NCBI GenBank assembly: GCA_049300095.1
Contig: JBAQYM010000202.1
Coordinates: 5,890-69,889, forward strand
Reading direction: 5' to 3'
Source: Syntrophobacteraceae bacterium
Lineage (GTDB): Bacteria; Desulfobacterota; Syntrophobacteria; Syntrophobacterales; Syntrophobacteraceae
Length of the DNA stretch: 64,000 nt
Translations under genes and position numbers: made by a program
Part shown: positions 1-64,000 of the stretch, piece after piece
Numbering within the stretch: position 1 is the first letter of the stretch
How the letters are laid out: the number at the start of each line of letters is the position of its first letter
The notes under the pieces: generated by a model
Seen by the model: the letters and a program-made list of their open reading frames with translations, nothing else
What the model was told of the DNA's origin: nothing
The model's database searches: none

Positions 1-370
1 TGCCCAACGTCCTGAGCGTGTGCGTGAAAGGGGTCTGTTCGACGGTTTCCGTCCGTACGCCGATAATCTGCTGTTTTTCGAGGCTTATCCTGATGTTGCC
101 CGTGGAGAGGGCGGGATTTTTGCCGGATTCGCCACGCGATTGGTCGTCGTCCGCGTATACCGGCTCCATTTTCATGCCGCAGGGCGCGAGCCCGGGCTCG
201 CTCGACGTATGGGCGGGGTTCATCGGATCGACGTAATAGAGGACGGGGCGTTTGGTTTCGGCCCCCCCCCGACCGGCTGAGCGATGGCCGGACCAGTAAC
301 CGACCAGGAATAACCCGGCGAAGAGAATGGAAAGCACAATGCCTGGAAGCACTCGTTTCATCATCGCCAT
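1..370 (-). CDS. Efflux RND periplasmic adaptor, heavy-metal (CusB/CzcB-like) type; N-terminal part only, CDS runs off the left edge
   Basis: Absent from the ORF track because there is no stop in the window. ATG at 370 follows GGAAAGG. Translation: MAMMKRVLPGIVLSILFAGLFLVGYW (membrane anchor), then VLYYVDPMNPAHTSSEPGLAPCGMKMEPVY, the N-terminal motif typical of Cu/Ag efflux adaptors. Lies downstream of the multicopper oxidase on the same strand. Confidence 0.7.
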   Translation of the reverse strand, partial: MAMMKRVLPGIVLSILFAGLFLVGYWSGHRSAGRGGAETKRPVLYYVDPMNPAHTSSEPGLAPCGMKMEPVYADDDQSRGESGKNPALSTGNIRISLEKQQIIGVRTETVEQTPFTHTLRTLG

Positions 371-659
371 CAAGCCTTTCCTACCCGTGGGCATGAGACA
401 TTATCAGGTATCGAGGGCATCCACCCCTGGGGTGAAATCCCCGAGCGGCCCAGGCGCGGCATTGTGCGCCGGACCTTTCGGCCTGGACCGTTTATAACTG
501 TCAGCCTTACTAAGATACAGGGATTATTACAGAAATTGATCGCGTTTCAAGCGCCGCGCTCAAGAACATGTTAAAAAGGACCCCGCAACTGGCGCGGGGT
601 CCCTGTTTATGGCCGACAAATCACGCCGGGCAAGATTATTCTGAATTACCCCGTGGCTG

Positions 660-2750
660 TTACGTTACCACCAGGGGCCGCATCATGTCATGCTCCTCGT
701 GTTCGAGGATGTGGCAGTGGTACACGAACTCGTTGCCGCCCGTCCTCGGACTCGGCGGCACAACAAACGGGAGGCCTGCCGAGAGGTCGAATTTCATTAT
801 GACGGCGATTACTTCCCCTGGATGCATCTTGAGGGTTTCCTTCCATCCCTTCTCCTGGGCGTCAGGATAGCGCCGCGGCCCGGTATAGGTGGGCGTTCCG
901 TTATAGGCCGCCACATTGAAAGGCCTTCGCCACAGGACCTGGACATTTACAAGGTGAAAGTGGATGGGGTGGGTGTCCGCACTGATATTGGCGATCTCCC
1001 AGATCTCAGTGGTCCCCGCCGCGACACTCTCCGTCACCGGATCGGTGTAGGCGCGGCCAAACTTACCGGGACTTACCGGGACGTTCGTCCCGATCAACTG
1101 GATCAGGCGACCAAAGCTATCCACGTCCTCGTTGAGGGTGAGCTGTCTTACGGGAGTTCCCGGAGGCGCGACAGGCCTTCCGGTTGTCGGGTCGTAAGGC
1201 GCGAGAAAGGGGTCTATCCCTGGGGTAAGATCCGTGTTGGGTCCAAGCTGGCGCGGCACATCGCCCGGGGCGGTTATCGTCGTGCCCACGTTGAAGCGCA
1301 TGATCTGCCGCGTATCCGGACCGAAGCCGGCCCTCGAAGAGGCGTAGACTTTCGGGTTGCCGAAGAAGAAGTCGGCGAACGGATCTCCATTGGGAAACGG
1401 GGCCGGGGCATCATTGTAGAGAATGATCTTCTGGCCCGCAAAATTTTTGAAGTCGACTATGAGGTCCCAGCGCTCGGCGTTACCCGTAATGAGGCTGCCG
1501 CTATAGACCGGGTTGCCGCTTCCGTCGACCGTTACCTGGAACGGGACATTGGCTGCTTGCCAATACGGGTTCTTGAGAAAGCCCCCTTCGGTTCCGAGCA
1601 CCAGGAAGGCGGGCCCCGCGACATTTGTCGGCACAAAAGTGCCGCCCGGGCCGGGGACCAGGGTGATTCCGTCCGCGCTTCCGTCATCGACATACAACTG
1701 CAAGTTCAAAAAGCGTGAATTACAGGCGTTCAGTATGCGAAACCTGTATCTTCTCGGCTCCACCACCGCCTCCGGATAAACCACCCCGTTGGTGAGCATG
1801 GTGTCCCCGAACATTTCCGGGACGACGGAGGGATCGACAGCAGGCGCGGCGCTATTGATGTGGGGATACCACATGGTGCCGCGAGTCGTCCCCTTCGTCC
1901 AGGTCGGGTCAACCGTCAAAATGTTTTTCTCATTTACAAAGACCTTGTCCTGAATAACAATCGGTATCTCATTGCCCCCGTTCTCGATAAAATCGGGCAG
2001 GCCCAGGTTTCTGAGATTACCCTCGAAAGTATCCCGGATTATATAGGCGGTGGCCAATCCCGCATAGGCATTCAGCCTCGTGGTTCCGATCGCGTGGTCG
2101 TGGTACCACAGGAGCCTGGCGCTTTGATCGTTGGGGTAGTAGTATTCGCCTTCATTCTTGAGAGCGGTTGGATTCAATACCTGGTTATTCAGAAAGCTCG
2201 CTCCATGGTTGTTGGATACGCCAAACCAGTCAAACGGCCCTCCGTCGCTGATCCAGGGCACCAACCCGCCGTGCAGGTGGATAGCCGCGCGGTTCTGCGG
2301 CCGTTGCGCCCCCGGTATGGTGAGATCGACGGGCAGGATATGGGTAAAGGGGAGTTGGTTGTTGAAAGTGAACTGGAGCGGTGTCCCTCTGTTTACCACG
2401 ACAATCCCGCCCAGATGCTTCGGCGGTTGGACTCCCCCGCCCAGGGGGACCCTGGGGTTGTATCCCCAAAGCGTTGTGGGCCCGAGATTGGGATGCAGCG
2501 TATCCGTAAACTGCAGCATATCCACAGTGCAATGGGTGACATTTGTTACGGGCGCCTGAAAGGCATCCGGCGCTACGATGGGTATCCCGCCCGGACCGAC
2601 TCCGCGTAACGGCTGTACGAATTTCCTCAGGAGCGGACTCTTGGCTGCAAACGCGCTGGTGGGAAACGAGAGAAGCCCCGTCCCCAGCGCCCCGGCCGCC
2701 ACTCCCGACATTACCGAAAGCCTGATAAACTCCCTTCTTGTCATCCTCAT
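660..2750 (-). CDS. Multicopper oxidase, TAT-exported
   Basis: 696-aa ORF with twin-arginine signal MRMTRREFIRLS. Four copper-site motifs: HLHGG, WYHDHA, HPIHFHLV, HCHILEHEEHDMM. GGAGGAG lies 7 nt upstream of the ATG. Confidence 0.9.
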   Translation of the reverse strand: MRMTRREFIRLSVMSGVAAGALGTGLLSFPTSAFAAKSPLLRKFVQPLRGVGPGGIPIVAPDAFQAPVTNVTHCTVDMLQFTDTLHPNLGPTTLWGYNPRVPLGGGVQPPKHLGGIVVVNRGTPLQFTFNNQLPFTHILPVDLTIPGAQRPQNRAAIHLHGGLVPWISDGGPFDWFGVSNNHGASFLNNQVLNPTALKNEGEYYYPNDQSARLLWYHDHAIGTTRLNAYAGLATAYIIRDTFEGNLRNLGLPDFIENGGNEIPIVIQDKVFVNEKNILTVDPTWTKGTTRGTMWYPHINSAAPAVDPSVVPEMFGDTMLTNGVVYPEAVVEPRRYRFRILNACNSRFLNLQLYVDDGSADGITLVPGPGGTFVPTNVAGPAFLVLGTEGGFLKNPYWQAANVPFQVTVDGSGNPVYSGSLITGNAERWDLIVDFKNFAGQKIILYNDAPAPFPNGDPFADFFFGNPKVYASSRAGFGPDTRQIMRFNVGTTITAPGDVPRQLGPNTDLTPGIDPFLAPYDPTTGRPVAPPGTPVRQLTLNEDVDSFGRLIQLIGTNVPVSPGKFGRAYTDPVTESVAAGTTEIWEIANISADTHPIHFHLVNVQVLWRRPFNVAAYNGTPTYTGPRRYPDAQEKGWKETLKMHPGEVIAVIMKFDLSAGLPFVVPPSPRTGGNEFVYHCHILEHEEHDMMRPLVVT

Positions 2751-3720
2751 GTTTCATCTCCTCCGTGTTGCGGTGATTCGATCCATCTTTCTTGCCGAAG
2801 CTCAACTTCCCGCCGATGAGTCGGGCGTGGGTTGTTCACGGCCGGTCGCGCAGCCGGGCGACCGGGGGAGGGCCGCACACGCCTCCCAAAACCTGCTTGG
2901 TGTGGGCCTTACCGGCAGTTCACGCTGCCCGGAGGATGCCGGAGAAACAGTTCGGCATCCAAAGCCCGCTTGCGTCGGTTTCACAATCGACGGGCACTGG
3001 CAGGCCAGAAAAAGGTAATACATAACCTCTGCCGCGTGTTCCCGGCCAAGGGGTTTGAGAGATGCTTTTCCTGCGATCATACTCTCTGCTACCGTTTTTA
3101 ATCAGGTTGTGGGGAAGTTTCAATCAGGTGAACTAGGTATTTTGTGGACCGCTGACATGTATATGTATAAACAAGATAATTCAGAGGCGCTTAACGCCCG
3201 CATCGTTTATCATTGACGCTCAAAACAAGGCCTGTATGTCGCCTGTATCAATTGGCGACGGCAGGAGAAATTGTTGCCGCCGCACCCACGGCCTTGCCTG
3301 TGCCCGCCCATGGATGGGATGGGAAACTGCGCCCCTGGCGTGATGCGGAGTGCGACCGGGCTAGAACGCTCCGGATGTGATAGAACGCGTCAAGACAAAG
3401 ATCGGGGTAGGGGAAGCCGCCCCTGGCCGGAAGATACGAAGCGGGAAGGAGATCGTTTCGGAGGGAGAACCATATATGCCGGAGATGAGATTCCGTGCTC
3501 TTTCAGGGGGCTTTTCCTGCCGCACATACCGAGATAGGTGCTTGGAATGGTTACTGATGTCGTTGGATTGCCCTTTAAGGGAGGGACCTGATCTTATGGA
3601 CTTGGCGGGAGACGGCGGCTTGCAGGCTAAATCCACACGAAAACAGTATATTTAGTCCGGCGATCCCGACCTACTGTGGTTACCGGTGGCCTGAAAGTTC
3701 TATTCCCTCTTGGGAACCGC

Positions 3721-3898
3721 AACGTAATAACTGTTACATTTCGTGAGTTCGTTCGTAGTTCGTAATTCGTAGGATGGGTGGAGCGCCCCGCGCAACCCAT
3801 CGCCTCAGGAGTGTGTGATGGGTTGCGGGCGCTCCACCCATCCTACGCGATCCTGCGCGATACATCGAGCTTTCATGAAATGCAAAGGTGATTACGTT
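3721..3898. repeat. Nested palindromic intergenic element (outer IR 3721-3746/3873-3898; inner IR 3768-3847)
   Basis: Inner arms CGTAGGATGGGTGGAGCGCC...GGCGCTCCACCCATCCTACG. Outer arms AACGTAATAACTGTTACATTTCGTGA / TCATGAAATGCAAAGGTGATTACGTT. Sits directly 3' of lexA and may also act as its terminator. Confidence 0.6.
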
Positions 3899-3914
3899 GC
3901 GGTCACTTACAGCT

Positions 3915-4535
3915 TTATACGATAGAACCCGATCTTTGACGGTAGTTTCTCAAAAGCCCCATCACCACCCCCACAACCTCCACCTCATCGGCAGCTACCC
4001 GGATAGGCTTCATGCTCTCATTTGCGGGGCGGAGTTCTATCTCTTTTCCGTGGTGATAGAACTTCTTGACCGTTGACTCCCCATTCACAAGGGCCACCAC
4101 GGTTTGCCCGCTTTCCGCATGAGGCTGCCTGGTAATGACCAGGATGTCCCCATTCCGGATGCCCTCGTCAATCATGGAGTCCCCCTTGACTCGCAGGGCG
4201 AAATTGCCTCCATGTCCAAGGAAATCTTCCGGCACTTCAATGGATTCAGGCACCTCGACGGCCTCGATAGGGGTCCCCGCCGCCACAACTCCGAGAAATG
4301 GAATGACTCCGCTTCCGGTTTGGAGAGGGACCAGCTCCAGGGCGCGTTTCTTGTTTTTCCAGGGAATCCTGAGATAGCCTCTTTCCTCTATCTGCTTGAG
4401 ATGCTTGAAGACGGCGTTCAAGGATTGGAACCCGAGATTGCTTCGGATCTCCTCGTAGGATGGGGCGTAGCCATGCTGATCGATATAGCCTCGCACAAAC
4501 CGGTATACCCGTTCCTGGGCCGGGGTGAGCCCCAT
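3915..4535 (-). CDS. lexA: LexA repressor (S24 autopeptidase)
   Basis: MGLTPAQERVYRFVRGYIDQHGYAPSYEEIRSNLGF (winged HTH). Cleavage/catalytic region VKGDSM ... TVKKF. Start set at 4535 (GGGAGGA 6 nt upstream) rather than the ORF-track 4565. Confidence 0.9.
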   Translation of the reverse strand: MGLTPAQERVYRFVRGYIDQHGYAPSYEEIRSNLGFQSLNAVFKHLKQIEERGYLRIPWKNKKRALELVPLQTGSGVIPFLGVVAAGTPIEAVEVPESIEVPEDFLGHGGNFALRVKGDSMIDEGIRNGDILVITRQPHAESGQTVVALVNGESTVKKFYHHGKEIELRPANESMKPIRVAADEVEVVGVVMGLLRNYRQRSGSIV

Positions 4536-4558
4536 AGAATGTCCTCCCGACGTATGGG

Positions 4559-5227
4559 TCAGCATGAATACCCGAACCGCACCGCCTTCTCCCGCAAGGA
4601 CCCCAGGAAATGCAGGTCGGCGGGCGAGGCCCTGTGTCCTTTTTCCTCGATGAACCTGATCAGGCCGAGGATTTTTGAAATCCTCGGAGACACGACATCA
4701 TAGCCGTTTTCCCTGGATTTTCCACTTCTATCGCCGGATTGCACGAACCGACCCTGGAATCTGAGAAACTCCTCGCCGGACTCAAAGACCTCTCCGTGCC
4801 AGAAGTCTTTGTAGACTTTTGTCGAGCCTTCATCAATGCGCCGCGCCGTCTCCACTATATTGATGCAAGCCTGTTCCCTGACCGTTCGGAAGAGATATCC
4901 CCAAGTCTCCCTCTCGCCGAGATAACCGAAAGGAGCGGGGAGTTCATGATCAAAGCAGTACGACCGTTTGAAAAACGGCCACTTGAAGATCGGAGAGCCC
5001 GGCCGCGGAAGGCCATTACGCCCGACCTGGACGACAAACTCGGGAAGCTCGCCATGTTCCCCCCACTCCTTGTGGGCGGATTTGACAGAGCGGTCCACCA
5101 TCTCTTGCGAATCCTGCCAAAGGGCGTGCTCGACGGCAAGCTGGAGCAAGTGGATGGTTTCCCGTATCCCATTTTGGGCAAGCACCACAACAGCCCTTTT
5201 TTTCAATGTATAAAGGTCAACGCTCAT
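4559..5227 (-). CDS. Hypothetical protein, first gene of the lexA operon
   Basis: 222-aa ORF ending 23 nt before the lexA start, same strand, with a good promoter upstream. I recognise no family motif. Confidence 0.55.
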   Translation of the reverse strand: MSVDLYTLKKRAVVVLAQNGIRETIHLLQLAVEHALWQDSQEMVDRSVKSAHKEWGEHGELPEFVVQVGRNGLPRPGSPIFKWPFFKRSYCFDHELPAPFGYLGERETWGYLFRTVREQACINIVETARRIDEGSTKVYKDFWHGEVFESGEEFLRFQGRFVQSGDRSGKSRENGYDVVSPRISKILGLIRFIEEKGHRASPADLHFLGSLREKAVRFGYSC

Positions 5228-5335
5228 CTTTCCCCCTCGAGACTTCTCCGTTTGTGGTCCAACTAAATTTTTTCAGCCCGTTTACGCTCGCCCGCTTTTT
5301 TGAAAGAGGATGCGATTCGCGCCTCCTCGGTGGTG

Positions 5336-5353
5336 AGGTGAATATAAGGTGAA
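5336..5353 (-). promoter_or_regulatory. Direct repeat AGGTGAA-N4-AGGTGAA (TTCACCT-N4-TTCACCT on the gene strand) overlapping the -10 of the lexA-operon promoter; candidate operator
   Basis: Read directly from the sequence. Two 7-mers lie 11 bp apart start-to-start, with a third partial GGTGA at 5332-5336. Confidence 0.3.
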
Positions 5354-5370
5354 AGTTAGTCCGGTGTCAA
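5341..5370 (-). promoter_or_regulatory. Sigma-70-type promoter for the hypothetical-lexA operon
   Basis: On the minus strand: TTGACA (5365-5370), 16-18 nt spacer, TTATATT (5341-5348). About 105 nt upstream of the ATG at 5227. Confidence 0.45.
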
Positions 5371-5488
5371 GTATTTTTTTGTTTGTCTAAAGACGGCGGG
5401 AACGGGGGCGGCGACCGGGGAAACGACGGGTGCACGCGCCACCGCCCCATAATGTGTGGCGCAACAGGTCGGAAGGAGGCCTGCGGAC

Positions 5489-5517
5489 TTGACATTTCCG
5501 CTCGGAGCTAATAAGAA
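5489..5517 (+). promoter_or_regulatory. Sigma-70-type promoter feeding the cobalamin riboswitch
   Basis: TTGACA (5489-5494), 17-nt spacer, TAAGAA (5512-5517). Confidence 0.45.
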
Positions 5518-5534
5518 TTCCTGGACCTTTTTAA

Positions 5535-5705
5535 ATACACGGAGTTCAGTAACGGAACACGGTGCAAGTCCGTGACGGTCCCGCCGCTGTGACCGGGGAC
5601 GCAGATCAGAGTTATGAGCCACTGTACGGGGCGTAGTCCGTACCGGTATGGGAAGGCTATGATCTGGCGGATGATCCGGAAGTCAGAAGACGACTGAGCG
5701 TCCCA
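5535..5705 (+). promoter_or_regulatory. Cobalamin (B12) riboswitch aptamer
   Basis: Conserved core AACGGAACACGGTGCAAGTCCGTGACGGTCCCGCCGCTGTGA, then GCCACTG, GGGAAGGC and a B12-box-like GAAGTCAGAAGACGACTG. The order and spacing match the cobalamin riboswitch class (Rfam RF00174). Confidence 0.85.
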
Positions 5706-5724
5706 TGTCAAGGAATCTGATGGC

Positions 5725-5776
5725 AAAGGGTTCCGGTAGCCGTGTCGCGGCTGTCGGAACCCTTTTTCCGTTTTTC
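5725..5776 (+). terminator. Intrinsic terminator (riboswitch expression platform)
   Basis: Stem AAAGGGTTCCG ... CGGAACCCTTT with an inner AGCCG/CGGCT pair, followed by TTCCGTTTTT. Lies 20 nt before the downstream ATG. Confidence 0.7.
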
Positions 5777-5795
5777 AGGGGGGTGGATCAGACCC

Positions 5796-6767
5796 ATGGA
5801 AATGTCGGCTATCCTGGTCAAAGATATCGGCGCTTTTGAACTGACGACGGTCCCGGTGCGAGACCTTGAAGATGATGAGGTGCTGATTGAAGTCGAGGTG
5901 ACCGGTCTGTGCCGAACGGACCTTAAACTAATACGTGTGGGACACCGCGATCTTACGCTGCCGAGGATACCGGGCGAAGAGGTTGTCGGCGTTATCCGAA
6001 GGAAGGGCGGCAATGTGTCCGCGTTGCACGAGGGCTCCAGGGTTTATGTGTACCCGGGCCTGTGGTGCGGCCGTTGCGTGGCTTGTCGGACAGGAGCGGA
6101 AAACCTGTGCCGGGGAATGCAAATCATGGGGTTTCACCGGGATGGCGGGTTTGCGGAGTATGTCATCGCGCCCGCAAAGAGCGTTATTCCAGTGCCGGAT
6201 GGTCTCAGTGCTGAACGGGCCGTATTTGCCGAGCCACTTTCCTGCTGCCTCAACGCCCTTGAACTGGCTCGCCTCGGCAAAGGGGAAACCGTGGGCATCT
6301 GGGGCGCCGGTCCCGCTGGGACCCTGCTTGCGAGAGCATCCCGGACGATGGGGGCCGAACCTTTTGCCATCGAGCCGGATCGGCGGCGCGGAGAGATCGC
6401 TCAAGGAATCGCCTGCCGCGGGAGCGAGAAATTTGATGTTTGCATCGTTGCGGTCGGATCGGGACAGGCCTACCGGGAAGCGTTCGGGGCGATGAACCCG
6501 CGCGGGCGCCTTGTGATCTTCTCGGGGCTGCATGCGTCGGAAGATGAAATGCCCCTTAGCCTAAACCAGTTGCACTACCACGAGCAAACCATAGTGGGTG
6601 CTTACGGATGCAGCTTCAGGCATGGCGTTCAGGCACTGCGCCTGATCTCCACGGGAGCGGTCGCCGTTGAAGACATGATCTCGCACCGAATGGCTCTGGG
6701 CGATCTGGAACAAGCACTGCAAATCGTTGAAGACCGTAAGGGCATGAAGGTCCTACTCTACCCTTGA
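5796..6767 (+). CDS. Zinc-type medium-chain dehydrogenase/reductase (threonine/sorbitol dehydrogenase-like)
   Basis: GLCRTDLKL, structural-zinc motif CGRCVACRTGAENLC, Rossmann GIWGAGPAGTL. The usual GHE is PGEE here. Start moved to the ATG at 5796, downstream of the terminator. Confidence 0.85.
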   Translation: MEMSAILVKDIGAFELTTVPVRDLEDDEVLIEVEVTGLCRTDLKLIRVGHRDLTLPRIPGEEVVGVIRRKGGNVSALHEGSRVYVYPGLWCGRCVACRTGAENLCRGMQIMGFHRDGGFAEYVIAPAKSVIPVPDGLSAERAVFAEPLSCCLNALELARLGKGETVGIWGAGPAGTLLARASRTMGAEPFAIEPDRRRGEIAQGIACRGSEKFDVCIVAVGSGQAYREAFGAMNPRGRLVIFSGLHASEDEMPLSLNQLHYHEQTIVGAYGCSFRHGVQALRLISTGAVAVEDMISHRMALGDLEQALQIVEDRKGMKVLLYP

Positions 6768-6813
6768 GTGGTACGATCTCGGGGGAGCACGGGCAACACG
6801 GGAGAAATGGAAG

Positions 6814-7959
6814 ATGGCATGGTCGGAAGGATCGTTGAGAGAATTCGGTGCGAATATCCAGAGGCTTATCCGCAAGGAGGACCTTAACCGCGCGGAAAGC
6901 TACGAGATGTTTCGGCAGATTTTGCTGAATGAGCAGCCGGATTTACAGCAGGGCGCATTCCTTTCCGCCCTGGTGTCGAAGGGTGAGACGCACCTGGAGA
7001 TTGCCGGCGCGTGGCAGGCCATCGTCGAGCACGACACAGCCCTTATTGGCGATGAATTCGACCGCCCCCTGGTCGAAAATTCCGGGACCGGCATGGATCA
7101 GCTCAAGACATTCAACGTGAGCACGGCCGCATCGGTGGTTGCCGCGGCCGGGGGCGCTCGTCTTGCCCGGCATGGCGCGCGGGCCCTCACATCTTCTTGT
7201 GGCACGGTGGATCTGCTCGAGAGAATTGGCATCGACGTCGAGTGCGAACTGGAAATAGTCGTTGCGAGCATAAAGAAAGAGGGAATCGGCTTGTTTAACG
7301 GCACAAGCTCTAAAGTCCATCCGCAATCGCTCGGGCGGATTCTCAGTCAGATCCGGTTCGGGTCCACTCTCAATATCGCCGCGTCGCTGGCAAGCCCGTG
7401 TCGTCCCACGCATGCGCTGCGGGGCGTGTATTCGGCGGAGTTGGTCCCGAGGGTGAGCGAGGTGATGAAAGAGATCGGCTACGAGCGGGCGATGATCGTG
7501 CACGGGTTTGATGCAACGAAAAAGAAGGGAATGGACGAGATCTCGACCATAGGAGAGACTTTGGTCTGTGAGTTCCTCCCCGGTGGAGAGGAGCAAACAT
7601 TTCTGCTGGCCCCGGAAGATGTCGGCCTCAAGCGGGCTGACTACTCAGACATAGCGGCAACCGGAGACGTCCGAAAAGAGGTCGTTCGATTCATGAAGGT
7701 GATCAGTGGGACCGGGCACCCTCAATGCATTGACATGACGTGTCTCAACGCGGGCGCGATCCTCTATCTGGTGGGCAAAGCCGAAGATATACGGATGGGC
7801 GTTGAAATGAGCCGTGAGATCATAGAAACAGGCAAGGCCCTGGCCAAACTCACCCGCTGGATTTCAGTTCAGGCCGACCCGTCGGGAAAGGGCCCGGTAA
7901 AGTACCTGAATGCGGCCGCCGAGGCGGGCATAAGGGCGGAAGTGGCCGCGCTGTTGTAG
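6814..7959 (+). CDS. Glycosyltransferase family 3 / TrpD-like phosphoribosyltransferase paralog
   Basis: NSGTGMDQLKTFNVSTAASVVAAAGGARLARHGARALTSSCGTVDLLE aligns by eye to the TrpD block GTGGD..TFNISTA..A.HGNR..SS..GSADVLE. The PRPP loop is GTGMD rather than GTGGD. Confidence 0.8.
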   Translation: MAWSEGSLREFGANIQRLIRKEDLNRAESYEMFRQILLNEQPDLQQGAFLSALVSKGETHLEIAGAWQAIVEHDTALIGDEFDRPLVENSGTGMDQLKTFNVSTAASVVAAAGGARLARHGARALTSSCGTVDLLERIGIDVECELEIVVASIKKEGIGLFNGTSSKVHPQSLGRILSQIRFGSTLNIAASLASPCRPTHALRGVYSAELVPRVSEVMKEIGYERAMIVHGFDATKKKGMDEISTIGETLVCEFLPGGEEQTFLLAPEDVGLKRADYSDIAATGDVRKEVVRFMKVISGTGHPQCIDMTCLNAGAILYLVGKAEDIRMGVEMSREIIETGKALAKLTRWISVQADPSGKGPVKYLNAAAEAGIRAEVAALL

Positions 7960-8049
7960 GACCCATCGATGCCCTTGGGACTATGTTGGGCCTGTTCGGC
8001 ATGAGCGGGAATCATGGCGCACGTCCCTGGCTGCCGGTGGAACATTAAG

Positions 8050-8371
8050 AGCTTGTCCGTAAATAACCCAGTCGACTGCGAGCACAGCCTTACGGGTTGC
8101 TGTCCAATCACATACGACAGATTACCCATGCAACTGAAGTTCGGCTCGGGTCGTCAAAACCGTCATTCCCTGTTTGAGTGCTTTTGGGCGGGAATCCAGT
8201 GTCTTGCTTTGCGCAACAGACCGAAAATACGCTGGATTCCCGCCCAAAAGCACTCAAACAGGGAATGACGATCCGTAGATCCCGACGTGTTCGCAGACCG
8301 CTTGGAATTCTGAGCTATGCCACTGGGCAACAGATCCTAAAATCGCTTCACAGGCTACTTACGGACAAGTT
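8050..8371. mobile_element. MITE-like non-autonomous element, copy 1
   Basis: Terminal inverted repeats AGCTTGTCCGTAAATAA / ACTTACGGACAAGTT, flanked by TTAAG and CTAAG. Internal 39-bp perfect inverted repeat CGTCATTCCCTGTTTGAGTGCTTTTGGGCGGGAATCCAG. Roughly three-quarters identical by eye to 23760-24076. Confidence 0.65.
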
Positions 8372-8507
8372 CTAAGTGAACAGTATTGGAGTCAGCCGGC
8401 CGGCAAGGAAGAGCGGCCGCTCTCTCGATACGGGGCACGGCGGGCTAATCGATGGTAGAATGGATCGCGAAGAGACGGAGGACCGAAATGCGAGATGGTA
8501 TTGAGAA

Positions 8508-9059
8508 ATGATGCAAATCCAAAGAAGCCTTGCAATTACTCTCAGTTGCATCGCGATTCTCTGGGCGGTGTATTTCGTGGGCCTTGTCTTGCCCGTTGAT
8601 ATTCGGATTTATGGCATCAGACCACGGAGAATCGACGGCTTGCCGGGTCTGATATTTTCACCTTTCCTCCACTTCGGCCTCAGGCACTTACTCTCCAACA
8701 CCTTGGCCCTGGCTCCCTTACTATTCTTTTCGTTGACGTACAGCATAAGACTCACCATGAAAGCCGTCATCATCATCGCCCTTATCGGGGGAGCCGGTGT
8801 CTGGCTTTTTGGACAGAGTCACACTGTGCACATCGGATCGAGCGGGATCGCCTTCGGTTTGATAGGCTATCTGCTCGCTATCGGTTTGTTTCGAAAAGAA
8901 CTGTTGGCCGTGCTTGTTTCCTGTGTGGTGGCTTTCTATTACGGCTGGGTATTGTATTCCCTGGTGGCTGTTCTGCCTGGTGTGAGTTGGACGGGGCATT
9001 TCTTCGGTTTTGCATCCGGCGTTCTGGCCGCATGGTCCATGAAACAAGAGAGGCAATAG
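8508..9059 (+). CDS. Rhomboid-family intramembrane serine protease
   Basis: Polytopic membrane protein with the catalytic GSSGIAFGL (GxSG) and a downstream GHFFGFASG histidine helix. Confidence 0.85.
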   Translation: MMQIQRSLAITLSCIAILWAVYFVGLVLPVDIRIYGIRPRRIDGLPGLIFSPFLHFGLRHLLSNTLALAPLLFFSLTYSIRLTMKAVIIIALIGGAGVWLFGQSHTVHIGSSGIAFGLIGYLLAIGLFRKELLAVLVSCVVAFYYGWVLYSLVAVLPGVSWTGHFFGFASGVLAAWSMKQERQ

Positions 9060-9242
9060 GAGCGGTCTGTTTTTCGCCCGCGCGGTCTTCTTGATAATGG
9101 GACGGCTCGGGTGGGACACGGCTTCGTGAATCGAAACCACATTGCTCCCCGCAGGTGAATCTGTGGCTTCCTGGAGCGGGAAGTGGGTGAAAACGGCGGC
9201 TATATCTGTTCACCATGGTGCTGATCTTATCCGGGAGCACTC

Positions 9243-9800
9243 TCATTTTACGATGGGAAGGACCTTGCGGAATTCTTCCGTATTGGCGCGCCTGGCCCAT
9301 TGGAAGATAACGATCTCCGCCGAGGTGATCACGGCCCCGGCCTCCCTGAGAAGGTCTATGGCGATATCGCGGTTTTGACTGGTCCGTGAAGCCACGCCAT
9401 CCGCCACAAGCTGGAGGCGGTAACCTTTCGCGATGAGGTCCAGGCCCGTTTGCAGAACACAGACATGGGTCTCCATTCCAACGACCACGATCTGGCTGCG
9501 ATGGTATGATTCGATCAATGGCGGGAAGTCCGTCTCAAGGCAGGCGCTGAAATGCTCCTTGTGAAACACCTTCGGAGACCTGATCCGGTCAAGGACTTCT
9601 TGAATGGTTCCCCCGAGTCCTTTGTTGTATTGTTCTGTCAGGAGAATCGGGATACCGAGGGCGTCCGCGGCTTGAGTAAGCTGATTCACCTTTCGGGCCA
9701 CGTTCCGCCACGTGTCGATTACCTTGAGCATCGCCCGCTGGATGTCGATAATCAGCAACAGGCAGTCTTCACGGGCGGCAACGAATTCATGCCGGTTCAT
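9243..9800 (-). CDS. Isochorismatase-family (cysteine) hydrolase
   Basis: LLIIDIQRAML near the N-terminus and VVVGMETHVCVLQTGLDL, the catalytic Cys block. Confidence 0.85.
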   Translation of the reverse strand: MNRHEFVAAREDCLLLIIDIQRAMLKVIDTWRNVARKVNQLTQAADALGIPILLTEQYNKGLGGTIQEVLDRIRSPKVFHKEHFSACLETDFPPLIESYHRSQIVVVGMETHVCVLQTGLDLIAKGYRLQLVADGVASRTSQNRDIAIDLLREAGAVITSAEIVIFQWARRANTEEFRKVLPIVK

Positions 9801-10132
9801 GGGTCCCTCGTTTCTGAGAAAATGATTGGAAAGGGCGGTCCGGTGCTGAGGGCGCGCACCTTCGATTGAGCGTCTCGCACCTCTTCAATGCCTCAACCGG
9901 ATGTCCGGTATTCCCCGGATTCAGCGCCCGACTCACGATCTATTTCGGCTTTGGAACTGCTCACCGCTTGTCGCCGACAATCTGCTGGAGTAATATGCCG
10001 CTCTCATCACTTTATGGATTCTACCAAAGCTAAACGCTCCGCGCACTTTCGTTTTTGAGGAATGGCATCATCCGATACAGACTTGCATGATTGACCGTCC
10101 GTGATTCAAGCCCCGCATACTGGAGAGAAGGG

Positions 10133-10636
10133 ATGAAGCGGAACAAGCCTCCGACTCCTCAAGCACCCGTGACGCCCGGTGAGCCGGCGCCGCCGGAAGC
10201 TCCGGCACGGCCGGCCAAGCCGAAGAAGTACCGCAAGACCACGCTAATCGTCCTCGGAGTGGCAATGACCGGGCTTATCATCTGGTCGCTCTCGGATGAC
10301 GAGCCGCCTCCGGAGGAGCGACGGTGCGTCGACCCGAAGACCGGCAAAGTGGTTCAGGAGTACTACTGCGAGGATGATGAAACAAAGAGACGCTATGCCC
10401 CGACCTACGGCGGCTGGGGCGGCGGCATGCATTTCTGGTATTACGGGGGGGCCGGGTACAATGTGGGAGATTCGGCGAACGGAGGGTCCAGGACGCCTCC
10501 AAGAGGCTATGTGGCGAGGGGTGTTTCCTACACGGGGTCCGGTTCTTCCCGCGCGTCGAGTTCCAGTCGATCGTCATCGAGCGTCCGGGGTGGTTTCGGC
10601 AGTTCGGCATCGGCGCACGGCGCCGGTGGCAGTTGA
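10133..10636 (+). CDS. YgiB/YjfM-like (DUF1190-type) membrane-anchored protein
   Basis: Basic, Pro-rich N-terminus, one TM helix (TTLIVLGVAMTGLIIW), Ser-rich tail ending RGGFGSSASAHGAGGS like E. coli YgiB. Lies immediately upstream of a YgiC-type ligase. Start at the ATG at 10133 after GGAGAGAAGG. Confidence 0.5.
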   Translation: MKRNKPPTPQAPVTPGEPAPPEAPARPAKPKKYRKTTLIVLGVAMTGLIIWSLSDDEPPPEERRCVDPKTGKVVQEYYCEDDETKRRYAPTYGGWGGGMHFWYYGGAGYNVGDSANGGSRTPPRGYVARGVSYTGSGSSRASSSSRSSSSVRGGFGSSASAHGAGGS

Positions 10637-10655
10637 TGGGGGAAAGGGCCCGAGT

Positions 10656-11798
10656 ATGAAACGAGTTCCTATCAAGCCGCGGCGGAATTGGCGGGAAAAA
10701 GTGGAAGAAACCGGCCTGCTCTTCCACCATACGGCGGAAGGCCCGTATTGGAACGAAAACTCGTATTATGACTTCAGCGCGGCGCAAATCGATGAACTGG
10801 ACGATGCGGCAAACGAGCTTCACCGTCTGTGCCTGAAAGCTGTTCAACATGTAATTGACTACAACCGTTTCCAGGAGCTTTCCGTACCTCCTTTGGCGGT
10901 CCCCGCCATAAAGGCGTCCTGGGAGGAAAAGCAGCCGACTATTTGCGGCCGATTCGACTTCGCCTATGACGGGGTAAACCCGCCCAGGATGCTCGAATAC
11001 AACGCGGATACTCCCACGTCTCTCCTGGAAGCCGGTGTGACCCAGTGGTTCTGGCTGCAAGAGCGGTTCCCGGAGGCCGATCAGTTCAACTCCATCCATG
11101 AAAAGTTGGAGGAATGCTGGCGGAATTCAGATCATCTTAGGAAAAGCGGCGGCGGAAAAATCCACTTTGCATGCGTTTCCGAGCATGTGGAGGACCTTGT
11201 CACGGTGACCTACCTGCGTGATACGGCCGGAAACCAGGGGTTCGAAACCGACCTGGTCTACATGGAAGACATCGGCTGGGACCCCTCGGGGCGCCGGTTC
11301 ACCGACCTCCAGGACCTAACCATACGCAATATCTTCAAGCTCTACCCCTGGGAATGGATCGTTGCCGAGCAGTTCGGCCCGCATGTGCTGGAGACCTACC
11401 AGGAAATGAACTGGATCGAGCCGATCTGGAAAATGATACTGTCCAACAAGGGTATTCTCCCGATTTTGTGGCAGCTTAATCCGGGACACCCCAATCTGCT
11501 CGAGGCCTATTTCGACGAACCGAAAGGCATGACCGATTATGTCCGGAAGCCGAAACTCTCCCGCGAGGGCTCCAACATCTCCATTTTCCGGAATGGCGGT
11601 GAGCTTCACACCGCGGGGACTTACGGCGAGGAAGGATACATCTGCCAGTCCATTGCCCCGATACCCTGTCTGGCCGGAAGCTACCCAGTCCTGGGGTGCT
11701 GGATCATAGGGGGTAAATCGGCCGGGATGGGGATACGGGAGACTTCGGGGCCCATTACATTCAAGCATGATCGCTTTGTGCCGCATCTTTTCGGGTGA
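10656..11798 (+). CDS. Glutathionylspermidine-synthase-family ATP-grasp ligase (YgiC/YjfC-like)
   Basis: GRFDFAYDGVNPPRMLEYNADTPTSLLEAGVTQWFW is the characteristic pre-ATP-grasp block. The ORF-track start at 10296 overlaps the upstream gene, so the start was reset to MKRVPIKPRRNW at 10656. Confidence 0.8.
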   Translation: MKRVPIKPRRNWREKVEETGLLFHHTAEGPYWNENSYYDFSAAQIDELDDAANELHRLCLKAVQHVIDYNRFQELSVPPLAVPAIKASWEEKQPTICGRFDFAYDGVNPPRMLEYNADTPTSLLEAGVTQWFWLQERFPEADQFNSIHEKLEECWRNSDHLRKSGGGKIHFACVSEHVEDLVTVTYLRDTAGNQGFETDLVYMEDIGWDPSGRRFTDLQDLTIRNIFKLYPWEWIVAEQFGPHVLETYQEMNWIEPIWKMILSNKGILPILWQLNPGHPNLLEAYFDEPKGMTDYVRKPKLSREGSNISIFRNGGELHTAGTYGEEGYICQSIAPIPCLAGSYPVLGCWIIGGKSAGMGIRETSGPITFKHDRFVPHLFG

Positions 11799-11825
11799 TC
11801 TTTTCCGAAAAACAGGGAGAAGAAC

Positions 11826-12668
11826 ATGGAAGATGTAATCAAAATTGCCGCTCCTTTTTTCATATTCCCGCTCGTCGCCCTGGGATTCATGTGGGCATTG
11901 AAACTTCTCGATGGCCGGCGCACCTCGTTCAACGAAGACGATCAGATGATTTCCGGTAAGAACCTGGCGGTCAGCCTCCGAAAATCCGGGATGTATCTCG
12001 GACTCGCCTTCGGGCTTGCCGGAACTTTTTTCGGCCCCTCCCATGGGCTTGCCACCGACCTGACGAACTTTATGATAGCCGGCATAGTGCTCCTGGTTCT
12101 TCTCTTTGTGGCCTTTGTGATCAATGACAAGGTCATCCTCTGCAGGGTGGACGGCGACAAGTCGATAAGCGAAGGAAATACGGCGGTTGGCTTGGTGGAA
12201 TTTGCCAGTTATCTATCAAGCGGCATCATCATGCACGGGGCGTTCTCCGGTGAGGGAGGAGGTCTCCCGGCGGCAGCGGTTTTTTTCCTTCTGGGCCAGG
12301 CAGGGCTTGTGATTGCATTTTACCTGCTGGAGGCGCTTACTCCCCGCAATATATGCGAAGAGATCGAGTTGAGGCAAAATGCCGCGGCCGGGATGGATGT
12401 TGCCGGTATGCTCATCGCCCTTTCAATCATTCTTCGGTCAAGCCTGGCCGGGCCGTTCACCGGATGGGTCCCCGGTCTCAAGGGCTTCGGCCTCTACCTG
12501 GTCGCCGGACTCATTGCCCTGGCGGTCTTTCGCTTTCTTGGCAACAGGATATTCGTGCCCGGGTCTTCCTATGACCAGCAAATTTCCGTTGCCCGCAACC
12601 TTCCGGCAGCCACTCTTTCCTCGGTTGTGCAGGTCGGCCTGGCCCTGGTGATTGCCGGTACGTTCTAG
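11826..12668 (+). CDS. Multi-pass membrane protein, DUF350/YjfL-like
   Basis: 280 aa of repeated hydrophobic helices. The position after a YgiC/YjfC-type ligase mirrors the E. coli yjf cluster. The family call is by context and composition only. Confidence 0.55.
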   Translation: MEDVIKIAAPFFIFPLVALGFMWALKLLDGRRTSFNEDDQMISGKNLAVSLRKSGMYLGLAFGLAGTFFGPSHGLATDLTNFMIAGIVLLVLLFVAFVINDKVILCRVDGDKSISEGNTAVGLVEFASYLSSGIIMHGAFSGEGGGLPAAAVFFLLGQAGLVIAFYLLEALTPRNICEEIELRQNAAAGMDVAGMLIALSIILRSSLAGPFTGWVPGLKGFGLYLVAGLIALAVFRFLGNRIFVPGSSYDQQISVARNLPAATLSSVVQVGLALVIAGTF

Positions 12669-13028
12669 CAGGATAATGCCTCGAGGCTTTCTTCCACCAT
12701 TGTCCTGGTCGGACGTAAAGGGTGGTCCTCGGGAATCAGGCTCTCCGGGCAGAACGAATAAGATATCCCCGGTTGCCGGCGAACAGGCTTTCTCATTGAT
12801 TGCCTTGTCGGATTTACTCGTATATTCAGTGACTTGATACTACATCAAACCCGCCAAAGATACACGTGTATTGATGATTACTTCAGCAACCTGCTGACCC
12901 CGCAATTCAGCTCACGCGAAAGATCCCTGCAATCATGCGGACTTGTACGAAATCAGGCGGTAAGTTATAAGGGAAGCATACGCTTTGACCAACGAAGAAG
13001 TTTGACGGGGCCCGGGACGCAAGCGGTC

Positions 13029-13976
13029 ATGAATTCGAGAAGCCGATTCAAGTTTGCCCGTAGTTATTTCACCTGCCTGGTTCTCGCCTGCCTGCTGTTT
13101 CCGACGGCTTGCAGCCGTGACGAGGACACCAGGGTTATTGATTTTTCCAAAACCGTTCAGGTGTCTCGCCCGGATGGGGCCAGCCGTGATCGTCCCACGC
13201 TCCGGGTTGCCGTGGGAGCCATGATTTCTCCCAAGGAGACCTTCATCTACTATCGCCAGGTCCTGGACTATATCGCGGCTGGATTGGGCTGGAATGTGGA
13301 ACTTGTCCAGCGAAAGACTTACTCCGAAGTAAACGAACTTATTGGGAAGGGCCAGATCGACCTCGCATTTATCTGCTCCGGACCATATATCCGCGGCAGG
13401 GAGAAATACGGGTTCGAGCTTCTGGCGACTCCGGAAGTGAAGGGAAGCCACTTCTATCAATCGTATCTGATCGTAAACAGCGCGAGTCCCTACCAAAGCC
13501 TCTCCGACCTGAGAAAACGGGTCTTCGCCTTCACAGACCCCGATTCTCATTCGGGAAAGCTGGTGCCGACCTTTTGGTTGTCCGAAATGCACGAACAACC
13601 CGACAGCTTCTTCGGGAAGACCATTTACACTTACAGCCATGACAATTCGATCATGGCGGTCTCGCGGGCCCTGGTGGACGGCGCCGCTGTCGATAGCCTG
13701 ATTTGGGAATACTACAATCGGAAGGACCCATCCATGACCGCCGGAACACGGATAATCAAAAAATCCGATTTGTTCGGCATACCCCCGGTGGTCGCATCGA
13801 AGTCTTTCCCACCGGAAATGAAAAGCCGGGTGCGTGAGATACTCCTCGCCATGCACAAGGACCCCGAGGGAAGCAAGATTTTGCGGGAGTTGATGATAGA
13901 TCGATTTGTCGCTCCTCGGGAGGAGTGGTACGATGCCATTCCGCGGATGGAACGGAAAATCCAGGCAGGAAAGTAG
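13029..13976 (+). CDS. PhnD-family (phosphonate/phosphite/oxyanion-type) periplasmic binding protein, lipoprotein
   Basis: Lipobox LLFPTAC. LRVAVGAMISPKETFIYYRQVLDYIAAGLGWNVELVQRKTYSEVNELIGKGQIDLAFICSGPY matches the PhnD-type fold signature. Stop lies 3 nt before the sigma-54 activator gene. Confidence 0.75.
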   Translation: MNSRSRFKFARSYFTCLVLACLLFPTACSRDEDTRVIDFSKTVQVSRPDGASRDRPTLRVAVGAMISPKETFIYYRQVLDYIAAGLGWNVELVQRKTYSEVNELIGKGQIDLAFICSGPYIRGREKYGFELLATPEVKGSHFYQSYLIVNSASPYQSLSDLRKRVFAFTDPDSHSGKLVPTFWLSEMHEQPDSFFGKTIYTYSHDNSIMAVSRALVDGAAVDSLIWEYYNRKDPSMTAGTRIIKKSDLFGIPPVVASKSFPPEMKSRVREILLAMHKDPEGSKILRELMIDRFVAPREEWYDAIPRMERKIQAGK

Positions 13977-13979
13977 GCA

Positions 13980-16187
13980 ATGAGACTGCAAAGTTTGAAG
14001 GGCAAATTGCTCGTGGGAGTTTCAGCTCTTGTCATTTGCAGTGGACTTTTGATCTCTTTGCTTGTCACCCAACGATACAGCCGCGGCCTCTCAGAGGCAA
14101 TGTCCGCCCAAGCCGAGTATTTGACTCATGCCGTGGCTCTTCAGGCTGCCGACCTGGTCCTGATAAACGATCAGGTTGCTCTTCAGAAACTGCTGGACCA
14201 CCTGCTGAGCAGCACCCCATCCCTTGCCTACCTGTTCATAGTTAAGGACGGACAGGTGCTGGCGCATACTTTCAGCGGCGGTATGCCCGTGGATTTGCTC
14301 ACCGCAAATGAAGCCCCGCCTTCGGATGGACCTCATGCCCGGAAGGTCGCATCCTCAAGCGGCGATTATTTCCTGGACATGGCAATGGCGATTTTTGAGG
14401 GGAAGGCGGGAACACTTCGCCTGGGTTTTTCCGAGAAGCCCCACCGTGAGCAGATCACCAGACTATGGCTGCAAATGAGCCTGTTTACGCTGGGAATCCT
14501 CTTGCTGGCGCTTGTCGCCAGCCTGTTTTTCATCAGGAGGATAACCGGGCCTCTGTCAGACCTCGCCCGGGCCGCGGATAAGGTCGATAAAGGGGAACTG
14601 GACTTTAAAGTCGGCGTCCACGGGCAGGATGAGGTTGCCAATCTGGCGGCCTCGTTCAGCAACATGGTTTCCCGACTGCACAACTATACTAGCCGGCTGG
14701 AAAATAAATCCATCGAGCTCGAGCGCGCCCACCAGCAGACGCGCACCTTTTGCGGGGTCGTGCAAGAGGTGGGATCTCTTCAGAATCTCGGTGAAATCGG
14801 AACTTTTCTCATTCGGCAATGCCGGGCCATCCTCGGGGATGCGCAAATGGTCTTTATGATCGGGGACACTGCCGGGAACTCCCTGTATCTCCTGCGGGAA
14901 TCCATCGCCGTTGACATTAGAGACCCTGCAAATATCCAGCGTTTTTCCAAAATGATCGAAAGCTTTGGCGGTAAGCCCGAGCCTGTGTGCGGGAAGGACC
15001 TCGGGATTATTCAACTCGTCGATCGGGATTTAGCGGGATACGCCCACCAATGCCTGATTCCCTTCTTTCATGAACGCCGCGTGCTCGGCGTCCTGGCCAT
15101 CGGCGGTAATTCGCCGCTGAGGTGCGGGACCGATGAACTCGACGTCGTCGGTTCGATGCTCGGCCATGCCGCCGGGGTAATTAATCGGGCCATTTTCCAC
15201 GAGCAGGAAATACGCGCGCTTCAAAATCGGATTGAGAGCTCATGCGAATTTTGCGACATAGTGTCCAAGGACCCCAGGATGCAAGTGATCTTCAGGTTGA
15301 TCGAAGATATCGCTCCCACGGATGCCACCGTTCTCATTCAAGGCGAAAGCGGCACCGGAAAGGAACTTGTGGCCAGGGCGATTCATCTTAAAAGCCCGAG
15401 AAAAGAAAAACCTTTCGTTGTGATAGATTGCTCCGCCTACCCGGCCACTATCCTGGAATCCGAACTTTTCGGCCATGAAAAAGGTGCTTTCACGGGCGCA
15501 ATTCGGCAAAAGCCGGGACGATTCGAGCAGGCGCATGGTGGAACGGTCTTTCTCGATGAGATCGGGGACATTCCGCTCACGGCTCAAATCAAGCTCCTCA
15601 GGGTGCTGCAGACGCAAAAATTCGAGCGCATTGGAGGAGAGAAGACCGTCACGGTGGAAGTGCGGATTATCGCCGCCACAAATAAGAACCTGCTCGATGA
15701 AGTTAAACACGGACGCTTTCGCGAAGATCTCTACTATCGGTTAAGTGTCATTCCTATCGACCTGCCGCCCCTTTCAAAGCGAAAAAATGATATTCCTTTG
15801 CTTGCGCATCATTTCATGAACCGATTCGCCGCTGCCCATGGCAAAGCCGTCGATTCATTCAGCCCGGATGCGATGCGGTTTCTGCTCGATTACCAGTGGC
15901 CCGGAAACGTCAGGGAACTCGAAAACACCATCGAGCATGCGGTAGTGCTGTCCAGAGGATCGCGGATTGAGGCGGCGAACTTACCTGAAGCATTTCGGAC
16001 GGCCGCGTCGAATAGCCCGGTGGACAGGTCTTCCACAATCGAGGAAAATGAGAGAAAGCTTCTCGTGGAGACTATGGCGGAGTGCGGTTGGAACAAGAAG
16101 AAGGCTGCCGGTCGATTGGGTATAAGTCGAAGCACTTTGTACGAGAAGCTGAAAAGACACGGGATCGCCCCTCCGATGACACACTGA
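13980..16187 (+). CDS. Membrane-anchored sigma-54-dependent transcriptional activator (TM-periplasmic-TM-HAMP-GAF-AAA+-HTH)
   Basis: Two predicted TM helices ([20 protein letters not shown]; [18 protein letters not shown]), followed by a HAMP-like segment and a GAF-like region. Also [23 protein letters not shown] (GAFTGA) and a C-terminal Fis-type [24 protein letters not shown]. No receiver domain. Confidence 0.9.
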
Positions 16188-16380
16188 TGTACACCTCCCC
16201 GGCCCCACAATGCTTGAGACCTTCCGACAGTGACCGGAAATCGTACACTGCATAACTCGTTGTAATGTCACCCAAACCCGTGATCCACATCTTTATCTGT
16301 CCTCCATCCGTACACTCCAGCCCCCCCGCCTGCCTGCCTGAATCCAAGTCCCGCGGCTTCAGCTAATGCTTTGGGGACGA

Positions 16381-16396
16381 TGGCATGGTAATTGCC
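16381..16396 (+). promoter_or_regulatory. Sigma-54 (-24/-12) promoter
   Basis: TGGCATGGTAATTGCC versus consensus TGGCAC-N5-TTGCW, with GG and GC correctly spaced. Lies 40 nt upstream of the ATG at 16436. Confidence 0.75.
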
Positions 16397-16435
16397 CTAT
16401 GAATGCAGGTAGTTAAGCCGTCTGGAGAAAGAAAA

Positions 16436-16780
16436 ATGCCTAAGCGCATAGCCGTTGTGAACGGGGACAATGAGGAGCGCGCTCAACTGTGCGCGGCCCT
16501 TCGCATGCGGGGTTTCCACGCGGATGGTTTTTCATCGCTTGTGGAGTTTGAGCGGGATGGAAGGGATTTCGCGGTGGTCATATTCGACCTTGCAAGCGTG
16601 CTTGTAACCAACCAGTTGCTGAAGGACTACAGCAAGGCCATGCCGGGCCTTCGTATGATTGCCATATCCGGTCGCACTCTTCACCCTGAACTCAGGGAAT
16701 CCATGGCCACATGTCTTACCGCCTGTCTCACGAAACCCGTCGATCTGAACGAACTGGTTTATTTGTTGAACGGAATATGA
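16436..16780 (+). CDS. Single-domain receiver (CheY-like) protein
   Basis: KRIAVVNGDNEE ... VVIFDL ... IAISG ... CLTKPV matches the receiver Asp, Ser/Thr and Lys positions. The ATG at 16403 was rejected because it lies at or before the predicted sigma-54 transcription start. Confidence 0.65.
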   Translation: MPKRIAVVNGDNEERAQLCAALRMRGFHADGFSSLVEFERDGRDFAVVIFDLASVLVTNQLLKDYSKAMPGLRMIAISGRTLHPELRESMATCLTACLTKPVDLNELVYLLNGI

Positions 16781-16860
16781 GTGAAAAAGTCGCTGTTCAG
16801 TAGGAGCAAAGTTTAAGTGTCTTGGACTCGGAATTCGACACCGGGAAAGGATGGTCGCTC

Positions 16861-17613
16861 ATGAGCATAGATTTACCTTTGGAAGATCACCTGATCAGGA
16901 TGCAGCGGGACCTAAAGAGGGCACAGACCAAGAATCCCGCCGACATAAAATGGACGATGGTGATTGATCTGGCCAAGTGCATCGGATGCCATGCGTGCAC
17001 ATTGGGCTGCGTGGCTGAAAACAAATTACCACCCGGAGTGGTCTATCGCCCCGTGATCGAGGAGGAAATCGGAAAATATCCCGACGTGAGGCGGCGCTTC
17101 TTGCCGAGGCCCTGCATGCAATGTCAGAACCCCCCGTGCACCAAAGTCTGTCCCGTCTCGGCAACTCACAGGAATGAGCAGGGCGTGGTCGTCGTCGACT
17201 ACAACCGTTGCATAGGATGCCGATACTGTCTGGTAGCCTGTCCCTACTCTGCCCGCACATCGGATTTTGGGGAATACTATACCGGGAAGACACCTGACGT
17301 TACCGGGAAAATCCTTGGCCGAAAGATGGCGGCCGAGTGCTACGAGGCGCATCCGGCAGCGGAATACGGCAAGAAGTGGCCTGAGCGGGGCAACGGGTCT
17401 CCAATAGGGAACGCCCGCAAGTGCCATTTCTGCCTGCATAGGCTGGCAGTGGGTATGTTGCCGGCCTGTGTCACGACCTGTGTGGGACGCTCAACTTTGT
17501 TTGGAGACCGAAACGATCCGGAAAGCCTGGTCTACGCTTTGCTCGGCTCACCTCGCATCTATCGCTTGAAGGAAGAATTGGGCACCAAACCCGCTGTTTA
17601 CTATCTCAGTTAA
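16861..17613 (+). CDS. 4Fe-4S ferredoxin-type electron-transfer subunit of a molybdopterin oxidoreductase (TtrB/PsrB-like)
   Basis: Four Cys clusters: CIGCHACTLGC, CMQCQNPPCTKVCP, CIGCRYCLVACP, CHFCLHRL...ACVTTC. Confidence 0.9.
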   Translation: MSIDLPLEDHLIRMQRDLKRAQTKNPADIKWTMVIDLAKCIGCHACTLGCVAENKLPPGVVYRPVIEEEIGKYPDVRRRFLPRPCMQCQNPPCTKVCPVSATHRNEQGVVVVDYNRCIGCRYCLVACPYSARTSDFGEYYTGKTPDVTGKILGRKMAAECYEAHPAAEYGKKWPERGNGSPIGNARKCHFCLHRLAVGMLPACVTTCVGRSTLFGDRNDPESLVYALLGSPRIYRLKEELGTKPAVYYLS

Positions 17614-17628
17614 AGGAAGGATGAAGCC

Positions 17629-18864
17629 ATGACCAAAAGGTCGTTCAACACTCTGCTTGCCGTGGCCATCCTCGGCCTAATTGTCGGCGCCTGGGGAATG
17701 GTCGAGAGGCTGATGCACGGGCTCAACCCGGTGGCTTTCGGCTCCTATGTTCCCTGGGGTCTATGGGTGGCCTTCTACCTGTTTTTCCTGGGGCTTTCAG
17801 CCGGGGCATTTTTGATCGCCACGCTGACATATGTATTCAGGATTAAACGTTTTGACAAAATAGGACGACTCTCGGCTTTTACGGTCCTGATAGCACTCCT
17901 TTGCGAAGTGCTCTTCATAATCATGGACCTCGGCCGGATGTCCCGGATTTACAGGTTTTTCATAACCCCCAGCTTCACTTCGCTGATGACGTGGATGTTC
18001 GTGCTGTTCAACGCCATGCTCGTCATCTACGCTCTCAAGACCTTCTTCCTCATTAGAGAGGACCTCGTACTCTGGGCAAATGACAAGAACAGGAACGGCA
18101 ATGGCTTCTACCGCTTCCTCGCCCTTGGAAGAACGAGCTATGGAGAATCGGACCACCTGCGGGATGAGAACCGGGTGCATATTCTCTCCATGATCAGTCT
18201 TCCCGTCGGACTCCTGTTTTACGGCACGAACGGCGCCTTCTTCGCAATTCTGATGAATCGCCCCATCTGGAACAGCGCCCTCACACCGCTCCTTTTCATA
18301 ATGGCCGCAATCCTTTCCGGCGGCGCCCTCATCACCTTTCTCACCCATATGTTCATGCGAGATGACGAACTGGTCACTTCTCTCGGGCGCACGATTCTTT
18401 TTGTGCTCATCGTCTACCTATTCCTCGAAGCGTTGCAGTTTTTCGTCGGATATCAGACCGGGGTCACCAACGTTGTGGCAACCCTCGACCTGATCATCTC
18501 GGGACCTTACTGGTGGACCTTTTGGCTTGTTCATCTCCTGATCGGAAGCCTCGTCCCCCTGTTTCTTTTCATCGGACGCCCAAATGATTCAAAGACTGTT
18601 GCCTGGGCGTGCTTTCTCATTGTGATCACCTTTATTGCCGTACGGATGAATTTCGTGGTTCCCGACCTGGCCGTCTACAAGTTGGAGGGCCTGGAGAACA
18701 CCTTCTACCATGCTCGGTTACGGACCCAGTACACGCCCAATTTGAACGAATGGCTGGTGAGCCTCTGGATCGTGTCGCTTGGACTTGTCGCCTTCCTTCT
18801 GGGGGCGCGGTGGCTGCCGGTGATCTCTTCTCGGAGAGGAGGAATGGAACATGCCAGGTATTAG
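17629..18864 (+). CDS. NrfD/PsrC/TtrC-family integral membrane quinol-interacting subunit
   Basis: 411-aa polytopic membrane protein located between the FeS and catalytic subunits. Confidence 0.85.
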   Translation: MTKRSFNTLLAVAILGLIVGAWGMVERLMHGLNPVAFGSYVPWGLWVAFYLFFLGLSAGAFLIATLTYVFRIKRFDKIGRLSAFTVLIALLCEVLFIIMDLGRMSRIYRFFITPSFTSLMTWMFVLFNAMLVIYALKTFFLIREDLVLWANDKNRNGNGFYRFLALGRTSYGESDHLRDENRVHILSMISLPVGLLFYGTNGAFFAILMNRPIWNSALTPLLFIMAAILSGGALITFLTHMFMRDDELVTSLGRTILFVLIVYLFLEALQFFVGYQTGVTNVVATLDLIISGPYWWTFWLVHLLIGSLVPLFLFIGRPNDSKTVAWACFLIVITFIAVRMNFVVPDLAVYKLEGLENTFYHARLRTQYTPNLNEWLVSLWIVSLGLVAFLLGARWLPVISSRRGGMEHARY

Positions 18865-21800
18865 CTCGGAAAAAAAGGAGAAATACCCTTTGAAGATGGA
18901 AATGAAACGACGCGAGTTCCTAAAGTGTTCGGCGCTCTTCGGAGGGTCCCTTGCCGCTGTGACCACTCTGGGGCGCTCTGTTGATGGTGATGGGAGCGAC
19001 TCCGCATGGGCAGGTGCAAACGCGGTCGGCATGTCAGAGAACGCCTATTTGCATCACCTTCCCGAGAACCAGCTCATGTCCGTCTGCCAGCAGTGCAACA
19101 CCAACTGCGGCATGAAGGTGAAGATGGAGAATGGCATGGTTGCCAAGATCGACGGCAATCCATACAGCCCGTGGACTCTCACGCCCAATATCGCCTACAA
19201 CACGCCGCTTTCGGAGGCCGCGGTGATAGAAGGGGCGCTCTGCCCGAAAGGGCAGGCGGGAATCCAGGCGCTCTATGACCCTTACCGAATCGTTAAAGTC
19301 CTCAAGCGGGCCGGTAAACGCGGTGATAACAAATGGAAGACCATCGGTTTCGAACAGGCCATAAAGGAGATTGTCGAAGGAGGCGATCTTTTCGGCGAAG
19401 GCAAGGTCGACGGTCTCAAGGACATCTGCACTCTCAAAGACCCCAAGGTCGCTTCGGCCCTCGCGGAAGACGCCGCGCAGGTTGCGGCGAAAAAGATGAC
19501 CCTGGCGGCTTTCAAAGAGAAGCATGCCGACAATCTCAAGTATCTCATCGATCCGGACCACCCCGATCTGGGCCCGAAGAACAACCAGTTCTGCCTCAAC
19601 TGGGGCCGCCTGAAGGGAGGGCGCGCCGAGATGCTGAAGCGTTTGGTGAACAACGCTCTCGGGTCGGTGAATACCCACGGGCATACGACTGTTTGCCAAG
19701 GCTCTCTTTATTTTACCTGCAAGGCGATGAGCGACCAGTATGTGGAAGGGAAATTCTCCGGTGGCAGCAAGTTTTACTGGCAGGCCGATCTCGGCAATGC
19801 CGAGTTCGTGCTCTTCGTTGGGGCGAACCCCTACGAGGCAAACTACGGCCCGCCCTGGCGAGCCCAGAAAATCACCGAAGGTCTGGTCGGCGGAAGACTC
19901 AAAATCGCGGTCGTTGACCCGCGCTGCTCGAAGACCGCATCGCGCGCGTGGAAGTGGCTCCCCGTGAACCCGAACGGCGTGGGGGCGCTCGCCATGGCGA
20001 TAATCCACTGGATCATCGAAAACAAGCGATATGACGCCAAATACCTTGCCAACGCAAACAAGGCCGCCGCAACGGCCAAGGGTGAACCCACATGGACTCA
20101 AGCCGCATGGCTGGTGAAAGTCGGCTCGGATGGGACACCCCTCACCTTCCTGCGCGGTTCCGAAATCGGTCTTCCGACGGAAAAGCGCACGAACAAGGCC
20201 GGCGCGGAATGGACTTTCGATCCTTTCCTGGTGCGAAGAGGCGATCAGTTCGTTCCTTTTGATCCCAATGACGAAAAGACGCCGGTTGAAGGCGATTTGC
20301 TGGTCGATGCCGACGCAAACGGGACCAGGGTAAAAAGCGTTCTCCAGATCTACCGCGAAACGGCAGGCGAGAAAAAGCTTCCCGAATGGGCTGAAATAAC
20401 TGGACTTAAAGAATCGGACATCGTTGAAGTCGCGCGGGAACTCACCAGTCATGGAAGGAAAGCCGTCGTCGACGTGCATCGTGGGGTCTCCCAGCATACC
20501 TCGGGATTCTACAATGTGCTTGCATGGATGCTTGTAAATGTGCTCATCGGCAACCACGATTATGCGGGTGGCCTCGCAAAAGCGACTACATTCAACATAG
20601 TTGGGGACAAGGAGGGAAAACCCTTCGATACGAGCAAGCAGGGCGGCAAGTTGAAGAGCTTCGGCATCTCGATTATCAGACACGAGGCCTCTTATGATAA
20701 GTCGACGATCTTTGAAGGATATCCTTCCAAAAGAGTGTGGTATCCCTTCTGCAGCGACATCTACCAGGAGGTGATTCCCAGCATGGGAGACGCCTATCCG
20801 TACCCCATCAAGGCCCTGCTCCTCTACATGGGAACGCCGATCTACTCCCTGCCCGCGGGTCATAAGCTGATCGAAATCCTCTCCGATCCCAAGAAAATCC
20901 CGCTGGTGATCGTTTCTGATATCGTTGTCGGTGAAACCAGCATGTACGCTGATTATATTTTCCCCGACCTCACTTACCTGGAAAGATGGGAATTCTCCGG
21001 CTCCCATCCATCCGTTACGCCGAAGGTAGGCCCGATCCGCCAGCCGGTCGCGGCGCCGCTAACGGATACGGTGACGGTATTCGGGGAAAAGATGCCGCTC
21101 TCGCTGGAATCTCTTCTGCTCGGACTCGCCCAGGAAATGAAGCTTCCCGGATTTGGCGAAAACGCCTTCGGTCCGGGTCTTCATCTGAAGCGGGAAGAGG
21201 ACATGTACCTGCGGATGGTTGCAAATATCGCGTTCGGCGACAAGCCCGACGGGTCCGAAAAAGTTCCCGCCGCAAGTCAGGAGGAGATAAGGATATTCGA
21301 ACAGGCGAGGAGGCATCTTCCCTCCACCGTCTTCGATGCCAACCGGTGGAAGGCTGTTGTCGGCGAAACGCTCTGGCCTCACGTGGTCTATGTGTTGAAT
21401 CGTGGCGGCCGGTTCCAGGGCTATGAGCAGGCATATAAAGACAATCAGCTTGCAAATAAATACGGCAAAATGATCGGGATATATTTCGACCGGTTGGTCA
21501 CCGCCAAACACTCTATGACCGGGATGCCCTATGTGGGTCACGCCCATTACATCGAAGGGCCGCGCGATTGCTCCGGGAACCTGTTGGACGATAAGACGCG
21601 GGGGTATGACATGACCCTCATCACTTACAAGACGATCACCCAGACCAAGAGCCGGACTTATGGCAACTATTGGCTTCAGGCACTCGAACCTCAGAACTAC
21701 ATCGAGATCGCCGTGAGCGATGCCAGGCGCCTTGGACTCGTGGAGGGCGACCGGGCAAAACTTGTTTCCGCCAGCAATCCCGACGGAGTATGGGACTTTG

Positions 21801-22081
21801 GGAACGGGAAGAAAAAACCGATGATCGCCCGGGTTCGCATCCTGGAGGGTATCAGGCCGGGAGTGGTCGCATTTTCGCTCGGCTTTGGGCATTGGGCCTA
21901 TGGGTCCTCGGACCTGGCGATCGACGGTGTGGCTATACCGGGAGACTCTCGCAGGGCTACCGGCATGCACGGAAACGCGGCCATGCGGGTCGATCCGGTT
22001 CTGAAAAATACCGGGCTCGTGGATACGGTTGGCGGCAGCGCTGTTTTTTATCAGAGCCAGGTAAAGGTCGTTAAGGTTTGA
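18851..22081 (+). CDS. Molybdopterin (bis-MGD) oxidoreductase catalytic subunit, TAT-exported, TtrA/SrdA-size class
   Basis: Twin-arginine signal MEMKRREFLKCSALFGG. N-terminal FeS motif CQQCNTNCGMKV...CPKG. 1076 aa. The B-C-A gene order matches ttrBCA/srdBCA. The start may instead be the in-frame ATG at 18896. Confidence 0.9.
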   Translation: MPGISSEKKEKYPLKMEMKRREFLKCSALFGGSLAAVTTLGRSVDGDGSDSAWAGANAVGMSENAYLHHLPENQLMSVCQQCNTNCGMKVKMENGMVAKIDGNPYSPWTLTPNIAYNTPLSEAAVIEGALCPKGQAGIQALYDPYRIVKVLKRAGKRGDNKWKTIGFEQAIKEIVEGGDLFGEGKVDGLKDICTLKDPKVASALAEDAAQVAAKKMTLAAFKEKHADNLKYLIDPDHPDLGPKNNQFCLNWGRLKGGRAEMLKRLVNNALGSVNTHGHTTVCQGSLYFTCKAMSDQYVEGKFSGGSKFYWQADLGNAEFVLFVGANPYEANYGPPWRAQKITEGLVGGRLKIAVVDPRCSKTASRAWKWLPVNPNGVGALAMAIIHWIIENKRYDAKYLANANKAAATAKGEPTWTQAAWLVKVGSDGTPLTFLRGSEIGLPTEKRTNKAGAEWTFDPFLVRRGDQFVPFDPNDEKTPVEGDLLVDADANGTRVKSVLQIYRETAGEKKLPEWAEITGLKESDIVEVARELTSHGRKAVVDVHRGVSQHTSGFYNVLAWMLVNVLIGNHDYAGGLAKATTFNIVGDKEGKPFDTSKQGGKLKSFGISIIRHEASYDKSTIFEGYPSKRVWYPFCSDIYQEVIPSMGDAYPYPIKALLLYMGTPIYSLPAGHKLIEILSDPKKIPLVIVSDIVVGETSMYADYIFPDLTYLERWEFSGSHPSVTPKVGPIRQPVAAPLTDTVTVFGEKMPLSLESLLLGLAQEMKLPGFGENAFGPGLHLKREEDMYLRMVANIAFGDKPDGSEKVPAASQEEIRIFEQARRHLPSTVFDANRWKAVVGETLWPHVVYVLNRGGRFQGYEQAYKDNQLANKYGKMIGIYFDRLVTAKHSMTGMPYVGHAHYIEGPRDCSGNLLDDKTRGYDMTLITYKTITQTKSRTYGNYWLQALEPQNYIEIAVSDARRLGLVEGDRAKLVSASNPDGVWDFGNGKKKPMIARVRILEGIRPGVVAFSLGFGHWAYGSSDLAIDGVAIPGDSRRATGMHGNAAMRVDPVLKNTGLVDTVGGSAVFYQSQVKVVKV

Positions 22082-22119
22082 GCCTGAATGAAGTTTCGCT
22101 AAAGCAAGGAGAAGCCTCG

Positions 22120-22722
22120 ATGCCGGATCAGGTCAGGGTGTGCGGAAGGTCCATGGAGGAATTTCTGGACATGATCGAGAAATTCCACGGGTGGAGAGCT
22201 CCCGGGCTCGTTATCGGCGGATTCATGGTCGATTGGGCACAGGAACTGATAGGCCCGGGCATCGAGGCCGACGCCTTCGTTGAGACTTGCCATTGCTTGC
22301 CGGATGCCGTCCAGCTTTTTACTCCCTGCACATACGGCAACGGTTGGATGAAGGTCCTGGACTGGGACAAGTTCGCGCTCAGCCTCTACGACAAGAAGAC
22401 GCTGGACGGGTTCAGGGTCTGGTTTGACCTGGAGAAGGCCCGCTCGTATCCCAATATCCACAACTGGTACATGCGTCTTGTACCAAAAAAATCCTTGCCC
22501 CTGGAAGTGTTGCTCGATGACATCATCGCGGCCGGAAGGTCGATGCTCTCCAGCTCACCAGTGCGAGTCACCCAACTGCATGGCAAGAAAAAAAAGGGAG
22601 AAATAGCCGTCTGCTCCGGTTGCGGTGAAGCTTACCCCACCCGGCAAGGTGGGAGGTGCCTTGCGTGTCGGGGGAAGGGGTATTATGACATTGGTCAATA
22701 TCTCCCCAACGTGAGGTCTTGA
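22120..22722 (+). CDS. FmdE-family protein with C-terminal zinc ribbon
   Basis: FHGWRAPGLVIGGFMVDWA resembles the FmdE FHGHxCPGxxxG block with the H and C positions substituted. C-terminal CSGCGE...CLACRG. AAGGAGAAG precedes the ATG at 22120. Confidence 0.65.
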   Translation: MPDQVRVCGRSMEEFLDMIEKFHGWRAPGLVIGGFMVDWAQELIGPGIEADAFVETCHCLPDAVQLFTPCTYGNGWMKVLDWDKFALSLYDKKTLDGFRVWFDLEKARSYPNIHNWYMRLVPKKSLPLEVLLDDIIAAGRSMLSSSPVRVTQLHGKKKKGEIAVCSGCGEAYPTRQGGRCLACRGKGYYDIGQYLPNVRS

Positions 22723-22723
22723 G

Positions 22724-23758
22724 ATGGGCCAGGCAAAGGTAAAAGTCGAAGACGCCATCGGAATGGTTCTCGCCCACGATATAACCGAGATTCGACGCGG
22801 CGAATTCAAGGGCGCGGCCTTCAGGAAGGGCCATAAAATACGGGAAGCCGATATCTGCCATTTGCAGAGGCTTGGGAAAAATCATCTCTACGTCCTGAGA
22901 ATCGAAGAGGGCTATCTTCACGAAAACGATGCCGCCATCGCGCTTGCCGATGCACTCAGCGGAGACGGGGTCACCTGGAAAGACGAACCGAGGGAAGGAA
23001 AAATCTCGCTTCTGGCGGCTGCGGACGGCCTCTTCAAGGTGGACGCGGATGCACTGACCGGGATTAACATGCTGGAAGAGGTGATGTGCGCAACCCGGCA
23101 CACCAATTTCCCGGTAAAGCGGGGCGATGTGGTGGCGGCGGTCCGTGCAATTCCGCTCGTGATCCGCTCTGAGATAATTGACGAGGCAGTCAGGATATCA
23201 GAGGCTCATGGCGCGGTCCTCAGTGTGAAACCGATTAGGAAGGCTCGGGCGGGCATAGTCATCACCGGCAACGAGGTTTATTCCCGATTGATCGAGGACC
23301 AGTTCGAACCGATACTGCGCGGGAAGATGGCTCGAATAGGCTCGGATGTCATGGGTGTTGTGTTCACGCCTGATGATCCCGAGCATATAGAGCGGGAAAT
23401 CAGGAATCTGCTCACCAATGGGGCGGACCTCCTCCTTGTCACCGGAGGCATGTCGGTCGACCCGGACGATGTCACACGGCAAGCAATTGCCCGGGCCGGG
23501 GCGAAGGAATTTCTGTATGGGGCCCCGGTGCTGCCGGGTGCAATGTTTATGACTTCATTTATTGGAGATGTCCCGGTCCTCGGCATTCCCGCTTGCGGGC
23601 TCTATCATGAAGCAACCATCTTCGATCTGATTCTGCCCAGGGTCCTTGCAGGTGAGCGTCTCACCCGCAAGGACATCGCGGAACTCGGTCATGGCGGTTT
23701 GTGCCTGCACTGTGCCGAGTGCCGGTATCCCGTCTGCCCGTTTGGAAAGGGACACTAA
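22724..23758 (+). CDS. MoeA-related molybdopterin-binding (MoCF-biosynthesis domain) protein
   Basis: VITGNEVY...LLLVTGGMSVDPDDVT (TGGxS..D motif). C-terminal Cys cluster CLHCAECRYPVCPFG. Confidence 0.75.
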   Translation: MGQAKVKVEDAIGMVLAHDITEIRRGEFKGAAFRKGHKIREADICHLQRLGKNHLYVLRIEEGYLHENDAAIALADALSGDGVTWKDEPREGKISLLAAADGLFKVDADALTGINMLEEVMCATRHTNFPVKRGDVVAAVRAIPLVIRSEIIDEAVRISEAHGAVLSVKPIRKARAGIVITGNEVYSRLIEDQFEPILRGKMARIGSDVMGVVFTPDDPEHIEREIRNLLTNGADLLLVTGGMSVDPDDVTRQAIARAGAKEFLYGAPVLPGAMFMTSFIGDVPVLGIPACGLYHEATIFDLILPRVLAGERLTRKDIAELGHGGLCLHCAECRYPVCPFGKGH

Positions 23759-23759
23759 G

Positions 23760-24076
23760 AACTTGTCCGTAAATAACTGGTTAGCTGTGAGCACAGCCTT
23801 ACGGGCTGGCGCCAATCACAGAAGGACAAATCCCCATGAAACTGAAGTTCGGCTTGGGACGTCAAAATCGTCATTCCCGTAGTGTCTCTGGGCGGGAATC
23901 CAGTGTCTTGCTTTGCGCAACGTATCGAAAAGACACTGGATTCCCGCCCCGAGACACTCAAACAGGGAATGACGATCCGTCGATCCTCAGTTGTATGTGG
24001 ACTGCATGGAATTTGAGGTATGCCATTTGGGCAATAGCCCCTAAAAACCCCTACACAGATTATTTACGGACAAGTT
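23760..24076. mobile_element. MITE-like non-autonomous element, copy 2
   Basis: TIR AACTTGTCCGTAAATAA / TTATTTACGGACAAGTT, flanked on both sides by CTAAG (23755-23759 and 24077-24081). The left CTAAG contains the stop codon of the MoeA-like gene. Confidence 0.65.
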
Positions 24077-24120
24077 CTAAGGGACGTAGAAAATACTACT
24101 GTACCTTTTTGTTTCTCGCT

Positions 24121-24155
24121 GCCTCGTTCCCACGCAGGAGCATGGGAACGAGGGC
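24121..24155. repeat. Short GC-rich hairpin (CCTCGTTCCCA...TGGGAACGAGG)
   Basis: An 11-bp stem read directly from the sequence. Resembles REP-like hairpins common in proteobacterial intergenic regions. Confidence 0.4.
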
Positions 24156-24250
24156 TACTTCGGTAGAGGCACATAAAAATCTGCCCTAAAACGGGACAAT
24201 GATATTTTCTAGATCCCTTAATACGGCCCAGCCATTAGCCCAGATGACGA

Positions 24251-24736
24251 TCAAAGACGGGGCAACACTTTTTCGGCAATGCGGCGGGCAAGTTCGAGAT
24301 TTTCCCGTTTGCTCGTGTTTCCCACCGAAATCGTTACATACGCCTCTCCTTTGAGTATGTGCAGACCGGGGGTGCCCCAGCAGGCGTCATCCCCTAATCC
24401 CGGCGCCTTCTCCAAAGGATCGAGCATTGCTTTGGTGGTGTTATAGATTTTCGTGGCAGTTTGTCCATGCTTTCGAATTCCCGGCGCAATATCGGCGGTG
24501 CGAACAACGGAGATCTGAATGAGCCGCGAAGAAACCGTGGTGTAGAGGCACATCTTCTGCCCCAACGGGTTCTTGGCGTCTTTCTGCTCCGGTCCTTTGA
24601 CCGGCTCGCCGACAATTGCTTGCACCTCCTCCCTGGTGATAAGCCCGCATGGGTCGAACGAGGCGGAGGCTTTTGCCGGTCCCCAAATCGCCGTTAACAG
24701 GAATATCACAACACCGGCTATGAGTTTTTTGTTCAT
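24251..24736 (-). CDS. Secreted hypothetical protein
   Basis: Start reset to MNKKLIAGVVIFLLTAIWGPAKASA (signal peptide), with AGGAGG upstream. No family recognised. Confidence 0.55.
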   Translation of the reverse strand: MNKKLIAGVVIFLLTAIWGPAKASASFDPCGLITREEVQAIVGEPVKGPEQKDAKNPLGQKMCLYTTVSSRLIQISVVRTADIAPGIRKHGQTATKIYNTTKAMLDPLEKAPGLGDDACWGTPGLHILKGEAYVTISVGNTSKRENLELARRIAEKVLPRL

Positions 24737-25397
24737 GATCCACGCCCCTCCTGAATCATGCGAAACAAACCCATTCGGGTACATAAATGCGTTCATTGAT
24801 TTGTTCCCTTTCTGTGGGTTTCGACCGGAATACTGCACCAGGTTGTGTGGCATGCGTCAAAACTGCATTCTCAGGTCGGATGTCGCCTCAAAAACTCCTG
24901 GCACAAGACCAAAGTCCGCCAAACCATACGATTTCTCAATCACCCATGCAACTGATATGTCAACAAAACGGGTGTTGGCAAATTCACGACACGTCTCCAT
25001 CCCCCGAGGTCAAGGCCCTCGCCCTCTTGTCCAGGTTGCGCGGTTCAGGCGAAAGTCGAGCGGTAGTAACGGTTGAGACAAAAACCGATCAGCGAACCTG
25101 CCGCGGATGACGGGGTCGGTTGGTCCGGGCGGATGCAAATTATACCGTCCTTTACCAGCAAGCCTGGTGCGCCGGCAACAGACGTTTCTCGCCTTTTCCC
25201 GGCACGTAATTCGGGGCCTTGAAGCTGGAAGACCTTTCCATGATCTGTCATCCAGCCTCAAGCCCATTGATTCTGATCTCAAGCCGCCAATCGGATCTTC
25301 GTCCGAGGCAAATCTTCCAAAGCTCCGTCCACCGCGACTCGCAACTGGTTTATCTCATCGGGGATAGCAAAATTGCGGTAAAAATGGTGCTCGAAAA

Positions 25398-25431
25398 TCA
25401 AAAAAGGGGCTGCCGAATCCCGGTAGCCCCT
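25398..25431 (-). terminator. Intrinsic terminator stranded with the 3' fragment of tRNA-Arg
   Basis: On the minus strand: AGGGGCT-loop-AGCCCCT followed by TTTTTT, beginning 10 nt downstream of the tRNA 3' fragment. Confidence 0.6.
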
Positions 25432-25441
25432 TGATTTTCTC

Positions 25442-25489
25442 ATACGCCTGAAGGGATTCGAACCCCTTACCTACGGATTAGAAGTCCGT
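25442..25489 (-). repeat. att direct repeat: 48-nt copy of the 3' part of tRNA-Arg(UCU)
   Basis: 47/48 identical to 51815-51862 (mismatch at 25468 versus 51841). Flanking bases differ on both sides. Confidence 0.85.
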
Positions 25490-25601
25490 ACAAATACATT
25501 TCACTTCTCATCACATTACCTCACTTAATCCTTGACACGCCTACATTTAAGGCCTATTGTACCTTCACTTTCCATCAGTCCGAACCCCGCTGCTTCACCC
25601 C

Positions 25602-25626
25602 AAAAAGCGGGACAGGAGCGGGACAA
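25602..25626 (+). repeat. 25-nt repeat AAAAAGCGGGACAGGAGCGGGACAA (GCGGGACA units), integrase-proximal arm
   Basis: Identical 25-mer at 51733-51757. A third CGCGGGACA lies at 25629-25637. Confidence 0.7.
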
Positions 25627-25648
25627 ATCGCGGGACAGGGAGAAGGCC

Positions 25649-33585: not shown

Positions 33586-36500
33586 TCACGCGGCTTGAGG
33601 TTGCTCTGATTTTTTGCCATAGGCCATGTAATAAACCAATGGAACAACGATCAGCGTGAAGAAGGTCGAAACCGCTATGCCAAAAATAAGGGCCCAGGCG
33701 AGGCCGGAAAAGATGGGGTCCAGGGTGATGGGCCAAGCCGCGAGCATGGCTGCCAGGGAGGTGAGGAAGATGGGCCGCGTCCTCAGCGCTCCGGCCTCTA
33801 TGAGAGAGCGAACGAGTGGTTTTCCTTCCTTTTTCCGTTCCTCGACGAACTCGATGAGCAGGATCGAATTGCGGGTGGCGATCCCCGACAGGGCGATCAT
33901 GCCGATCATGGCTGTCGCCGTAAAGTATACCGGATTGCCATAGCCGCCCACCGGATGGTCCGTGATCAGGTTCAAGAGCCAAAAGCCCGGAAGAATCCCG
34001 ATGACCGAAAGGGGAAGGGCAATGAGCTGGATGGCCGGGAGAAGATAACTCCCGGTCTGATAGAGAAGCAGCAGGTAAATCCCAAGCACCGCAACTCCGA
34101 AGGCAATGCCCAAATCCCGAAAGACCCGTAGCGTGATGTCCCATTCTCCTTCACCGGACCAGATAATGTCGAATCCCTTGAACTGCTCGTCCTTTCCAAC
34201 CTTGTCTTCGAGGGTAAGCACCGCATTGGGGGGAGGAAGGCCGGCTGTTTCTCCGAAGACGTAAACCACCGGCTGCAGGTTCTTGTGGTAAACGGGCTGG
34301 TCGATGACTTCGTCCTCGAAGGAGCCAAGCTCTGAGAGAAACACCGTCTCGCCTGTCATGCCCCGGATCATGAGTTGATTGAGGCTCGCCTCGAGCGCCC
34401 GATCCTTCTTTCCTAACCGCAGTTTAATGAGAACGGGATTAACTTCGTTCCCCAGACGAAGTGAGCTCGCAACCGTTCCCATTACCGTTCCCTGGAGAGT
34501 CTCGGCGATCTGCTGGTCGCTTATTCCGTGAAGCGCGGCCTTGATCCTGTCTACCCGAAAAACGGCCTTTCGCTCGGGAGCCACCAGAATATCGTCCACA
34601 TCCACCACACCCGGAGTGGACTCCATGATACGCCTGACTCCCCTGGCCGCCTGGACAAGCTCTTCGTAGGGCTGACCGATCCGGCCGTACACTTCGGCAA
34701 CCAAAGTTGCAATGACTGGAGGACCCGGCGGGCTTTCAACGATCTTGATATTGGCGCCGAAATGGTCTGCGATACGTTTGAGATCGTTCCTCAGTCTAAG
34801 GCCCAGGGCATGACTTTGCTCGGTCCTCCGTTTCTTGGCGATAAAATTGATCTGCAGGTCCCCCACGTTGGCTCCTTGCCTCAGGTAGTAGTGGCGTACC
34901 AGGCCGTTGAAGTCGACGGGACTCGCTGTTCCCGCATGCAGGCTTACATCGGTCACCTCGGGAACGCGCACCAGGTAGTCGGAAAGGGCATGAGCGGCAG
35001 CCTGAGTGGTTTCGAGAGTCGTCCCTCTGGGCATATCGATAACCACCTGGAGCTCGTTTTTATTGTCAAACGGAAGCATCTTGAGGGGTACCCGCTGGGA
35101 TAGGACCAGCCAGACGGCGAAACACAGCAAGACGGCAACAGTCCCTAAAATTCCCAGCCGAAGGCTCCTGTGGCGTATGATGGATTCAATCACGCGGTCG
35201 TAGATCTTGAAAAGAGCGCTCTCTTCAAGGGAAAAGGGCTTTTCATGGGGTCTATCGTAGACCCCGCCCAGCATGTGGAGCGAGAGCCAGGGAGTGATGG
35301 TGAAGGCGACAAGCAGACTCATGAGCATGGCGACAGGCACATTGAGCGCCATGGGAGCCATATAGGGACCCATCATCCCCGTTATGAAAAACATGGGAAT
35401 GAAAGAAATGATCACAGCCAGGGTGGCCAGGATAATGGGAGGGCGCACTTCGTTTACGGCGCTCACGACCGCTTGAAACGGCGGCTCCTTTCGCATGGAA
35501 AAATGGCGATGAATGTTTTCCACATCCACTATGGGATCGTCCACCACCAGACCGAGGGACAGGATCAGGGCAAAGAGGGTAACACGGTTGATGGTGAAGC
35601 CCAGAAAGTAGTTGATGAGCAGGGTGAAGCTGAAAGTGACCGGCACCGCGAGAGCGATGATGATTCCCTCGCGCCACCCAAGGGTGTAGGCCAAAAGCAG
35701 GACCACGATGGCAATGGCGATCAGGAGCGCTTCCACGAGATCATTCACCTTCTCATCGGCGGTATTTCCGTAGTCCCTCGTGAGACGCAGATGAACTCCC
35801 TGGGGCAGGACCTCGCGGGAGAACCGTCCGGCTTCCTTTCGCACCTCTTCCGAAACCCAGACCGCATTGGTGCCCTTCCGCTTGGCCACCGCCACCGTCA
35901 CCGAAGGGTAGTCCTTGAATGGCTCGATTCCGGACGGCAGGACCCCATGTCCGCCTTCCGCGGCTGGATCGACGGGAGAGTGGGCTTTTCTGCCAAAAGC
36001 AATGGTCGTGTAGGTTTCCGGTTCGGCCGAACCATCCCGGACCGTGGCAACCTCACTCAGATAAACGGGCCGCATCTCCCGCACCCCGACGATCAGGCTC
36101 TCGACCTCACGGACCGAAGCCAGAAAACGCCCCGCATCCAGTCGCACCTCCTCGTTACCGGAGACCAGATTTCCCGAGGAGAGCGCCACGTTAGCTCCCC
36201 GTATGGCCTGCTGAATATCCTGGATCGTTATTCCGCGGCCCGCCATGCGCTGGGGAGAGGGTTCGACCGTGATCTGCCGGGGGCGACCTCCAACGATAAA
36301 AGTGCGTCCCGCGTTTTTCACCCCCTGTAGCTGGATTTCGAGTTCCTCGGCCATACGCCGCAAGTCGTAGTCGCTATGGCTGTTGCTGTAGAGCGTGAGC
36401 TTTACGATGGGTACATCATCGATCTCGACGGGTTTGACCACCCATCCGGTCACTCCGGGTGGAACCTGGTCGATATTGGACTGGATCTTGTTGTACAGCT

Positions 36501-36909
36501 TTATCCAGCTCCTCTCCCGATCCTGCCCGACATAGAAGCGCACCGTGATGACGGCCTGGGAGGGGAAGCTTGTCGAATAAACGTATTCCACACCATCGAT
36601 CTGGTAGAGAAGCTTTTCAAGACGGGTGGAAACCTGCCGCTCAACCTCGCGGGCGGAAGCCCCCGGCATGCTCACCATCACATCGGCTATGGGAACCACG
36701 ATCTGAGGGTCTTCCTCCCTCGGAGTGATCCACAGGGCTACGGCGCCCGCAATCAGGCTGATGAGAATAAGGAGGACCGAGAGGTTGCCCCGCAGGAAGG
36801 CCACGACGATGCGGGTCATCCAGTGGTGCTGCTCGGCGTGGGGCTCGGGTTGCGGATCTTGAGGATCGGCGCTTTTCTGGTTTCCGGTATCGATTTGGAG
36901 ACCGCTCAT
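33586..36909 (-). CDS. RND efflux transporter permease (AcrB/CzcA superfamily)
   Basis: 1107-aa protein with a 12-TM architecture and two large periplasmic loops. Translationally overlaps the adaptor gene (36906-36909). Confidence 0.9.
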   Translation of the reverse strand: MSGLQIDTGNQKSADPQDPQPEPHAEQHHWMTRIVVAFLRGNLSVLLILISLIAGAVALWITPREEDPQIVVPIADVMVSMPGASAREVERQVSTRLEKLLYQIDGVEYVYSTSFPSQAVITVRFYVGQDRERSWIKLYNKIQSNIDQVPPGVTGWVVKPVEIDDVPIVKLTLYSNSHSDYDLRRMAEELEIQLQGVKNAGRTFIVGGRPRQITVEPSPQRMAGRGITIQDIQQAIRGANVALSSGNLVSGNEEVRLDAGRFLASVREVESLIVGVREMRPVYLSEVATVRDGSAEPETYTTIAFGRKAHSPVDPAAEGGHGVLPSGIEPFKDYPSVTVAVAKRKGTNAVWVSEEVRKEAGRFSREVLPQGVHLRLTRDYGNTADEKVNDLVEALLIAIAIVVLLLAYTLGWREGIIIALAVPVTFSFTLLINYFLGFTINRVTLFALILSLGLVVDDPIVDVENIHRHFSMRKEPPFQAVVSAVNEVRPPIILATLAVIISFIPMFFITGMMGPYMAPMALNVPVAMLMSLLVAFTITPWLSLHMLGGVYDRPHEKPFSLEESALFKIYDRVIESIIRHRSLRLGILGTVAVLLCFAVWLVLSQRVPLKMLPFDNKNELQVVIDMPRGTTLETTQAAAHALSDYLVRVPEVTDVSLHAGTASPVDFNGLVRHYYLRQGANVGDLQINFIAKKRRTEQSHALGLRLRNDLKRIADHFGANIKIVESPPGPPVIATLVAEVYGRIGQPYEELVQAARGVRRIMESTPGVVDVDDILVAPERKAVFRVDRIKAALHGISDQQIAETLQGTVMGTVASSLRLGNEVNPVLIKLRLGKKDRALEASLNQLMIRGMTGETVFLSELGSFEDEVIDQPVYHKNLQPVVYVFGETAGLPPPNAVLTLEDKVGKDEQFKGFDIIWSGEGEWDITLRVFRDLGIAFGVAVLGIYLLLLYQTGSYLLPAIQLIALPLSVIGILPGFWLLNLITDHPVGGYGNPVYFTATAMIGMIALSGIATRNSILLIEFVEERKKEGKPLVRSLIEAGALRTRPIFLTSLAAMLAAWPITLDPIFSGLAWALIFGIAVSTFFTLIVVPLVYYMAYGKKSEQPQAA

Positions 36910-38132
36910 GGGATGATCGCCTCCTCGCTTTCCGCGAGTCCCGAGAGCACCTCGACGAGGTCTCCGTGGCGTTCTCCGAGCGTAACGAAGCGACGTTGAG
37001 GATATCCGTCCATATCGATCACTTCTACCAGGGGAAGCTGGCCGACTTGACTCACGGCTTCAGAGGGAATTACCAGTGCGTCATATTGGCCATAAGGGAT
37101 TCGAAGACGCCCGAAGAGGCCGTTTACCAGCCGCTGCTCGGCCGGCAGGCTTACTTTCACGAGGACCGTCCGAGTACTGGGGTCCGACTGGGGAACGATT
37201 TCCCGGATTGTTCCCACTGAAGTCAGATTCAGGGCATCGATACGAACCTCCAGATCCTGCCCCGTTTTCAGGTATTGAATGAGGGATTCGGAGAGGGCGG
37301 CATGCAGTTCGGGACGGGAAGGCGTTTCCAGGAAAAAGATCGTTTGACCGGGGGATGCCATATCGCCCACGTTTAGCATCTTTCTGACCACCTGGCCGGT
37401 GAAGGGGGCCTGGATCACGGTGTAGCTAAGCATGGCCCGGGTCTCGGCAATGGCGGCCTCCGTCTGCTCCTTCTGGGCCTGGGCCCTTGCAATTTCGCCC
37501 TGGGCCGCCTGTACTTCCTGGAGCGCCGCGGCTGCCCGGGCTTCGGCTATGTCCTTCCGAGCACGGGCATGATCCAGTTGCTGGCCGGTTGCGGCCTGAT
37601 TGCGCTTCAGGTCCTGGTAGCGACGATAATCGGAGAGCTCCTTTTCCTTACTGGCGCGCGTGGATTCCACTTGCGCCCTGGCTGCCGCCATTTTTGCGCG
37701 GGCCACCTCCACGGCCCGGTCCATGGCAATGCACTGCGACTGAGCCTGCCGAAGCTTCGCCTGGATGTCCCGGTCATCCAGGCGAGCCAGGATGGTCGGT
37801 TTGTCATTCTCATCGCTTCCGACGACTTTATCCCCTTCTCGAACGAGGATCTCTTTAACCTGGGCCATGATTCGGCTGGAAACCTGAGCCTCGTTCCGGG
37901 ATCGAAGACTCCCCACCTGATCGATAACCAGAGGATAAACCCTGCGTTCGACCTTCACCGTGTTCAACTTTCCAGCGTGCGGTTTTGCCTCCGGCGGCCC
38001 GGGTTCGACTTTCCGGACGAAAGCTCCGGCAAGCCACATCATCATGGCGATCAAAAGAACCAGTACCCCCAGCCCCTTGGCCGCCTCGTGCAAAATGGCG
38101 CGCTTGTCCCGGTCTTGCGATGGTTCACTCAT
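36906..38132 (-). CDS. RND efflux periplasmic adaptor (membrane fusion protein)
   Basis: N-terminal anchor, a long coiled-coil (AKLRQAQSQ...AAARAQVES...AEARAAAALQEVQAAQGEIARAQAQKEQTEAAIAE) and beta-barrel segments. Confidence 0.85.
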   Translation of the reverse strand: MSEPSQDRDKRAILHEAAKGLGVLVLLIAMMMWLAGAFVRKVEPGPPEAKPHAGKLNTVKVERRVYPLVIDQVGSLRSRNEAQVSSRIMAQVKEILVREGDKVVGSDENDKPTILARLDDRDIQAKLRQAQSQCIAMDRAVEVARAKMAAARAQVESTRASKEKELSDYRRYQDLKRNQAATGQQLDHARARKDIAEARAAAALQEVQAAQGEIARAQAQKEQTEAAIAETRAMLSYTVIQAPFTGQVVRKMLNVGDMASPGQTIFFLETPSRPELHAALSESLIQYLKTGQDLEVRIDALNLTSVGTIREIVPQSDPSTRTVLVKVSLPAEQRLVNGLFGRLRIPYGQYDALVIPSEAVSQVGQLPLVEVIDMDGYPQRRFVTLGERHGDLVEVLSGLAESEEAIIP

Positions 38133-39612
38133 TGTGCGCCTCCGTCAGTATTCCTTCGGCAAAGTCGCCCAGCGATTGCTTGAGCAGCGCCCGGGAGATC
38201 TTTACTTCAAAGAGCGCGGCTGTGTAAGAGACCTCGGCGCGGGTCCAGGCCACATCCGCTTGAAGCAGCGAATCCACCGTCACCACCTGGTTGCGGTATA
38301 GATACCTCACTTCTTCGAGGGCCTTTTCAGCCCATTGCCTCCTTTCTTCCGCGACCGCCAGCTTCTCTGTTGCTTCCTGAACAGCCAGGGCAGCCTGGTT
38401 GACCTCAAGGGCGATATCCAGGGCTACCTGTTCGCCTCGGGCCTCGATTTCCTTGAGGCGATTGCGTGCCTCGCGGATTTTGGAAAGGGTGGCCCCTCCT
38501 TCAAAGATCGGCCATGTGGCTTGAAGGCCCACCATCCAACTCTCGGCGCTCTTGCCCAGAGACTCCGAATCCCATTGGCGCCAGGTGGTTGCTCCTATTT
38601 TCGGCAACAGCCCACCGCGAGCGGATTTAACCCTTTCTCCCGCGGATTGGATCAGGGATCGAGCGGCTGCCATCTCCGGGCGGCTGTCCAATGCCTTTTT
38701 CACCAAATCACCCGTGTCTTCCGAAACTTTTTCGAGAAGAGACTGCGTAGAGGTAATCCGCGCCGGATCGGGGACTTCTTCGGGTCGAATGGATCTGGCC
38801 AGAAGCCGCTCAAGTCCGGCCTGGAATTTTCGTGCCCCCGTGCGGGCGGTGACCAAATGGTCATGGGCTTCGGAGGTTCGCACCTTGAGGCGAAGGACCT
38901 CGCTTGGCAAAGCCATCTCCGCATGGAGGCGGGCTTCGCCCAGGCGTTCATCGGTCCTGGCCGCATCGAGAGCCCGCTCGGCTACTCCAATGAAGCCGAG
39001 TCCTTGCAACCAGCGGTAGTAAGTTTCACATACTTTGGCCACCAGACGATTACGGCCCGCTTGCAGTTCGGCCTTAACTGAACCGTGCTGCCCGAGTGCC
39101 GCCTTTCGGCCATACCACTGGCTTCCTCCCTCGAAAAGCACCCATTCTCCCTGAATCCTTGAGGCCACATTCTGCTGTTGGCCCGGATCGTTGAAATTGA
39201 TAAGGGGATTGAAGCGCCTTTGGTTGACGATATTCATGAGGGCATAGACGGGATTATCCGTGACGTTGAAATCCTCGGAAAGCACCAGCCGCGGATAGAA
39301 GGCTGCCTCGGCCTGCAGCACCTGCTCGGATGCCGCGCCGATTCGCTGTTGGATTTGCTCCAGTTCCGGACTGGCTCTCAAGGCTTCTTCGATGGCTCGA
39401 TCCACTGTGAGAGGTCCGATCCGAGTCTCCGCGGGAAGGGGGGGGAATTCTTCACGCTGTTTCAAGATCCGACTGGTGGGCAAGGGCTCTTTTTCTTTGA
39501 CGATTATTTGATCTTGCCACGCACAGCCCTGTAATCCCACTGCGATTGCCAGCAACACACAGAGCGCACTCGGAATGAAGCACCCGATCGTATCATACAA
39601 ACGTCCGCCCAC
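38125..39612 (-). CDS. TolC-family outer-membrane efflux protein (lipoprotein)
   Basis: Lipobox GLQGC. Two repeats of coiled-coil/beta segments. Overlaps the adaptor gene by 8 nt. Confidence 0.85.
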   Translation of the reverse strand: MGGRLYDTIGCFIPSALCVLLAIAVGLQGCAWQDQIIVKEKEPLPTSRILKQREEFPPLPAETRIGPLTVDRAIEEALRASPELEQIQQRIGAASEQVLQAEAAFYPRLVLSEDFNVTDNPVYALMNIVNQRRFNPLINFNDPGQQQNVASRIQGEWVLFEGGSQWYGRKAALGQHGSVKAELQAGRNRLVAKVCETYYRWLQGLGFIGVAERALDAARTDERLGEARLHAEMALPSEVLRLKVRTSEAHDHLVTARTGARKFQAGLERLLARSIRPEEVPDPARITSTQSLLEKVSEDTGDLVKKALDSRPEMAAARSLIQSAGERVKSARGGLLPKIGATTWRQWDSESLGKSAESWMVGLQATWPIFEGGATLSKIREARNRLKEIEARGEQVALDIALEVNQAALAVQEATEKLAVAEERRQWAEKALEEVRYLYRNQVVTVDSLLQADVAWTRAEVSYTAALFEVKISRALLKQSLGDFAEGILTEAHNE

Positions 39613-39702
39613 GCTTATCCCCTCCAGACACGATTCATATTGAAAGAACTCCAGGAACCAGGGCTGATAAAGATCTGTGCGAGGGAACCCGCTTAGACCC
39701 GT

Positions 39703-40038
39703 TCACGAAGAGTGCCCTCCGGTACTCCATCGTGTTTGCTTCTTGGCCGGTGTCACGGTCAGGACCAATCCATCGACTTTTTGCACCACGGCCGTATCGC
39801 CCGGCCGCAATGGCGCGGAGCATACGGCATTCCAGAGTTCTCCCTCCAAGAGAACTTGCCCCCGTCCATCGCGCCAGTCTTTCACCTCGACCAATTTGCC
39901 CGGAATGCCGTCAACCCCGCAGGGGGACTTCCTGTTGCGGGCAACAAACGCCCATACCAAGGGGAAAAGAATATGTTCGATCAACTCAAAAAGGACAATC
40001 CCTACGATCAGGATCGCCAAAATGTTACCCATCATCAA
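39703..40038 (-). CDS. NfeD-like membrane protein (TM plus C-terminal OB-fold)
   Basis: N-terminal helices ILAILIVGIVLFELIEHILFPLVWAF. C-terminal GKLVEVKDWRDGRGQVLLEGELWNAVCSAPLRPGDTAVVQKVDGLVLTV. Confidence 0.7.
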   Translation of the reverse strand: MMMGNILAILIVGIVLFELIEHILFPLVWAFVARNRKSPCGVDGIPGKLVEVKDWRDGRGQVLLEGELWNAVCSAPLRPGDTAVVQKVDGLVLTVTPAKKQTRWSTGGHSS

Positions 40039-40057
40039 TCTGTCTCGAATCCAAGAG

Positions 40058-40387
40058 TCATTGCATCCGGCCCTTCCCCATGCCGCCTCGGCCCATCCCC
40101 TTCCCCGAACAGAACTCTTCTTTACTCAACTTGCCATCACCGTTCTTATCCCTGGATTCAAATACCTCCTCGCCATGGCCTCCGGGATGGTCCGCAGCCA
40201 TAAATTCCTTGCTGGTTAACACTCCATCATGATTTGCATCCATGGCATCGAAACGGTCCATGCATCTCATCCTGGGGGCGGGCTGAACTGGCTGTGAAGA
40301 CTGGCTTTGTGCTGCTACCCAGCCCGTTCCAACCAGCACCAAAAGGATCAGCAGACCTAAAATCATGCTCATTGCCCTCATTTTCAT
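40058..40387 (-). CDS. Secreted EF-hand calcium-binding protein
   Basis: Signal peptide MKMRAMSMILGLLILLVLVGTGWVAA. Two canonical loops: DANHDGVLTSKEF and DKNGDGKLSKEEF. AAAGGAGG upstream. Confidence 0.7.
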   Translation of the reverse strand: MKMRAMSMILGLLILLVLVGTGWVAAQSQSSQPVQPAPRMRCMDRFDAMDANHDGVLTSKEFMAADHPGGHGEEVFESRDKNGDGKLSKEEFCSGKGMGRGGMGKGRMQ

Positions 40388-41165
40388 TTTGGCCTCCTTT
40401 GTGGTCTCCCTTTGCGGCGATTTGCCCAGCGGAATTACAATAGCATCGGGCTTTTTCCAGCTCAATGCGTTTTTCATTTGCCGGTAAGTTGCATCTCTTG
40501 CCGGTGATCTTCTGGCCCTCAAATCAAAAAAGCCGCCGGATCGTCATTTTCAAGGCTTATCTCATGTGTTCTGAGGAGTCGGGTTTGAGTATGGTTGAGG
40601 CCGAGAAAATGGTTGCGAGGTGGCAGTATTTAGTTTGCAGTTCCGTTGGACCGGGAGGGGTTGGACGTGATAAGGCATTTTTCATTGGTATTCTTTTTGA
40701 GAGTTGGACGGAAGTACGATCTATTCCTGACTGACCCCCCCGGGACCCCTTCTCTCAGGGTTTACCGGGCCGGCCGTGGTTTCCATATAGGGAGAGCGGG
40801 AACGGGGGAGGTGCGCCGGTTCTCGATTCCGCTCCTTTGGCAGGTCCGGTCAGCCCCAAGAATACTCAAGCTCTCTTACCACCGTACGTGACAAACTTGT
40901 CGAAAGTGGCGTACACTCCGGGTCAGCGGCAGTTTACATATCTTGCCGGAACCGAAAATTCCCTCTCCTCCGAGGCTGCTTGCACAATGATTCGGAAACG
41001 CCGAGGATTTCGGCTCTCTAGTGCTCGGGGTTCAGGAGAGAAATCTTCGGCTGAATCCCTCTCTACAAATGAATAGGCAGTATGATTGCCAACGACAAAG
41101 CTCACCGGCCGCTTTGAAGCGTAGCGGAATCGCCGTCCGGTGTAGCGCCTTGTTAGATGGCTTCC

Positions 41166-44100
41166 TCACGCCGCCGCATACACGCTGCGCCCCGCGCCAT
41201 AATACGCATCATAGACGTGCTGGAACACAGCCGTCGTTTTTTGCTCGAACAATTCCGGCGTGAATGCTCTCGGCAAGCCCTGGTCCAGAACCTTCTCGAT
41301 AGTCACCCGCACCTCGGCGCGGGCCTGCTGGCGTTTGCGCCAATCCAGCACGAGTTTGCCCGCCTTGAGCGTGGCCAACAATTCCCGGGCCGTGGACTTC
41401 ACCTTGTCCCGGTCCGCGTCGCTCATTTCAATCCGTGGTTTGGTCAAGAGGTCAAAGAGCGCCAGTTCCTCTTCATCGAGTTGTTCGCCTATGCCCCGCT
41501 TCTCTTCTTCATTCAGGCTCCGGGCGAAGGCCGTCAGTTGCTGGAAAAACTCCTCGGCGTTGAGGCTGCCGGCGTTGTAGGCGTCTATCATTTCCTGGAA
41601 CCGCTCCAAATAATCTATGCGCGTGCGGTTGAGCCGCACCAGGGCCATGAGTTTTTGCGCCACCGTAGCCTTGAGTTTTTCGTTCATGGTGCGCCTGCGG
41701 CCCGTCTTGAATTTCTCCGCCAGCTTCTCAAAATCAATGTTGCTCAGGTCGATCAATTTCTCGTCGCCAAAAGGTGCGTTCGGCTCGTGGATGATGTAGC
41801 CCTCAGTGGCAATCGACCTATCTAGCAGTTCTTCCACCTGCTGCATGACCTGGGAGATGTCCGCTACCGGCGTTAGAGCGCGGATTTTATCGGCGACGAC
41901 CTGCACGGGCGTTACTTGGGCGGCAAACTCCCGTGCGGCCGGGTCGGGCAGCACGGCCTTGTAGAGCCTCTGCACGGTGTTGGCCAGATCAAGATAGCGG
42001 CGTTTGATCTCCTCGGGGACCACCAGCGCCTCCACTGCGTCGTCGAGCAGGCCGACGCGGGCAAATCCCCCGGCAGTCTGGATGTCCGTGAGGTTCACCC
42101 CTTGTTCCCGACACAAGCCCCGCGTTTCTCCCAAAGCCTGCCGCAACGCCGCCACCAATGCGGCCTTGTCCTCCACCGGCTTGTCGCCGCCGCCCCCTGC
42201 GCCGTAAATGGCAAGCGCCCGCTCCAGGTTGCGGAACACCCCGGCATAGTCCACGATCAGGCCGCTCACCTTGCCGGGATAGACCCGGTTGGCTCTGGCT
42301 ATGGTCTGCATCAGCGTGTGGTTGCGCATGGGTTTGTCGAGATACAACGTCGAACAGCTCGGAACATCGAAGCCTGTCATCCACATGGCGCAGACAAAGA
42401 CCAGGCGGAAGGGGTCGTCCGGTTTTTTGAATTTCGTCTCCAGGTCTTCCTCCACCATGCGCTTGCGGTGCGGGCGGATGTCCAGCCCCTTCTCGGCCAT
42501 CTCGGCGATCTCGTTCTGCCCCTGAGAAACGACCACGGCCATGTCGGTTTCTTTCATGCGGGCGATGCGCTCTTCGATCTCCCCGCGTGCGTTATCGTCC
42601 GCCCCGGCCCATTCCGCCCGCAACGCCGCGATCTTCACCGCCCAATGCTTCTTCACCTTGTCGTACATGCGGACGGCCGTGGCCTTGTCGATGCAGATCA
42701 TCATGGCCTTGCCCTGAAAGCCCCGCCCCGTGAAGTGCGCCACCAGGTCTTCCGCCACCGCCTCCAGACGGTCGTCGCGCGTGATCAGGTGGTACTCGCG
42801 GGCGAACTCCCGCTCCAGTTTCTTCTCTTGCGCCTCGTCCAGTTCCGCCTCTTCCAGCAGGCGTTCCATGTCCTCGTTGAGGTTTTCGTTGACCAGTTGC
42901 AGTTCCGGGATGCGGTTCTCGTAGTAGAGCGGCACCGTGGCGCCGTCGGCCACCGATTGCCGGAAGTCATAGACGCTGACGTAATCGCCGAAGACCTGGC
43001 GGGTTTTTTCCTCGCCGACAATCAGTGGCGTGCCGGTAAAAGCGAGGAAGGCGGCGTTGGGCAGCGCCGTGCGCATGTTCAGGGCCAGCGTGTCGTACTG
43101 GCTGCGGTGCGCCTCGTCGGTGATGACGATAATATCCCGCCGCTCGGAAAGAACCGGGTGCTCCTCGCCTTTCTCGGTTCGGAACTTGTGGATCAGCGTG
43201 AAGACGTAGCGGTGGTCCTCCATGAGCAACTGCCGCAGGTGCTTGCTGCTTTCCGCCTGGGCGTGGCCTTCGGTCACCACCCCCGCCGAAGCAAAATGCT
43301 TGTAAATCTGCCCGTCCAGTTCCTGCCGGTCGGTCACCACCACGAAGGTCCAGTTTCCCGGTACTTTTCGCAGCACCTTCTGGGCGAAGTACATCATTGA
43401 AACGCTCTTGCCGCTGCCCTGGGTATGCCAGAAAACGCCCAGCTTGCCTTCCCGCTGCCGGATATCGGTCAGGGCCTCCAGCGCGTTATTGACGCCAAGG
43501 TACTGGTGATTCATGGCCGTCAACTTGATCAGCCCGCCGGGAGCTTCCTGAAACAGGGTGAAGTTCTCCACCAGGTCCAGGAGCCGCGCCGGGTCGCAAA
43601 CGCCGCGCAGCATGGTCTCCAGAGACACCCGCCCCGCTTCGTCCTCGCTGCCCACCTTCTTCCATTCGGCGAAGTGCTCCCAACCGGCGGTCATGCTGCC
43701 CACCCGGCTCTGGCTGCCGTTGGAAAGAATAATCAGGGCGTTGGGCCAGAAAAGCCGCGGCACGGTGTCCCTGTAGTCGCGCAGGTTGCCCGTGTAGGCG
43801 GTCTCCAAACGGCGGTGGGCGGCCTTGAGTTCGATAAAGACCAGCGGCAGGCCGTTGACAAAGCCCACCAGGTCGGCCCGTCGCGTGTGCATTTCGCCCG
43901 TGACCCAGAACTGCGAGCAGAGCAAAAAGTCGTTATTGGCCGGATCGTCCCAATCCACAACCCGCACCACTTCCACCGTCTCACCCTCGCCCTCGGGATC
44001 AGAGACGGGGACGCGCACGCCGTTTTTGAGCAGGTGGTAGATTTCGCGGTTGGCGGCTACCGGGTTCATGCGCGAGCGGTCGCGGGTCAATTCCTCGATG

Positions 44101-44366
44101 GCCTCGCCGATAACCTCGGGCGGCGCGTTCGGGTTGAGCCGCTGTAAGGCAAGGCGCAAACGGGCGGACAGGATGACCTCTGCCTTGGTCTCTCTCCCCA
44201 GCGCGCTTGCGCCGCGGTCGAACTCGTGATAGGCGTTGAACGTCTCCCAGCCCAACTCCGCCAGCAGGGCGGTGGCCGGTTGCTCAACCAGGGTGTCTTC
44301 GGTGTACTTCGACACTTTTCCTCCCTCGCAATGAGACGATAAGACTTGACTTTTGCGTTCGGCCAA
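41166..44366 (-). CDS. hsdR: Type I restriction enzyme R subunit
   Basis: Helicase motifs HTQGSGKS (Walker A) and VITDEAHRSQ (DEAH). 1066 aa. Lies downstream of hsdM-hsdS. Confidence 0.9.
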   Translation of the reverse strand: MAERKSQVLSSHCEGGKVSKYTEDTLVEQPATALLAELGWETFNAYHEFDRGASALGRETKAEVILSARLRLALQRLNPNAPPEVIGEAIEELTRDRSRMNPVAANREIYHLLKNGVRVPVSDPEGEGETVEVVRVVDWDDPANNDFLLCSQFWVTGEMHTRRADLVGFVNGLPLVFIELKAAHRRLETAYTGNLRDYRDTVPRLFWPNALIILSNGSQSRVGSMTAGWEHFAEWKKVGSEDEAGRVSLETMLRGVCDPARLLDLVENFTLFQEAPGGLIKLTAMNHQYLGVNNALEALTDIRQREGKLGVFWHTQGSGKSVSMMYFAQKVLRKVPGNWTFVVVTDRQELDGQIYKHFASAGVVTEGHAQAESSKHLRQLLMEDHRYVFTLIHKFRTEKGEEHPVLSERRDIIVITDEAHRSQYDTLALNMRTALPNAAFLAFTGTPLIVGEEKTRQVFGDYVSVYDFRQSVADGATVPLYYENRIPELQLVNENLNEDMERLLEEAELDEAQEKKLEREFAREYHLITRDDRLEAVAEDLVAHFTGRGFQGKAMMICIDKATAVRMYDKVKKHWAVKIAALRAEWAGADDNARGEIEERIARMKETDMAVVVSQGQNEIAEMAEKGLDIRPHRKRMVEEDLETKFKKPDDPFRLVFVCAMWMTGFDVPSCSTLYLDKPMRNHTLMQTIARANRVYPGKVSGLIVDYAGVFRNLERALAIYGAGGGGDKPVEDKAALVAALRQALGETRGLCREQGVNLTDIQTAGGFARVGLLDDAVEALVVPEEIKRRYLDLANTVQRLYKAVLPDPAAREFAAQVTPVQVVADKIRALTPVADISQVMQQVEELLDRSIATEGYIIHEPNAPFGDEKLIDLSNIDFEKLAEKFKTGRRRTMNEKLKATVAQKLMALVRLNRTRIDYLERFQEMIDAYNAGSLNAEEFFQQLTAFARSLNEEEKRGIGEQLDEEELALFDLLTKPRIEMSDADRDKVKSTARELLATLKAGKLVLDWRKRQQARAEVRVTIEKVLDQGLPRAFTPELFEQKTTAVFQHVYDAYYGAGRSVYAAA

Positions 44367-44442
44367 CCGATATTATTTACAGTTCAACCACCATGCGTGG
44401 AAGGAGTTACGAAGCCGTCCTACTGGGCGGCTTCAGCCTTTT

Positions 44443-44607
44443 CTATGGTCTGTTTTTCCAGTACGTCTCGTACTCTTTTCTCAATTTTTGCCTGGTATGC
44501 TCTCTGGTTACCAAAAACGCCGTCCACGGCAGCAAGAAACCCCGACGATCGGCAAGCACCACGACGTAATCTGCCTCTTCCAGCCAGATATTGAAGACCT
44601 GGCTCAT
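44443..44607 (-). CDS. 54-aa ORF translationally coupled to hsdS (not in the ORF track)
   Basis: Its ATG overlaps the hsdS stop codon in ATGA (44604-44607). Translation: [54 protein letters not shown]. Confidence 0.45.
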   Translation of the reverse strand: MSQVFNIWLEEADYVVVLADRRGFLLPWTAFLVTREHTRQKLRKEYETYWKNRP

Positions 44608-45944
44608 GCGCCGGCCTCCTCGGGAACGGCGATGTCCAGTTCCGACACATCCACCTCGCCGGAGATGAGCCGGGGCAGCAGCAGGTCGCGGGTGCGGCGG
44701 AGTGTAAATGCTTGATCGGCGAGGATCGAAGTGGTTAAGAATCCGAGAAAATCTAACATATTCCGTCGTTCCTGCAAGTCCAAGGGGAAGATAAGATGCT
44801 CCGACTCCAAAAAACGCTGCGACTGGAAGTTGCCAATGCCGTTTGCCGCGACATTTTGATAGAACGCCATCTTTCCTTCATCCCTGAGATGCCGCATATG
44901 TAGGTGAGCCAATGCCGCAAGTGACGGGTCTTTGAAACGATATACCTTACAAAAACTTGCGGCAATTGCAGGATCACGCAGCCGCCCCAGAATGCCATCG
45001 GTGATGAGCAGTGTCGTACCGACACAGCGGCTCTTGGCATTGACTGAGTTCTCCACCAGCAAATCTCCGACTCGGAGTTGACGCTTTTCCTGACTGGACG
45101 GCGCGATAAAACGCTTGGGTGTTCGGAGCGAGGTTCCGGTTACGACGTCGTTAAAATCAGTACCTCGAATGACAAAAACGGGAGCGTCTTCTTTATCGTC
45201 CGGCTCGTCCAGTCCCCAGTCTCCGCCAAGCCCAGACGCCAGGAGGTCGGCAAAGCGAATGGCTTGCCATCCCTCGGGAATCCTGCCGAGGGGGGAATCG
45301 GTGAAGCGAGCGTGCTGGTGGCCGGGGAAGCGGAACTTGACGAACCACTCGCGGTAGAGGTTCTGCGCCATCTCCTCCAGAATCTTGATACGCCGCAGGT
45401 TGTTCTCGATTAGGTCGTCGTAGGCCGAGAGAATGGCGGCGATTTTGCATTGGGTGGTGAGGGGGGGAAGCAGAATGGGAAAAGCACGCAGATAGGTAAC
45501 GTTGGTCTTCGGCACACCACAAGATGTTGACTCAGCAATTATGCGTCGCCTGATGTCTGGGGATGATACATAGTAATAGACATATTCTGGCAAGGCTACA
45601 TCTCGGCGCAAGGTGATCTTCATTTGGTTAGAAGATAGGAGAAAACGCTTGTAACGACTGGTTAGAGGGATAAGCCCTGTCTGGCCTATGGTTCCTTTCT
45701 TTGTAAAGACTATATCGCCAGGGTAGCAGTTACTTCGTTTCAATTGATCAGCCGTTTCAGGCGAAACGTATTTATAGTTTCCATCATTGAAACGCAAATC
45801 TCCAAGAGACAGATTGACACCGCGAACAACGGGAATCCCCTCATCGGTATATAATCGGGCGGGTAGGTCTGATCCAAAAGGACCATCAACTAACCCATAC
45901 TGAGTTGCGGCAATCTCGCCCAATGTGGCTTTGATGAATGTCAT
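44604..45944 (-). CDS. hsdS: Type I restriction-modification specificity subunit
   Basis: Two target-recognition halves separated by a conserved helical spacer ([35 protein letters not shown]), with a C-terminal [19 protein letters not shown]. Confidence 0.85.
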
Positions 45945-47500
45945 AAAGTTACCCCTTCCAGCAACTTGACCACATTCTCGGCGATCCGCTCTTCGAGTTC
46001 CCTAGCTTCGGCATTCAGGGTTTCGAGTTCTTCGTTCAACTCCTCCAGCCTCTCCTTGAAGTCAAAGTCATCCTCGGCGCGGGCGGCCACGCCCACATAG
46101 CGGCCGGGGTTGAGGCTCCAGCCCTGGGCTTCGATCTCGGAAAGGGTCGCCACCTTGCACAGCCCGGCCACGTCGGCATATTTGGGCTTCTTGCCGAAGT
46201 GTTCGGCCATCAACTCGGCGCTCTCGTGCAGATTTTCGGTTTCCTCGCCCCGGTAGAGCCGGGCGATGTTTGCCAGGAACTCGATCTGCGCCGGGGTCCA
46301 GTCGCGGTGGGCGCGGTCGATCTGGCGGTAGAGATGGCGGGCATCGATGAAAAGCACCCGGTCGGCGCGGGCGGTCTTGCGCTTGCCCTGGTCGAAGAAC
46401 CAGAGGGTGCAGGGAAGGGTCACGGTGTAGAAAAAGTTGGAACCGACCGCCACCATCACATCCACGGCGCGGGCTTCGATCAGTTGCTTGCGGATGTCCA
46501 GTTCCGAGCCGCGGGCGTCGGATGCTGAGTTGGCCATGACGAACCCGGCGCGGCCGGTTTCGGAGAGGGCGCTGTAGAATACCTGAATCCAGAGATAGTT
46601 GGCGTTGTCGGTGCGGGGCAGGCCGAGGGGGAAGCGCGGGGCGTCCTTGAGCCGGTCCTTGTCCACCCGGTCCACGTTGAAGGGCGGATTGGCCATGACG
46701 AAGTCGAATTTGCCGGTGGAGCGGTGGAGGTCTTCGTAGTAGGTGTTGCCCTGGCGGATGTCCCCGGCCAGGCCGTGGACGGCCAGGTTCATTTTGCCCA
46801 GCCGGACGGTTTCGGCCACCTTCTCCTGGCCGTAAACGCTCAGCTCGGCGCCGGGGTTCTTAAGGTGTTCGGTCACAAAACGGGCGCTCTGCACGAACAT
46901 GCCCCCGGACCCGCAGGCCGGGTCGAAGATGCGGCCGTGAAAGGGTTCGATAATGCCGACGATGAGCTGGACGATGGCGGTGGGGGTGAAAAACTCGCCG
47001 CCCTTCTGGCCCTCGCTCATGGCGAAGTGGCCGAGGAAGTATTCGTAAATCTTCCCGAAAGCGTCCCCCTCGATGTCCATGGGGACGGAGTTCATGGTCT
47101 TGAGCAGTTCCTTGAGCAGGGAATTGTCGAAGCGGTTGTACGTCTTGGGCAGCACATCCGTGAGGTCGGGGTTTTCCGCCTCGATGGCGCGCATGGCGTC
47201 GTTTATGGCCGAGCCGATGTTGGCTCCCTCGGGCATTTGGATCAATGCCGAGAACCGCGCTGTCTCGGGCAGGTAGAGCACGCCCCGCGCCTGATAGTCC
47301 GCCGGGCCGATCTTACGCCGCCCACTGCTTTTGCCCGCCAGTGCCTTCGCCGCCGCCTGGAACTTGTGGTCGGCATAGCGCAAAAAGACCAGCCCCAGCA
47401 CCGGCACCGAGTACTCCGAGGACTTCAGCTTGGAATTGGCCCGCAGCTCATCCGCCGCCGCCCACAGGCGGGATTCGATGTTATTGCCGTTATGATTCAT
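45941..47500 (-). CDS. hsdM: Type I restriction-modification N6-adenine DNA methyltransferase subunit
   Basis: Motif [12 protein letters not shown] and motif [11 protein letters not shown]. Start reset to [20 protein letters not shown]. Confidence 0.9.
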
Positions 47501-47778
47501 GGATTCTCCAGGGGAGGTCTTTTGCGATCCAACAATGGATTTTACAGTCTGTACAAAACGACAAACATAGATGCCCGATGGCCTCAAGGAGTTCGAGGGA
47601 CCGTCCACAAGAGAGCATCCCGAATGCGGTCAATCCGATGGCGGATTTCACCGATTACCATGAGGCATGCTCCCTGCCGCATGATCCACGGCGGTACCGC
47701 TGCCTTTCGGCAAAGGCCGCGAAAAACGCCACAAACTTTTGATATAAATTCATAGTCTTGGATTATATCGAATTACTT

Positions 47779-48126
47779 CTACCGAACCTGCCGGGAAGGG
47801 TCAAGAAGGAAACCGGACAGGAGTAAAAGCGGTCCTTTGAATGGGGACAATCTTGGGGCAGTGACGTTTCTCATTCCACTGAACCGTCTTCCGTTTCGAG
47901 GCGCAAGCTGCACTCGGGGCTTGTCATCAAAGCTCTGCTTTTTGAACGCTCTCCATCGTTCGGATCGCTCCCCAGCGTTGCCCTCCGGGTAGGCAAATTG
48001 AGTATAATGGCTTTTCGAGTTCAGGGAAGGCGGTTTCTCCAGCCCCTCGATGCCAAAAACCACCTTAATCTTCCTAATTTTGGTCTGGCGAAAAGGGGTC
48101 AACTTCACTTCCCGTATCATCCTCAT
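47779..48126 (-). CDS. Hypothetical protein (weak call)
   Basis: 115-aa ORF in the same direction as its neighbours. No motif recognised. Confidence 0.3.
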   Translation of the reverse strand: MRMIREVKLTPFRQTKIRKIKVVFGIEGLEKPPSLNSKSHYTQFAYPEGNAGERSERWRAFKKQSFDDKPRVQLAPRNGRRFSGMRNVTAPRLSPFKGPLLLLSGFLLDPSRQVR

Positions 48127-48259
48127 TTCTCCCCTTTCTTTAGTGTTTGGATACCGCTGACCACGCAGAGGCTTCTGATCCTCTCAAACCCAACCCTTCA
48201 CGTCCGCTCCCCTCCTTTTGAATTTCCACCTCAGGAATCCTCTGTGGTGGTTCGAAAAT

Positions 48260-48514
48260 TTATCCTGATCCATGCACCTGTGCTTTCTTTTTGCCGAAAT
48301 TTTGGAAGATCGCGCGCTGCCGCCTATGTTCCCTCGTCTCAGCCGAAATAGCCGGAGATGTGCCCATCCTGTACGGGTGGAGAGGACACGGCTCGGCCCC
48401 TTGATGTGAAACTCCGGCCGGACATTGCCTGATCCATTCCAAGTCGCCGCACGTGCACTGAATACAAAAAGCCCTGATGGCCTTGATTGGTGTAAGTCGG
48501 CCACTTGGTCTCAT
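48260..48514 (-). CDS. Small Cys-rich (zinc-finger-like) phage-associated protein
   Basis: IKAIRAFCIQCTCGDLEWIRQCP...CPLHPYRMG. The start overlaps the ERCC4 gene stop. Confidence 0.5.
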   Translation of the reverse strand: MRPSGRLTPIKAIRAFCIQCTCGDLEWIRQCPAGVSHQGAEPCPLHPYRMGTSPAISAETREHRRQRAIFQNFGKKKAQVHGSG

Positions 48515-49017
48515 TTACGCCCCTCCTGCTCAGATTGCCCGCAGCCCCGGCCACCCTGTTCGTTGCATGCCGCCCGATAGCACTTCCCGATCTCCGCCAG
48601 GTATTTTTCGAGCAGGCTGTATGTCACGTACTCCGCGCCCGCCCTGTTCCCAGCCCATACGAAGGGGACTCGATACCGGACCTGGAAAGTGATGATGCTT
48701 TGTAACACTGCATGGGCTTTCATCTCGGATCGATATTGTCCCCGTCTCACATCGTCAAAGCTGCCCTCCACCACAACGGCGAACAGATCGAAATGCCGCC
48801 CCCTGTGTAGCTCCCGCACGAACCGGTCCCGGTTCGTGCCCTTTAAACAGCCGACCAAATCTTCGAGGCCCTTACGCTCGATTGCCACGCGGTCCTCGAA
48901 GCCCGGCAGACTGTAGTCTCCGGTCGGCAGTGCTGCCCTCTCGATCCGAACGCCGCCATAGCGCTCGTGCTCGAAGCTGTAAAAGGCCTGCTCGCGGCTA
49001 TCGACCAAAATTCGCAT
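48511..49017 (-). CDS. ERCC4/XPF-type nuclease domain protein
   Basis: ILVDSREQ ... PTGDYSL ... VAIERKGLEDL, the ERCC4 catalytic signature. Confidence 0.75.
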   Translation of the reverse strand: MRILVDSREQAFYSFEHERYGGVRIERAALPTGDYSLPGFEDRVAIERKGLEDLVGCLKGTNRDRFVRELHRGRHFDLFAVVVEGSFDDVRRGQYRSEMKAHAVLQSIITFQVRYRVPFVWAGNRAGAEYVTYSLLEKYLAEIGKCYRAACNEQGGRGCGQSEQEGRK

Positions 49018-49019
49018 GC

Positions 49020-49643
49020 TTATTCCTCCCGATGCCCTTCAGGTTCCGGCAGGAGGCGGACATTCTTGCTTTCCGGCTGAAACTGGCTCAACCCGCCGGA
49101 CTCCAGGAAAGCCCGTACCTTCTCTGGCGTCCCGATTACCTTCGGCGGCATGCTCGGGACTTCACCTTTTCCCTGCCTGTGCTTCCATCTCCAGTCACCG
49201 AGTTCGTAGGTCTGCAGGCTGGTGGTTGCCGTGTAGACTTTCAAAAACTTCTGCAAAAGGAACTGAGCATCCTTTCCCTTGCAACCGCCCGCCATCCTGT
49301 CCCATCCGCCAAGTGCGTCAACGGTTTGGGTAACTTTTGGATCGACGAAGATAAGACCCTGCCCCGACTGCACTTCCTCCGCCGCACGTTGAACCTCCAA
49401 CCAGGCTCCAAGTGCCTGCTGCTCATTTCGCCCCTCGATCTCATCAATGATTTCAGCCGGGGTCGGGATTCTTCTAAAACATTTCCACCGCCGCACCCCC
49501 TGGTGGACAGCATGTTCAACTTCCTCATTCGTGTAGTCGGCGAGCGCGCGCCAATACAGCTCCGCGAGGGCCTTGCTGATATCCTTGTCGTACAGTTCCC
49601 CAAGCGCAGACAGGATACCCTTAAATCTGTTCTCGTCGGTCAT
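49020..49643 (-). CDS. Phage-like hypothetical protein (replication module)
   Basis: 207-aa ORF overlapping the upstream replication-organiser-like gene by 4 nt. Confidence 0.5.
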   Translation of the reverse strand: MTDENRFKGILSALGELYDKDISKALAELYWRALADYTNEEVEHAVHQGVRRWKCFRRIPTPAEIIDEIEGRNEQQALGAWLEVQRAAEEVQSGQGLIFVDPKVTQTVDALGGWDRMAGGCKGKDAQFLLQKFLKVYTATTSLQTYELGDWRWKHRQGKGEVPSMPPKVIGTPEKVRAFLESGGLSQFQPESKNVRLLPEPEGHREE

Positions 49644-50440
49644 TGTGGCCCTCCCGGTCTCCAGTCCTTAAGATTCTCGATGGTCCTCGCCGTTTTCTCA
49701 GACACCAAGCCCACCGAAGATAACGCCGCGGGGGCTTCGTCCTCCCAGCGCCGGCCCTTCAAAAAGCTCGAAGGCAGGGGGATGTACTGCCCTTTTTCCT
49801 TGCGCCACTCATGGCTTGCGGCTCTGGAGGTTACGGCTTGGATTATCGTCTCCGTAAGGGCATCATTGGGGGAAAGCTTGTTCCATGCCTTAAGCGCGGC
49901 CAGCCTGTTCTGTTTTTTCGGGTAGGCTGTGAAGAATCGGCGGAATGTATCGCTTTCGGAGGCGTCTTTCCTCTTTGTCGATGACGCGCGCTTGGCACTG
50001 GCATTCTCAGCGCGGGCATCCCCCCTCCGGGGGACTATAGGGGGAGAATCAGGAATCGGGTATCCGGAATCAGGAATCAGGAATCCGGAATCAGCCGGGC
50101 AACTTCTGTTCTCGCCCGGTGCTGGAATGGTGCTCTTCTTCTCCGCGCGATGAGGGTTCTGATGTTTAGTAAAATTGACCACTTGGATGTATGAAATTTC
50201 AGAATTGCTAACCTTATAGCAGATGAGGAAGCCCTTGCACTCCAGTTGCTGAAGAAGTTCAACAACCTCGCAACTGTCGTATGGAAGCAATTCGGCCTTA
50301 ATCCGTTTTGGTCGATACTCTAGCCTGCCCTTACGGTCAGCCATGCACCAGAGGCCAGCGAAGAGTATTCTTGCCAGCGGATCGCACTCGCTCAGGTCTT
50401 CATTCTTGAAAAACCCCGGTTTGATATTGCGTGCTCGCAT
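49640..50440 (-). CDS. Phage replisome-organiser-like / replication initiation protein
   Basis: N-terminus MRARNIKPGFFKNEDLSECDPLARILFAGLWCMADRKGRLEYRPKRIKAELLPYD. C-terminal FRRFFTAYPKKQNRLAALKAWNKL...EWRKEKGQYIPLPSSFLKGRRWEDE. Both blocks are common in prophage replication proteins. Confidence 0.65.
   Translation of the reverse strand: MRARNIKPGFFKNEDLSECDPLARILFAGLWCMADRKGRLEYRPKRIKAELLPYDSCEVVELLQQLECKGFLICYKVSNSEISYIQVVNFTKHQNPHRAEKKSTIPAPGENRSCPADSGFLIPDSGYPIPDSPPIVPRRGDARAENASAKRASSTKRKDASESDTFRRFFTAYPKKQNRLAALKAWNKLSPNDALTETIIQAVTSRAASHEWRKEKGQYIPLPSSFLKGRRWEDEAPAALSSVGLVSEKTARTIENLKDWRPGGPQ
50045..50093. repeat. Seven tandem heptamers (GGAATCN)7 inside the replication gene
   Basis: AGAATCA GGAATCG GGTATCC GGAATCA GGAATCA GGAATCC GGAATCA. 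Encodes the inter-domain linker DSGFLIPDSGYPIPDS. Confidence 0.85.
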
Positions 50441-50457
50441 GGTATTAGCCCCCCGGT

Positions 50458-50727
50458 CTACGCCGCCGCTCGTTGCCGGGTCTGCAACCACTCGACTAAG
50501 GCCTCGCGTGTATAGCCGACGCGGTTGCCAAGGTATATCTTGGCCGGCCCTTGCCCTGGTCGGTAGTCGAAATTCTGCATGGTCGCGCGGCGATAGGGAA
50601 GCCCCAGGCGCTCGGCGTAGTGGTCCCAGCGATGCCGCCAGATGATCGGGGGGGCGGCTTCTAAAAGAAATGTCCAGTCGATTATGGGGTTTTGCGGGTG
50701 GGTCTTGCCATGTCCTTGTGTGTGCAT
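50458..50727 (-). CDS. Excisionase/AlpA-like DNA-binding protein
   Basis: HYAERLGLPYRRATMQNF...AKIYLGNRVGYTREALVEWLQTR resembles HTH_17-type excisionases. GGAGGG lies 5 nt upstream of the ATG at 50727. Confidence 0.5.
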   Translation of the reverse strand: MHTQGHGKTHPQNPIIDWTFLLEAAPPIIWRHRWDHYAERLGLPYRRATMQNFDYRPGQGPAKIYLGNRVGYTREALVEWLQTRQRAAA

Positions 50728-51732
50728 TGAAGCCCTCCATAAGTTATGAGGGCCGCTGGTGGTGAGGAGTGAAATGAAAATAAAAGGCTCCTCAGCCGCA
50801 GCGAACACCTCGCCACAGTGAAGAGCCTAAACAGTGCACCCAATTCCCCCACAAAGGCATCAGGACGACGCCTTTTACCCAGCAGACGCCACTCGCAGAT
50901 CGGTGTTGGCGCCAATGACCTGAGCTATTGTCAGGCCGTTTAGCAGGGGCAAGGTACCCACCCTGCTGGGTGGGATCATTCCAGCCCTGGGAACAAGCAC
51001 ACTTTTATCTCTATCCCGCGATGAATTCTGGATCACCCATCGCAACGTGATAATGCTACCTTCATTAATGACTTAAAATCAAGTATTTTCGTCTAATTCG
51101 GGACCAACCTATCATAACGTCAAGTGCCTAAAATGCTTACGAATAATGCGCAACCACTTTTCCTAAGGACGTTATTTGGTTTTTAAGGAAAATGGGGGGA
51201 CTCCTTAAGGGGGAAAATCTCGCATGGAAAACGGCCCGCTTCAATTTTTAGGGGAGGTAGCTTTTTTTGAAGATGGGGGGTAGGTATACCCTCCTGGATC
51301 GGGTGCACACCTGCACAGCGCCCCTAAATTCGGCTCCTGGTCTCCGTTTACATTGTGATTTGGCGATTGCACACCCCTTGCACGTCCCCGACTTGGCCTT
51401 AACACCAGAAAGCGCTTATGGAAAATGAGGATGTCGATGTAGAGGGAGGGGACCCATCTCGCGCCGCGTCCGGCCTCAAAAGGGGATATGGGGGGGCTTT
51501 GCCGGACAAGTGCCGAGGAGGGCTTTCCCCCAGGCCGGGGGGCGTTCGGCACTGGGAATCACCTGCAGGGATCACGGCCAAGGGTATTCATCCTCTCGGT
51601 ATGTCCCGCCGGAGGAGCCGGATTGCCAGGGAAGCCTTCCGCCCCGATGGGGCCTTATTGCTTTGGTAAGTCATTCGGATCGGGATTCGAGGTCCGTTGA
51701 ATTGAGGGAGGTGGGACAAACCCCGTTCCTGA

Positions 51733-51757
51733 AAAAAGCGGGACAGGAGCGGGACAA
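51733..51757 (+). repeat. 25-nt repeat AAAAAGCGGGACAGGAGCGGGACAA, tRNA-proximal arm
   Basis: Identical to 25602-25626. A related GTGGGACA lies at 51711-51718. Confidence 0.7.
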
Positions 51758-51814
51758 GATAGGTTTACAAGCAAAATGGGTTACGGTGATCTGCCATAAC
51801 CCATTGCTTTTACT

Positions 51815-51889
<75 letters not shown>

Positions 51890-51898
51890 GCCGGCCTC

Positions 51899-51928
51899 TA
51901 AATAGTGATGTTTTGCACCCGATGTCAA
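51899..51928 (-). promoter_or_regulatory. Sigma-70-type promoter of tRNA-Arg
   Basis: On the minus strand: TTGACA (51923-51928), 18-nt spacer, TATTTA (51899-51904). Ends 9 nt before the mature 5' end. Confidence 0.45.
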
Positions 51929-52152
51929 CCCTCTTTCGGGAGGTCCGCGTTTTTGAGCGGCTGTACTGTGCCCCCCGGGATCGGGCGCATGCTTTTTGTT
52001 TTGCGTTTTTTACCAAAAAATAGTTAGTTTGCAGGGTCAAAAAAATCCGTTGGAGTCAGCCCGATAGATACGGGGGCAAAGCGATCGGGAGCAGTTTTTG
52101 GAAAAACAGGGCCGGGAGTGTAGACTTTTACCGGCCAGGGGAGGTCTTTTTT

Positions 52153-52341
52153 ATGAGCCGTTCGACACAATGGCTGAGTCTTGTCGCGGGGATCGTTATT
52201 TTTGGATACGGAATCATGAAGCTCTTCAACGAAGGGGATTGGGTCCTCTTTGTTCTCGGGCTGCTCATCGTTGCTTTCAGCGTTTCAAAAATGGTAAAGA
52301 CCGGAATGGGCGGGGGGCCGGGGTCCGACCGGAAAGATTAG
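52153..52341 (+). CDS. Small two-helix membrane protein
   Basis: 62 aa: WLSLVAGIVIFGYGIMKLF...WVLFVLGLLIVAFSV. GGGGAGG upstream. Confidence 0.45.
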   Translation: MSRSTQWLSLVAGIVIFGYGIMKLFNEGDWVLFVLGLLIVAFSVSKMVKTGMGGGPGSDRKD

Positions 52342-52509
52342 GACCGCCCGACGGTATTCCCCGGGTTATCGAATCGGTCAAGGACCCGCAAAGACAGGCA
52401 AAAGGACAACCCCCTTGACGCGGCGAGGCAAATAATCTAACTTTGCTCGCTTTGGCATGCCGCCGTCGCAATATCGCAAATCAGCAGGGAAAAGGCTTTG
52501 TCGCACGCT

Positions 52510-54003
52510 ATGGAAGATCTCAATGTCGTTACGCGGGAGCGTTTGGAGAAGGCCGCCAAGCTCGAGAGGCAGGGCGTGGCGCTCTATCCCAACGGCTATC
52601 CCGTGCCGCACAAGATAAAGGACCTGATAGAATCCGCCGGTGACAAAACGGCTGAAGAGATCCAGGCGGACCCGGGGTCCCACACCGTTGCGGGCAGGGT
52701 CCTCGCGGTGCGTTCCTTCGGCAAGTCCACCTTCATGCACATTGCCGACGCGGACTCGAAGATACAGATATATATCCAGCAAAACCAGGTCGGAAAAGAG
52801 AGCTATCAACTGGCGAAAAAGCTCGATATCGGGGACATTATCCGCGTGAGCGGCCCGCTTTTCCGAACGAAGACAAACGAACTCACGGTGCAGGTACTCG
52901 AGTTTGTGCTGCTTACCAAGAACCTGCGGCCTCTTCCGGAAAAATACCACGGCCTCAAGGACATCGAGCTGCGATACCGGCAGCGCTACGTGGACCTGAT
53001 CGTAAACGAGCAGGTGAGGGAGACGTTCCGCAAGAGGGCCGGGATCGTACAGGCGATCCGGCGGTTTCTCTCGGATCGCGGTTTCCTCGAGGTGGAAACG
53101 CCCATGATGCAGGCGGTCCCCGGAGGGGCGACGGCGAAGCCGTTCAAGACGTTCCACAATGCGCTCAACATGGACCTCTACCTTCGCATAGCCCCTGAGC
53201 TCTACCTCAAGAGACTGCTGGTGGGCGGGTTCGAGCGCGTGTACGAACTCAACCGCAATTTCCGAAACGAGGGGATCTCGACGCAGCATAACCCCGAGTT
53301 TACGATGCTCGAATTCTACCAGGCCCATGCGACATACGAAGACCTGATGGACCTGACCGAGGAGCTGTTCGGCCAACTGGCCCGGGAAGTAAACGACGGG
53401 AATTTGCGGCTCGAATACCAGGGCCAGGTCATCGACCTCTCGCCTCCCTGGGCTCGGTACAGCCTGCGCGATTCGCTCGTACGGATCGGCGATATTCCGG
53501 AGGACGCGATCTATAACTTCGACGATGCGGTGGCTGTGGCGAGGTCTCTGGGCATCGGGATCGAGAAGTTCGAGGGCCACGGAAAGCTGCTCACGAAAAT
53601 CTTCGACGCGGTGGTCGAGCCCAGGCTCATCCAGCCCACGTTCATCTATGAGTATCCGCTGGAGGTTTCGCCCCTGTCGCGCAAAAACGAGGCGAACCCG
53701 GAATTCGTGGACCGTTTCGAGCTATTCATCGCGGCCCGCGAGATGGCAAACGCTTTCTCGGAGCTTAACGATCCGCGCGATCAAAGCGAGAGGTTCACGG
53801 CGCAGATCGAGGCGCGCCGCGCCGGCGACGAGGAAGCCCATTTCATGGACGAGGACTACGTCCGCGCCCTGGAGTACGGGATGCCCCCGGCGGCCGGCGA
53901 GGGGATCGGGATAGACCGCCTGGTGATGCTGTTCACCGATTCGCCTTCCATCCGCGACGTTATCCTGTTCCCGCATATGAGACCGGAAAAGAAAACTCCA
54001 TGA
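52510..54003 (+). CDS. lysS: Lysine--tRNA ligase (class II)
   Basis: OB-fold N-domain. Motif 2/3 region RNFRNEGISTQHNPEFTMLEFYQAHATYEDLM ... GMPPAAGEGIGIDRLVML. Confidence 0.95.
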   Translation: MEDLNVVTRERLEKAAKLERQGVALYPNGYPVPHKIKDLIESAGDKTAEEIQADPGSHTVAGRVLAVRSFGKSTFMHIADADSKIQIYIQQNQVGKESYQLAKKLDIGDIIRVSGPLFRTKTNELTVQVLEFVLLTKNLRPLPEKYHGLKDIELRYRQRYVDLIVNEQVRETFRKRAGIVQAIRRFLSDRGFLEVETPMMQAVPGGATAKPFKTFHNALNMDLYLRIAPELYLKRLLVGGFERVYELNRNFRNEGISTQHNPEFTMLEFYQAHATYEDLMDLTEELFGQLAREVNDGNLRLEYQGQVIDLSPPWARYSLRDSLVRIGDIPEDAIYNFDDAVAVARSLGIGIEKFEGHGKLLTKIFDAVVEPRLIQPTFIYEYPLEVSPLSRKNEANPEFVDRFELFIAAREMANAFSELNDPRDQSERFTAQIEARRAGDEEAHFMDEDYVRALEYGMPPAAGEGIGIDRLVMLFTDSPSIRDVILFPHMRPEKKTP

Positions 54004-55247
54004 ACATGGGTTACGAGGTTTTCATAAGCATTCGTTACCTGCTCGCCAAACGCCGCCAGACGTTCGTGTCGCTCATCACTTTCATTTCGGTGGCCGGGGT
54101 CGCGGTGGGCGTCACGGCGTTGATAGTGGTGCTCGCGGTGATGAACGGATTTCACGACGACCTTCGAAACCGCATCCTCGGCATCACGTCGCACGTCAAT
54201 ATCGGCAGCTTCGGCGGCGTCATTCCCAATTACAAGGAACTCATGCGCGAGGTCGAAAAGGAACCCGGGGTGGTGGCGTCCACTCCTTTTATATACGCGC
54301 AGGTCATGATCACGTCGGGGCGAAGCGTTTCCGGGGCGGTCCTGCGCGGAATCGAGCCTCTTTCGGCATCGAAGGTGATAAAGATCGAGGAGAACCTCAT
54401 CCGCGGGAACCTCGCGGACCTGGTTTCCGGGCCGCGCGAGAAGGGCGAGGCGGAGCATCCGGGAATAATTCTCGGCGTCGAGCTTGCCAACAACCTGGGC
54501 GTGCGCACCGGGGACTGGATAACGATAATTTCGCCCGCGGGCAGGCTCACTCCGATCGGGCAGATCCCGAAGAGCAAGCTCTTTCGCGTGGTCGGGATCA
54601 TTCAGTCGGGCATGTTCGAATACGACAACACCCTGGGCTACGTGAGCCTGGCGGCCGCGCAACAGTTCATGGGAATCGGGGACACGGTGACGGGCGTCGA
54701 GGTGAAGGTCACCGACATCTACAAGGCGAATGAGGTTGCCAAGCGTATCAAGGAGCGTCTCGGCGCCCCGTACTACGTCCGGGACTGGATGCAGATGAAC
54801 AGCAGCTTCTTTTCGGCCCTCAAGCTCGAAAAGGTGGTCATGTTCGTCATCCTCACGCTCATCATTCTCGTTGCGGCCTTCAACATCGTGAGCTCGCTCA
54901 TAATGCTGGTCATGGAAAAGGGGCGGGACATAGCCATTCTCAAAACGATGGGGGCCACGACGGCAAGCATCAGGAAGATATTCGTACTGGAAGGATTTCT
55001 TATCGGCATATCCGGCACGGGCCTGGGGGTGCTGGGAGGGTTTTTTCTGTGCGCCCTGCTCAAGCGCTACCAGTTTATCGATCTTCCTCCGGGCGTGTAT
55101 CACATATCCAAGCTTCCGGTAAAAATGGAAATGTTCGATGTGCTGACGATCACGTTTTCGGCGATTCTCATAAGCCTGGCAGCCACGCTGTACCCTTCGC
55201 GCAAGGCCGCCAGGCTCGATCCCGCGGAAGCTCTGCGCTATGAATGA
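54000..55247 (+). CDS. Lipoprotein-releasing system permease (LolC/LolE family, FtsX-like)
   Basis: FISIRYLLAKRRQTFVSLITFISVAGVAVGVTALIVVLAVMNGF and the C-terminal FtsX helices. The ATG overlaps the lysS stop. Confidence 0.85.
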   Translation: MNMGYEVFISIRYLLAKRRQTFVSLITFISVAGVAVGVTALIVVLAVMNGFHDDLRNRILGITSHVNIGSFGGVIPNYKELMREVEKEPGVVASTPFIYAQVMITSGRSVSGAVLRGIEPLSASKVIKIEENLIRGNLADLVSGPREKGEAEHPGIILGVELANNLGVRTGDWITIISPAGRLTPIGQIPKSKLFRVVGIIQSGMFEYDNTLGYVSLAAAQQFMGIGDTVTGVEVKVTDIYKANEVAKRIKERLGAPYYVRDWMQMNSSFFSALKLEKVVMFVILTLIILVAAFNIVSSLIMLVMEKGRDIAILKTMGATTASIRKIFVLEGFLIGISGTGLGVLGGFFLCALLKRYQFIDLPPGVYHISKLPVKMEMFDVLTITFSAILISLAATLYPSRKAARLDPAEALRYE

Positions 55248-55968
55248 GGGCAGGCAGTCCATAGAAGTCCACACCCTGGGACTTTCAAAAATATTCGGAA
55301 GCGGCCCCAACGCAATCGAGCTGTTCAACAACCTCGAACTTGTCATACGGAGCGGCGAGCGCGTGGCCGTCATCGGGGCGTCCGGGGCGGGGAAATCGAC
55401 ACTCCTGAATATTCTGGGTACGCTTGAGAGGCCCACCAGCGGGAAAGTCCTTTACGGCGGGCAGGACATTTTCCTGTGGGGCGAGCGGGAACTGGCGAAT
55501 TTTCGCAACCGCAATATCGGGTTCGTATTTCAATTCCACTATCTGCTTCCGGAATTCAACGCCCTCGAAAATGTCATGATGCCGGGGCTGATCGCGGGGA
55601 TTCCCAAGGCGGAGGTGAAGGACCGGGCAACGGATCTCCTGGTCAGGCTCGGCCTGTCCGCGCGGCTGACGCACAGGACCGGGGAGCTTTCGGGAGGCGA
55701 GCAGCAGCGGGTGGCCGTTGCGAGGGCTTTGCTGCTCCAGCCCAGGCTGTTCCTGGCCGATGAGCCGAGCGGAAACCTGGACAGCCGTACAGGGCGCACG
55801 CTTCATGAACTGCTGGTTTCGTTGAACGAAGACCTCGGGGTGACCATGGTCATCGTGACGCACAACCAGGAACTCGCGTCGATGATGCACCGGGTTTTAC
55901 GCTTGAAAGACGGGCATTTAAGGGAGAACAACGTTTCCGCCGGCACGTCTGCCCCGACGTCAGATTAA
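55240..55968 (+). CDS. lolD: Lipoprotein-releasing system ATP-binding protein
   Basis: Walker A GASGAGKST, signature LSGGEQQR, Walker B LFLADEPSGNLD. Confidence 0.9.
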   Translation: MNEGRQSIEVHTLGLSKIFGSGPNAIELFNNLELVIRSGERVAVIGASGAGKSTLLNILGTLERPTSGKVLYGGQDIFLWGERELANFRNRNIGFVFQFHYLLPEFNALENVMMPGLIAGIPKAEVKDRATDLLVRLGLSARLTHRTGELSGGEQQRVAVARALLLQPRLFLADEPSGNLDSRTGRTLHELLVSLNEDLGVTMVIVTHNQELASMMHRVLRLKDGHLRENNVSAGTSAPTSD

Positions 55969-56204
55969 GGCCTGGAGCGGCTTTACGGGGTCTAAAAGAA
56001 TTCTGTTGGGTGGGCGGAAAGAAGGTGGTATTAGAGAGTGCGTGGGGCACGAGCCGGGAAATCCGCGTGAAAATAGCACTCGTTTTCGCAGGGGCATGGT
56101 GGCGCCTTGGGCATGCGGCGTTACCGCACGCGACTTGATCGGCCAGTCGTGAACGGATGGTCGTATCATAAGGAACAAGCGGTCAGAGCGGGGGGGCAAA
56201 GAAC

Positions 56205-58871
56205 ATGGTGGGCTGGAGAAGGGTTGGGGGACTCGTATGGCTATTTGTCTTTGTTTTGCTCGCGGTCCCGACAGGATGGTGCCAGGACCAGCCTACAAAG
56301 GTTGCCGTCTTGCCATTCGTGATTCACGGCCAGCAGGACGTGGTGAAGGCGCAGAAGTCCCTGGATGAAGTCTTCACACGGTTGCTCGCGGGTGAGGGGA
56401 TAAAGCTTATCGACCCGCAGGAGGCCGAAAGAACCGCGGGGGGAGCGGTGCGCACGGAAGAGCAGGCACGTTCCGTCGGCGGTAAGCTCGGGGCCGCTTA
56501 TGTCCTGTTCGGGAGCTTCAACCAGATCGGGAATTCCATAAGCCTCGATGCCAAGCTGGTTGACATTTCCGGAAAGAAAAAAACGGTGGTGCTTTTCGCC
56601 GAAGAAAAAGGAATGGAAAACCTGCCTTCGGCGGCCGGCAAGATTGTGCGGCAGATGAGCGTGCAGGTGCTTTCGAAAGCCGTTATCGCCGACATCAAAG
56701 TCAGGGGAAACGACAGGATCGAAGCCGATGCGATAAAGGGAAGCGTCAAGAGCAAGAAGGGCGAGCTTCTCAAGACTGAAACGGTGAGCGAGGATTTACG
56801 GTCAATCCACAAGATGGGGTTCTTCGAAAAAGTGGACGCCGAGGTTGCCGACAGCCCCGAGGGGAAGGTCCTTACCTTTGTTGTTCAGGAAAACCCGAGC
56901 GTCCAGGAAGTAAGAATCAGCGGCCAGAAAAAAATAAAGGAGAAAGACATCCTGGCGGCTATCTCCACGAAGGCTTACACGGTGCTGCAGCGCAATGTGG
57001 TAAGCGAGGACGTGCAGAAGATAATCAAGCTCTATCAGCAGAAGGGCTATTATAACGCGGTGGTGAATTCGAAGATCGAATTTCCCAAAGATCCCCGCAA
57101 GGCCCTGGTTGTCTTCGATATAAAGGAAAACCATAAAGTCTATATCAAGAAGATCAACTTCAGCGGCAACAAGAATATCTCGGGCCGCAAGCTGCGCAGC
57201 GTCATGCAGACAAAGCAGAAGAGCATCCTGTCCTATATCACCGACCGTGGAATCCTGCAAAAAGACATCCTGGAAACCGATATCGACCGCATAACCGCCT
57301 TCTTCCACGACGAAGGCTACATGGACGCCAAGGTCGGCTCTCCGGACATAAGCCTCAAGGATGACGGTTTTTACATCAGCATAACCCTGGATGAAGGAGC
57401 CAGGTACAAGGTGACCTCGATCAAGATCACCGGGGATGTGCTTGAGGGTTATGAAAAGAAGATAATGAAAAACCTCCAGTTGAAGCCTAAATCGTACTTC
57501 AGCCGCGAGAAAGTCCGTAAGGACATAGATACGGTCACGAAGGGCTACATGAATGAAGGCTACGCCAGGGTCGAGGTGGACCCCCAGATCAAGCGCAATC
57601 AGGAGGACCACACCACCGACGTTGTCTTCAATGTCGTGAAGAAAGATGTGATCCGCATAGCGAAAATATACATCACCGGGAATACGAAAACCCGCGACAA
57701 CGTTATCCGGCGCGAGCTCAAGATTGCGGAAGGGACGACCTTCAGCGCCAAAAAGATCGAAGATAGCCTCGCCAAGCTCAAAAAACTCGATTTCTTCGAG
57801 GATGTGAGCATTGCGCCGACCGACACCGACCAAAAAGACGTGATGAACCTGCTTGTAAAGGTAAAAGAGAAGCCGACCGGGTCGATCAGCGTTGGCGGCG
57901 GGTTTTCTTCGGACGACGGGCTTTTCACCAGTGGGCAGATAATGCAGAAGAACCTGTTCGGGAAAGGCGAGGTGGTCGCCCTCAAGGGCTATCTCGGCCA
58001 GGAAGCGCAGCGCTACATGTTGAGCTTTACCGAGCCATGGATCTTCGGCAGAAACTTCTCGGCGGGAGTCGATATCTATAACTGGATCAGGGCCTACGAA
58101 GATTTTACCAAGGACGCCTACGGCGGCAGGCTTCGCGGCGGCTTTCCCTTCGGCCAGTATAGCCGGGTAAATCTGTTCTATGTTTTTGAAAGGGCTCACC
58201 TGACCGACCTGAGTGCGGTATATCAGGAGTTGGGCTTCACGACCGGATACGAGATCAAGAGCGCGATTGGCGCGGGGTTCGAACGTGACACCACCGACCA
58301 TCCGTTTTTGCCCACAAAAGGGGCCTACATCGGCGCCATTTCGGAACTATCGACCCGCGCGTTCGGGAGCGACACCGATTTTCTCAAGCATGAATACCAT
58401 GCTGGATACTACCATCCGTTATTTTGGGTTTTTATCGGGCATATCCGCGGTGAGATGGGTTTCATGCATGAACTGGTGGGTACGAACAGTATCCCCGTGT
58501 ATGAGAATTTCTTCCTCGGCGGCATAAATTCGCTGCGCGGCTTTCAGTTCGGGCAGGTCGGTCCCAGGGAGTTCCTCAGCGACGGCTCATCCGCTGTCGT
58601 TGGCGGTGACAAGTATGCGGTGGCGAACTTCGAAGTGCTCTTCCCGATCATGGAAAAAATGGGTATACGAGGCGTTGTCTTCTTTGATGCCGGTAACGCT
58701 TATGCTTCCGGTGAGTCGATAGATGTCTCGAAATTCAGGACCGACATTGGTGCGGGAATTCGGTGGAATTCTCCGTTCGGACCTCTTCGAATAGAGATAG
58801 GGTACAATCTTGATCAGCAATTCGGTGAAGAGCCCTATCAGTGGCAATTTTCAGCGGGAGCTTTCTTTTAA
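56205..58871 (+). CDS. bamA: Outer-membrane protein assembly factor BamA
   Basis: Signal peptide, POTRA repeats, C-terminal beta-barrel ending QWQFSAGAFF. Has an extra ~140-aa N-terminal domain. Confidence 0.9.
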   Translation: MVGWRRVGGLVWLFVFVLLAVPTGWCQDQPTKVAVLPFVIHGQQDVVKAQKSLDEVFTRLLAGEGIKLIDPQEAERTAGGAVRTEEQARSVGGKLGAAYVLFGSFNQIGNSISLDAKLVDISGKKKTVVLFAEEKGMENLPSAAGKIVRQMSVQVLSKAVIADIKVRGNDRIEADAIKGSVKSKKGELLKTETVSEDLRSIHKMGFFEKVDAEVADSPEGKVLTFVVQENPSVQEVRISGQKKIKEKDILAAISTKAYTVLQRNVVSEDVQKIIKLYQQKGYYNAVVNSKIEFPKDPRKALVVFDIKENHKVYIKKINFSGNKNISGRKLRSVMQTKQKSILSYITDRGILQKDILETDIDRITAFFHDEGYMDAKVGSPDISLKDDGFYISITLDEGARYKVTSIKITGDVLEGYEKKIMKNLQLKPKSYFSREKVRKDIDTVTKGYMNEGYARVEVDPQIKRNQEDHTTDVVFNVVKKDVIRIAKIYITGNTKTRDNVIRRELKIAEGTTFSAKKIEDSLAKLKKLDFFEDVSIAPTDTDQKDVMNLLVKVKEKPTGSISVGGGFSSDDGLFTSGQIMQKNLFGKGEVVALKGYLGQEAQRYMLSFTEPWIFGRNFSAGVDIYNWIRAYEDFTKDAYGGRLRGGFPFGQYSRVNLFYVFERAHLTDLSAVYQELGFTTGYEIKSAIGAGFERDTTDHPFLPTKGAYIGAISELSTRAFGSDTDFLKHEYHAGYYHPLFWVFIGHIRGEMGFMHELVGTNSIPVYENFFLGGINSLRGFQFGQVGPREFLSDGSSAVVGGDKYAVANFEVLFPIMEKMGIRGVVFFDAGNAYASGESIDVSKFRTDIGAGIRWNSPFGPLRIEIGYNLDQQFGEEPYQWQFSAGAFF

Positions 58872-58885
58872 GGAGTTGAGAAGAG

Positions 58886-59413
58886 ATGAGGAAACTTTTC
58901 GGTTTGGTCGCCCTGGCGACGGGTATTGTCTTTGGGTTTTCGGCAAATGCGGTTGCGGCGAGTGGTTCTGTGAAGATCGGCTACGTCGATATAAATGGCG
59001 CCGCCGCGCAGTCCGCGTGGGGCAAGAAGGTGATCGATCAGCTCAATAGAGAAAAGGAAAGACTGAGCGGCGACCTCGATCAGAAGGGCAAGGCGTATAA
59101 GGCCGCCAGGGAAGAATACGAGAAGAAAAAGGACGTGATGGACGAAAAGGCCAAGAGCCGGAAGCAGAAAGAGATTCAAGACATGGCCGTTGAACTCGAA
59201 AGACTCGCCACGGATGCGAGCCAGCGGTTCAACAAGGATGCTAGTGACGCGCGAGCGCCGCTTTTTCAGAAAATCCAGGATATTGTTAAGAAAATCGGTA
59301 GGGACGACAAATATGACTTCATCCTCGAAAGAGGCAGCCTTCCCTTTGCGAATGAAAAGGACGATCTGACCAAGCGGGTTGCGAGCGAGTTGGATAAATC
59401 CGCCCCGAGGTGA
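58886..59413 (+). CDS. skp: OmpH/Skp periplasmic chaperone
   Basis: Signal peptide and a Lys/Glu-rich coiled-coil. Canonical position between bamA and lpxD. Confidence 0.8.
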   Translation: MRKLFGLVALATGIVFGFSANAVAASGSVKIGYVDINGAAAQSAWGKKVIDQLNREKERLSGDLDQKGKAYKAAREEYEKKKDVMDEKAKSRKQKEIQDMAVELERLATDASQRFNKDASDARAPLFQKIQDIVKKIGRDDKYDFILERGSLPFANEKDDLTKRVASELDKSAPR

Positions 59414-59441
59414 TCCAGGGACTGTATTTGCCCGGATATCC

Positions 59442-59480
59442 GACAAGGCGGCGGCAGGCACAAGGGCCGCCGCCTTTGTC
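59442..59480 (+). terminator. GC-rich hairpin after skp (possible terminator)
   Basis: GACAAGGCGGCGG-loop-CCGCCGCCTTTGTC, with no clear T-run. Confidence 0.35.
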
Positions 59481-59543
59481 AGGCCTGACAGGGTGCTGAA
59501 AAAGGGAACTCCCGGTAAAGAAGCGGGTGAAAACACCGAGACA

Positions 59544-59712
59544 CGTCATTCCGGCGAAAGCCGGAATCCAGCGGGGCCGCCCAGTCCTCGGACAGGGTTT
59601 GAACGAGTATGAAACTTCATGACCCCATGAAGTTTCATAAGAGGTGTTTTAGGTGTAGATTCAACGGATTGGGACCGATTTATCCTGGATTCCGGCTTTC
59701 GCCGAAATGACG
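59544..59712. repeat. Nested palindromic element (CGTCATTCCGGCGAAAGCCGGAATCC arms)
   Basis: Arms at 59544-59569 and 59687-59712 are reverse complements, and each contains its own CCGGC-GAAA-GCCGG hairpin. Central palindrome TATGAAACTTCATG...CATGAAGTTTCATA at 59609-59640. Confidence 0.65.
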
Positions 59713-59875
59713 GACGTACCGATCTCCGGCCCAATTCCGGTTATCAGGAAGACTTTTTCGGCGCCCCGCTAAGTGCGTCCCGTCTGTGCCGCGGCGTTGT
59801 TTTTGAGGTTGTGCCCGTCCGGCCCCCGTCAGAACGTGTCAATGCCCGTGCGGCCTTTCTGGCATATGTCCGATT

Positions 59876-60973
59876 TTGCCGATGGAAACCGATTTGAGCG
59901 AGAATATCACTGCCAGGGATTCCTTTTCGCTACGCGAACTCAGCGTCCTGGTTGGCGCGGAACTCAAAGGGGACCCCGATCTGCGGGTATGGGGGATAGG
60001 GCCTCTCGAGAGCGCCTCCGCCGACCAGTTGAGTTTCGTTACGGATGCCCGCCACCGTGACCTCATCGTCGAATGCGGGGCCGCGGCCCTTATCGTCCCG
60101 CCCGCGTTTCGAGATCTCGATCTCAACCTGCTCATCACCAAGAATCCCTATCTCGCCATGGCCAAGGTTGCGACGCTTTTCCTCGGCGGGCGGGAGGAGG
60201 AATTCGCGATACACCCGAGCGCAATTATCGGGGATGGAGTGGAGTTCGGCGGCCGGGTCGCCGTCGGAGCTTATGCGTGTGTCGGTGAAGGCTGCCGAAT
60301 TGGCGCCGGGACGAGAATAGGCGGCGGATGCCATTTGGGGTGGGATGTGCGGGTGGGCGAGGGCTGCCTCATCCATCCCAGGGTAAGTATTCTGGATGGG
60401 TGTCTACTGGGAGACCGCGTCATAATCCACAGCGGGGCGGTAATCGGGGCTGATGGGTTCGGGTATGCCCCGGACGAGCGGGGAAGGTATTTCAAAATTC
60501 CCCAGACAGGTATCGTCCAGATCGACGACGATGTCGAGATTGGGGCAAACGCCACTATCGACCGGGCGACCTTTGGCAGGACGTGGATAAAGCGCGGCGC
60601 GAAGATAGACAACCTCGTGATGATCGGCCACAACTCGACGGTGGGAGAGGATAGCGCCCTGGCCGCGCTGGTTGGCGTCTCGGGGAGCTGTCGCATCGGG
60701 GACCGCGTGCTGATGGCCGGCCAGGTCGGGGTTGCAGGGCATCTCGAAATAGGGGACGGGGCAAAAATCGGGGCCAAATCCGGGATCTGGCGCTCTGTCG
60801 CGGCCGGGCAGACCGTATCGGGATACCCCGCGCTGTCGCACATCGAAACATTCAGGAACCTGGCCAACGTGCAGCGTCTGCCCAAGCTTAAAGAGGAATT
60901 AAAGCGCCTCAGGGAAAGGGTGCAAAAAATCGAGGAGGCCTTGAAAGAGGATGATGGACATAGTCGAGATTAA
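59876..60973 (+). CDS. lpxD: UDP-3-O-acylglucosamine N-acyltransferase
   Basis: N-terminal LpxD domain ([33 protein letters not shown]) followed by left-handed beta-helix hexapeptide repeats. Confidence 0.9.
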
Positions 60974-61400
60974 GAAGATCCTTCCGCACCGCTATCCTTT
61001 CCTCTTTGTTGACCGGATACTGGAATGCGGCAACGACGGTGTTGTGGGGATCAAAAACGTCACCGGGGACGAACCGTTTTTCCAGGGACATTTCCCCGAG
61101 CGCCCGATCATGCCGGGCGTTCTTATCGTGGAAGCGATGGCGCAAACAGGCGGGATTCTTGCGTATACGATCGCCCCACAATACAAGGACAACGCCATCT
61201 ATTTCATCGGGATAGACAAGGTTCGCTTTCGCAGGCCTGTCGTACCCGGAGATCAGCTCGTCATGAAATTAAAGGTCCTGAAGCAAAGGGGCGGTCTTTT
61301 CAAAATGAGAGCGGAAGCCTTCGTCGACGATCAGCTTGCCGCTGAAGCCGAACTGATGGCGACTATCGATGTCAATTACGAGGGCGCAACAGGCCAATAG
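60951..61400 (+). CDS. fabZ: 3-hydroxyacyl-ACP dehydratase
   Basis: [14 protein letters not shown] ... [23 protein letters not shown]. Confidence 0.9.
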
Positions 61401-61467
61401 GACGCCATCATGGGGCGGGCCGTGAAAGGCCGGCCCGGTCTTGCGCGTGGTACCGGAGATTAACGGA

Positions 61468-62247
61468 ATGCAAATTCACCCAACCGCCATAGTGTCTCCC
61501 GACGCGGAGCTGGCGGAGGATGTCGTAATCGAGGCCTACAGCATTATCGGGCCAAAAGTGAGTATTGGTTCGGGGACCGTTGTCGGGCCGCACGTGGTTA
61601 TCGAGGGAAAAACCTCGATAGGTGTTGGAAACAGGATTTATCCCTTTGTCACCATCGGTTTTCCTCCTCAAGACATTACGTATCGAGGCGAGGAAACCGC
61701 GGTTGTGATAGGAAATGACAACATTATCCGCGAGAATATCACGATCCATCGCGGATCGACCCTCGGTGACGGCATAACCCGCATCGGCGATTCGAATTAC
61801 CTCATGGCCTACGTGCACGTCGCTCACGATTGCCGGATCGGGACGAAAGTCATCATGGCGAATGCGACCACCCTCGGTGGTCACGTCGAGGTGGGCGATT
61901 GCGCGGTCATCGGCGGGGTGGTCGTCATCCACCAGTTCGTCAGGATAGGCGAATACAGTTGCCTTGGAGGAAGGACCGGCGTGCGTATGGATATTCCTCC
62001 ATACATGCTTGCCTCGGGGACCGAAGGGGCAAAACTTTTCGGACCCAATATAATCGGTCTCAGGCGCAATGGCTTTGCACAGAATACCATCAGCGCCCTA
62101 AAGAAATGTTACCGGATCATTTTTCGTTCGGGGCTTACGGTCGAGGATGCCCTTGAAAAGGTGCGCCGGGAGGTCGAGCCGCTGGCTGAAGTTGAAAGGC
62201 TGGTTGATTTCGTCTCGAGCAGTTCCAAGAGAGGATTGACGAGGTAA
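61468..62247 (+). CDS. lpxA: UDP-N-acetylglucosamine O-acyltransferase
   Basis: MQIHPTAIVSPDAELAEDVVIEAYSIIG hexapeptide repeats plus a C-terminal helical domain. Start reset from the TTG at 61441. Confidence 0.9.
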   Translation: MQIHPTAIVSPDAELAEDVVIEAYSIIGPKVSIGSGTVVGPHVVIEGKTSIGVGNRIYPFVTIGFPPQDITYRGEETAVVIGNDNIIRENITIHRGSTLGDGITRIGDSNYLMAYVHVAHDCRIGTKVIMANATTLGGHVEVGDCAVIGGVVVIHQFVRIGEYSCLGGRTGVRMDIPPYMLASGTEGAKLFGPNIIGLRRNGFAQNTISALKKCYRIIFRSGLTVEDALEKVRREVEPLAEVERLVDFVSSSSKRGLTR

Positions 62248-64000
62248 TGCCGGAGGAGGTCGCGGGCAGTTGCGAGCAAAACAGGTTTAACCGCGTCGGC
62301 CTCATCGCGGGCGGGGGGCAGTTCCCGTTGCTCTTCTGCCTTGCCGCGCGCCAGGCGTCGGTGAGCGTCCTGGCCGTCGGGTTCGAGGGGGAAACCGACC
62401 CGGCCCTTGCCAAATACGTCGACGAGTTTCACCTGCTCAAACTTGGGCAGTTGAGCAAACTGATAAGGGCCTTCCGCAAAGCGGGGATGACGAATGTCGC
62501 CATGGCGGGGGCCATCAACAAGACCCGGTTGTACACGCGAATTCGTCCGGACTGGAGGGCGGTGCGGTTTCTCAACAGGCTGCGGAACAAGAAAGATGAT
62601 TCTCTCCTGAGGGCCCTTGCCGACGAGCTCGAATCCGAGGGCATTATCGTGCAGCCGTCCACGATTTTTCTTCCCGAACTCCTCGCTCCCGCAGGAACAC
62701 TCACCCGCCGTAAAGCCAATCGCCGCGAACAGGCCGACATCGCCTTCGGATGGTCTCTCGCCAAGGTGATCGGAAGGCTTGACATCGGCCAGTGTATTAT
62801 TGTCAAGAACCAGGCCGTGCTCGCCGTCGAAGGAATTGACGGCACCGACGCCACCATTTTGCGGGGAGGCCGGTTGTGCCGCGACGGGGCGGTTGTCGTC
62901 AAGGTGAGCAAGCCCACGCAGGACCTCAGGTTCGATGTTCCGGCCGTCGGGTACGACACCATCCAGTCGATGAAGAGGGTCAACGCGCGCGTCCTGGTGG
63001 TCGAGGCGGGCAGGACCCTCATGTTCGACCGGGAAAAGATGATCGACGCGGCCGATGCCGCCGGGATTTCCATAATCGTGCAAAGAGACGAGCATTTACC
63101 GGTCGAGACCCAGGACCAGGATGCGCTTGAGGCGCTTGCATCCGGTCGTCTCGCTCGGAACGAACGCCTTCCCTCCGTTGCCGTCGGCCCGGAGAGGGGA
63201 AAGCCCGGATTGTCCCCGCTGATCCGCGCCGCGCGCGGCGATGCATCGAGGGTCGGCGTCATTGGAGTGGGCTACCTCGGCCGTTTCCACGCGCAGAAAT
63301 ACGCAAGGCTTCCCGAGGCCGATCTCGTTTCGGTCGTCGATATCGACGCGTCGCGCGGAAGCAGCGTGGCCCGTGAAGTCGGAACGGAGCCCCTCACCGA
63401 CTATCGCCAGCTTCTCGGAAGGGTTGACGCGGTGAGCATCGTCACCCCCACCCAGCGGCATTTCGAAATCGCCAGGGAGTTCCTGTCGGCGGGAATACAC
63501 GTGCTGCTTGAAAAACCGATGACCCGAAGCCTCGAAGAGGCGGACGAACTGGTGGCCCTGGCGCAAAGAAGCGGCGCGATCCTTCAGATAGGGCACCTCG
63601 AACGTTTTAACTCCGCTTTTGCCGCGATACGTCCCCGCCTGCGGGACCCCATGTTCGTCGAGGCCGACAGGCTGGCGCTTTTCAGCGAGCGGGGTCTCGA
63701 GGTTGACGTGATCCTCGATTTGATGATCCACGACATCGACATTGCGCTCCATATCATCGATTCGCCGCTCAAGGAAATCCACGCATCGGGCATTGCGGTC
63801 CTGAGCCCGCTTCCCGACATAGCCAGCGCGAGAATGGTATTCGAAAACGGGGCGGTTGCGAACCTCACGGCAAGCCGAATTTCGATCAAGAATATGCGAA
63901 AGCTCAGGATATTCCAGGAAAATTGCTATTTCTCCGTCGACTACGCGATCAAGCGGGCTTATGCCGTGTACAGGGAGGCGGAATCCGACGAAGAAGGTTT
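62247..64000 (+). CDS. LpxI-like (DUF1009) domain continuing without a stop into a Gfo/Idh/MocA oxidoreductase domain; open at the window end
   Basis: Not in the ORF track (no stop). I translated all 584 codons by hand and found no in-frame stop. N-part RVGLIAGGGQFPLLF...DIGQCIIVKNQAVLAVEGIDGTDATILRGG (LpxI-like). After a ~50-aa linker, RVGVIGVGYLGRFHAQKY...LLEKPM (Rossmann N-domain of Gfo/Idh/MocA). The ATG overlaps the lpxA stop in TAATG. Confidence 0.75.
   Translation, partial: MPEEVAGSCEQNRFNRVGLIAGGGQFPLLFCLAARQASVSVLAVGFEGETDPALAKYVDEFHLLKLGQLSKLIRAFRKAGMTNVAMAGAINKTRLYTRIRPDWRAVRFLNRLRNKKDDSLLRALADELESEGIIVQPSTIFLPELLAPAGTLTRRKANRREQADIAFGWSLAKVIGRLDIGQCIIVKNQAVLAVEGIDGTDATILRGGRLCRDGAVVVKVSKPTQDLRFDVPAVGYDTIQSMKRVNARVLVVEAGRTLMFDREKMIDAADAAGISIIVQRDEHLPVETQDQDALEALASGRLARNERLPSVAVGPERGKPGLSPLIRAARGDASRVGVIGVGYLGRFHAQKYARLPEADLVSVVDIDASRGSSVAREVGTEPLTDYRQLLGRVDAVSIVTPTQRHFEIAREFLSAGIHVLLEKPMTRSLEEADELVALAQRSGAILQIGHLERFNSAFAAIRPRLRDPMFVEADRLALFSERGLEVDVILDLMIHDIDIALHIIDSPLKEIHASGIAVLSPLPDIASARMVFENGAVANLTASRISIKNMRKLRIFQENCYFSVDYAIKRAYAVYREAESDEEG

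Follow-up and report, generated by a model that had tools for sequence, protein, structure and literature searches.

A conserved dehydrogenase and TrpD-like gene pair behind a cobalamin riboswitch as a candidate for an undescribed step of cobamide synthesis

Why should a cobalamin riboswitch precede two genes that resemble a polyol dehydrogenase and an enzyme of tryptophan synthesis? The structure of a cobamide determines which microbes use which form of B12, and two of its parts are genetically unexplained in most anaerobes, namely the source of the lower-ligand base in genomes without bza and bluB and the source of threonine phosphate or aminopropanol in genomes without pduX and bluE. A locus in a 64,000-nucleotide stretch of DNA from a Syntrophobacteraceae bacterium (the window) provides a concrete candidate for one of these two steps: judging from sequence comparisons, its gene pair most likely serves a step of cobamide (B12) synthesis that has yet to be described.

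Leader and encoded proteins

The locus comprises five features, all on the + strand:
5489..5518, +, predicted sigma-70-like promoter (TTGACA, 18 nt, AAGAAT; consensus scan, 10/12 matches)
5552..5696, +, cobalamin riboswitch aptamer (RF00174 and our own covariance model R1)
5725..5775, +, intrinsic terminator serving as expression platform (19-bp stem at 5725-5765, then a T-rich tail; terminator scan)
5796..6767, +, Zn-type dehydrogenase of the MDR superfamily, polyol/threonine-dehydrogenase-like, 323 aa (PF08240 and PF00107; start set by orthologue alignment)
6814..7959, +, TrpD-fold protein (type III PRT), 381 aa (PF02885 and PF00591; non-canonical clade)

A preliminary description had placed a B12 aptamer with a terminator platform ahead of the two genes, and the covariance scan that it proposed bears this out. 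The RF00174 (Cobalamin) model matched positions 5554-5691 of the + strand with 77.4 bits (gathering score, 31.5; E = 2.4e-17), which places the aptamer in the family, with an alignment that covers only model positions 47-167 in the window while orthologous leaders align over 1-189; model R1 matched 5552-5696 with 166.7 bits. A terminator hairpin (5725-5765; 19 bp, 10 of them G-C pairs), directly followed by TTCCGTTTTT, begins 30 nt past the aptamer, as expected of an expression platform. The same hairpin is found in the minimum free energy fold of the leader, which is more stable than shuffled sequence (z = -3.1), and a comparable hairpin and T-run accompany 75 of the 83 riboswitch-bearing loci of the gene pair. 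On these sequence grounds, the leader is a cobalamin riboswitch with a terminator-type OFF platform, predicted to bind a corrinoid and repress the two genes, which follow in a geometry of co-transcription. When cobamide is plentiful, the aptamer would bind it and the terminator would halt transcription; under cobamide shortage, both enzymes would be produced together.

The mechanical reading-frame start of the dehydrogenase (GTG 5742) lies inside the terminator, and was reset to ATG 5796, where the orthologues begin to align (N-terminus MEMSAILVKD). The protein combines the GroES-like and Rossmann domains of Zn-type MDR enzymes (PF08240, 98.5 bits; PF00107, 39.6 bits) with CGRCVACRTGAENLC and the dinucleotide motif GAGPAG and, as had been noticed beforehand, it pairs an intact structural-zinc site (C91, C94, C97, C105) with a catalytic motif that reads PGEE, not GHE. 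Of the putative catalytic zinc ligands (Cys, His, Glu and Glu), Cys39, Glu62 and Glu146 are in place, and the His has given way to Glu. This replacement recurs in 65 of the 76 relatives in the first set; nine of the 76 keep GHE, and the archaeal and Firmicutes orthologues of the second scan retain GHE; in these alignments GEE is a feature of this lineage and no hallmark of the whole family. The family falls in the polyol/threonine-dehydrogenase branch and shares with L-threonine 3-dehydrogenase (TDH) and sorbitol dehydrogenase the architecture, the structural zinc site, the GxGxxG motif and its best overall similarity. It differs from them in a shortened nucleotide-binding domain, in the His to Glu change of this lineage and in a signature of its own (CxTDxK..G[HQ][RK]DLxxPR[IV]xG[HE]E..EPLxCCxN), and it falls far under the cut-off of every NCBIfam equivalog, including the TDH models that are its best family matches (NF003808, 142 vs 380 bits; TIGR00692, 141 vs 458 bits). 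The nearest solved structure is 4ej6, whose function is unassigned, followed by TDHs. Five extra conserved basic residues (R40, K44, H50, R51 and R57) could serve to hold a negatively charged substrate, such as a phosphorylated one.

The second protein had been recognised as a TrpD fold with GTGMD where canonical TrpD has GTGGD, a reading that holds. It shares with TrpD (TIGR01245) the fold and the domain order PF02885 and PF00591. Of the predicted PRPP/Mg motifs, NxST (NVST in the window) and DE (within GMDE) are conserved, and GTGGD is kept in the altered form GTGMD, which fits the pattern GTGxD. Its best PDB relatives are anthranilate phosphoribosyltransferases (E = 4e-46), and pipelines name it TrpD because it passes the TIGR01245 cut-off (239.4 vs 199.05 bits). 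The elements that we take to form the anthranilate site of TrpD (the Asn of KHGNR, the Arg of GxRTxFN, FAPxxHP and LGPLxNP) are, in contrast, replaced: the corresponding positions in the window read RHGAR, RFGSTLN, FNGTSSKVHP and AASLASP, and the protein carries the motifs GTGMD, RHGAR, FNGxSxxVHP and RFGSTLNIAASLASP. Throughout the family, FAPxxHP, GxRTxFN and LGPL have all given way, with FNGxSxxVHP and RFGSxLNIAASLA standing in for tunnel elements, and [KR]HG[AS]R replaces KHGNR in 148 of 153 relatives while most canonical representatives keep the latter; GTGMD occurs in 153/153, a figure biased by search patterns that selected for it. Read from these motifs, the acceptor site is remodelled. 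The family separated from canonical TrpD, to which it is about 32% identical, in 100/100 neighbour-joining bootstraps; it always occurs with an MDR dehydrogenase, and trp genes were found neither among the recurrent neighbour families of the pair nor among the scanned open reading frames of the window. Family models speak against the TrpD2/YbiB identity once offered as an alternative, which is rejected (NF006005, 26.7 vs 185 bits; PRK09071, 36.9 vs 257 bits), and the NP-II nucleoside/nucleotide phosphorylase models reach 39-40 bits against cut-offs of 409-535, over the N-terminal part only.

A sister clade of TrpD-like proteins (P0127-like; 41-45% identical) has likewise lost the Asn of KHGNR and shifted the Arg, and occurs in clusters with RibD_C-like reductases, TrpF-like and TrpC-like enzymes and Mo-oxidoreductases. 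RibD_C-like, TrpF-like and TrpC-like enzymes act on the sugar chain of N-ribosylamines, so that in both clades the partner may modify such an adduct. Unlike the pair protein, the sister clade keeps GTGGD and has no riboswitch, MDR dehydrogenase or cob neighbours.

Conservation and genomic context of the pair

The dehydrogenase and the TrpD-like gene form an obligate, conserved two-gene module. At least 513-554 loci were found among species-level genomes, and even a strict distance cut-off has the two genes side by side in at least 142 of the 153 unique loci compared in detail, the remainder being mostly contig ends or slightly wider gaps. When the dehydrogenase served as the query of a reciprocal scan, 76 of 78 new loci had the TrpD-like gene immediately downstream; overlaps of 1-4 nt between the genes are frequent. 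The linkage to a riboswitch, which the preliminary description had proposed to survey in other genomes, is widespread: of the 99 bacterial loci whose upstream DNA is long enough, 83 have the aptamer directly ahead of the pair (distance 80-495 nt, median 118; subsets confirmed with Rfam); the archaeal loci have no upstream cobalamin riboswitch. Carriers, several of them cultured, are anaerobes from over a dozen bacterial and archaeal phyla. The archaea include Methanothrix, ANME-1, Syntrophoarchaeum and Methanomassiliicoccales; among the bacteria are sulfate reducers, syntrophs, Dehalococcoidales and relatives of Geobacter, with Desulfofarcimen acetoxidans and Desulfosporosinus as further examples, and identity between Firmicutes, Aquificota and archaea remains at 58-72%. 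A location on the cobamide plasmid of Geobacter lovleyi or on other plasmids was considered and dropped, a tblastn search of PLSDB at 1e-40 having given no match.

In most carriers the pair is a stand-alone riboswitch operon. Where it is not, its neighbours are cobamide genes (CobT, CbiZ, CbiB/CobD, CobU/S/C, BtuFCD) and hem genes, and by co-regulation and co-location the pair probably belongs functionally to the cobamide pathway. CobT is the closest associate: of the 28 loci in which it directly adjoins the pair, 17 have the archaeal form (TIGR00303) and 11 the bacterial one (PF02277), and it lies somewhere within the locus in 43/153, whereas CbiB or CobD is found at <=400 nt in only 2-3 loci. 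Archaea have three-gene units of the order cobT-ADH-TrpDlike; one locus (L185) reads cobD-cbiB-ADH-TrpDlike-cobT, and the Dehalococcoidales read cbiB-cobD-riboswitch-pair-cobT-cobS-cobC. In Thermoleophilia another riboswitch and then cobU-T-S-C come after the pair, in Geobacter and Trichlorobacter the order is riboswitch-ADH-TrpDlike-cbiZ with riboswitch-btuB next, and in Aquificota the pair sits within btuF-pair-rSAM-btuFCD-cobU. Corrin-ring genes lie directly upstream in Trichlorobacter thiogenes (L223). In Verrucomicrobiota and Kiritimatiellia the pair is found among hemC-cobA-hemD, hemB and hemL, a context that points only to B12 in general; a role in precorrin-2 dehydrogenation or the ALA pathway, which the hem operons (L068, L076, L080) had brought to mind, was rejected because corrin-ring-less salvagers (Dehalococcoidales) and the btu operons of Aquificota also have the pair.

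The pair resembles known RF00174-controlled cob/cbi/btu regulons in its aptamer family, its terminator-type OFF platform and, by context, its cobamide-related downstream genes. Unlike the members of those regulons, neither gene is listed in the RegPrecise-type comparative-genomics survey consulted (PMC3766115). The riboswitch operons of Dehalobacter restrictus do not include the pair, and a full-text literature search found no functional study of, or role assigned to, either gene.

Candidate functions of the pair

A cobamide-related route had been proposed from the start and is strongly supported by the riboswitch linkage and the cob neighbours. The accompanying suggestion that the TrpD-like enzyme replaces CobT is rejected, since CobT adjoins the pair in so many loci; from this co-occurrence we take the pair to be a partner of CobT and not a substitute. 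CobT and ArsAB are, like the TrpD-like enzyme would be, phosphoribosyltransferases of nucleotide-loop assembly, but they have an unrelated fold and use NaMN as donor, where the TrpD-like enzyme would presumably use PRPP. Moreover, displacement at C1 of alpha-PRPP in phosphoribosyltransferase chemistry yields a beta-riboside, whereas cobamides require an alpha-ribotide.

Our preferred reading, at a probability of roughly 0.4, is that the two enzymes together carry out a step independent of oxygen and so provide CobT with a substrate, probably the lower-ligand base. The pair would act alongside CobT in the nucleotide-loop steps, late in cobamide synthesis and salvage. The TrpD-like enzyme would use PRPP to phosphoribosylate the nitrogen of an amine or heterocycle other than anthranilate, and its polyol-dehydrogenase-type partner would oxidise or reduce the adduct or the precursor of the adduct; the order of the two reactions may be either. 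The product would be the lower-ligand base, or give rise to it, and CobT would activate this base. Such a route would need no oxygen and would occupy the genomic position held elsewhere by bza or bluB. Indeed, the pair shares with bzaABCDE/bzaF and bluB a place beside cobT and behind B12 riboswitches, and with bza a distribution in anaerobes. It has no sequence relationship to either, and where these systems use radical SAM chemistry or flavin destruction, the pair would need a PRPP-dependent transfer and an NAD(P)-dependent redox step. Lower ligands vary between taxa, and the high identity of the pair across Firmicutes, Aquificota and archaea argues for one universal substrate, which counts against this reading; we also know of no obvious common metabolite that two enzymes could convert to a benzimidazole, and a review lists the cobamide of G. 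lovleyi as cobalamin (PMC11321594), a further point on the opposing side. The narrower proposal of a route to a benzimidazole-type ligand (benzimidazole or 5-methylbenzimidazole) independent of both oxygen and radical SAM enzymes, in which PRPP would give the C2 carbon through an N-phosphoribosyl-arylamine and the dehydrogenase would aromatise the product, seems to us doubtful. To our knowledge the biosynthesis of these two ligands has not been described, and 5-methylbenzimidazolyl cobamide has reportedly been found in Methanothrix, Desulfobulbus and Desulfobacterium, lineages that match carriers of the pair. A purinyl-cobamide version, in which the dehydrogenase would reduce a purine nucleotide and its TrpD-like partner would free the purine, was dropped because the purinyl-cobamide organism Desulfitobacterium hafniense is not among the best 120 relatives of a Desulfitobacteriaceae member, and because the purine of its lower ligand comes from yeast extract in the medium (PMC6389850).

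The linkage to CbiZ, CbiB and CobD fits about as well a supply of the linker, that is, of the aminopropanol, aminopropanol-phosphate or threonine-phosphate arm that CbiB joins to cobyric acid. The pair would then replace the threonine kinase PduX/BluE, absent in most genomes, and lead from threonine to aminoacetone and aminopropanol. TDHs are the best family matches and best characterised structural matches of the dehydrogenase, cbiB and cobD (threonine-phosphate decarboxylase) lie near the pair in seven loci (L079, L185, L109, L113, L126, L041, L071), and the product of CbiZ, encoded in one operon with the pair in Geobacter and Trichlorobacter, needs re-linking by CbiB. The obligatory TrpD-like partner is, however, left without a role, the TDH models are widely missed, CobT adjoins the pair far more often than CbiB or CobD, and the archaeal units consist of cobT and the pair only. 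The original suggestion of a TDH that supplies aminopropanol accordingly survives as a minority reading of low probability. Were the TrpD-like enzyme instead a nicotinate or pyridine phosphoribosyltransferase that regenerates NaMN from the nicotinate released by CobT, the tight association with two unrelated-looking types of CobT would be explained, and a substrate independent of the base would account for the unusually high conservation across phyla; nicotinate and anthranilate are both aromatic carboxylates with a nucleophilic nitrogen, which conserved Arg and His residues near the acceptor site may accommodate. Against this stands a dehydrogenase without a function, and NaMN arises as an intermediate when NAD is made de novo, while the flux that cobamides require is tiny; we judge such a donor supply unlikely. 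Equally unlikely, in our estimate, is a helper in salvage or remodelling that processes a fragment of dismantled imported corrinoids (for example the riboside or aminopropanol released through CbiZ), or that makes the alpha-ribotide by PRPP-dependent ribosylation and redox-assisted anomerisation. The cbiZ operons followed by riboswitch-btuB, the btuFCD and cobU genes beside the pair in Aquificota and Dehalococcoidales, and the weakly matching phosphorylases of the TrpD fold speak for it, but the pair is mostly a stand-alone operon, follows corrin-ring genes in T. thiogenes, scores only ~39 bits with phosphorylase models (cut-offs > 400) and would hardly duplicate the activity of an adjacent CobT.

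Two readings place the pair outside cobamide synthesis. A B12-independent replacement of a B12-dependent reaction, after the manner of metE or nrdDG behind B12 riboswitches, is compatible with the OFF logic of the riboswitch taken alone, and had been put forward as such a bypass. It is highly improbable given that cob, btu and hem genes are co-located in dozens of loci and that cobT lies beside the pair even in riboswitch-free archaea; nor do we know of a B12-dependent reaction that corresponds to a phosphoribosyltransferase and a dehydrogenase. Ordinary amino-acid metabolism, with a true anthranilate phosphoribosyltransferase, a threonine or sorbitol dehydrogenase and a riboswitch upstream by chance, would agree with the TIGR01245 score and with the public annotations as TrpD and L-iditol dehydrogenase. 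Yet the lost anthranilate-site motifs, the separate clade, the missing trp neighbours and a riboswitch linkage kept across phyla make it scarcely credible. Hundreds of proteins named "anthranilate phosphoribosyltransferase" or "L-iditol 2-dehydrogenase" are, instead, probably cobamide enzymes, a systematic mis-annotation that would skew efforts to predict tryptophan prototrophy and cobamide production from genomes. A canonical trpD in fact coexists with the pair in Chlorobium, a case that also lends circumstantial support to the lower-ligand reading: in an Antarctic population the pair forms an accessory contig, one of the listed low-coverage regions, in which the cobalamin synthesis genes are found too, and the genome lacks bzaABCDE and carries cobT, cobS and a separate, ordinary trpD (PMC8620254).

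The riboswitch operon in the window

An Rfam scan of the whole 64 kb returned two matches, one tRNA and one cobalamin riboswitch, the latter above its gathering score and thus confirming the B12 aptamer claimed in the preliminary description. The operon comprises the following elements:

5489-5518: predicted sigma-70-like promoter (TTGACA, 18 nt, AAGAAT), a consensus-type match at the start of the feature as first described
5554-5691, + strand: cobalamin riboswitch (RF00174, 77.4 bits against a gathering score of 31.5, E = 2.4e-17)
5725-5765: terminator hairpin, 19 bp, G+C-rich, followed by TTCCGTTTTT
5796 (start): dehydrogenase of the zinc-type medium-chain kind, with a GroES-like (PF08240) and a Rossmann (PF00107) domain
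6814-7959: TrpD-like protein with both domains (PF02885, PF00591) that make up the TrpD / nucleoside phosphorylase fold

The terminator hairpin is present in the minimum-free-energy fold of the leader, whose stability exceeds that of shuffled sequence (z = -3.1), and together with the riboswitch it forms a predicted OFF switch. A mechanical ORF list begins the first gene at GTG 5742, within the terminator; since orthologues begin to align at ATG 5796, we take this codon as the real start, which yields a dehydrogenase of 323 aa with the N-terminus MEMSAILVKD.

The genes around the pair are unrelated to B12, leaving it as a stand-alone riboswitch operon: lexA and a gene of unassigned function lie upstream and divergent, while a rhomboid protease, an isochorismatase-family hydrolase and a glutathionylspermidine-synthase-like gene lie downstream. 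The closest genomes are Syntrophobacter MAGs, at 89% identity. Other features of the window are:

3915-4565, - strand: lexA, overlapping the end of the upstream 222-aa ORF; the two (3915-5227) are divergent from the riboswitch promoter
4559-5227, - strand: 222-aa ORF without a Pfam match, upstream of lexA
5370-5341, - strand: strong promoter-like site (11/12) on the side of lexA and the 222-aa ORF
51816-51889, - strand: tRNA-Arg (anticodon TCT), the sole tRNA in the window

Conservation of the pair and of its riboswitch

In two pattern scans of one-genome-per-species GTDB contigs, confirmed relatives numbered at least 554 in one and at least 513 in the other; the best 160 loci, with a unique TrpD-like sequence in 153, were analysed (L-numbers denote such loci). 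At least 142 of these 153 unique loci, judged by a strict 400-nt criterion, have a dehydrogenase orthologue next to the TrpD-like gene, the exceptions being mostly contig ends, slightly larger gaps or frameshifts. In a reciprocal scan started with the dehydrogenase, the next gene downstream was the TrpD-like one in 76 of 78 new loci; the remaining two are a contig end and a MAG with the genes on different contigs. The dehydrogenase comes first in most bacteria and second in ANME-1, Syntrophoarchaeum and Aquificota, the genes frequently overlap by 1-4 nt, and the degree of protein conservation is unusual, Firmicutes, Aquificota and archaea sharing 58-72% identity. This arrangement marks the two as an apparently obligate enzyme pair with the geometry expected of co-transcription. 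The genes are apart, a rare separation, in one Syntrophobacteraceae MAG (contigs L003 and L167), and a Methanotrichaceae MAG (contigs L139 and L143) carries the pair twice, with cobT beside a single copy.

Carriers within Thermodesulfobacteriota are Syntrophobacter, Desulfobacteraceae, Desulfarculia, Smithella, Syntrophorhabdaceae, Desulfobulbales, Geobacter, Trichlorobacter and Pelobacter, and the many in Bacillota include Desulfosporosinus, Desulfofarcimen acetoxidans, Dehalobacterium formicoaceticum, Candidatus Formimonas warabiya, Pelotomaculum, Fuchsiella, Natroniella and Tissierella creatinini. Further bacterial carriers belong to Nitrospirota, Thermoleophilia, Kiritimatiellia, Lentisphaerae, Verrucomicrobiia, Myxococcota, Spirochaetes, Calditrichales, Aquificota and Dehalococcoidales; the archaeal ones are Methanothrix and other Methanotrichaceae, ANME-1, Syntrophoarchaeum, Methanolliviera and Methanomassiliicoccales. 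In an Antarctic Chlorobium population the two genes make up a 3-kb accessory contig, listed among low-coverage regions that also bear cobalamin synthesis genes, and the same genome has cobT, cobS and a separate ordinary trpD and lacks bzaABCDE (PMC8620254).

The linkage to a B12 riboswitch, first noticed in this one operon, extends to its relatives. Of the 99 bacterial loci with at least 450 nt of upstream DNA, 83 have a same-strand aptamer 80-495 nt (median 118) ahead of the first gene according to a covariance model built from eight Rfam-confirmed aptamers, and a stable hairpin precedes a T-run in 75 of these 83. Rfam agreed with our model on every subset checked and likewise had no match in the loci that the model missed. 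Many of the 16 bacterial loci without the riboswitch have the pair within a larger cob, btu or hem operon, and none of the 41 archaeal loci scanned carries one. Some loci have another cobalamin riboswitch just past the pair, namely L048, L051, L056, L060, L063, L073, L074 and L228 (~100-250 nt after it) and L207, L210 and L217 (~6930-7130); it controls cobU-cobT-cobS-cobC in Thermoleophilia and a TonB-dependent receptor in Geobacter. Two related loci (L005:9204-9278, + strand; L009:8476-8568, - strand) have a match to the c-di-GMP-I-GGC riboswitch (RF03167, 61-66 bits), of which Rfam finds none in the window, a few kb further downstream than the pair.

Features of the two enzymes

The TrpD-like protein scores 239 bits with the NCBI TrpD model, above the cut-off of 199, and falls far short of the phosphorylase and YbiB/TrpD2 models, which disposes of TrpD2/YbiB as the alternative identity first suggested for it. 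Its best solved relatives are anthranilate phosphoribosyltransferases (PRTs; E = 4e-46). An exhaustive HMMER search gave a distinct set of representatives at 38-57% identity followed by the mass of canonical TrpDs at 31-36%, and in a neighbour-joining tree all 100 of 100 bootstraps split the canonical TrpDs from the non-canonical group. Of the PRPP/Mg elements, NxST and DE are retained, as is GTGxD, with GTGMD in place of GTGGD. All the elements lining the anthranilate tunnel of published TrpD structures are replaced: KHGNR by [KR]HG[AS]R (in 148 of 153 proteins), FAPxxHP by FNGxSxxVHP, LGPLxNP by (A/G)ASLA(S/N)P, and GxRTxFN by RFGSxLN, with the Arg shifted two residues. The predicted acceptor site is thus remodelled, and we read the protein as a PRPP-dependent transferase that probably uses an acceptor other than anthranilate. 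GTGMD occurs in 153 of 153 proteins, but was selected for by the search patterns.

The dehydrogenase is a member of the polyol / threonine dehydrogenase branch. The top models, threonine dehydrogenase (TDH), scyllo-inosose, idonate and galactitol-1-P dehydrogenases, all score far below cut-off, and in the PDB 4ej6, whose function is not assigned, is the best match, followed by TDHs. Public annotation calls it nothing more specific than "L-iditol 2-dehydrogenase" or "alcohol dehydrogenase catalytic domain-containing protein". The family has the signature CxTDxK..G[HQ][RK]DLxxPR[IV]xG[HE]E..EPLxCCxN and several conserved basic residues near the active site. The sequence details of the preliminary description (a Cys4 structural site, PGEE for GHE, GTGMD for GTGGD) were read correctly; the change of GHE to GEE, present in the window, proved to be a lineage variant only, as archaeal and Firmicutes orthologues from the second scan keep GHE.

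A sister TrpD-like clade, 41-45% identical to the TrpD-like protein of the pair, differs from it in having neither riboswitch nor MDR partner. Its genes lie in a conserved cluster (L239-L271, e.g., L262:2827-8338) in which a TrpC-like protein, a TrpF-like protein and a RibD_C-like reductase come before the TrpD-like protein and a 740-aa molybdopterin oxidoreductase after it; from soil and sediment metagenomes, the cluster has the look of a route resembling the tryptophan pathway and not yet described. This context shows that the non-canonical branch works with enzymes modifying the sugar chain of an N-ribosylamine, and, purely by analogy, favours an action of the MDR enzyme on the phosphoribosyl adduct.

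Cobamide-gene neighbours and function

Neighbouring ORFs were clustered, and recurrent families were identified by Pfam and NCBIfam or by reading. Among the 153 unique loci CobT, which activates the base of the lower ligand, is the commonest immediate neighbour of the pair and occurs anywhere in the locus in 43. The archaeal type (TIGR00303) lies directly upstream in 17 loci, typically as cobT-ADH-TrpDlike in Methanotrichaceae (ADH, the dehydrogenase), and the bacterial type (PF02277) is directly adjacent in 11, from ANME-1, Syntrophoarchaeum, Methanolliviera, Dehalococcoidales and L037. Corrin-ring genes (cbiG, cbiJ, tetrapyrrole methylases) lie upstream of the pair in T. thiogenes. Other gene orders are:

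Thermoleophilia: riboswitch-pair-riboswitch-cobU-cobT-cobS-cobC-cbiB
Dehalococcoidales: btuFC...cbiB-cobD-riboswitch-pair-cobT-cobS-cobC-(Dph6-like)-cobU
L185: cobD-cbiB-ADH-TrpDlike-cobT
L079: cobD/cobQ fusion-cbiB-ADH-TrpDlike
Geobacter, Trichlorobacter: riboswitch-ADH-TrpDlike-cbiZ, genes overlapping, then riboswitch-btuB
Aquificota: (cbiZ)-btuF-TrpDlike-ADH-radical SAM-btuF-btuC-btuD-cobU
Verrucomicrobiota, Kiritimatiellia: hemC/cobA/hemD fusion-hemB-ADH-TrpDlike-hemL

Every informative context is one of cobamide synthesis, salvage or transport, mostly the nucleotide-loop part, and the association with nucleotide-loop genes, above all cobT, is conserved. Dehalococcoidales, too, have the pair in their salvage operons, and the studied members of this group, according to the literature, cannot make the corrin ring; the presence of the pair there argues against a role in ring synthesis.

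We infer that the pair makes something needed by CobT. Our preferred reading, held tentatively (probability about 0.4), is that it supplies the lower-ligand base by an O2-independent route, in which PRPP would serve as carbon or handle donor and the dehydrogenase would perform the redox step; the bza genes of other anaerobes stand beside cobT, in the position that the pair takes. The earlier proposal that the TrpD-like enzyme replaces CobT fails because CobT co-occurs with the pair and the anomer would be wrong: PRPP-dependent type III PRTs invert alpha-PRPP to a beta-riboside, and cobamides contain an alpha-riboside. Supply of the linker, to which the resemblance to TDH and the CbiZ, CbiB and CobD neighbours point, would leave the TrpD-like enzyme without a role and seems unlikely. 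Regeneration of NaMN for CobT would explain the conservation across phyla at the cost of leaving the dehydrogenase idle, and we give it little credence, as we do a helper function in salvage or remodelling. The B12-independent bypass also proposed at the outset is very unlikely, as is ordinary Trp/Thr metabolism, and the remaining probability falls to other cobamide-related functions.

Full-text searches and targeted reading of the literature yielded no functional assignment for the pair, the sole mention found being the unannotated Chlorobium accessory contig. The riboswitch and both protein superfamilies are of known kinds; the apparent novelty lies in the module, in how widely it occurs and in its link to CobT. 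A 5-methylbenzimidazolyl cobamide has reportedly been obtained from Methanothrix, Desulfobulbus and Desulfobacterium, and we know of no biosynthetic genes for its base; that these lineages match carriers of the pair is a lead only.

Three further proteins recur near the pair. In loci of ANME-1, Methanosarcinales and Methanolliviera, the gene of a ~357-aa protein with an N-terminal ribbon-helix-helix and a weak AIR-synthase-related (PurM-like) domain runs divergent to the (cobT)-pair unit; the protein could be a local cobamide-responsive regulator in archaea, which are without B12 riboswitches. A Dph6-like PP-loop ATP pyrophosphatase, scoring below the cut-off for true diphthine-ammonia ligase, lies in or beside nucleotide-loop operons (e.g., between cobC and cobU in Dehalococcoidales) as a second protein of unassigned role within cobamide operons. 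In Aquificota the btu/cobU operon continues after the pair with the gene of a 239-aa, activase-type radical-SAM protein, which could be a lineage-specific third component of the unit.

Locations of the three proteins
L144:5983-7053 (example), - strand: ~357-aa protein; L102, L103, L108, L112, L114, L120, L121, L144, L150, L156
L113:10691-11374: Dph6-like protein (PF01902); also L041, L071, L101, L102 (same contig as L059)
L075:2671-3387 and L082:4043-4762: 239-aa radical-SAM protein

Follow-up and report, generated by a model that had tools for sequence, protein, structure and literature searches.

The window analysed here is a 64-kb stretch of DNA. On its + strand it carries, in order, a gene for a periplasmic binding protein, a gene for a sigma-54 activator, a -24/-12 promoter, a gene for a receiver-like protein, and a set of molybdoenzyme genes (Table 1). 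Upstream of the binding-protein gene lie genes for a glutathionylspermidine synthase and a DUF350 protein, while the activator gene and the molybdoenzyme operon lie downstream of it.

Table 1. Positions in the window of the sensory genes, their domains, the regulatory sites and the molybdoenzyme genes.
Feature	Coordinates	Strand	Evidence
Periplasmic oxyanion-binding protein, AioX/ArxX/ArrX sensor subfamily, 315 aa	13029..13976	+	PF12974, relatives, pocket
Membrane-integral sigma-54 enhancer-binding protein, 735 aa, no receiver domain	13980..16187	+	Pfam, NCBIfam scans
TM helix 1, about residues 10-32	14007..14075	+	Kyte-Doolittle window mean 2.6; AF2 helical; N-terminus R/K-rich
Periplasmic single-Cache domain (sCache_3_2-like), about residues 33-160	14076..14459	+	AF2, hhalign, profile
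TM helix 2, about residues 163-185	14466..14534	+	Kyte-Doolittle 2.6; RR motif after
HAMP domain, residues 183-234	14526..14681	+	PF00672 E 1e-11
GAF-fold domain and long C-terminal helix into AAA+, residues 265-418	14772..15233	+	weak GAF_2, AF2, Foldseek
Sigma-54 interaction AAA+ domain and lid, residues 427-680	15258..16019	+	PF00158, PF25601
Fis-type HTH (HTH_8), residues 687-726	16038..16157	+	PF02954 E 3e-15
Candidate enhancer (UAS) dyad 1, GTGACC-N7-GTACAC	16230..16248	+	family motif; putative site
Candidate enhancer (UAS) dyad 2, CTGTCC-N7-GTACAC	16297..16315	+	family motif; putative site
Sigma-54 -24/-12 promoter TGGCATGGTAATTGC	16381..16395	+	only TGGCAY-N5-TTGC match in 64 kb
Stand-alone receiver-like protein, 114 aa, first gene of sigma-54 operon	16436..16780	+	profile, Foldseek, synteny
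4Fe-4S subunit, TtrB/DsrO-like; likely true start ATG near 16861	16822..17613	+	Pfam, NCBIfam scans
NrfD/PsrC-type membrane quinol-interacting subunit	17629..18864	+	PF03916 5.6e-37
TtrA-like molybdopterin catalytic subunit, 1076 aa, Tat signal RREFLK	18851..22081	+	NF011567, Tat motif
FmdE-domain protein and MoCF_biosynth-domain protein (probable accessories for cofactor or maturation)	22078..23758	+	Pfam

The first product has the type II binding-protein fold, matches PF12974 (Phosphonate-bd) with 212 bits and E 1e-62 in a Pfam scan of the 315-aa ORF, and begins with a hydrophobic signal peptide. The reading frame, stop codon included, finishes at 13976, and the ATG of the following gene is at 13980. 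An earlier sequence-only reading had described a PhnD-family binding lipoprotein ending 3 nt before the activator; the family and the 3-nt gap are borne out, but the word lipoprotein is uncertain because the putative lipobox, LFPTAC, has a non-canonical residue at position -3, and the site varies among homologues (AAGC in locus L010, no Cys in L001). The best solved relatives are ArrX 6x6b (202 bits) and AioX 6esk (154 bits), against 58, 54 and 45 bits for the transport proteins PtxB, HtxB and PhnD, and the score of 139 against the NCBIfam PhnD equivalog falls under the cutoff of 261. The AioX pocket consists of Tyr88, Cys106, Tyr131, Ser161, Ser163, His192 and Asp210 (PMC5908839), and in our alignment all seven positions are identical in the window protein (Y98, C116, Y143, S173, S175, H204 and D222). 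These residues are the same whatever enzyme follows and thus say nothing on the identity of the ligand. No ABC permease or ATPase was found near the binding-protein gene, and the only ABC ATPase signature in the window is ~40 kb off. Judged by its sequence, the protein is a true AioX/ArrX-type sensor protein, not a component of a phosphonate transporter, in agreement with the AioX/ArxX-style assignment made previously. TorT, which had also been offered as an analogue, is a poor one because it belongs to a different binding-protein family: the window protein is a PF12974 protein with no Peripla_BP match, and no kinase is present.

The second gene encodes a protein with the domain order TM, Cache-like periplasmic domain, TM, HAMP, GAF, AAA+ and HTH, and more than 400 homologues share the same ~733-aa architecture. 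Kyte-Doolittle analysis places hydrophobic segments at residues 6-32 and 159-192, with R/K-rich cytoplasmic flanks; the two TM helices around a periplasmic segment that had been proposed were thus both recovered by TM prediction on 13980-16187, with a Cache-like domain between them. The AF2 model of this domain shows a long helix and a five-stranded sheet (pLDDT 73-84), and its profile retrieves sCache_3_2-HAMP kinases. A direct PF17203 match at E<0.01 was not obtained for the window activator, and some family members carry PF17203. In the C-terminal half, Sigma54_activat (PF00158) covers 167 of 168 profile positions at residues 427-593 with 240 bits, AAA_lid_14 (PF25601) follows with 100 bits, the GESGTGKE and GAFTGA motifs are present, and the AAA+ and HTH region is 41% identical to that of AioR. 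By its domains (AAA+, GAFTGA, Fis-type HTH), the protein is classed as a bacterial enhancer-binding protein. The Pfam scan gave no Response_reg match in it, and HisKA and HATPase_c domains are likewise absent from this gene, the next after the binding-protein gene. HMM profiles therefore agree with the series HAMP, GAF, AAA+ and Fis-type HTH without a receiver that had been read from the sequence; GAF is weak in Pfam (E 7e-4) and is backed by the AF2 model, in which residues 270-418 form an alpha/beta fold matching GAF structures in Foldseek.

The GAF domain could in principle be the decisive input, sensing redox state or a cytoplasmic signal through an Fe-S cluster or As(III) bound at a four-Cys motif, with the periplasmic part serving only as an anchor. 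A Cys census found such a motif, C-x88-C-x3-C-x-C, in about 85% of family members, and among sigma-54 activators a case of Fe-S sensing is known, OrpR of Desulfovibrio (PMC8359166). We give this explanation a very small chance, as only one of the four family-typical Cys is present in the window activator and in its closest relative, although the binding protein, the Cache domain and the rest of the parts are all retained. The main input at this locus must be something other than the Cys site, which in other members would serve at best as a second input.

The sensor half of the activator has relatives among kinases. The kinase at L010, a locus of a Desulfuromonadales MAG, has a TM-sCache-TM-HAMP half that is homologous to activator residues 5-242 (hhalign 99.5%, E 3e-23, 27% identity). 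This kinase has a PF17203 match, is preceded by a 42%-identical binding protein and is followed by a REC-AAA-HTH sigma-54 regulator, and a second kinase, at L162, has a homologous sensor half and the same binding-protein partner. AioS of NT-26 has no detectable homology to the activator sensor half, so that the link to the characterised X-S-R systems rests on the binding protein and on these uncharacterised kinases. Since the first 242 residues correspond to a kinase sensor half, the kinase core appears to have been exchanged for an enhancer-binding output. As part of the best explanation, we think it probable from these homologies that the sensor half of an X-S-R kinase was fused to the output half of its sigma-54 response regulator, and that the receiver was left as a separate gene. 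No kinase core was detected when the 64-kb window was searched by tblastn with two kinase cores. The earlier view that a membrane-embedded enhancer-binding protein stands in for the kinase was, with the homologous kinase sensor half and no kinase core found in the window, the right reading of the architecture.

Conservation across related loci was evaluated for the gene pair (n=84), the promoter (n=48), the upstream motif regions (n=43) and the receiver gene (n=45). The binding-protein gene lies no more than about 55 nt upstream of the activator gene, with none between, in 83 of 84 loci; the pair is essentially invariant and the two genes often overlap. The sequence-only reading had called for a survey of co-occurrence of this pair with TtrA-like genes, and such a survey finds the pair kept in nearly every locus and followed by TtrA-like, ArrA-like and Psr-like reductases.

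This synteny bears on which periplasmic part detects the signal. The Cache domain of the activator may bind it directly, while the binding protein scavenges the compound, delivers it to the enzyme, or transports it with an unlinked ABC system. It is common for a single-Cache domain to bind a small ligand on its own, and the periplasmic domain is very highly conserved within the activator family (76% mean column identity). However, characterised members of the AioX/ArxX/ArrX subfamily pass signals to membrane sensors and are not transport proteins (PMC5908839), and the near-invariance of the pair, the sharing of the same partner by the homologous kinases at L010 and L162, and the lack of a permease or ATPase near the locus all make direct Cache sensing improbable. 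A Cache surface that is strongly conserved across loci with different enzymes also fits protein docking better than it fits a variable pocket.

Behind the activator gene, the candidate promoter is a single site, and about 0.21 chance matches to TGGCAY-N5-TTGC are expected in 64 kb, so that TGGCATGGTAATTGC alone is not strong evidence. Its significance is supplied by the related loci: of 48 examined, 42 carry an equivalent promoter no further than 260 nt ahead of the receiver gene, against a background of 5%, and the same scan recovers the known NT-26 aioBA promoter. The near-consensus site described previously is therefore retained, but it does not face the molybdoenzyme genes directly, as the first gene behind it encodes the receiver-like protein. 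The upstream regions of the family share a dyad motif, GTGTCC-N7-G(G/T)ACAC, and GGACACA/CGGACAC occurs in 21-23 of 43 of them where about 2-3 are expected, an enrichment of about tenfold. The two candidate dyads of the window are imperfect versions of this motif, in which CGTACACTGCA and CGTACACTCCA form a direct repeat; the two are spaced 67 bp apart, and some 75 bp separate dyad 2 from the promoter downstream.

The receiver-like gene at 16436-16780 is a part of the cassette that the sequence-only reading did not mention. Of 45 related loci, 44 have this gene after the activator, and the proposal of a module reduced to one protein does not hold in this respect, because a stand-alone receiver-domain protein is its conserved third member. 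The family profile matches NtrC4/NtrC1 receiver domains in the PDB (E 1e-6). The AF2 model (pLDDT 68) has a (beta-alpha)5 CheY-like fold, and every Foldseek match to it is a receiver (TM 0.5-0.67). More than 1500 stand-alone homologues exist, many with PF00072 matches. The protein is most like the receiver domains of NtrC-type activators, and its probable role is that of a feedback subunit that works on the activator in trans.

A receiver in all but one of the 45 loci keeps alive the possibility of a phosphorelay, in which an unlinked kinase or acetyl phosphate phosphorylates the receiver, the receiver activates or releases the activator, and the binding protein and Cache domain only modulate the response. 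The family keeps D51, D53, S78 and K100-P101, many members exceed the Pfam Response_reg threshold, and structurally the family lies nearest to the receivers of NtrC-type activators. Because the acceptor Asp, Ser and Lys are kept in most members, a distant kinase or acetyl phosphate could feed in, and a phospho-step or a receiver-mediated feedback step could be present in the cassette. As the primary route we nevertheless consider phosphorelay unlikely. The tblastn search with two kinase cores found none in the window, no gene lies within the binding-protein/activator pair in 83 of 84 loci, and a receiver gene behind the sigma-54 promoter would be expressed after induction only, which is the wrong order for a primary signal carrier. 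While D51, S78 and K100 are present in the window protein, the beta1 acidic pair, D-x-D in the wider family, is replaced by N-G-D/N-N in its subclade (VVNG[DN]NEE), and this degenerate pocket makes metal-dependent phosphorylation doubtful here.

The genes that follow encode the enzyme. The catalytic subunit scores 500 bits against the TtrA model NF011567, far under the cutoff of 1750, and is 55% identical to an orthologue of Desulfomonile tiedjei that adjoins ars genes. Its Tat signal indicates a periplasmic enzyme, which fits periplasmic sensing. The FmdE and MoCF_biosynth genes are kept after the catalytic gene in loci L081 and L118.

The cassette is common in Desulfobacterota metagenomes and abundant in Desulfobacterota of sediment, peat and groundwater. 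Across related loci, the reductases that follow it are ArrA-like, Psr-like and of two Ttr-like kinds. Many of these loci are flanked by ars genes; the 64-kb window itself has none. The cassette appears to switch on respiratory molybdenum enzymes in relatives of sulfate reducers.

Taken together, the explanation that we favour, and hold to be rather better than even, is that a three-gene sensory cassette controls the periplasmic respiratory molybdoenzyme operon. The secreted AioX/ArrX-type binding protein would capture an oxyanion in the periplasm, for which an arsenic oxyanion or a close chemical relative is the leading candidate. The loaded protein would then dock on the periplasmic single-Cache domain of the membrane-integral activator, as synteny and homology suggest, and the signal would pass through TM2 and HAMP, then through a coiled coil, the GAF domain and the long linker helix. 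This would release the AAA+ domains from an inactive dimer and allow an ATPase ring to assemble at enhancer dyads (GTGTCC-N7-GKACAC) that precede the -24/-12 promoter by about 75-150 bp, and the ring would open the sigma-54 closed complex. Activation would need neither a histidine kinase nor phosphotransfer, and the receiver-like protein would be the first induced product, probably a trans-acting feedback subunit on the activator.

A broader interpretation is offered more tentatively, at slightly under an even chance. It holds that the activator is an integral membrane receptor whose AAA+ ring assembly is gated across the membrane by a periplasmic oxyanion-binding protein without phosphotransfer, that the ancestral receiver has become a sigma-54-induced trans subunit, and that the cassette is the main switch for arsenate-type and sulfur-/chalcogen-type respiratory molybdoenzymes in Desulfobacterota, including an uncharacterised TtrA-like class that may act on arsenic species.

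The cassette shares elements with several known systems. AioXSR, ArxXSR and ArrXSR of Rhizobium NT-26, Alkalilimnicola ehrlichii and Chrysiogenes arsenatis (PMC5908839) use the same binding-protein subfamily with an identical pocket, and AioR and ArxR also provide a sigma-54 AAA+ output at a -24/-12 promoter before genes of DMSO-reductase-family molybdoenzymes. In those systems, however, a membrane kinase stands between X and R, and the receiver is fused to AAA+-HTH, whereas here there is no kinase, a TM-Cache-TM-HAMP-GAF sensor runs straight into the AAA+-HTH output, and the small receiver protein has its own gene within the regulated operon. The enzyme is also TtrA-like, not Aio, Arx or Arr. 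The uncharacterised sCache_3_2-HAMP kinases at L010 and L162 share a homologous binding protein and the TM-Cache-TM-HAMP module, but continue after HAMP with HisKA and HATPase_c, where the window protein has a coiled coil, GAF, AAA+ and HTH.

In the NtrC1/DctD and NorR classes, an N-terminal receiver or GAF domain holds AAA+ inactive via a helical linker, and the signal relieves this. To our knowledge, published work regards sigma-54 activators as soluble, with their rings assembling on DNA. ChiS of Vibrio cholerae acts directly on DNA from the membrane. With NorR (PMC2941729) and NtrC1/DctD, the window activator shares a regulatory domain ahead of AAA+, but these proteins are soluble, while its own chain of regulation leads from outside the cell through the membrane. 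ChiS and the chitin-binding protein CBP (PMC12704726; listed in PMC8050422) resemble the cassette in that a periplasmic binding protein controls a membrane-embedded regulator; ChiS differs as a hybrid kinase-type, sigma-54-independent protein that has no AAA+ ring, works at a sigma-70 promoter and pairs with another binding-protein family. The tetrathionate and thiosulfate sensors TtrS/TtrR and ThsS/ThsR (PMC5408782) also place a TtrA-type reductase operon under a PhnD-like periplasmic oxyanion-binding module, but in TtrS this domain is fused into the kinase, and the output is a phosphorylated NarL/LuxR-type regulator at a sigma-70 promoter (PMC5408782). A 2021 survey of the signalling partners of binding proteins lists chemoreceptors, kinases, cyclic-di-GMP enzymes and Ser/Thr kinases, and no transcription activators (PMC8050422). 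Our literature searches found no paper describing the cassette and no characterised example; the sequence-only reading had likewise known of none that was characterised.

If the proposed mechanism is true, the cassette would follow a different signalling logic, in which an outside signal reaches open-complex formation via one polypeptide without a kinase. It would raise the mechanistic question of how a ring of subunits with two TM helices each forms and reaches the promoter. The cassette may govern arsenic and sulfur transformations of environmental importance, and it gives a pointer to what the uncharacterised TtrA-like enzyme acts on. With only two genes to transfer, it could also serve as a compact oxyanion biosensor. 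The isolate Desulfomonile tiedjei DSM 6799 carries the cassette, with the binding-protein gene no more than about 55 nt upstream of the activator gene, and thus provides a cultured organism open to testing.

We found that the activator has the membrane-protein plan proposed by the sequence-only reading: a binding-protein gene lies 3 nt before it (borne out at 13029-16187, plus strand), and the domain scan and hydrophobicity analysis recovered two transmembrane helices, HAMP, AAA+ and a Fis-type HTH. Both hydrophobic segments, residues 6-32 and 159-192, are strong, the HAMP domain occupies residues 183-234, and the sigma-54 interaction AAA+ domain is complete (240 bits, GESGTGKE and GAFTGA motifs) and followed by the AAA+ lid and the HTH, while the domain scan found no receiver domain in the 735-aa protein. 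Basic residues flank the helices (R2, K7 and K9 before TM1, RR after TM2), which fits a topology with the N-terminus inside, the loop outside and the C-terminus inside. In the AlphaFold2 model of residues 1-419 (12-sequence alignment, mean pLDDT 70), TM1 runs into a long helix, residues 65-151 form a helix and a five-stranded sheet typical of PDC/Cache domains (pLDDT 73-84), and TM2 continues as the HAMP helices and then a long coiled-coil helix. Residues 270-376 were modelled as an alpha/beta domain whose terminal 35-residue helix enters the AAA+ domain. Foldseek with the whole model returned first an integrative model of WalK, a kinase (E 3.5e-10), followed by numerous GAF domains (TM-scores 0.5-0.63 for stand-alone GAF structures); the fold and these matches support the GAF domain claimed earlier. 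A gene-fusion artefact or frameshift as the source of the activator was rejected, since over 100 homologues are full-length, at 729-739 aa.

Features of the cassette and its surroundings (positions in the window)
Feature	Position	Strand	Remarks
Glutathionylspermidine synthase-like gene and DUF350 membrane protein gene	10296-12668		immediately 5' of cassette
Binding protein, 315 aa	13029-13976	+	N-terminal signal sequence; full-length Phosphonate-bd (PF12974, E 1e-62)
Activator, 735 aa	13980-16187	+	co-oriented with binding-protein gene, 3-nt gap
GAF Cys stretch	14838-15128	+	activator residues 287-382; Cys census
Candidate dyad 1	16230-16248		GTGACC-N7-GTACAC, imperfect; about 140 bp 5' of promoter; family spacing exact
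Candidate dyad 2	16297-16315		CTGTCC-N7-GTACAC, imperfect; about 75 bp 5' of promoter; family spacing exact
-24/-12 promoter	16381-16395		TGGCAY-N5-TTGC
Receiver-like protein, 114 aa	16436-16780	+	first ORF behind promoter
FmdE-domain (with zinc finger) and MoCF_biosynth-domain proteins	22078-23758		co-oriented, directly 3' of TtrA-like gene
Tyrosine-type phage integrase	25532-26998		shortly 3' of molybdoenzyme operon
Region with receiver match	32154-32747		tblastn 32343-32699, two receiver queries
tRNA-Arg	51816-51889		sole tRNA in window

The origin of the sensor part was evaluated by searching a periplasmic-domain profile against 1.84 billion representative proteins. At E<=1e-30 the search recovered 25 clusters, which make up the activator family proper (complete members have about 720-745 aa); at E<=1e-10 there were 376 clusters. 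A domain scan of ten more distant matches identified eight sCache_3_2-HAMP histidine kinases of the HisKA or HisKA_3 type, one GGDEF-EAL protein and one TM-sCache-HAMP-PAS-GAF-PAS-GerE protein. In L010, a Desulfuromonadales MAG locus, a binding protein with 42% identity to the window's lies directly 5' of a TM-sCache_3_2-TM-HAMP-HisKA-HATPase kinase, with a REC-AAA-HTH sigma-54 regulator 3' of the kinase, and in L162 a Phosphonate-bd protein likewise precedes kinase P0161; this is the classical arrangement of a kinase with its binding protein. Hhalign joined the activator family to the L010 kinase at 99.5% probability (E 2.9e-23), with activator residues 5-242 on kinase residues 3-241, stopping exactly at the end of HAMP. 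On this homology, the front half of the activator is assigned as the sensor half of a histidine kinase. AioS of NT-26 showed no significant similarity to it by BLASTP or hhalign, so descent from AioS itself is not claimed, and the AAA+-HTH half shares 41% identity with AioR, an ordinary value for such a family. The homology boundaries support a domain swap in which the sensor half of an X-S-R kinase (the kinase of binding protein, kinase and response regulator systems) would have joined the output half of its sigma-54 regulator, the receiver staying behind as a separate gene. It is worth mentioning that the representative search also returned P0188, an 809-aa TM-sCache_3_2-TM-HAMP-PAS-GAF-PAS-GerE protein, predicted to be a second kind of membrane-anchored one-component transcription regulator on the same sensor module.

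The conservation of the cassette was assessed in loci, 9 genomic and 80 metagenomic, whose genes encode a closely related periplasmic domain; a scan with that domain alone gave the informative set. In 83 of the 84 loci with room for it, the binding-protein gene is the direct 5' neighbour of the activator gene; the two often overlap, and any gap is about 55 nt or less. L127, the sole exception, has a further pair of binding-protein and activator genes at a distance of 8 kb. Of the 45 loci with 1.5 kb or more of sequence downstream of the activator, 44 have the receiver-like gene there, mostly 200-570 nt behind the stop codon. The pairing of binding protein and activator is real, widespread and uncharacterised. 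The Cache domain might itself bind the ligand directly, which we consider improbable; the binding-protein gene stays next to the activator gene in nearly all of these loci. L127 encodes two family activators (9836-12115 and 1-2107), one with a polyprenyl synthase 5' and no adjacent binding protein, the other, 8 kb off on the opposite strand, with one. In L107 (9914-12113) and L006 (10002-12212), the activator frame is broken into two ORFs; a frameshift, pseudogene or misassembly may explain this.

All domains are of known kind, and the closest category is the X-S-R oxyanion-sensing systems. The full-text literature covered, which took in few subscription journals and no domain-architecture surveys of sigma-54 activators, yielded neither a described or tested membrane-spanning sigma-54 activator nor the coupling of a binding protein to an enhancer-binding protein, work on HAMP-containing sigma-54 activators and arr/ttr operon regulation included, in agreement with the earlier remark that no characterised example was known. 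Transcription activators are absent from the partners listed in a review of binding-protein signalling (PMC8050422). Automated annotation already labels family activators as 'HAMP domain-containing' or 'sigma-54 interacting' regulators. The nearest functional precedent is ChiS with CBP in Vibrio cholerae, where a binding protein controls a membrane-embedded DNA-binding regulator, although that pair is unrelated in sequence and sigma-54-independent.

Among all solved structures, the binding protein is closest to ArrX of Chrysiogenes arsenatis (202 bits, E 1.5e-58); AioX reached 154 bits, whereas the transport proteins PtxB, HtxB and PhnD reached just 45-58 bits, and the NCBIfam PhnD equivalog scored 139 against a cutoff of 261. 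On these scores a genuine phosphonate transporter protein was rejected. The grouping with phosphonate ABC transport, set earlier as a refuting condition, was not borne out: ArrX and AioX are closer, and no ABC permease or ATPase gene lies near the binding-protein gene (the sole ABC ATPase signature is about 40 kb off). A TorT-type system was also rejected because the binding protein is from the wrong family. The AioX oxyanion pocket consists of Y88, C106, Y131, S161, S163, H192 and D210, with the Cys as the arsenite-liganding residue (PMC5908839), and in the alignment all seven are identical in the binding protein, which we classify by these comparisons as sensor-type rather than transport-type.

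The claim of a -24/-12 promoter facing a molybdoenzyme operon held for the promoter, the sole match to its pattern in 64 kb, and for the enzyme genes, but the first gene behind the promoter is an overlooked ORF for a 114-aa receiver-like protein, identical to WAW37_13425 of an NCBI Syntrophobacteraceae MAG. Pfam gave no match to it at E<0.01. Homologues from related loci align well, and their profile retrieved receiver domains from the PDB, led by the NtrC4 and NtrC1 receivers of Aquifex (E 1e-6); an AlphaFold2 model of moderate confidence (6-sequence alignment, pLDDT 68) matches only receiver structures. A profile search with the family matched more than 1500 clusters and, among the matches listed, 120 of 120 are stand-alone proteins of 117-171 aa, many with precomputed PF00072 matches. 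The (nearly) invariant residues D51, D53, S78, H83-P84-x-L86 and K100-P101 are, as read from the alignment, the receiver acceptor Asp, beta4 Ser and beta5 Lys-Pro, together with an HPEL motif, specific to the family, on the alpha4 face. A residual phosphorelay could run through this small receiver, which seems unlikely to us. The conserved putative acceptor Asp favours it; against it, the window's subclade carries N-G-D/N-N in place of the beta1 acidic pair, and tblastn turned up no kinase core in the 64-kb window. The receiver-like protein probably feeds back on the activator, in a direction, positive or negative, that is not readable from sequence. Just one further receiver-domain match exists in the window, at a distance of about 16 kb from the cassette.

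Across the family, a -24/-12 element (at least 9 of 11 consensus positions, at most 260 nt 5' of the receiver gene) was found in 42 of 48 loci, compared with 5% of random stretches of the same loci; applied to NT-26, the scan also picks out the RpoN promoter published for aioBA. The most enriched 7-mers 5' of the promoters, GGACACA (23 of 43 regions) and CGGACAC (21 of 43; about 2-3 expected), are often arrayed as GTGTCC-N7-G(G/T)ACAC. A repeat search found no exact inverted repeat within 16150-16420. Because of the family-wide k-mer enrichment and the imperfect dyads, we infer that the two window dyads are candidate enhancer sites (UAS).

Behind the 114-aa ORF follow, in order, genes for a TtrB/DsrO-like 4Fe-4S protein, an NrfD-type membrane subunit, a TtrA-like molybdopterin subunit (1076 aa, twin-arginine signal RREFLK), an FmdE and a MoCF_biosynth protein. 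The TtrA model scored only 500 bits on the catalytic subunit against a cutoff of 1750, and by this score the enzyme is classed as Ttr-like, not an orthologue of Salmonella TtrA. The FmdE and MoCF_biosynth pair, unusual accessories for a Ttr-like reductase, is kept in L081 and L118. The enzyme genes vary by locus, and four DMSO-reductase-family classes stand behind the same cassette (L141, L004, L127, L089, L095, L107): window-type TtrA-like subunits (44-69% identity), a second Ttr-like type (L089), ArrA-like subunits (L141, L004 and others; NF041714 1307-1311 bits against a cutoff of 1600) and Psr/Phs-like subunits (L127 type), some with multihaem cytochromes.

No residue of the binding protein was found to vary with the class of the downstream enzyme; everywhere the pocket reads YCYS[ST]HD, so the ligand is not readable from it. 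The cultured Desulfomonile tiedjei DSM 6799 (CP003360.1, 6196957-6217152; L163) has the same cassette immediately 3' of arsR-arsP-thioredoxins-dsbD-arsR-acr3-arsC; its catalytic subunit (1074 aa) shares 55% identity with that of the window. At least eight other loci carry ars genes 5' of the cassette (L004, L125, L129, L134, L141, L154, L157, L159), and L129 and L159 combine them with the window-type enzyme. These neighbours and the ArrX/AioX-type pocket make an arsenic oxyanion the leading, if still doubtful, ligand candidate. Against it stand the uniform pocket before all enzyme classes, the different specificities of AioX, ArxX and ArrX despite a shared pocket (PMC5908839), and the absence of ars genes from the 64-kb window.

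We propose that the binding protein, once loaded, would dock on the Cache domain of an activator dimer in the membrane, and that the change would travel through HAMP and the coiled coil to the GAF domain and the long helix at its C-terminal end. The AAA+ domains, freed in this way, would assemble into an active ring at the upstream dyads and drive opening of the sigma-54 closed complex, with the receiver-like protein produced only after induction. NtrC1/DctD-type activators are repressed through their linker, and the proposed mechanism borrows from this repression and from signalling between binding proteins and kinases. The latter is described for AioX-AioS, TorT-TorS and LuxP-LuxQ (PMC8050422).

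Four conserved GAF cysteines (287, 376, 380 and 382 in window numbering; 'ACPGxCxC') are present in about 85% of 60 family activators from loci L001-L160, which suggests an Fe-S, metal or As(III) site. They would favour a dominant cytoplasmic input via the GAF domain, yet three of the four are lost in the window activator and its closest relative, L081, and we regard such an input as very unlikely; a Cys-based input, if existing, is not used here. Signalling from the binding protein through the membrane is the reading we find most likely.

The glutathionylspermidine synthase-like and DUF350 genes next to the cassette are unrelated to transport of the sensed ligand. The integrase gene, which has no adjoining tRNA gene, may mark the edge of an island.

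Follow-up and report, generated by a model that had tools for sequence, protein, structure and literature searches.

Arsenate reductases that resemble tetrathionate reductases (Ttr) are known from Pyrobaculum, Anaeromyxobacter PSR-1, Melioribacter and Limisphaera, and in Melioribacter an ArrTSR sensor system and ars genes accompany the enzyme (PMC12949373, PMC11462812, PMC5492636, PMC13608581). A Gly-Arg (GR) pair is reported as the feature dividing the arsenic enzymes from true Ttr (PMC12949373), for which a twin-arginine (TAT) leader on the B subunit is typical (PMC2500031). Within the AioX/ArrX sensor family, pocket residues alone do not determine ligand choice; antimonate is absent from the ligands listed for this family, and selenate is not bound by ArrX (PMC5908839). 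The gene order B-C-A is common to ttrBCA, to srdBCA and to the operon described here, which lies in a 64-kb stretch of DNA (64,000 nucleotides, the window) from a Syntrophobacteraceae bacterium.

The operon consists of six tightly packed genes in the order receiver-like, B, C, A, FmdE-like and MoeA-related, with junctions of 41, 15, -14, -4 and 1 nt. All six reading frames were recovered on the plus strand, and two regulatory genes lie 5' of them, the first for a periplasmic binding lipoprotein, the second for a HAMP/sigma-54 activator in the membrane. The features of the locus are as follows.

13029..13976, plus strand, ArrX-like periplasmic oxyanion-binding lipoprotein (sensor); Pfam Phosphonate-bd, 1.8e-62
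13980..16187, plus strand, membrane-bound sigma-54 enhancer-binding protein; Pfam Sigma54_activat (1.1e-71), AAA_lid_14, HTH_8, HAMP (1.3e-11) and weak GAF_2
16242..16248, plus strand, putative activator-binding site CGTACAC (first copy), roughly 140 bp 5' of the -24 element
16309..16315, plus strand, putative activator-binding site CGTACAC (second copy), roughly 73 bp 5' of the -24 element
16381..16396, plus strand, sigma-54 (-24/-12) promoter TGGCATGGTAATTGCC; motif match and conservation in orthologous loci
16433..16780, plus strand, receiver-like protein of 115 aa, encoded by the leading gene of the operon; weak FrzS receiver match and CheY alignment
16822..17613, plus strand, B subunit, electron-transfer protein with four [4Fe-4S] clusters; Fer4_11 (3e-19) and related domains, four Cys groups
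17629..18864, plus strand, C subunit, NrfD/PsrC-type haem-free quinol-oxidising membrane anchor; Pfam NrfD, 5.6e-37
18851..22081, plus strand, catalytic subunit A, a bis-MGD protein of 1076 aa with TAT export; Molybdop_Fe4S4, Molybdopterin and Molydop_binding domains
22078..22722, plus strand, FmdE-like protein with a C-terminal treble-clef zinc finger; Pfam FmdE (8.1e-31) and zf-Tbcl_FmdE (3.4e-13)
22724..23758, plus strand, MoeA-related molybdopterin-binding protein; Pfam MoCF_biosynth (6e-21) only, Cys-rich C-terminus

The preliminary description of a sigma-54-driven six-gene molybdoenzyme operon was borne out by the reading frames, Pfam domains, junctions and conserved promoter, and it was also right about the anatomy, about the gene order B-C-A and about the likeness to ttrBCA and srdBCA. 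The start of the first gene is most likely the ATG at 16433, which is preceded by GGAGA, rather than 16403. Its product had been called a receiver-only protein; the receiver likeness holds, on a weak match to the FrzS receiver 2nt3 (E = 0.0015) and a CheY alignment that keeps the equivalents of Asp57, Ser/Thr87 and Lys109 with a degenerate acidic DD pair, but no Pfam or NCBIfam family matched. The protein is conserved in 19 loci. At the other end of the operon, the label 'MoeA-like' narrows to the MoCF_biosynth domain (residues 177-276), with a weak alignment to MoeA domain III. The gene is kept downstream in 14 loci, and in other phyla complete MoeA and MoaA genes occupy that position; an FmdE-type gene follows A in 17 loci. 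The FmdE-like protein is probably an enzyme-specific maturation factor and the MoeA-related protein probably a cofactor-insertion factor.

The element TGGCATGGTAATTGCC is the sole match to TGGCAYG-N4-TTGCW in the window with up to one mismatch allowed. Because one such match is expected by chance (mean 1.08), the promoter call was weighted on position and conservation: an equivalent GG-N10-GC element occupies the same place in about 23 of the 25 orthologous loci with the activator. Among 24 orthologous upstream regions, 10 contain the motif CG[GT]ACAC, with 20 occurrences in all where shuffled sequences would give 1.6; the copies concentrate in two zones, 73-96 and 140-190 bp 5' of the promoter. 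The two CGTACAC copies of the window may serve as upstream activator sites. The activator is built of a first transmembrane segment (predicted at residues 11-29), a periplasmic domain of about 135 aa, a second transmembrane segment (167-185), HAMP, a GAF-like region, an AAA+ domain with GAFTGA, and HTH_8; a domain search found no kinase or receiver domain in it. Activator and binding protein are co-conserved upstream of B-C-A in about 25 loci.

The sensor reading frame opens at 12834, its probable start is the Met at 13029, and the signal peptide ends in LFPTAC. The best matches among solved structures are ArrX 6x6b (1.5e-58, 202 bits) and then AioX (154 bits); PtxB reaches 57 bits, and the phosphite and phosphonate binders all score 57 bits or less. 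Identity is 43.8% to ArrX, in a nearly gapless alignment, versus 36.8% to AioX, and sequence comparison found no similarity to the TtrS sensor domain. With the pocket residue list taken from AioX (Y88, C106, Y131, S161, S163, H192 and D210; PMC5908839), all seven are kept in the window sensor, and 19-20 of 20 orthologous sensors keep them as well, with Thr standing in for S163 in 18. Some orthologous sensors are equally close to AioX and ArrX. By sequence, the sensor is a member of the AioX/ArxX/ArrX subfamily, nearest to ArrX, so that the resemblance to the regulation of arsenic oxyanion systems proposed earlier is stronger than was claimed. Since pocket residues do not fix the ligand, arsenate and arsenite are inseparable on this basis, a point that counts against arsenate (PMC5908839).

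The surroundings of 79 orthologous operons were searched for arsenic genes. Acr3, ArsA, ArsD or LMW-phosphatase ArsC lies within 10 kb of the operon in 17 of them, an enrichment relative to a rough, general-knowledge estimate of the expected frequency; with ArsR and ArsP counted too, ars genes stand beside 30 of the 79. Such genes also go with antimony handling and arsenite oxidases. Acr3 was assigned by TIGR00832 (453 bits, cutoff 283), and the LMW-phosphatase-type ArsC adjoins the operon in 8 loci. Apparently operonic orders include arsR-B-C-A (L029), C-A-arsR-arsP-...-acr3 (L018) and sensor-activator-B-C-A-arsP-...-acr3 (L042). In Desulfovibrio sp. DV (L064), which came from Pb-Zn mine tailings (PMC5300300), an arsR-acr3 cluster is divergent from B-C-A, and in Micromonospora sp. 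Llam0 arsR-arsP adjoin it. The cultured Desulfomonile tiedjei DSM 6799 carries arsR-acr3-arsC-sensor-activator-receiver-like-B-C-A on one strand, with 46-58% identity between its module proteins and those of the window, C alone having 27%. No ars genes were found in the 64-kb window itself, which counts against arsenate.

The A subunit is the TAT-exported 1076-aa bis-MGD protein described previously, with CQQCNTNCGMKV...CPKG and the twin-arginine leader MKRREFLK both seen. Its N-terminal [4Fe-4S] motif is C79-x2-C82-x3-C86-x44-C131. Inspection of the Mo-ligand residue, which the preliminary description had proposed, identified Cys282, aligned with ArrA Cys193, within the signature HTTVC(282)QGSLYF that is common to all members of the A clade. 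Gly252-Arg253 aligns with ArrA Gly164-Arg165, of which Arg165 binds arsenate; this GR pair is present without exception in the 282 family members and was absent from the aligned E. coli and Salmonella TtrA and Azospirillum Ttr. The position after the Mo ligand differs: ArrA has CAEAHKM (with Lys198), and CExSHH is found in the majority of the other Ttr-like clades with a GR pair, the ars-linked enzyme of Citrobacter arsenatis among them, whereas A has CQGSLYF, and the binding pocket of A is therefore not the same as theirs. This difference counts against arsenate. SrdA shares the GR pair and has EKTTLCGQTSNK in place of HTTVCQGSLYF.

The best NCBIfam model for A is TtrA (500.8 bits, cutoff 1750), JGI labels its homologues 'tetrathionate reductase subunit A', and solved-structure matches are PsrA (7e-34) and ArrA (7e-26). 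Identity to SrdA is 49.9% over the first 400 aa, the N-terminal residues available for comparison, and to Salmonella TtrA 30.7%. In a tree that left out the PSR-1, Geobacter OR-1, Melioribacter and Limisphaera enzymes, the A clade comprises at least 280 protein clusters from many phyla, is supported at 100% bootstrap, and is sister to the SrdA group, joined at 74% neighbor-joining bootstrap support. The phylogeny thus agrees with the ttrBCA/srdBCA-like character proposed for A and places it outside bona fide TtrA. SrdA, the characterised enzyme most similar to A in sequence, reduces selenate, which counts against arsenate.

The B subunit, which probably starts at ATG 16861, best matches DsrO, TtrB and ArrB in NCBIfam, each under its cutoff. 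E. coli TtrB and the Azospirillum B carry a twin-arginine motif, whereas no RR motif or twin-arginine leader is present in the window B sequence. By the TtrA score (501 bits versus 1750), 31% TtrA identity and this leaderless B, the enzyme is not a bona fide tetrathionate reductase. Hydropathy predicts about 10 transmembrane helices in C.

With moderate confidence, and from sequence, the operon is read as encoding a periplasm-facing, membrane-anchored, quinol-dependent respiratory arsenate reductase, with arsenite as the product of the last respiratory step; the TAT leader on A and the NrfD anchor would fit a periplasmic quinol:oxyanion reductase. The earlier suggestion of a different or unassigned oxyanion stands insofar as biochemistry has assigned no substrate to the clade, but the lines of evidence together point to arsenate. 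The mixed signature that had been taken as a hint of a new substrate did not hold up as such: a ttr-like cluster with an ArrX/T-type sensor and ars genes has already been noted in Melioribacter roseus, so the combination is a known pattern.

A respiratory selenate reductase like SrdBCA of Bacillus (Mesobacillus) selenatarsenatis, reducing periplasmic selenate to selenite with quinol as donor, is rather unlikely. SrdA is the nearest characterised homologue, the two groups are united in the tree, and gene order and GR pair are shared; however, the window clade is separate and fully supported with its own invariant Mo-ligand signature, the sensor resembles ArrX, which did not bind selenate (PMC5908839), and orthologues are flanked by arsenite-efflux and arsenate-detoxification genes, not selenium genes. 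Limisphaera, with a Ttr/Srd-like complex that is not part of the present tree, respires arsenate and not selenate (PMC13608581).

Another ars-handled metalloid oxyanion sensed by the ArrX-like protein, most plausibly antimonate, or a thio-arsenic species, is likewise improbable. The pocket after Cys282 is unlike that of all arsenate reductases compared here, pocket residues do not set ligand choice in the sensor family (PMC5908839), and Desulfovibrio sp. DV originates from mine tailings (PMC5300300); all three speak for this reading. Against antimonate, nothing positive for antimony is among the evidence gathered, ArrX, the nearest sensor, binds arsenate at 1 uM, and the ArsC that neighbours the operon in 8 loci, as in D. 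tiedjei, is arsenate-specific. Acr3 and ArsR, for their part, also serve antimonite, which speaks for antimonate.

An enzyme of sulfur compounds (tetrathionate, thiosulfate or polysulfide reductase, or sulfur disproportionation, as suggested for some Thermodesulfobacteriota Ttr-type complexes) is very unlikely. The TtrA model and JGI name point that way, as does the Syntrophobacteraceae-like host lineage, which lives by sulfur metabolism; a Ttr-type complex is also strongly induced in Desulfolithobacter thiosulfate disproportionation (PMC9751629), but that enzyme grouped with authentic Ttr (PMC12949373). A scores far below the TtrA cutoff, falls outside the true Ttr clade and has the GR pair missing there, B is without the leader typical of Ttr (PMC2500031), and TtrS/R are absent, the sensor being unrelated to the TtrS sensor domain.

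The reverse direction, an anaerobic, functionally Arx-like arsenite oxidase feeding arsenite electrons into the quinone pool, is the least likely reading: although Arr and Arx enzymes work in both directions in vitro (cited in PMC7327174), the arsenite sensors AioX and ArxX belong to the same family and some orthologous sensors are as near AioX as ArrX, the window sensor is clearly nearer ArrX in an almost gapless alignment, the hosts are mostly strict anaerobes, and arsenate-detoxifying ArsC adjoins the D. tiedjei operon. Under the arsenate reading, periplasmic arsenate would be bound by the ArrX-like lipoprotein, which when loaded would dock onto the periplasmic domain of the two-pass activator. 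The signal would pass via HAMP and the GAF-like region to the AAA+ domain, which would remodel the sigma-54 holoenzyme at the -24/-12 promoter, the activator acting probably from the CGTACAC sites 73 and 140 bp upstream. Once the operon is transcribed, A would fold with bis-MGD and one [4Fe-4S] cluster, probably aided by the FmdE-like and MoeA-related proteins, and be exported by TAT with the leaderless B carried along. Menaquinol would be oxidised by C, and electrons would run through the four B clusters and the A cluster to Mo, ligated by Cys282, with arsenate held by Arg253 among other residues. We infer the substrate, the catalytic direction, the sensor-activator contact and any role of the receiver-like protein. 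If the hosts use menaquinone, general bioenergetics would make arsenite oxidation to the quinone pool uphill, a further point against the oxidase. On the best reading, the enzyme would add a further variant to the known Ttr-like arsenate reductases.

The operon set out in the preliminary description is real, and its anatomy is accurate save for minor corrections, the domain calls holding throughout. It lies downstream of genes for an ArrX-like periplasmic binding lipoprotein (the sensor) and a membrane-bound sigma-54 activator. The features are the following.

12834/13029-13976, + strand: PhnD-type periplasmic binding protein, the sensor (Pfam Phosphonate-bd, 1.8e-62)
13980-16187, + strand: sigma-54 activator, 735 aa (HAMP, weak GAF-like region, Sigma54_activat at 1.1e-71 with GAFTGA, AAA lid, HTH_8)
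16381-16396, + strand: -24/-12 element TGGCATGGTAATTGCC, from the sequence
16433-16780, + strand: receiver-like protein, 115 aa (weak FrzS receiver match, E = 0.0015)
16822-17613, + strand: B, iron-sulfur subunit (four Cys groups)
17629-18864, + strand: C, NrfD membrane anchor (about ten predicted helices)
18851-22081, + strand: A, bis-MGD catalytic subunit (MKRREFLK leader; cluster motif C79-x2-C82-x3-C86-x44-C131)
22078-22722, + strand: FmdE-like protein
22724-23758, + strand: MoCF_biosynth protein (MoeA-related)

The sensor gene probably starts at 13029, and its lipoprotein-like leader then ends in LFPTAC. The activator gene begins four bases past it. Two hydrophobic segments are predicted in the activator (residues 11-29 and 167-185), with a domain of some 135 residues between them in the periplasm, and a Pfam domain search of the protein returned no HisKA, HATPase or Response_reg domain. 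A gap of 245 bp separates the activator gene from the operon, in which the gene junctions measure 41, 15, -14, -4 and 1 nt. The label 'receiver-only protein' for the first product was the weakest of those proposed: no family model matched the protein, and an alignment of 19 orthologues with CheY showed that the equivalents of Asp57, Ser87 and Lys109 are kept and the acidic pair is lost. The N-terminus of B has no twin-arginine motif, and an in-frame TAG at 16801 prevents the reading frame from reaching further upstream; such a motif is present on E. coli TtrB (SKRQFLQ) and on the Azospirillum B subunit (RSRRNF). In other phyla the position of the MoeA-related gene is occupied by MoeA and MoaA genes. 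Six family members of 1447-1482 aa (P0121, P0383, P0391, P0398, P0407 and P0418) are predicted as single polypeptides of NrfD anchor and catalytic subunit, carrying PF03916 plus molybdopterin domains; such fusions could be genuine, or the gene caller could have run through the C/A junction, where the two genes overlap.

The sensor gene is closely preceded by two genes (10296-12668, + strand), the first for a glutathionylspermidine synthase-like protein (GSP_synth, 9e-146) and the second for a DUF350 membrane protein with two repeats; other genomes do not conserve either of them beside the operon. Downstream, orf117 (23836-24189, + strand, 117 aa) was rejected as spurious because it matched no family and none of the related loci has an equivalent. 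The next real gene encodes a phage-type integrase (25532-26998, + strand), about 1.8 kb beyond the operon. After it come the AcrB-type, HlyD-type and OEP genes of an RND efflux system (33586-39612, - strand) and a type I restriction R subunit (41166-44366, - strand). Together these genes may form an integrated island next to the reductase locus. The only tRNA of the window, tRNA-Arg (51816-51889, - strand), lies 25 kb further on.

The promoter motif is matched once in the whole window. Chance by itself would yield one match in a window of this size, so the weight rests on where the element lies and on how well it is conserved. An xGGCAYG-N4-TTGC element occurs at the same position in about 23 of the 25 related loci that carry the activator. 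The hallmarks of an enhancer-binding protein are present, namely Sigma54_activat with GAFTGA, HTH_8 and a -24 GG/-12 GC promoter at the target. The heptamer CG[GT]ACAC recurs 73-96 and 140-190 bp upstream of the -24/-12 element in 10 of 24 loci (20 copies observed, 1.6 expected), these two preferred distances being seen in the upstream regions of a Syntrophobacteraceae-like subgroup. The copies in the window start at 16242 and 16309, and by their sequence and spacing they are candidate activator sites; a third, imperfect copy (TGTACAC) is located at 16188-16194. A scan of the region for sigma-70 promoters and terminators gave no more hits than shuffled sequence.

Among curated models A is best matched by TtrA (NF011567), at 500.8 bits against a cutoff of 1750. 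The PhsA, DmsA and ArrA models score far below TtrA, the ArrA model (NF041714) reaching 118 bits against a cutoff of 1600, and the top matches among solved structures are PsrA (7e-34) and ArrA (7e-26). More than 100 clusters, mostly from Thermodesulfobacteriota MAGs, are 68-87% identical to A. Homologues at 50-79% identity are encoded in 79 species-level genomes of the Thermodesulfobacteriota, Planctomycetota, Verrucomicrobiota, Chloroflexota, Gemmatimonadota, Bacteroidota, Nitrospirota, Myxococcota, Acidobacteriota and other phyla, and in every one of the 79 related loci the order is B-C-A as far as the flanking sequence reaches.

Trees were calculated by neighbour-joining with 100 bootstraps. 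The 150 representatives from an exhaustive search were added to plasmid references (E. coli ttrRS-ttrBCA, PhsABC, Azospirillum Ttr, a haloarchaeal B-C-A operon with TorD and the Citrobacter arsenatis B-C-A operon adjoining an ars operon); SrdA, Salmonella TtrA, Pyrobaculum/Aeropyrum 'TtrA', ArrA, ArxA and Psr/Phs were represented by their first ~400 residues, taken from the supplement of PMC7327174. SrdA has the highest identity to A among characterised enzymes (49.9% over the first 400 residues), followed by the P. arsenaticum and Aeropyrum sequences (31-33%), Salmonella TtrA (30.7%) and ArrA (24-26%). Window A, its close relatives and a second subclade at about 53% identity, which takes in Desulfomonile tiedjei and Micromonospora sp. 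Llam0, form a clade with 100% support. This clade is joined to the SrdA group at 74% support and appears in the neighbour-joining tree as its sister, not inside it, with SrdA represented by ~400 residues. True Ttr (Salmonella, the E. coli plasmid, Azospirillum) is remote, so that in these trees A does not nest in bona fide TtrA.

The clade comprises at least 280 protein clusters from more than 10 phyla and bears the signature HTTVC(282)QGSLYF in 281 of 282 sequences. Cys282, aligned with the molybdenum ligand Cys193 of ArrA, is the Mo-ligand residue whose inspection had been proposed. The corresponding motif is HGAYCGLAYR in true Ttr, HTSACQLGFY in the Pyrobaculum type including Aeropyrum, and HTxICExSHH in most other clades, the Citrobacter arsenatis enzyme included. 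All 282 clade members carry a Gly-Arg pair (G252-R253 in the window) that the family profile aligns with ArrA Gly164-Arg165; E. coli/Salmonella and Azospirillum Ttr lack the pair, TtrA having T-S in its place. Arg165 of ArrA is cited as an arsenate-binding residue, and the pair is reported in Arr, Arx and Ttr-like arsenate reductases and not in true Ttr (PMC12949373).

Among solved structures the sensor is closest to Chrysiogenes arsenatis ArrX, with 202 bits, 43.8% identity and two gaps in 260 residues, compared with 154 bits and 36.8% for AioX and at most 57 bits for phosphite/phosphonate binders; against the TtrS sensor domain BLAST detected no similarity (E = 0.6). For ArrX, binding is reported at 1 uM with arsenate and at 150 uM with phosphate, and none with selenate, sulfate, tetrathionate or thiosulfate (PMC5908839). 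All seven pocket residues listed for the AioX/ArxX/ArrX subfamily in the same paper (Y, C, Y, S, S, H, D) are present in the window sensor and kept in its orthologues, among them Cys106, which is not found in PhnD. The arsenic-type regulation first suggested for the operon thus agrees with the sensor. Neither a histidine kinase nor a response regulator adjoins the sensor gene, the next gene encoding the TM-HAMP-AAA+-HTH activator. A tblastn search of plasmids with activator residues 1-266, for homology to AioS/ArrS-type kinases, matched HAMP segments and nothing else.

All ORFs of the 79 loci were clustered, and recurrent neighbours were genes for an ArsP-type permease, Acr3 (TIGR00832, 453 bits against a cutoff of 283), ArsR, a DsbD-like protein and thioredoxin; additional tblastn searches contributed ArsA, ArsD and LMW-phosphatase ArsC. 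Strictly arsenic-specific genes lie near 17 of the 79 loci and any ars-type gene near 30, several of them in one transcription unit with the B-C-A operon or directly divergent from it. As a rough background estimate, about 1% of 20-kb stretches picked at random would contain an ars locus by chance. Desulfomonile tiedjei DSM 6799 (complete genome CP003360.1, 6189815-6213039; locus coordinates 1791-13225) has the genes arsR-acr3-arsC-sensor-activator-receiver-like-B-C-A in succession on one strand, with identities to the window of 57% (sensor), 57% (activator), 46% (receiver-like), 58% (B), 27% (C) and 55% (A). No literature linking D. tiedjei to arsenate respiration was found.

Sensor, active site and neighbours are three independent lines that point to arsenic. 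The interpretation in the preliminary description is supported in part: the enzyme is distinct from Ttr and nearest to Srd, and its regulation is of the arsenic type; the proposal of an unassigned oxyanion gives way to arsenate, on balance the likely substrate, the window enzyme being read as an arsenate reductase.

That it is a selenate reductase, like SrdBCA of Bacillus selenatarsenatis SF-1 (SrdA BAJ83594), is considered unlikely. The two have the B-C-A order in common, and in both the large bis-MGD subunit is exported by TAT, has a Cys ligand and carries the Gly-Arg pair as well as a [4Fe-4S] motif near its N-terminus. They differ in the surroundings of the Mo-ligand Cys (GHTTVCQGSLYF in the window, EKTTLCGQTSNK in SrdA), in the separate, fully supported window clade, in the ArrX-like sensor and sigma-54 activator of the window system, and in the ars neighbours of its orthologues. 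Action on another metalloid oxyanion handled by ars genes would also accord with those neighbours and is given an equally low probability.

A sulfur compound as substrate is rather improbable. The best curated model is TtrA, and Salmonella TtrBCA/TtrRS and its E. coli plasmid copy share with the window the B-C-A order, the subunit types, a TAT leader on A, the Cys ligand and an A subunit of ~1020-1080 aa. They differ in having TtrS/TtrR in place of the ArrX-like sensor and sigma-54 activator, in lacking the Gly-Arg pair, and in B, which has no TAT leader in the window; an additional leader on B is a trait of TtrBCA (PMC2500031, PMC12949373). Bona fide Ttr is ruled out by model score, tree position, the Gly-Arg pair, the leaderless B and the absence of TtrS/R. 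The E. coli copy (plasmid pC27A-4, CP044309.1) is a complete ttrRS-ttrBCA cluster, flanked on one side by fumD and on the other by an IS5 element. Of the 62 Escherichia plasmid records with a hit, most contain ttrA matches, as do Klebsiella, Shigella, Hafnia and Citrobacter plasmids.

Arsenite oxidation, the reverse reaction, is very improbable, the reductive direction being suggested by the ArrX-like sensor, the anaerobic hosts (menaquinone being assumed) and the adjacency of ArsC and Acr3.

Arsenate reduction, the favoured reading, does not make the enzyme an Arr. With ArrAB(C) of Shewanella ANA-3 (6CZ7) it shares the Cys ligand, the preceding His-(Ser/Thr) and the Gly-Arg pair, and the reaction proposed for it would be the same; ArrAB(C) differs in its (C)AB order, window A is about 220 residues longer, and Lys198 of ArrA is replaced by Tyr287. 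Canonical Arr and Arx are ruled out by score, identity and gene order. Like the window system, the ArrX-ArrS-ArrR, AioXSR and ArxXSR systems combine a PhnD-like sensor in the periplasm, in which the seven pocket residues are the same, with a target promoter that depends on sigma-54. They employ a histidine kinase and a receiver-AAA+ regulator, whereas in the window a single two-pass membrane protein joins its periplasmic domain and HAMP directly to AAA+/HTH; their enzymes are Arr, Arx or Aio, that of the window is Srd/Ttr-like.

Related systems also include the Ttr-like arsenate reductases (Pyrobaculum PAE1265-type, the TtrA homologue of Anaeromyxobacter sp. PSR-1, Melioribacter roseus MROS_1076, Limisphaera), which like the window enzyme are of B-C-A type, stand outside Arr and true Ttr and have the Gly-Arg pair; those of PSR-1 (WP_059435911.1), Geobacter OR-1 (WP_041969781.1), M. 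roseus and Limisphaera were compared from their published descriptions. Ttr-like B-C-A arsenate reducers have been reported, also from Geobacter OR-1 and Limisphaera; the Pyrobaculum enzyme was expressed in Pyrococcus, and in PSR-1 a 14-fold induction and activity were recorded, with no tetrathionate reduction (PMC12949373, PMC11462812, PMC5492636, PMC13608581). The window locus is therefore not a new kind. A 'seemingly novel lineage' in a sister position has been noted in the literature (PMC10100899). The Pyrobaculum/Aeropyrum enzymes belong to a different clade from window A. In M. roseus, ars genes and genes for a binding protein, a kinase and a regulator ('ArrTSR') lie ahead of the ttr cluster (PMC5492636, PMC12949373), an arsenic-type context like that of the window, where one membrane-bound activator and the small receiver-like protein take the place of kinase and response regulator. 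Among the 120 best matches of two clade-II queries (one Myxococcales and one Verrucomicrobiota member), about a quarter of them named, the names Anaeromyxobacter and Limisphaera did not occur. Within the literature searched, the HTTVCQGSLYF clade, its breadth and the single membrane activator replacing kinase and regulator appear to be new.

Another Ttr-like B-C-A operon, with the Gly-Arg pair and HTNICELSHH, is carried by the conjugative IncFII plasmid of Citrobacter arsenatis LY-1 (NZ_CP037863.1, locus 1523-11405), divergent from arsRDABC. Near-identical copies occur on Salmonella, C. freundii and Enterobacter ludwigii plasmids, and the operon could be a mobile alternative arsenate reductase.

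In the proposed mechanism, arsenate-loaded sensor would dock on the periplasmic domain of the activator, and the signal would pass through HAMP and the GAF-like region to the AAA+ ring, which would open the sigma-54 promoter complex. It is speculated that the receiver-like protein modulates the activator. A would acquire its cofactors, probably with the help of the FmdE-like and MoeA-related proteins, be exported by TAT together with leaderless B, and dock on C; C would oxidise menaquinol, the electrons reducing arsenate at the molybdenum. Taken together, the HTTVCQGSLYF clade may tentatively be regarded as a third, unrecognised lineage of arsenate (or arsenic/antimony oxyanion) reductases, apart from Arr and both described Ttr-like clades; in Thermodesulfobacteriota it may be switched on by a signalling device of a new type, in which a periplasmic ArrX-like sensor acts without a phosphorelay, directly on the sigma-54 activator that spans the membrane.

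Compared with the three-component X-S-R arsenic sensors, the fused activator would be a compact solution, and it could be used as a minimal switch that responds to arsenate. The gene usually employed to follow the release of arsenic from sediments, aquifers and paddy soils is arrA, and in metatranscriptomes of three Japanese paddy soils 'ttrA-like' transcripts were far more abundant than those of arrA (PMC11462812). If the sister clade of SrdA reduces arsenate, surveys based on arrA would overlook a sizeable set of arsenate-respiring organisms of wide taxonomic spread, among them Syntrophobacteraceae, Desulfomonile, Planctomycetota, Verrucomicrobiota and Chloroflexota; the prediction is directly testable in two cultured members of the clade, Desulfomonile tiedjei DSM 6799 and Desulfovibrio sp. 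DV.
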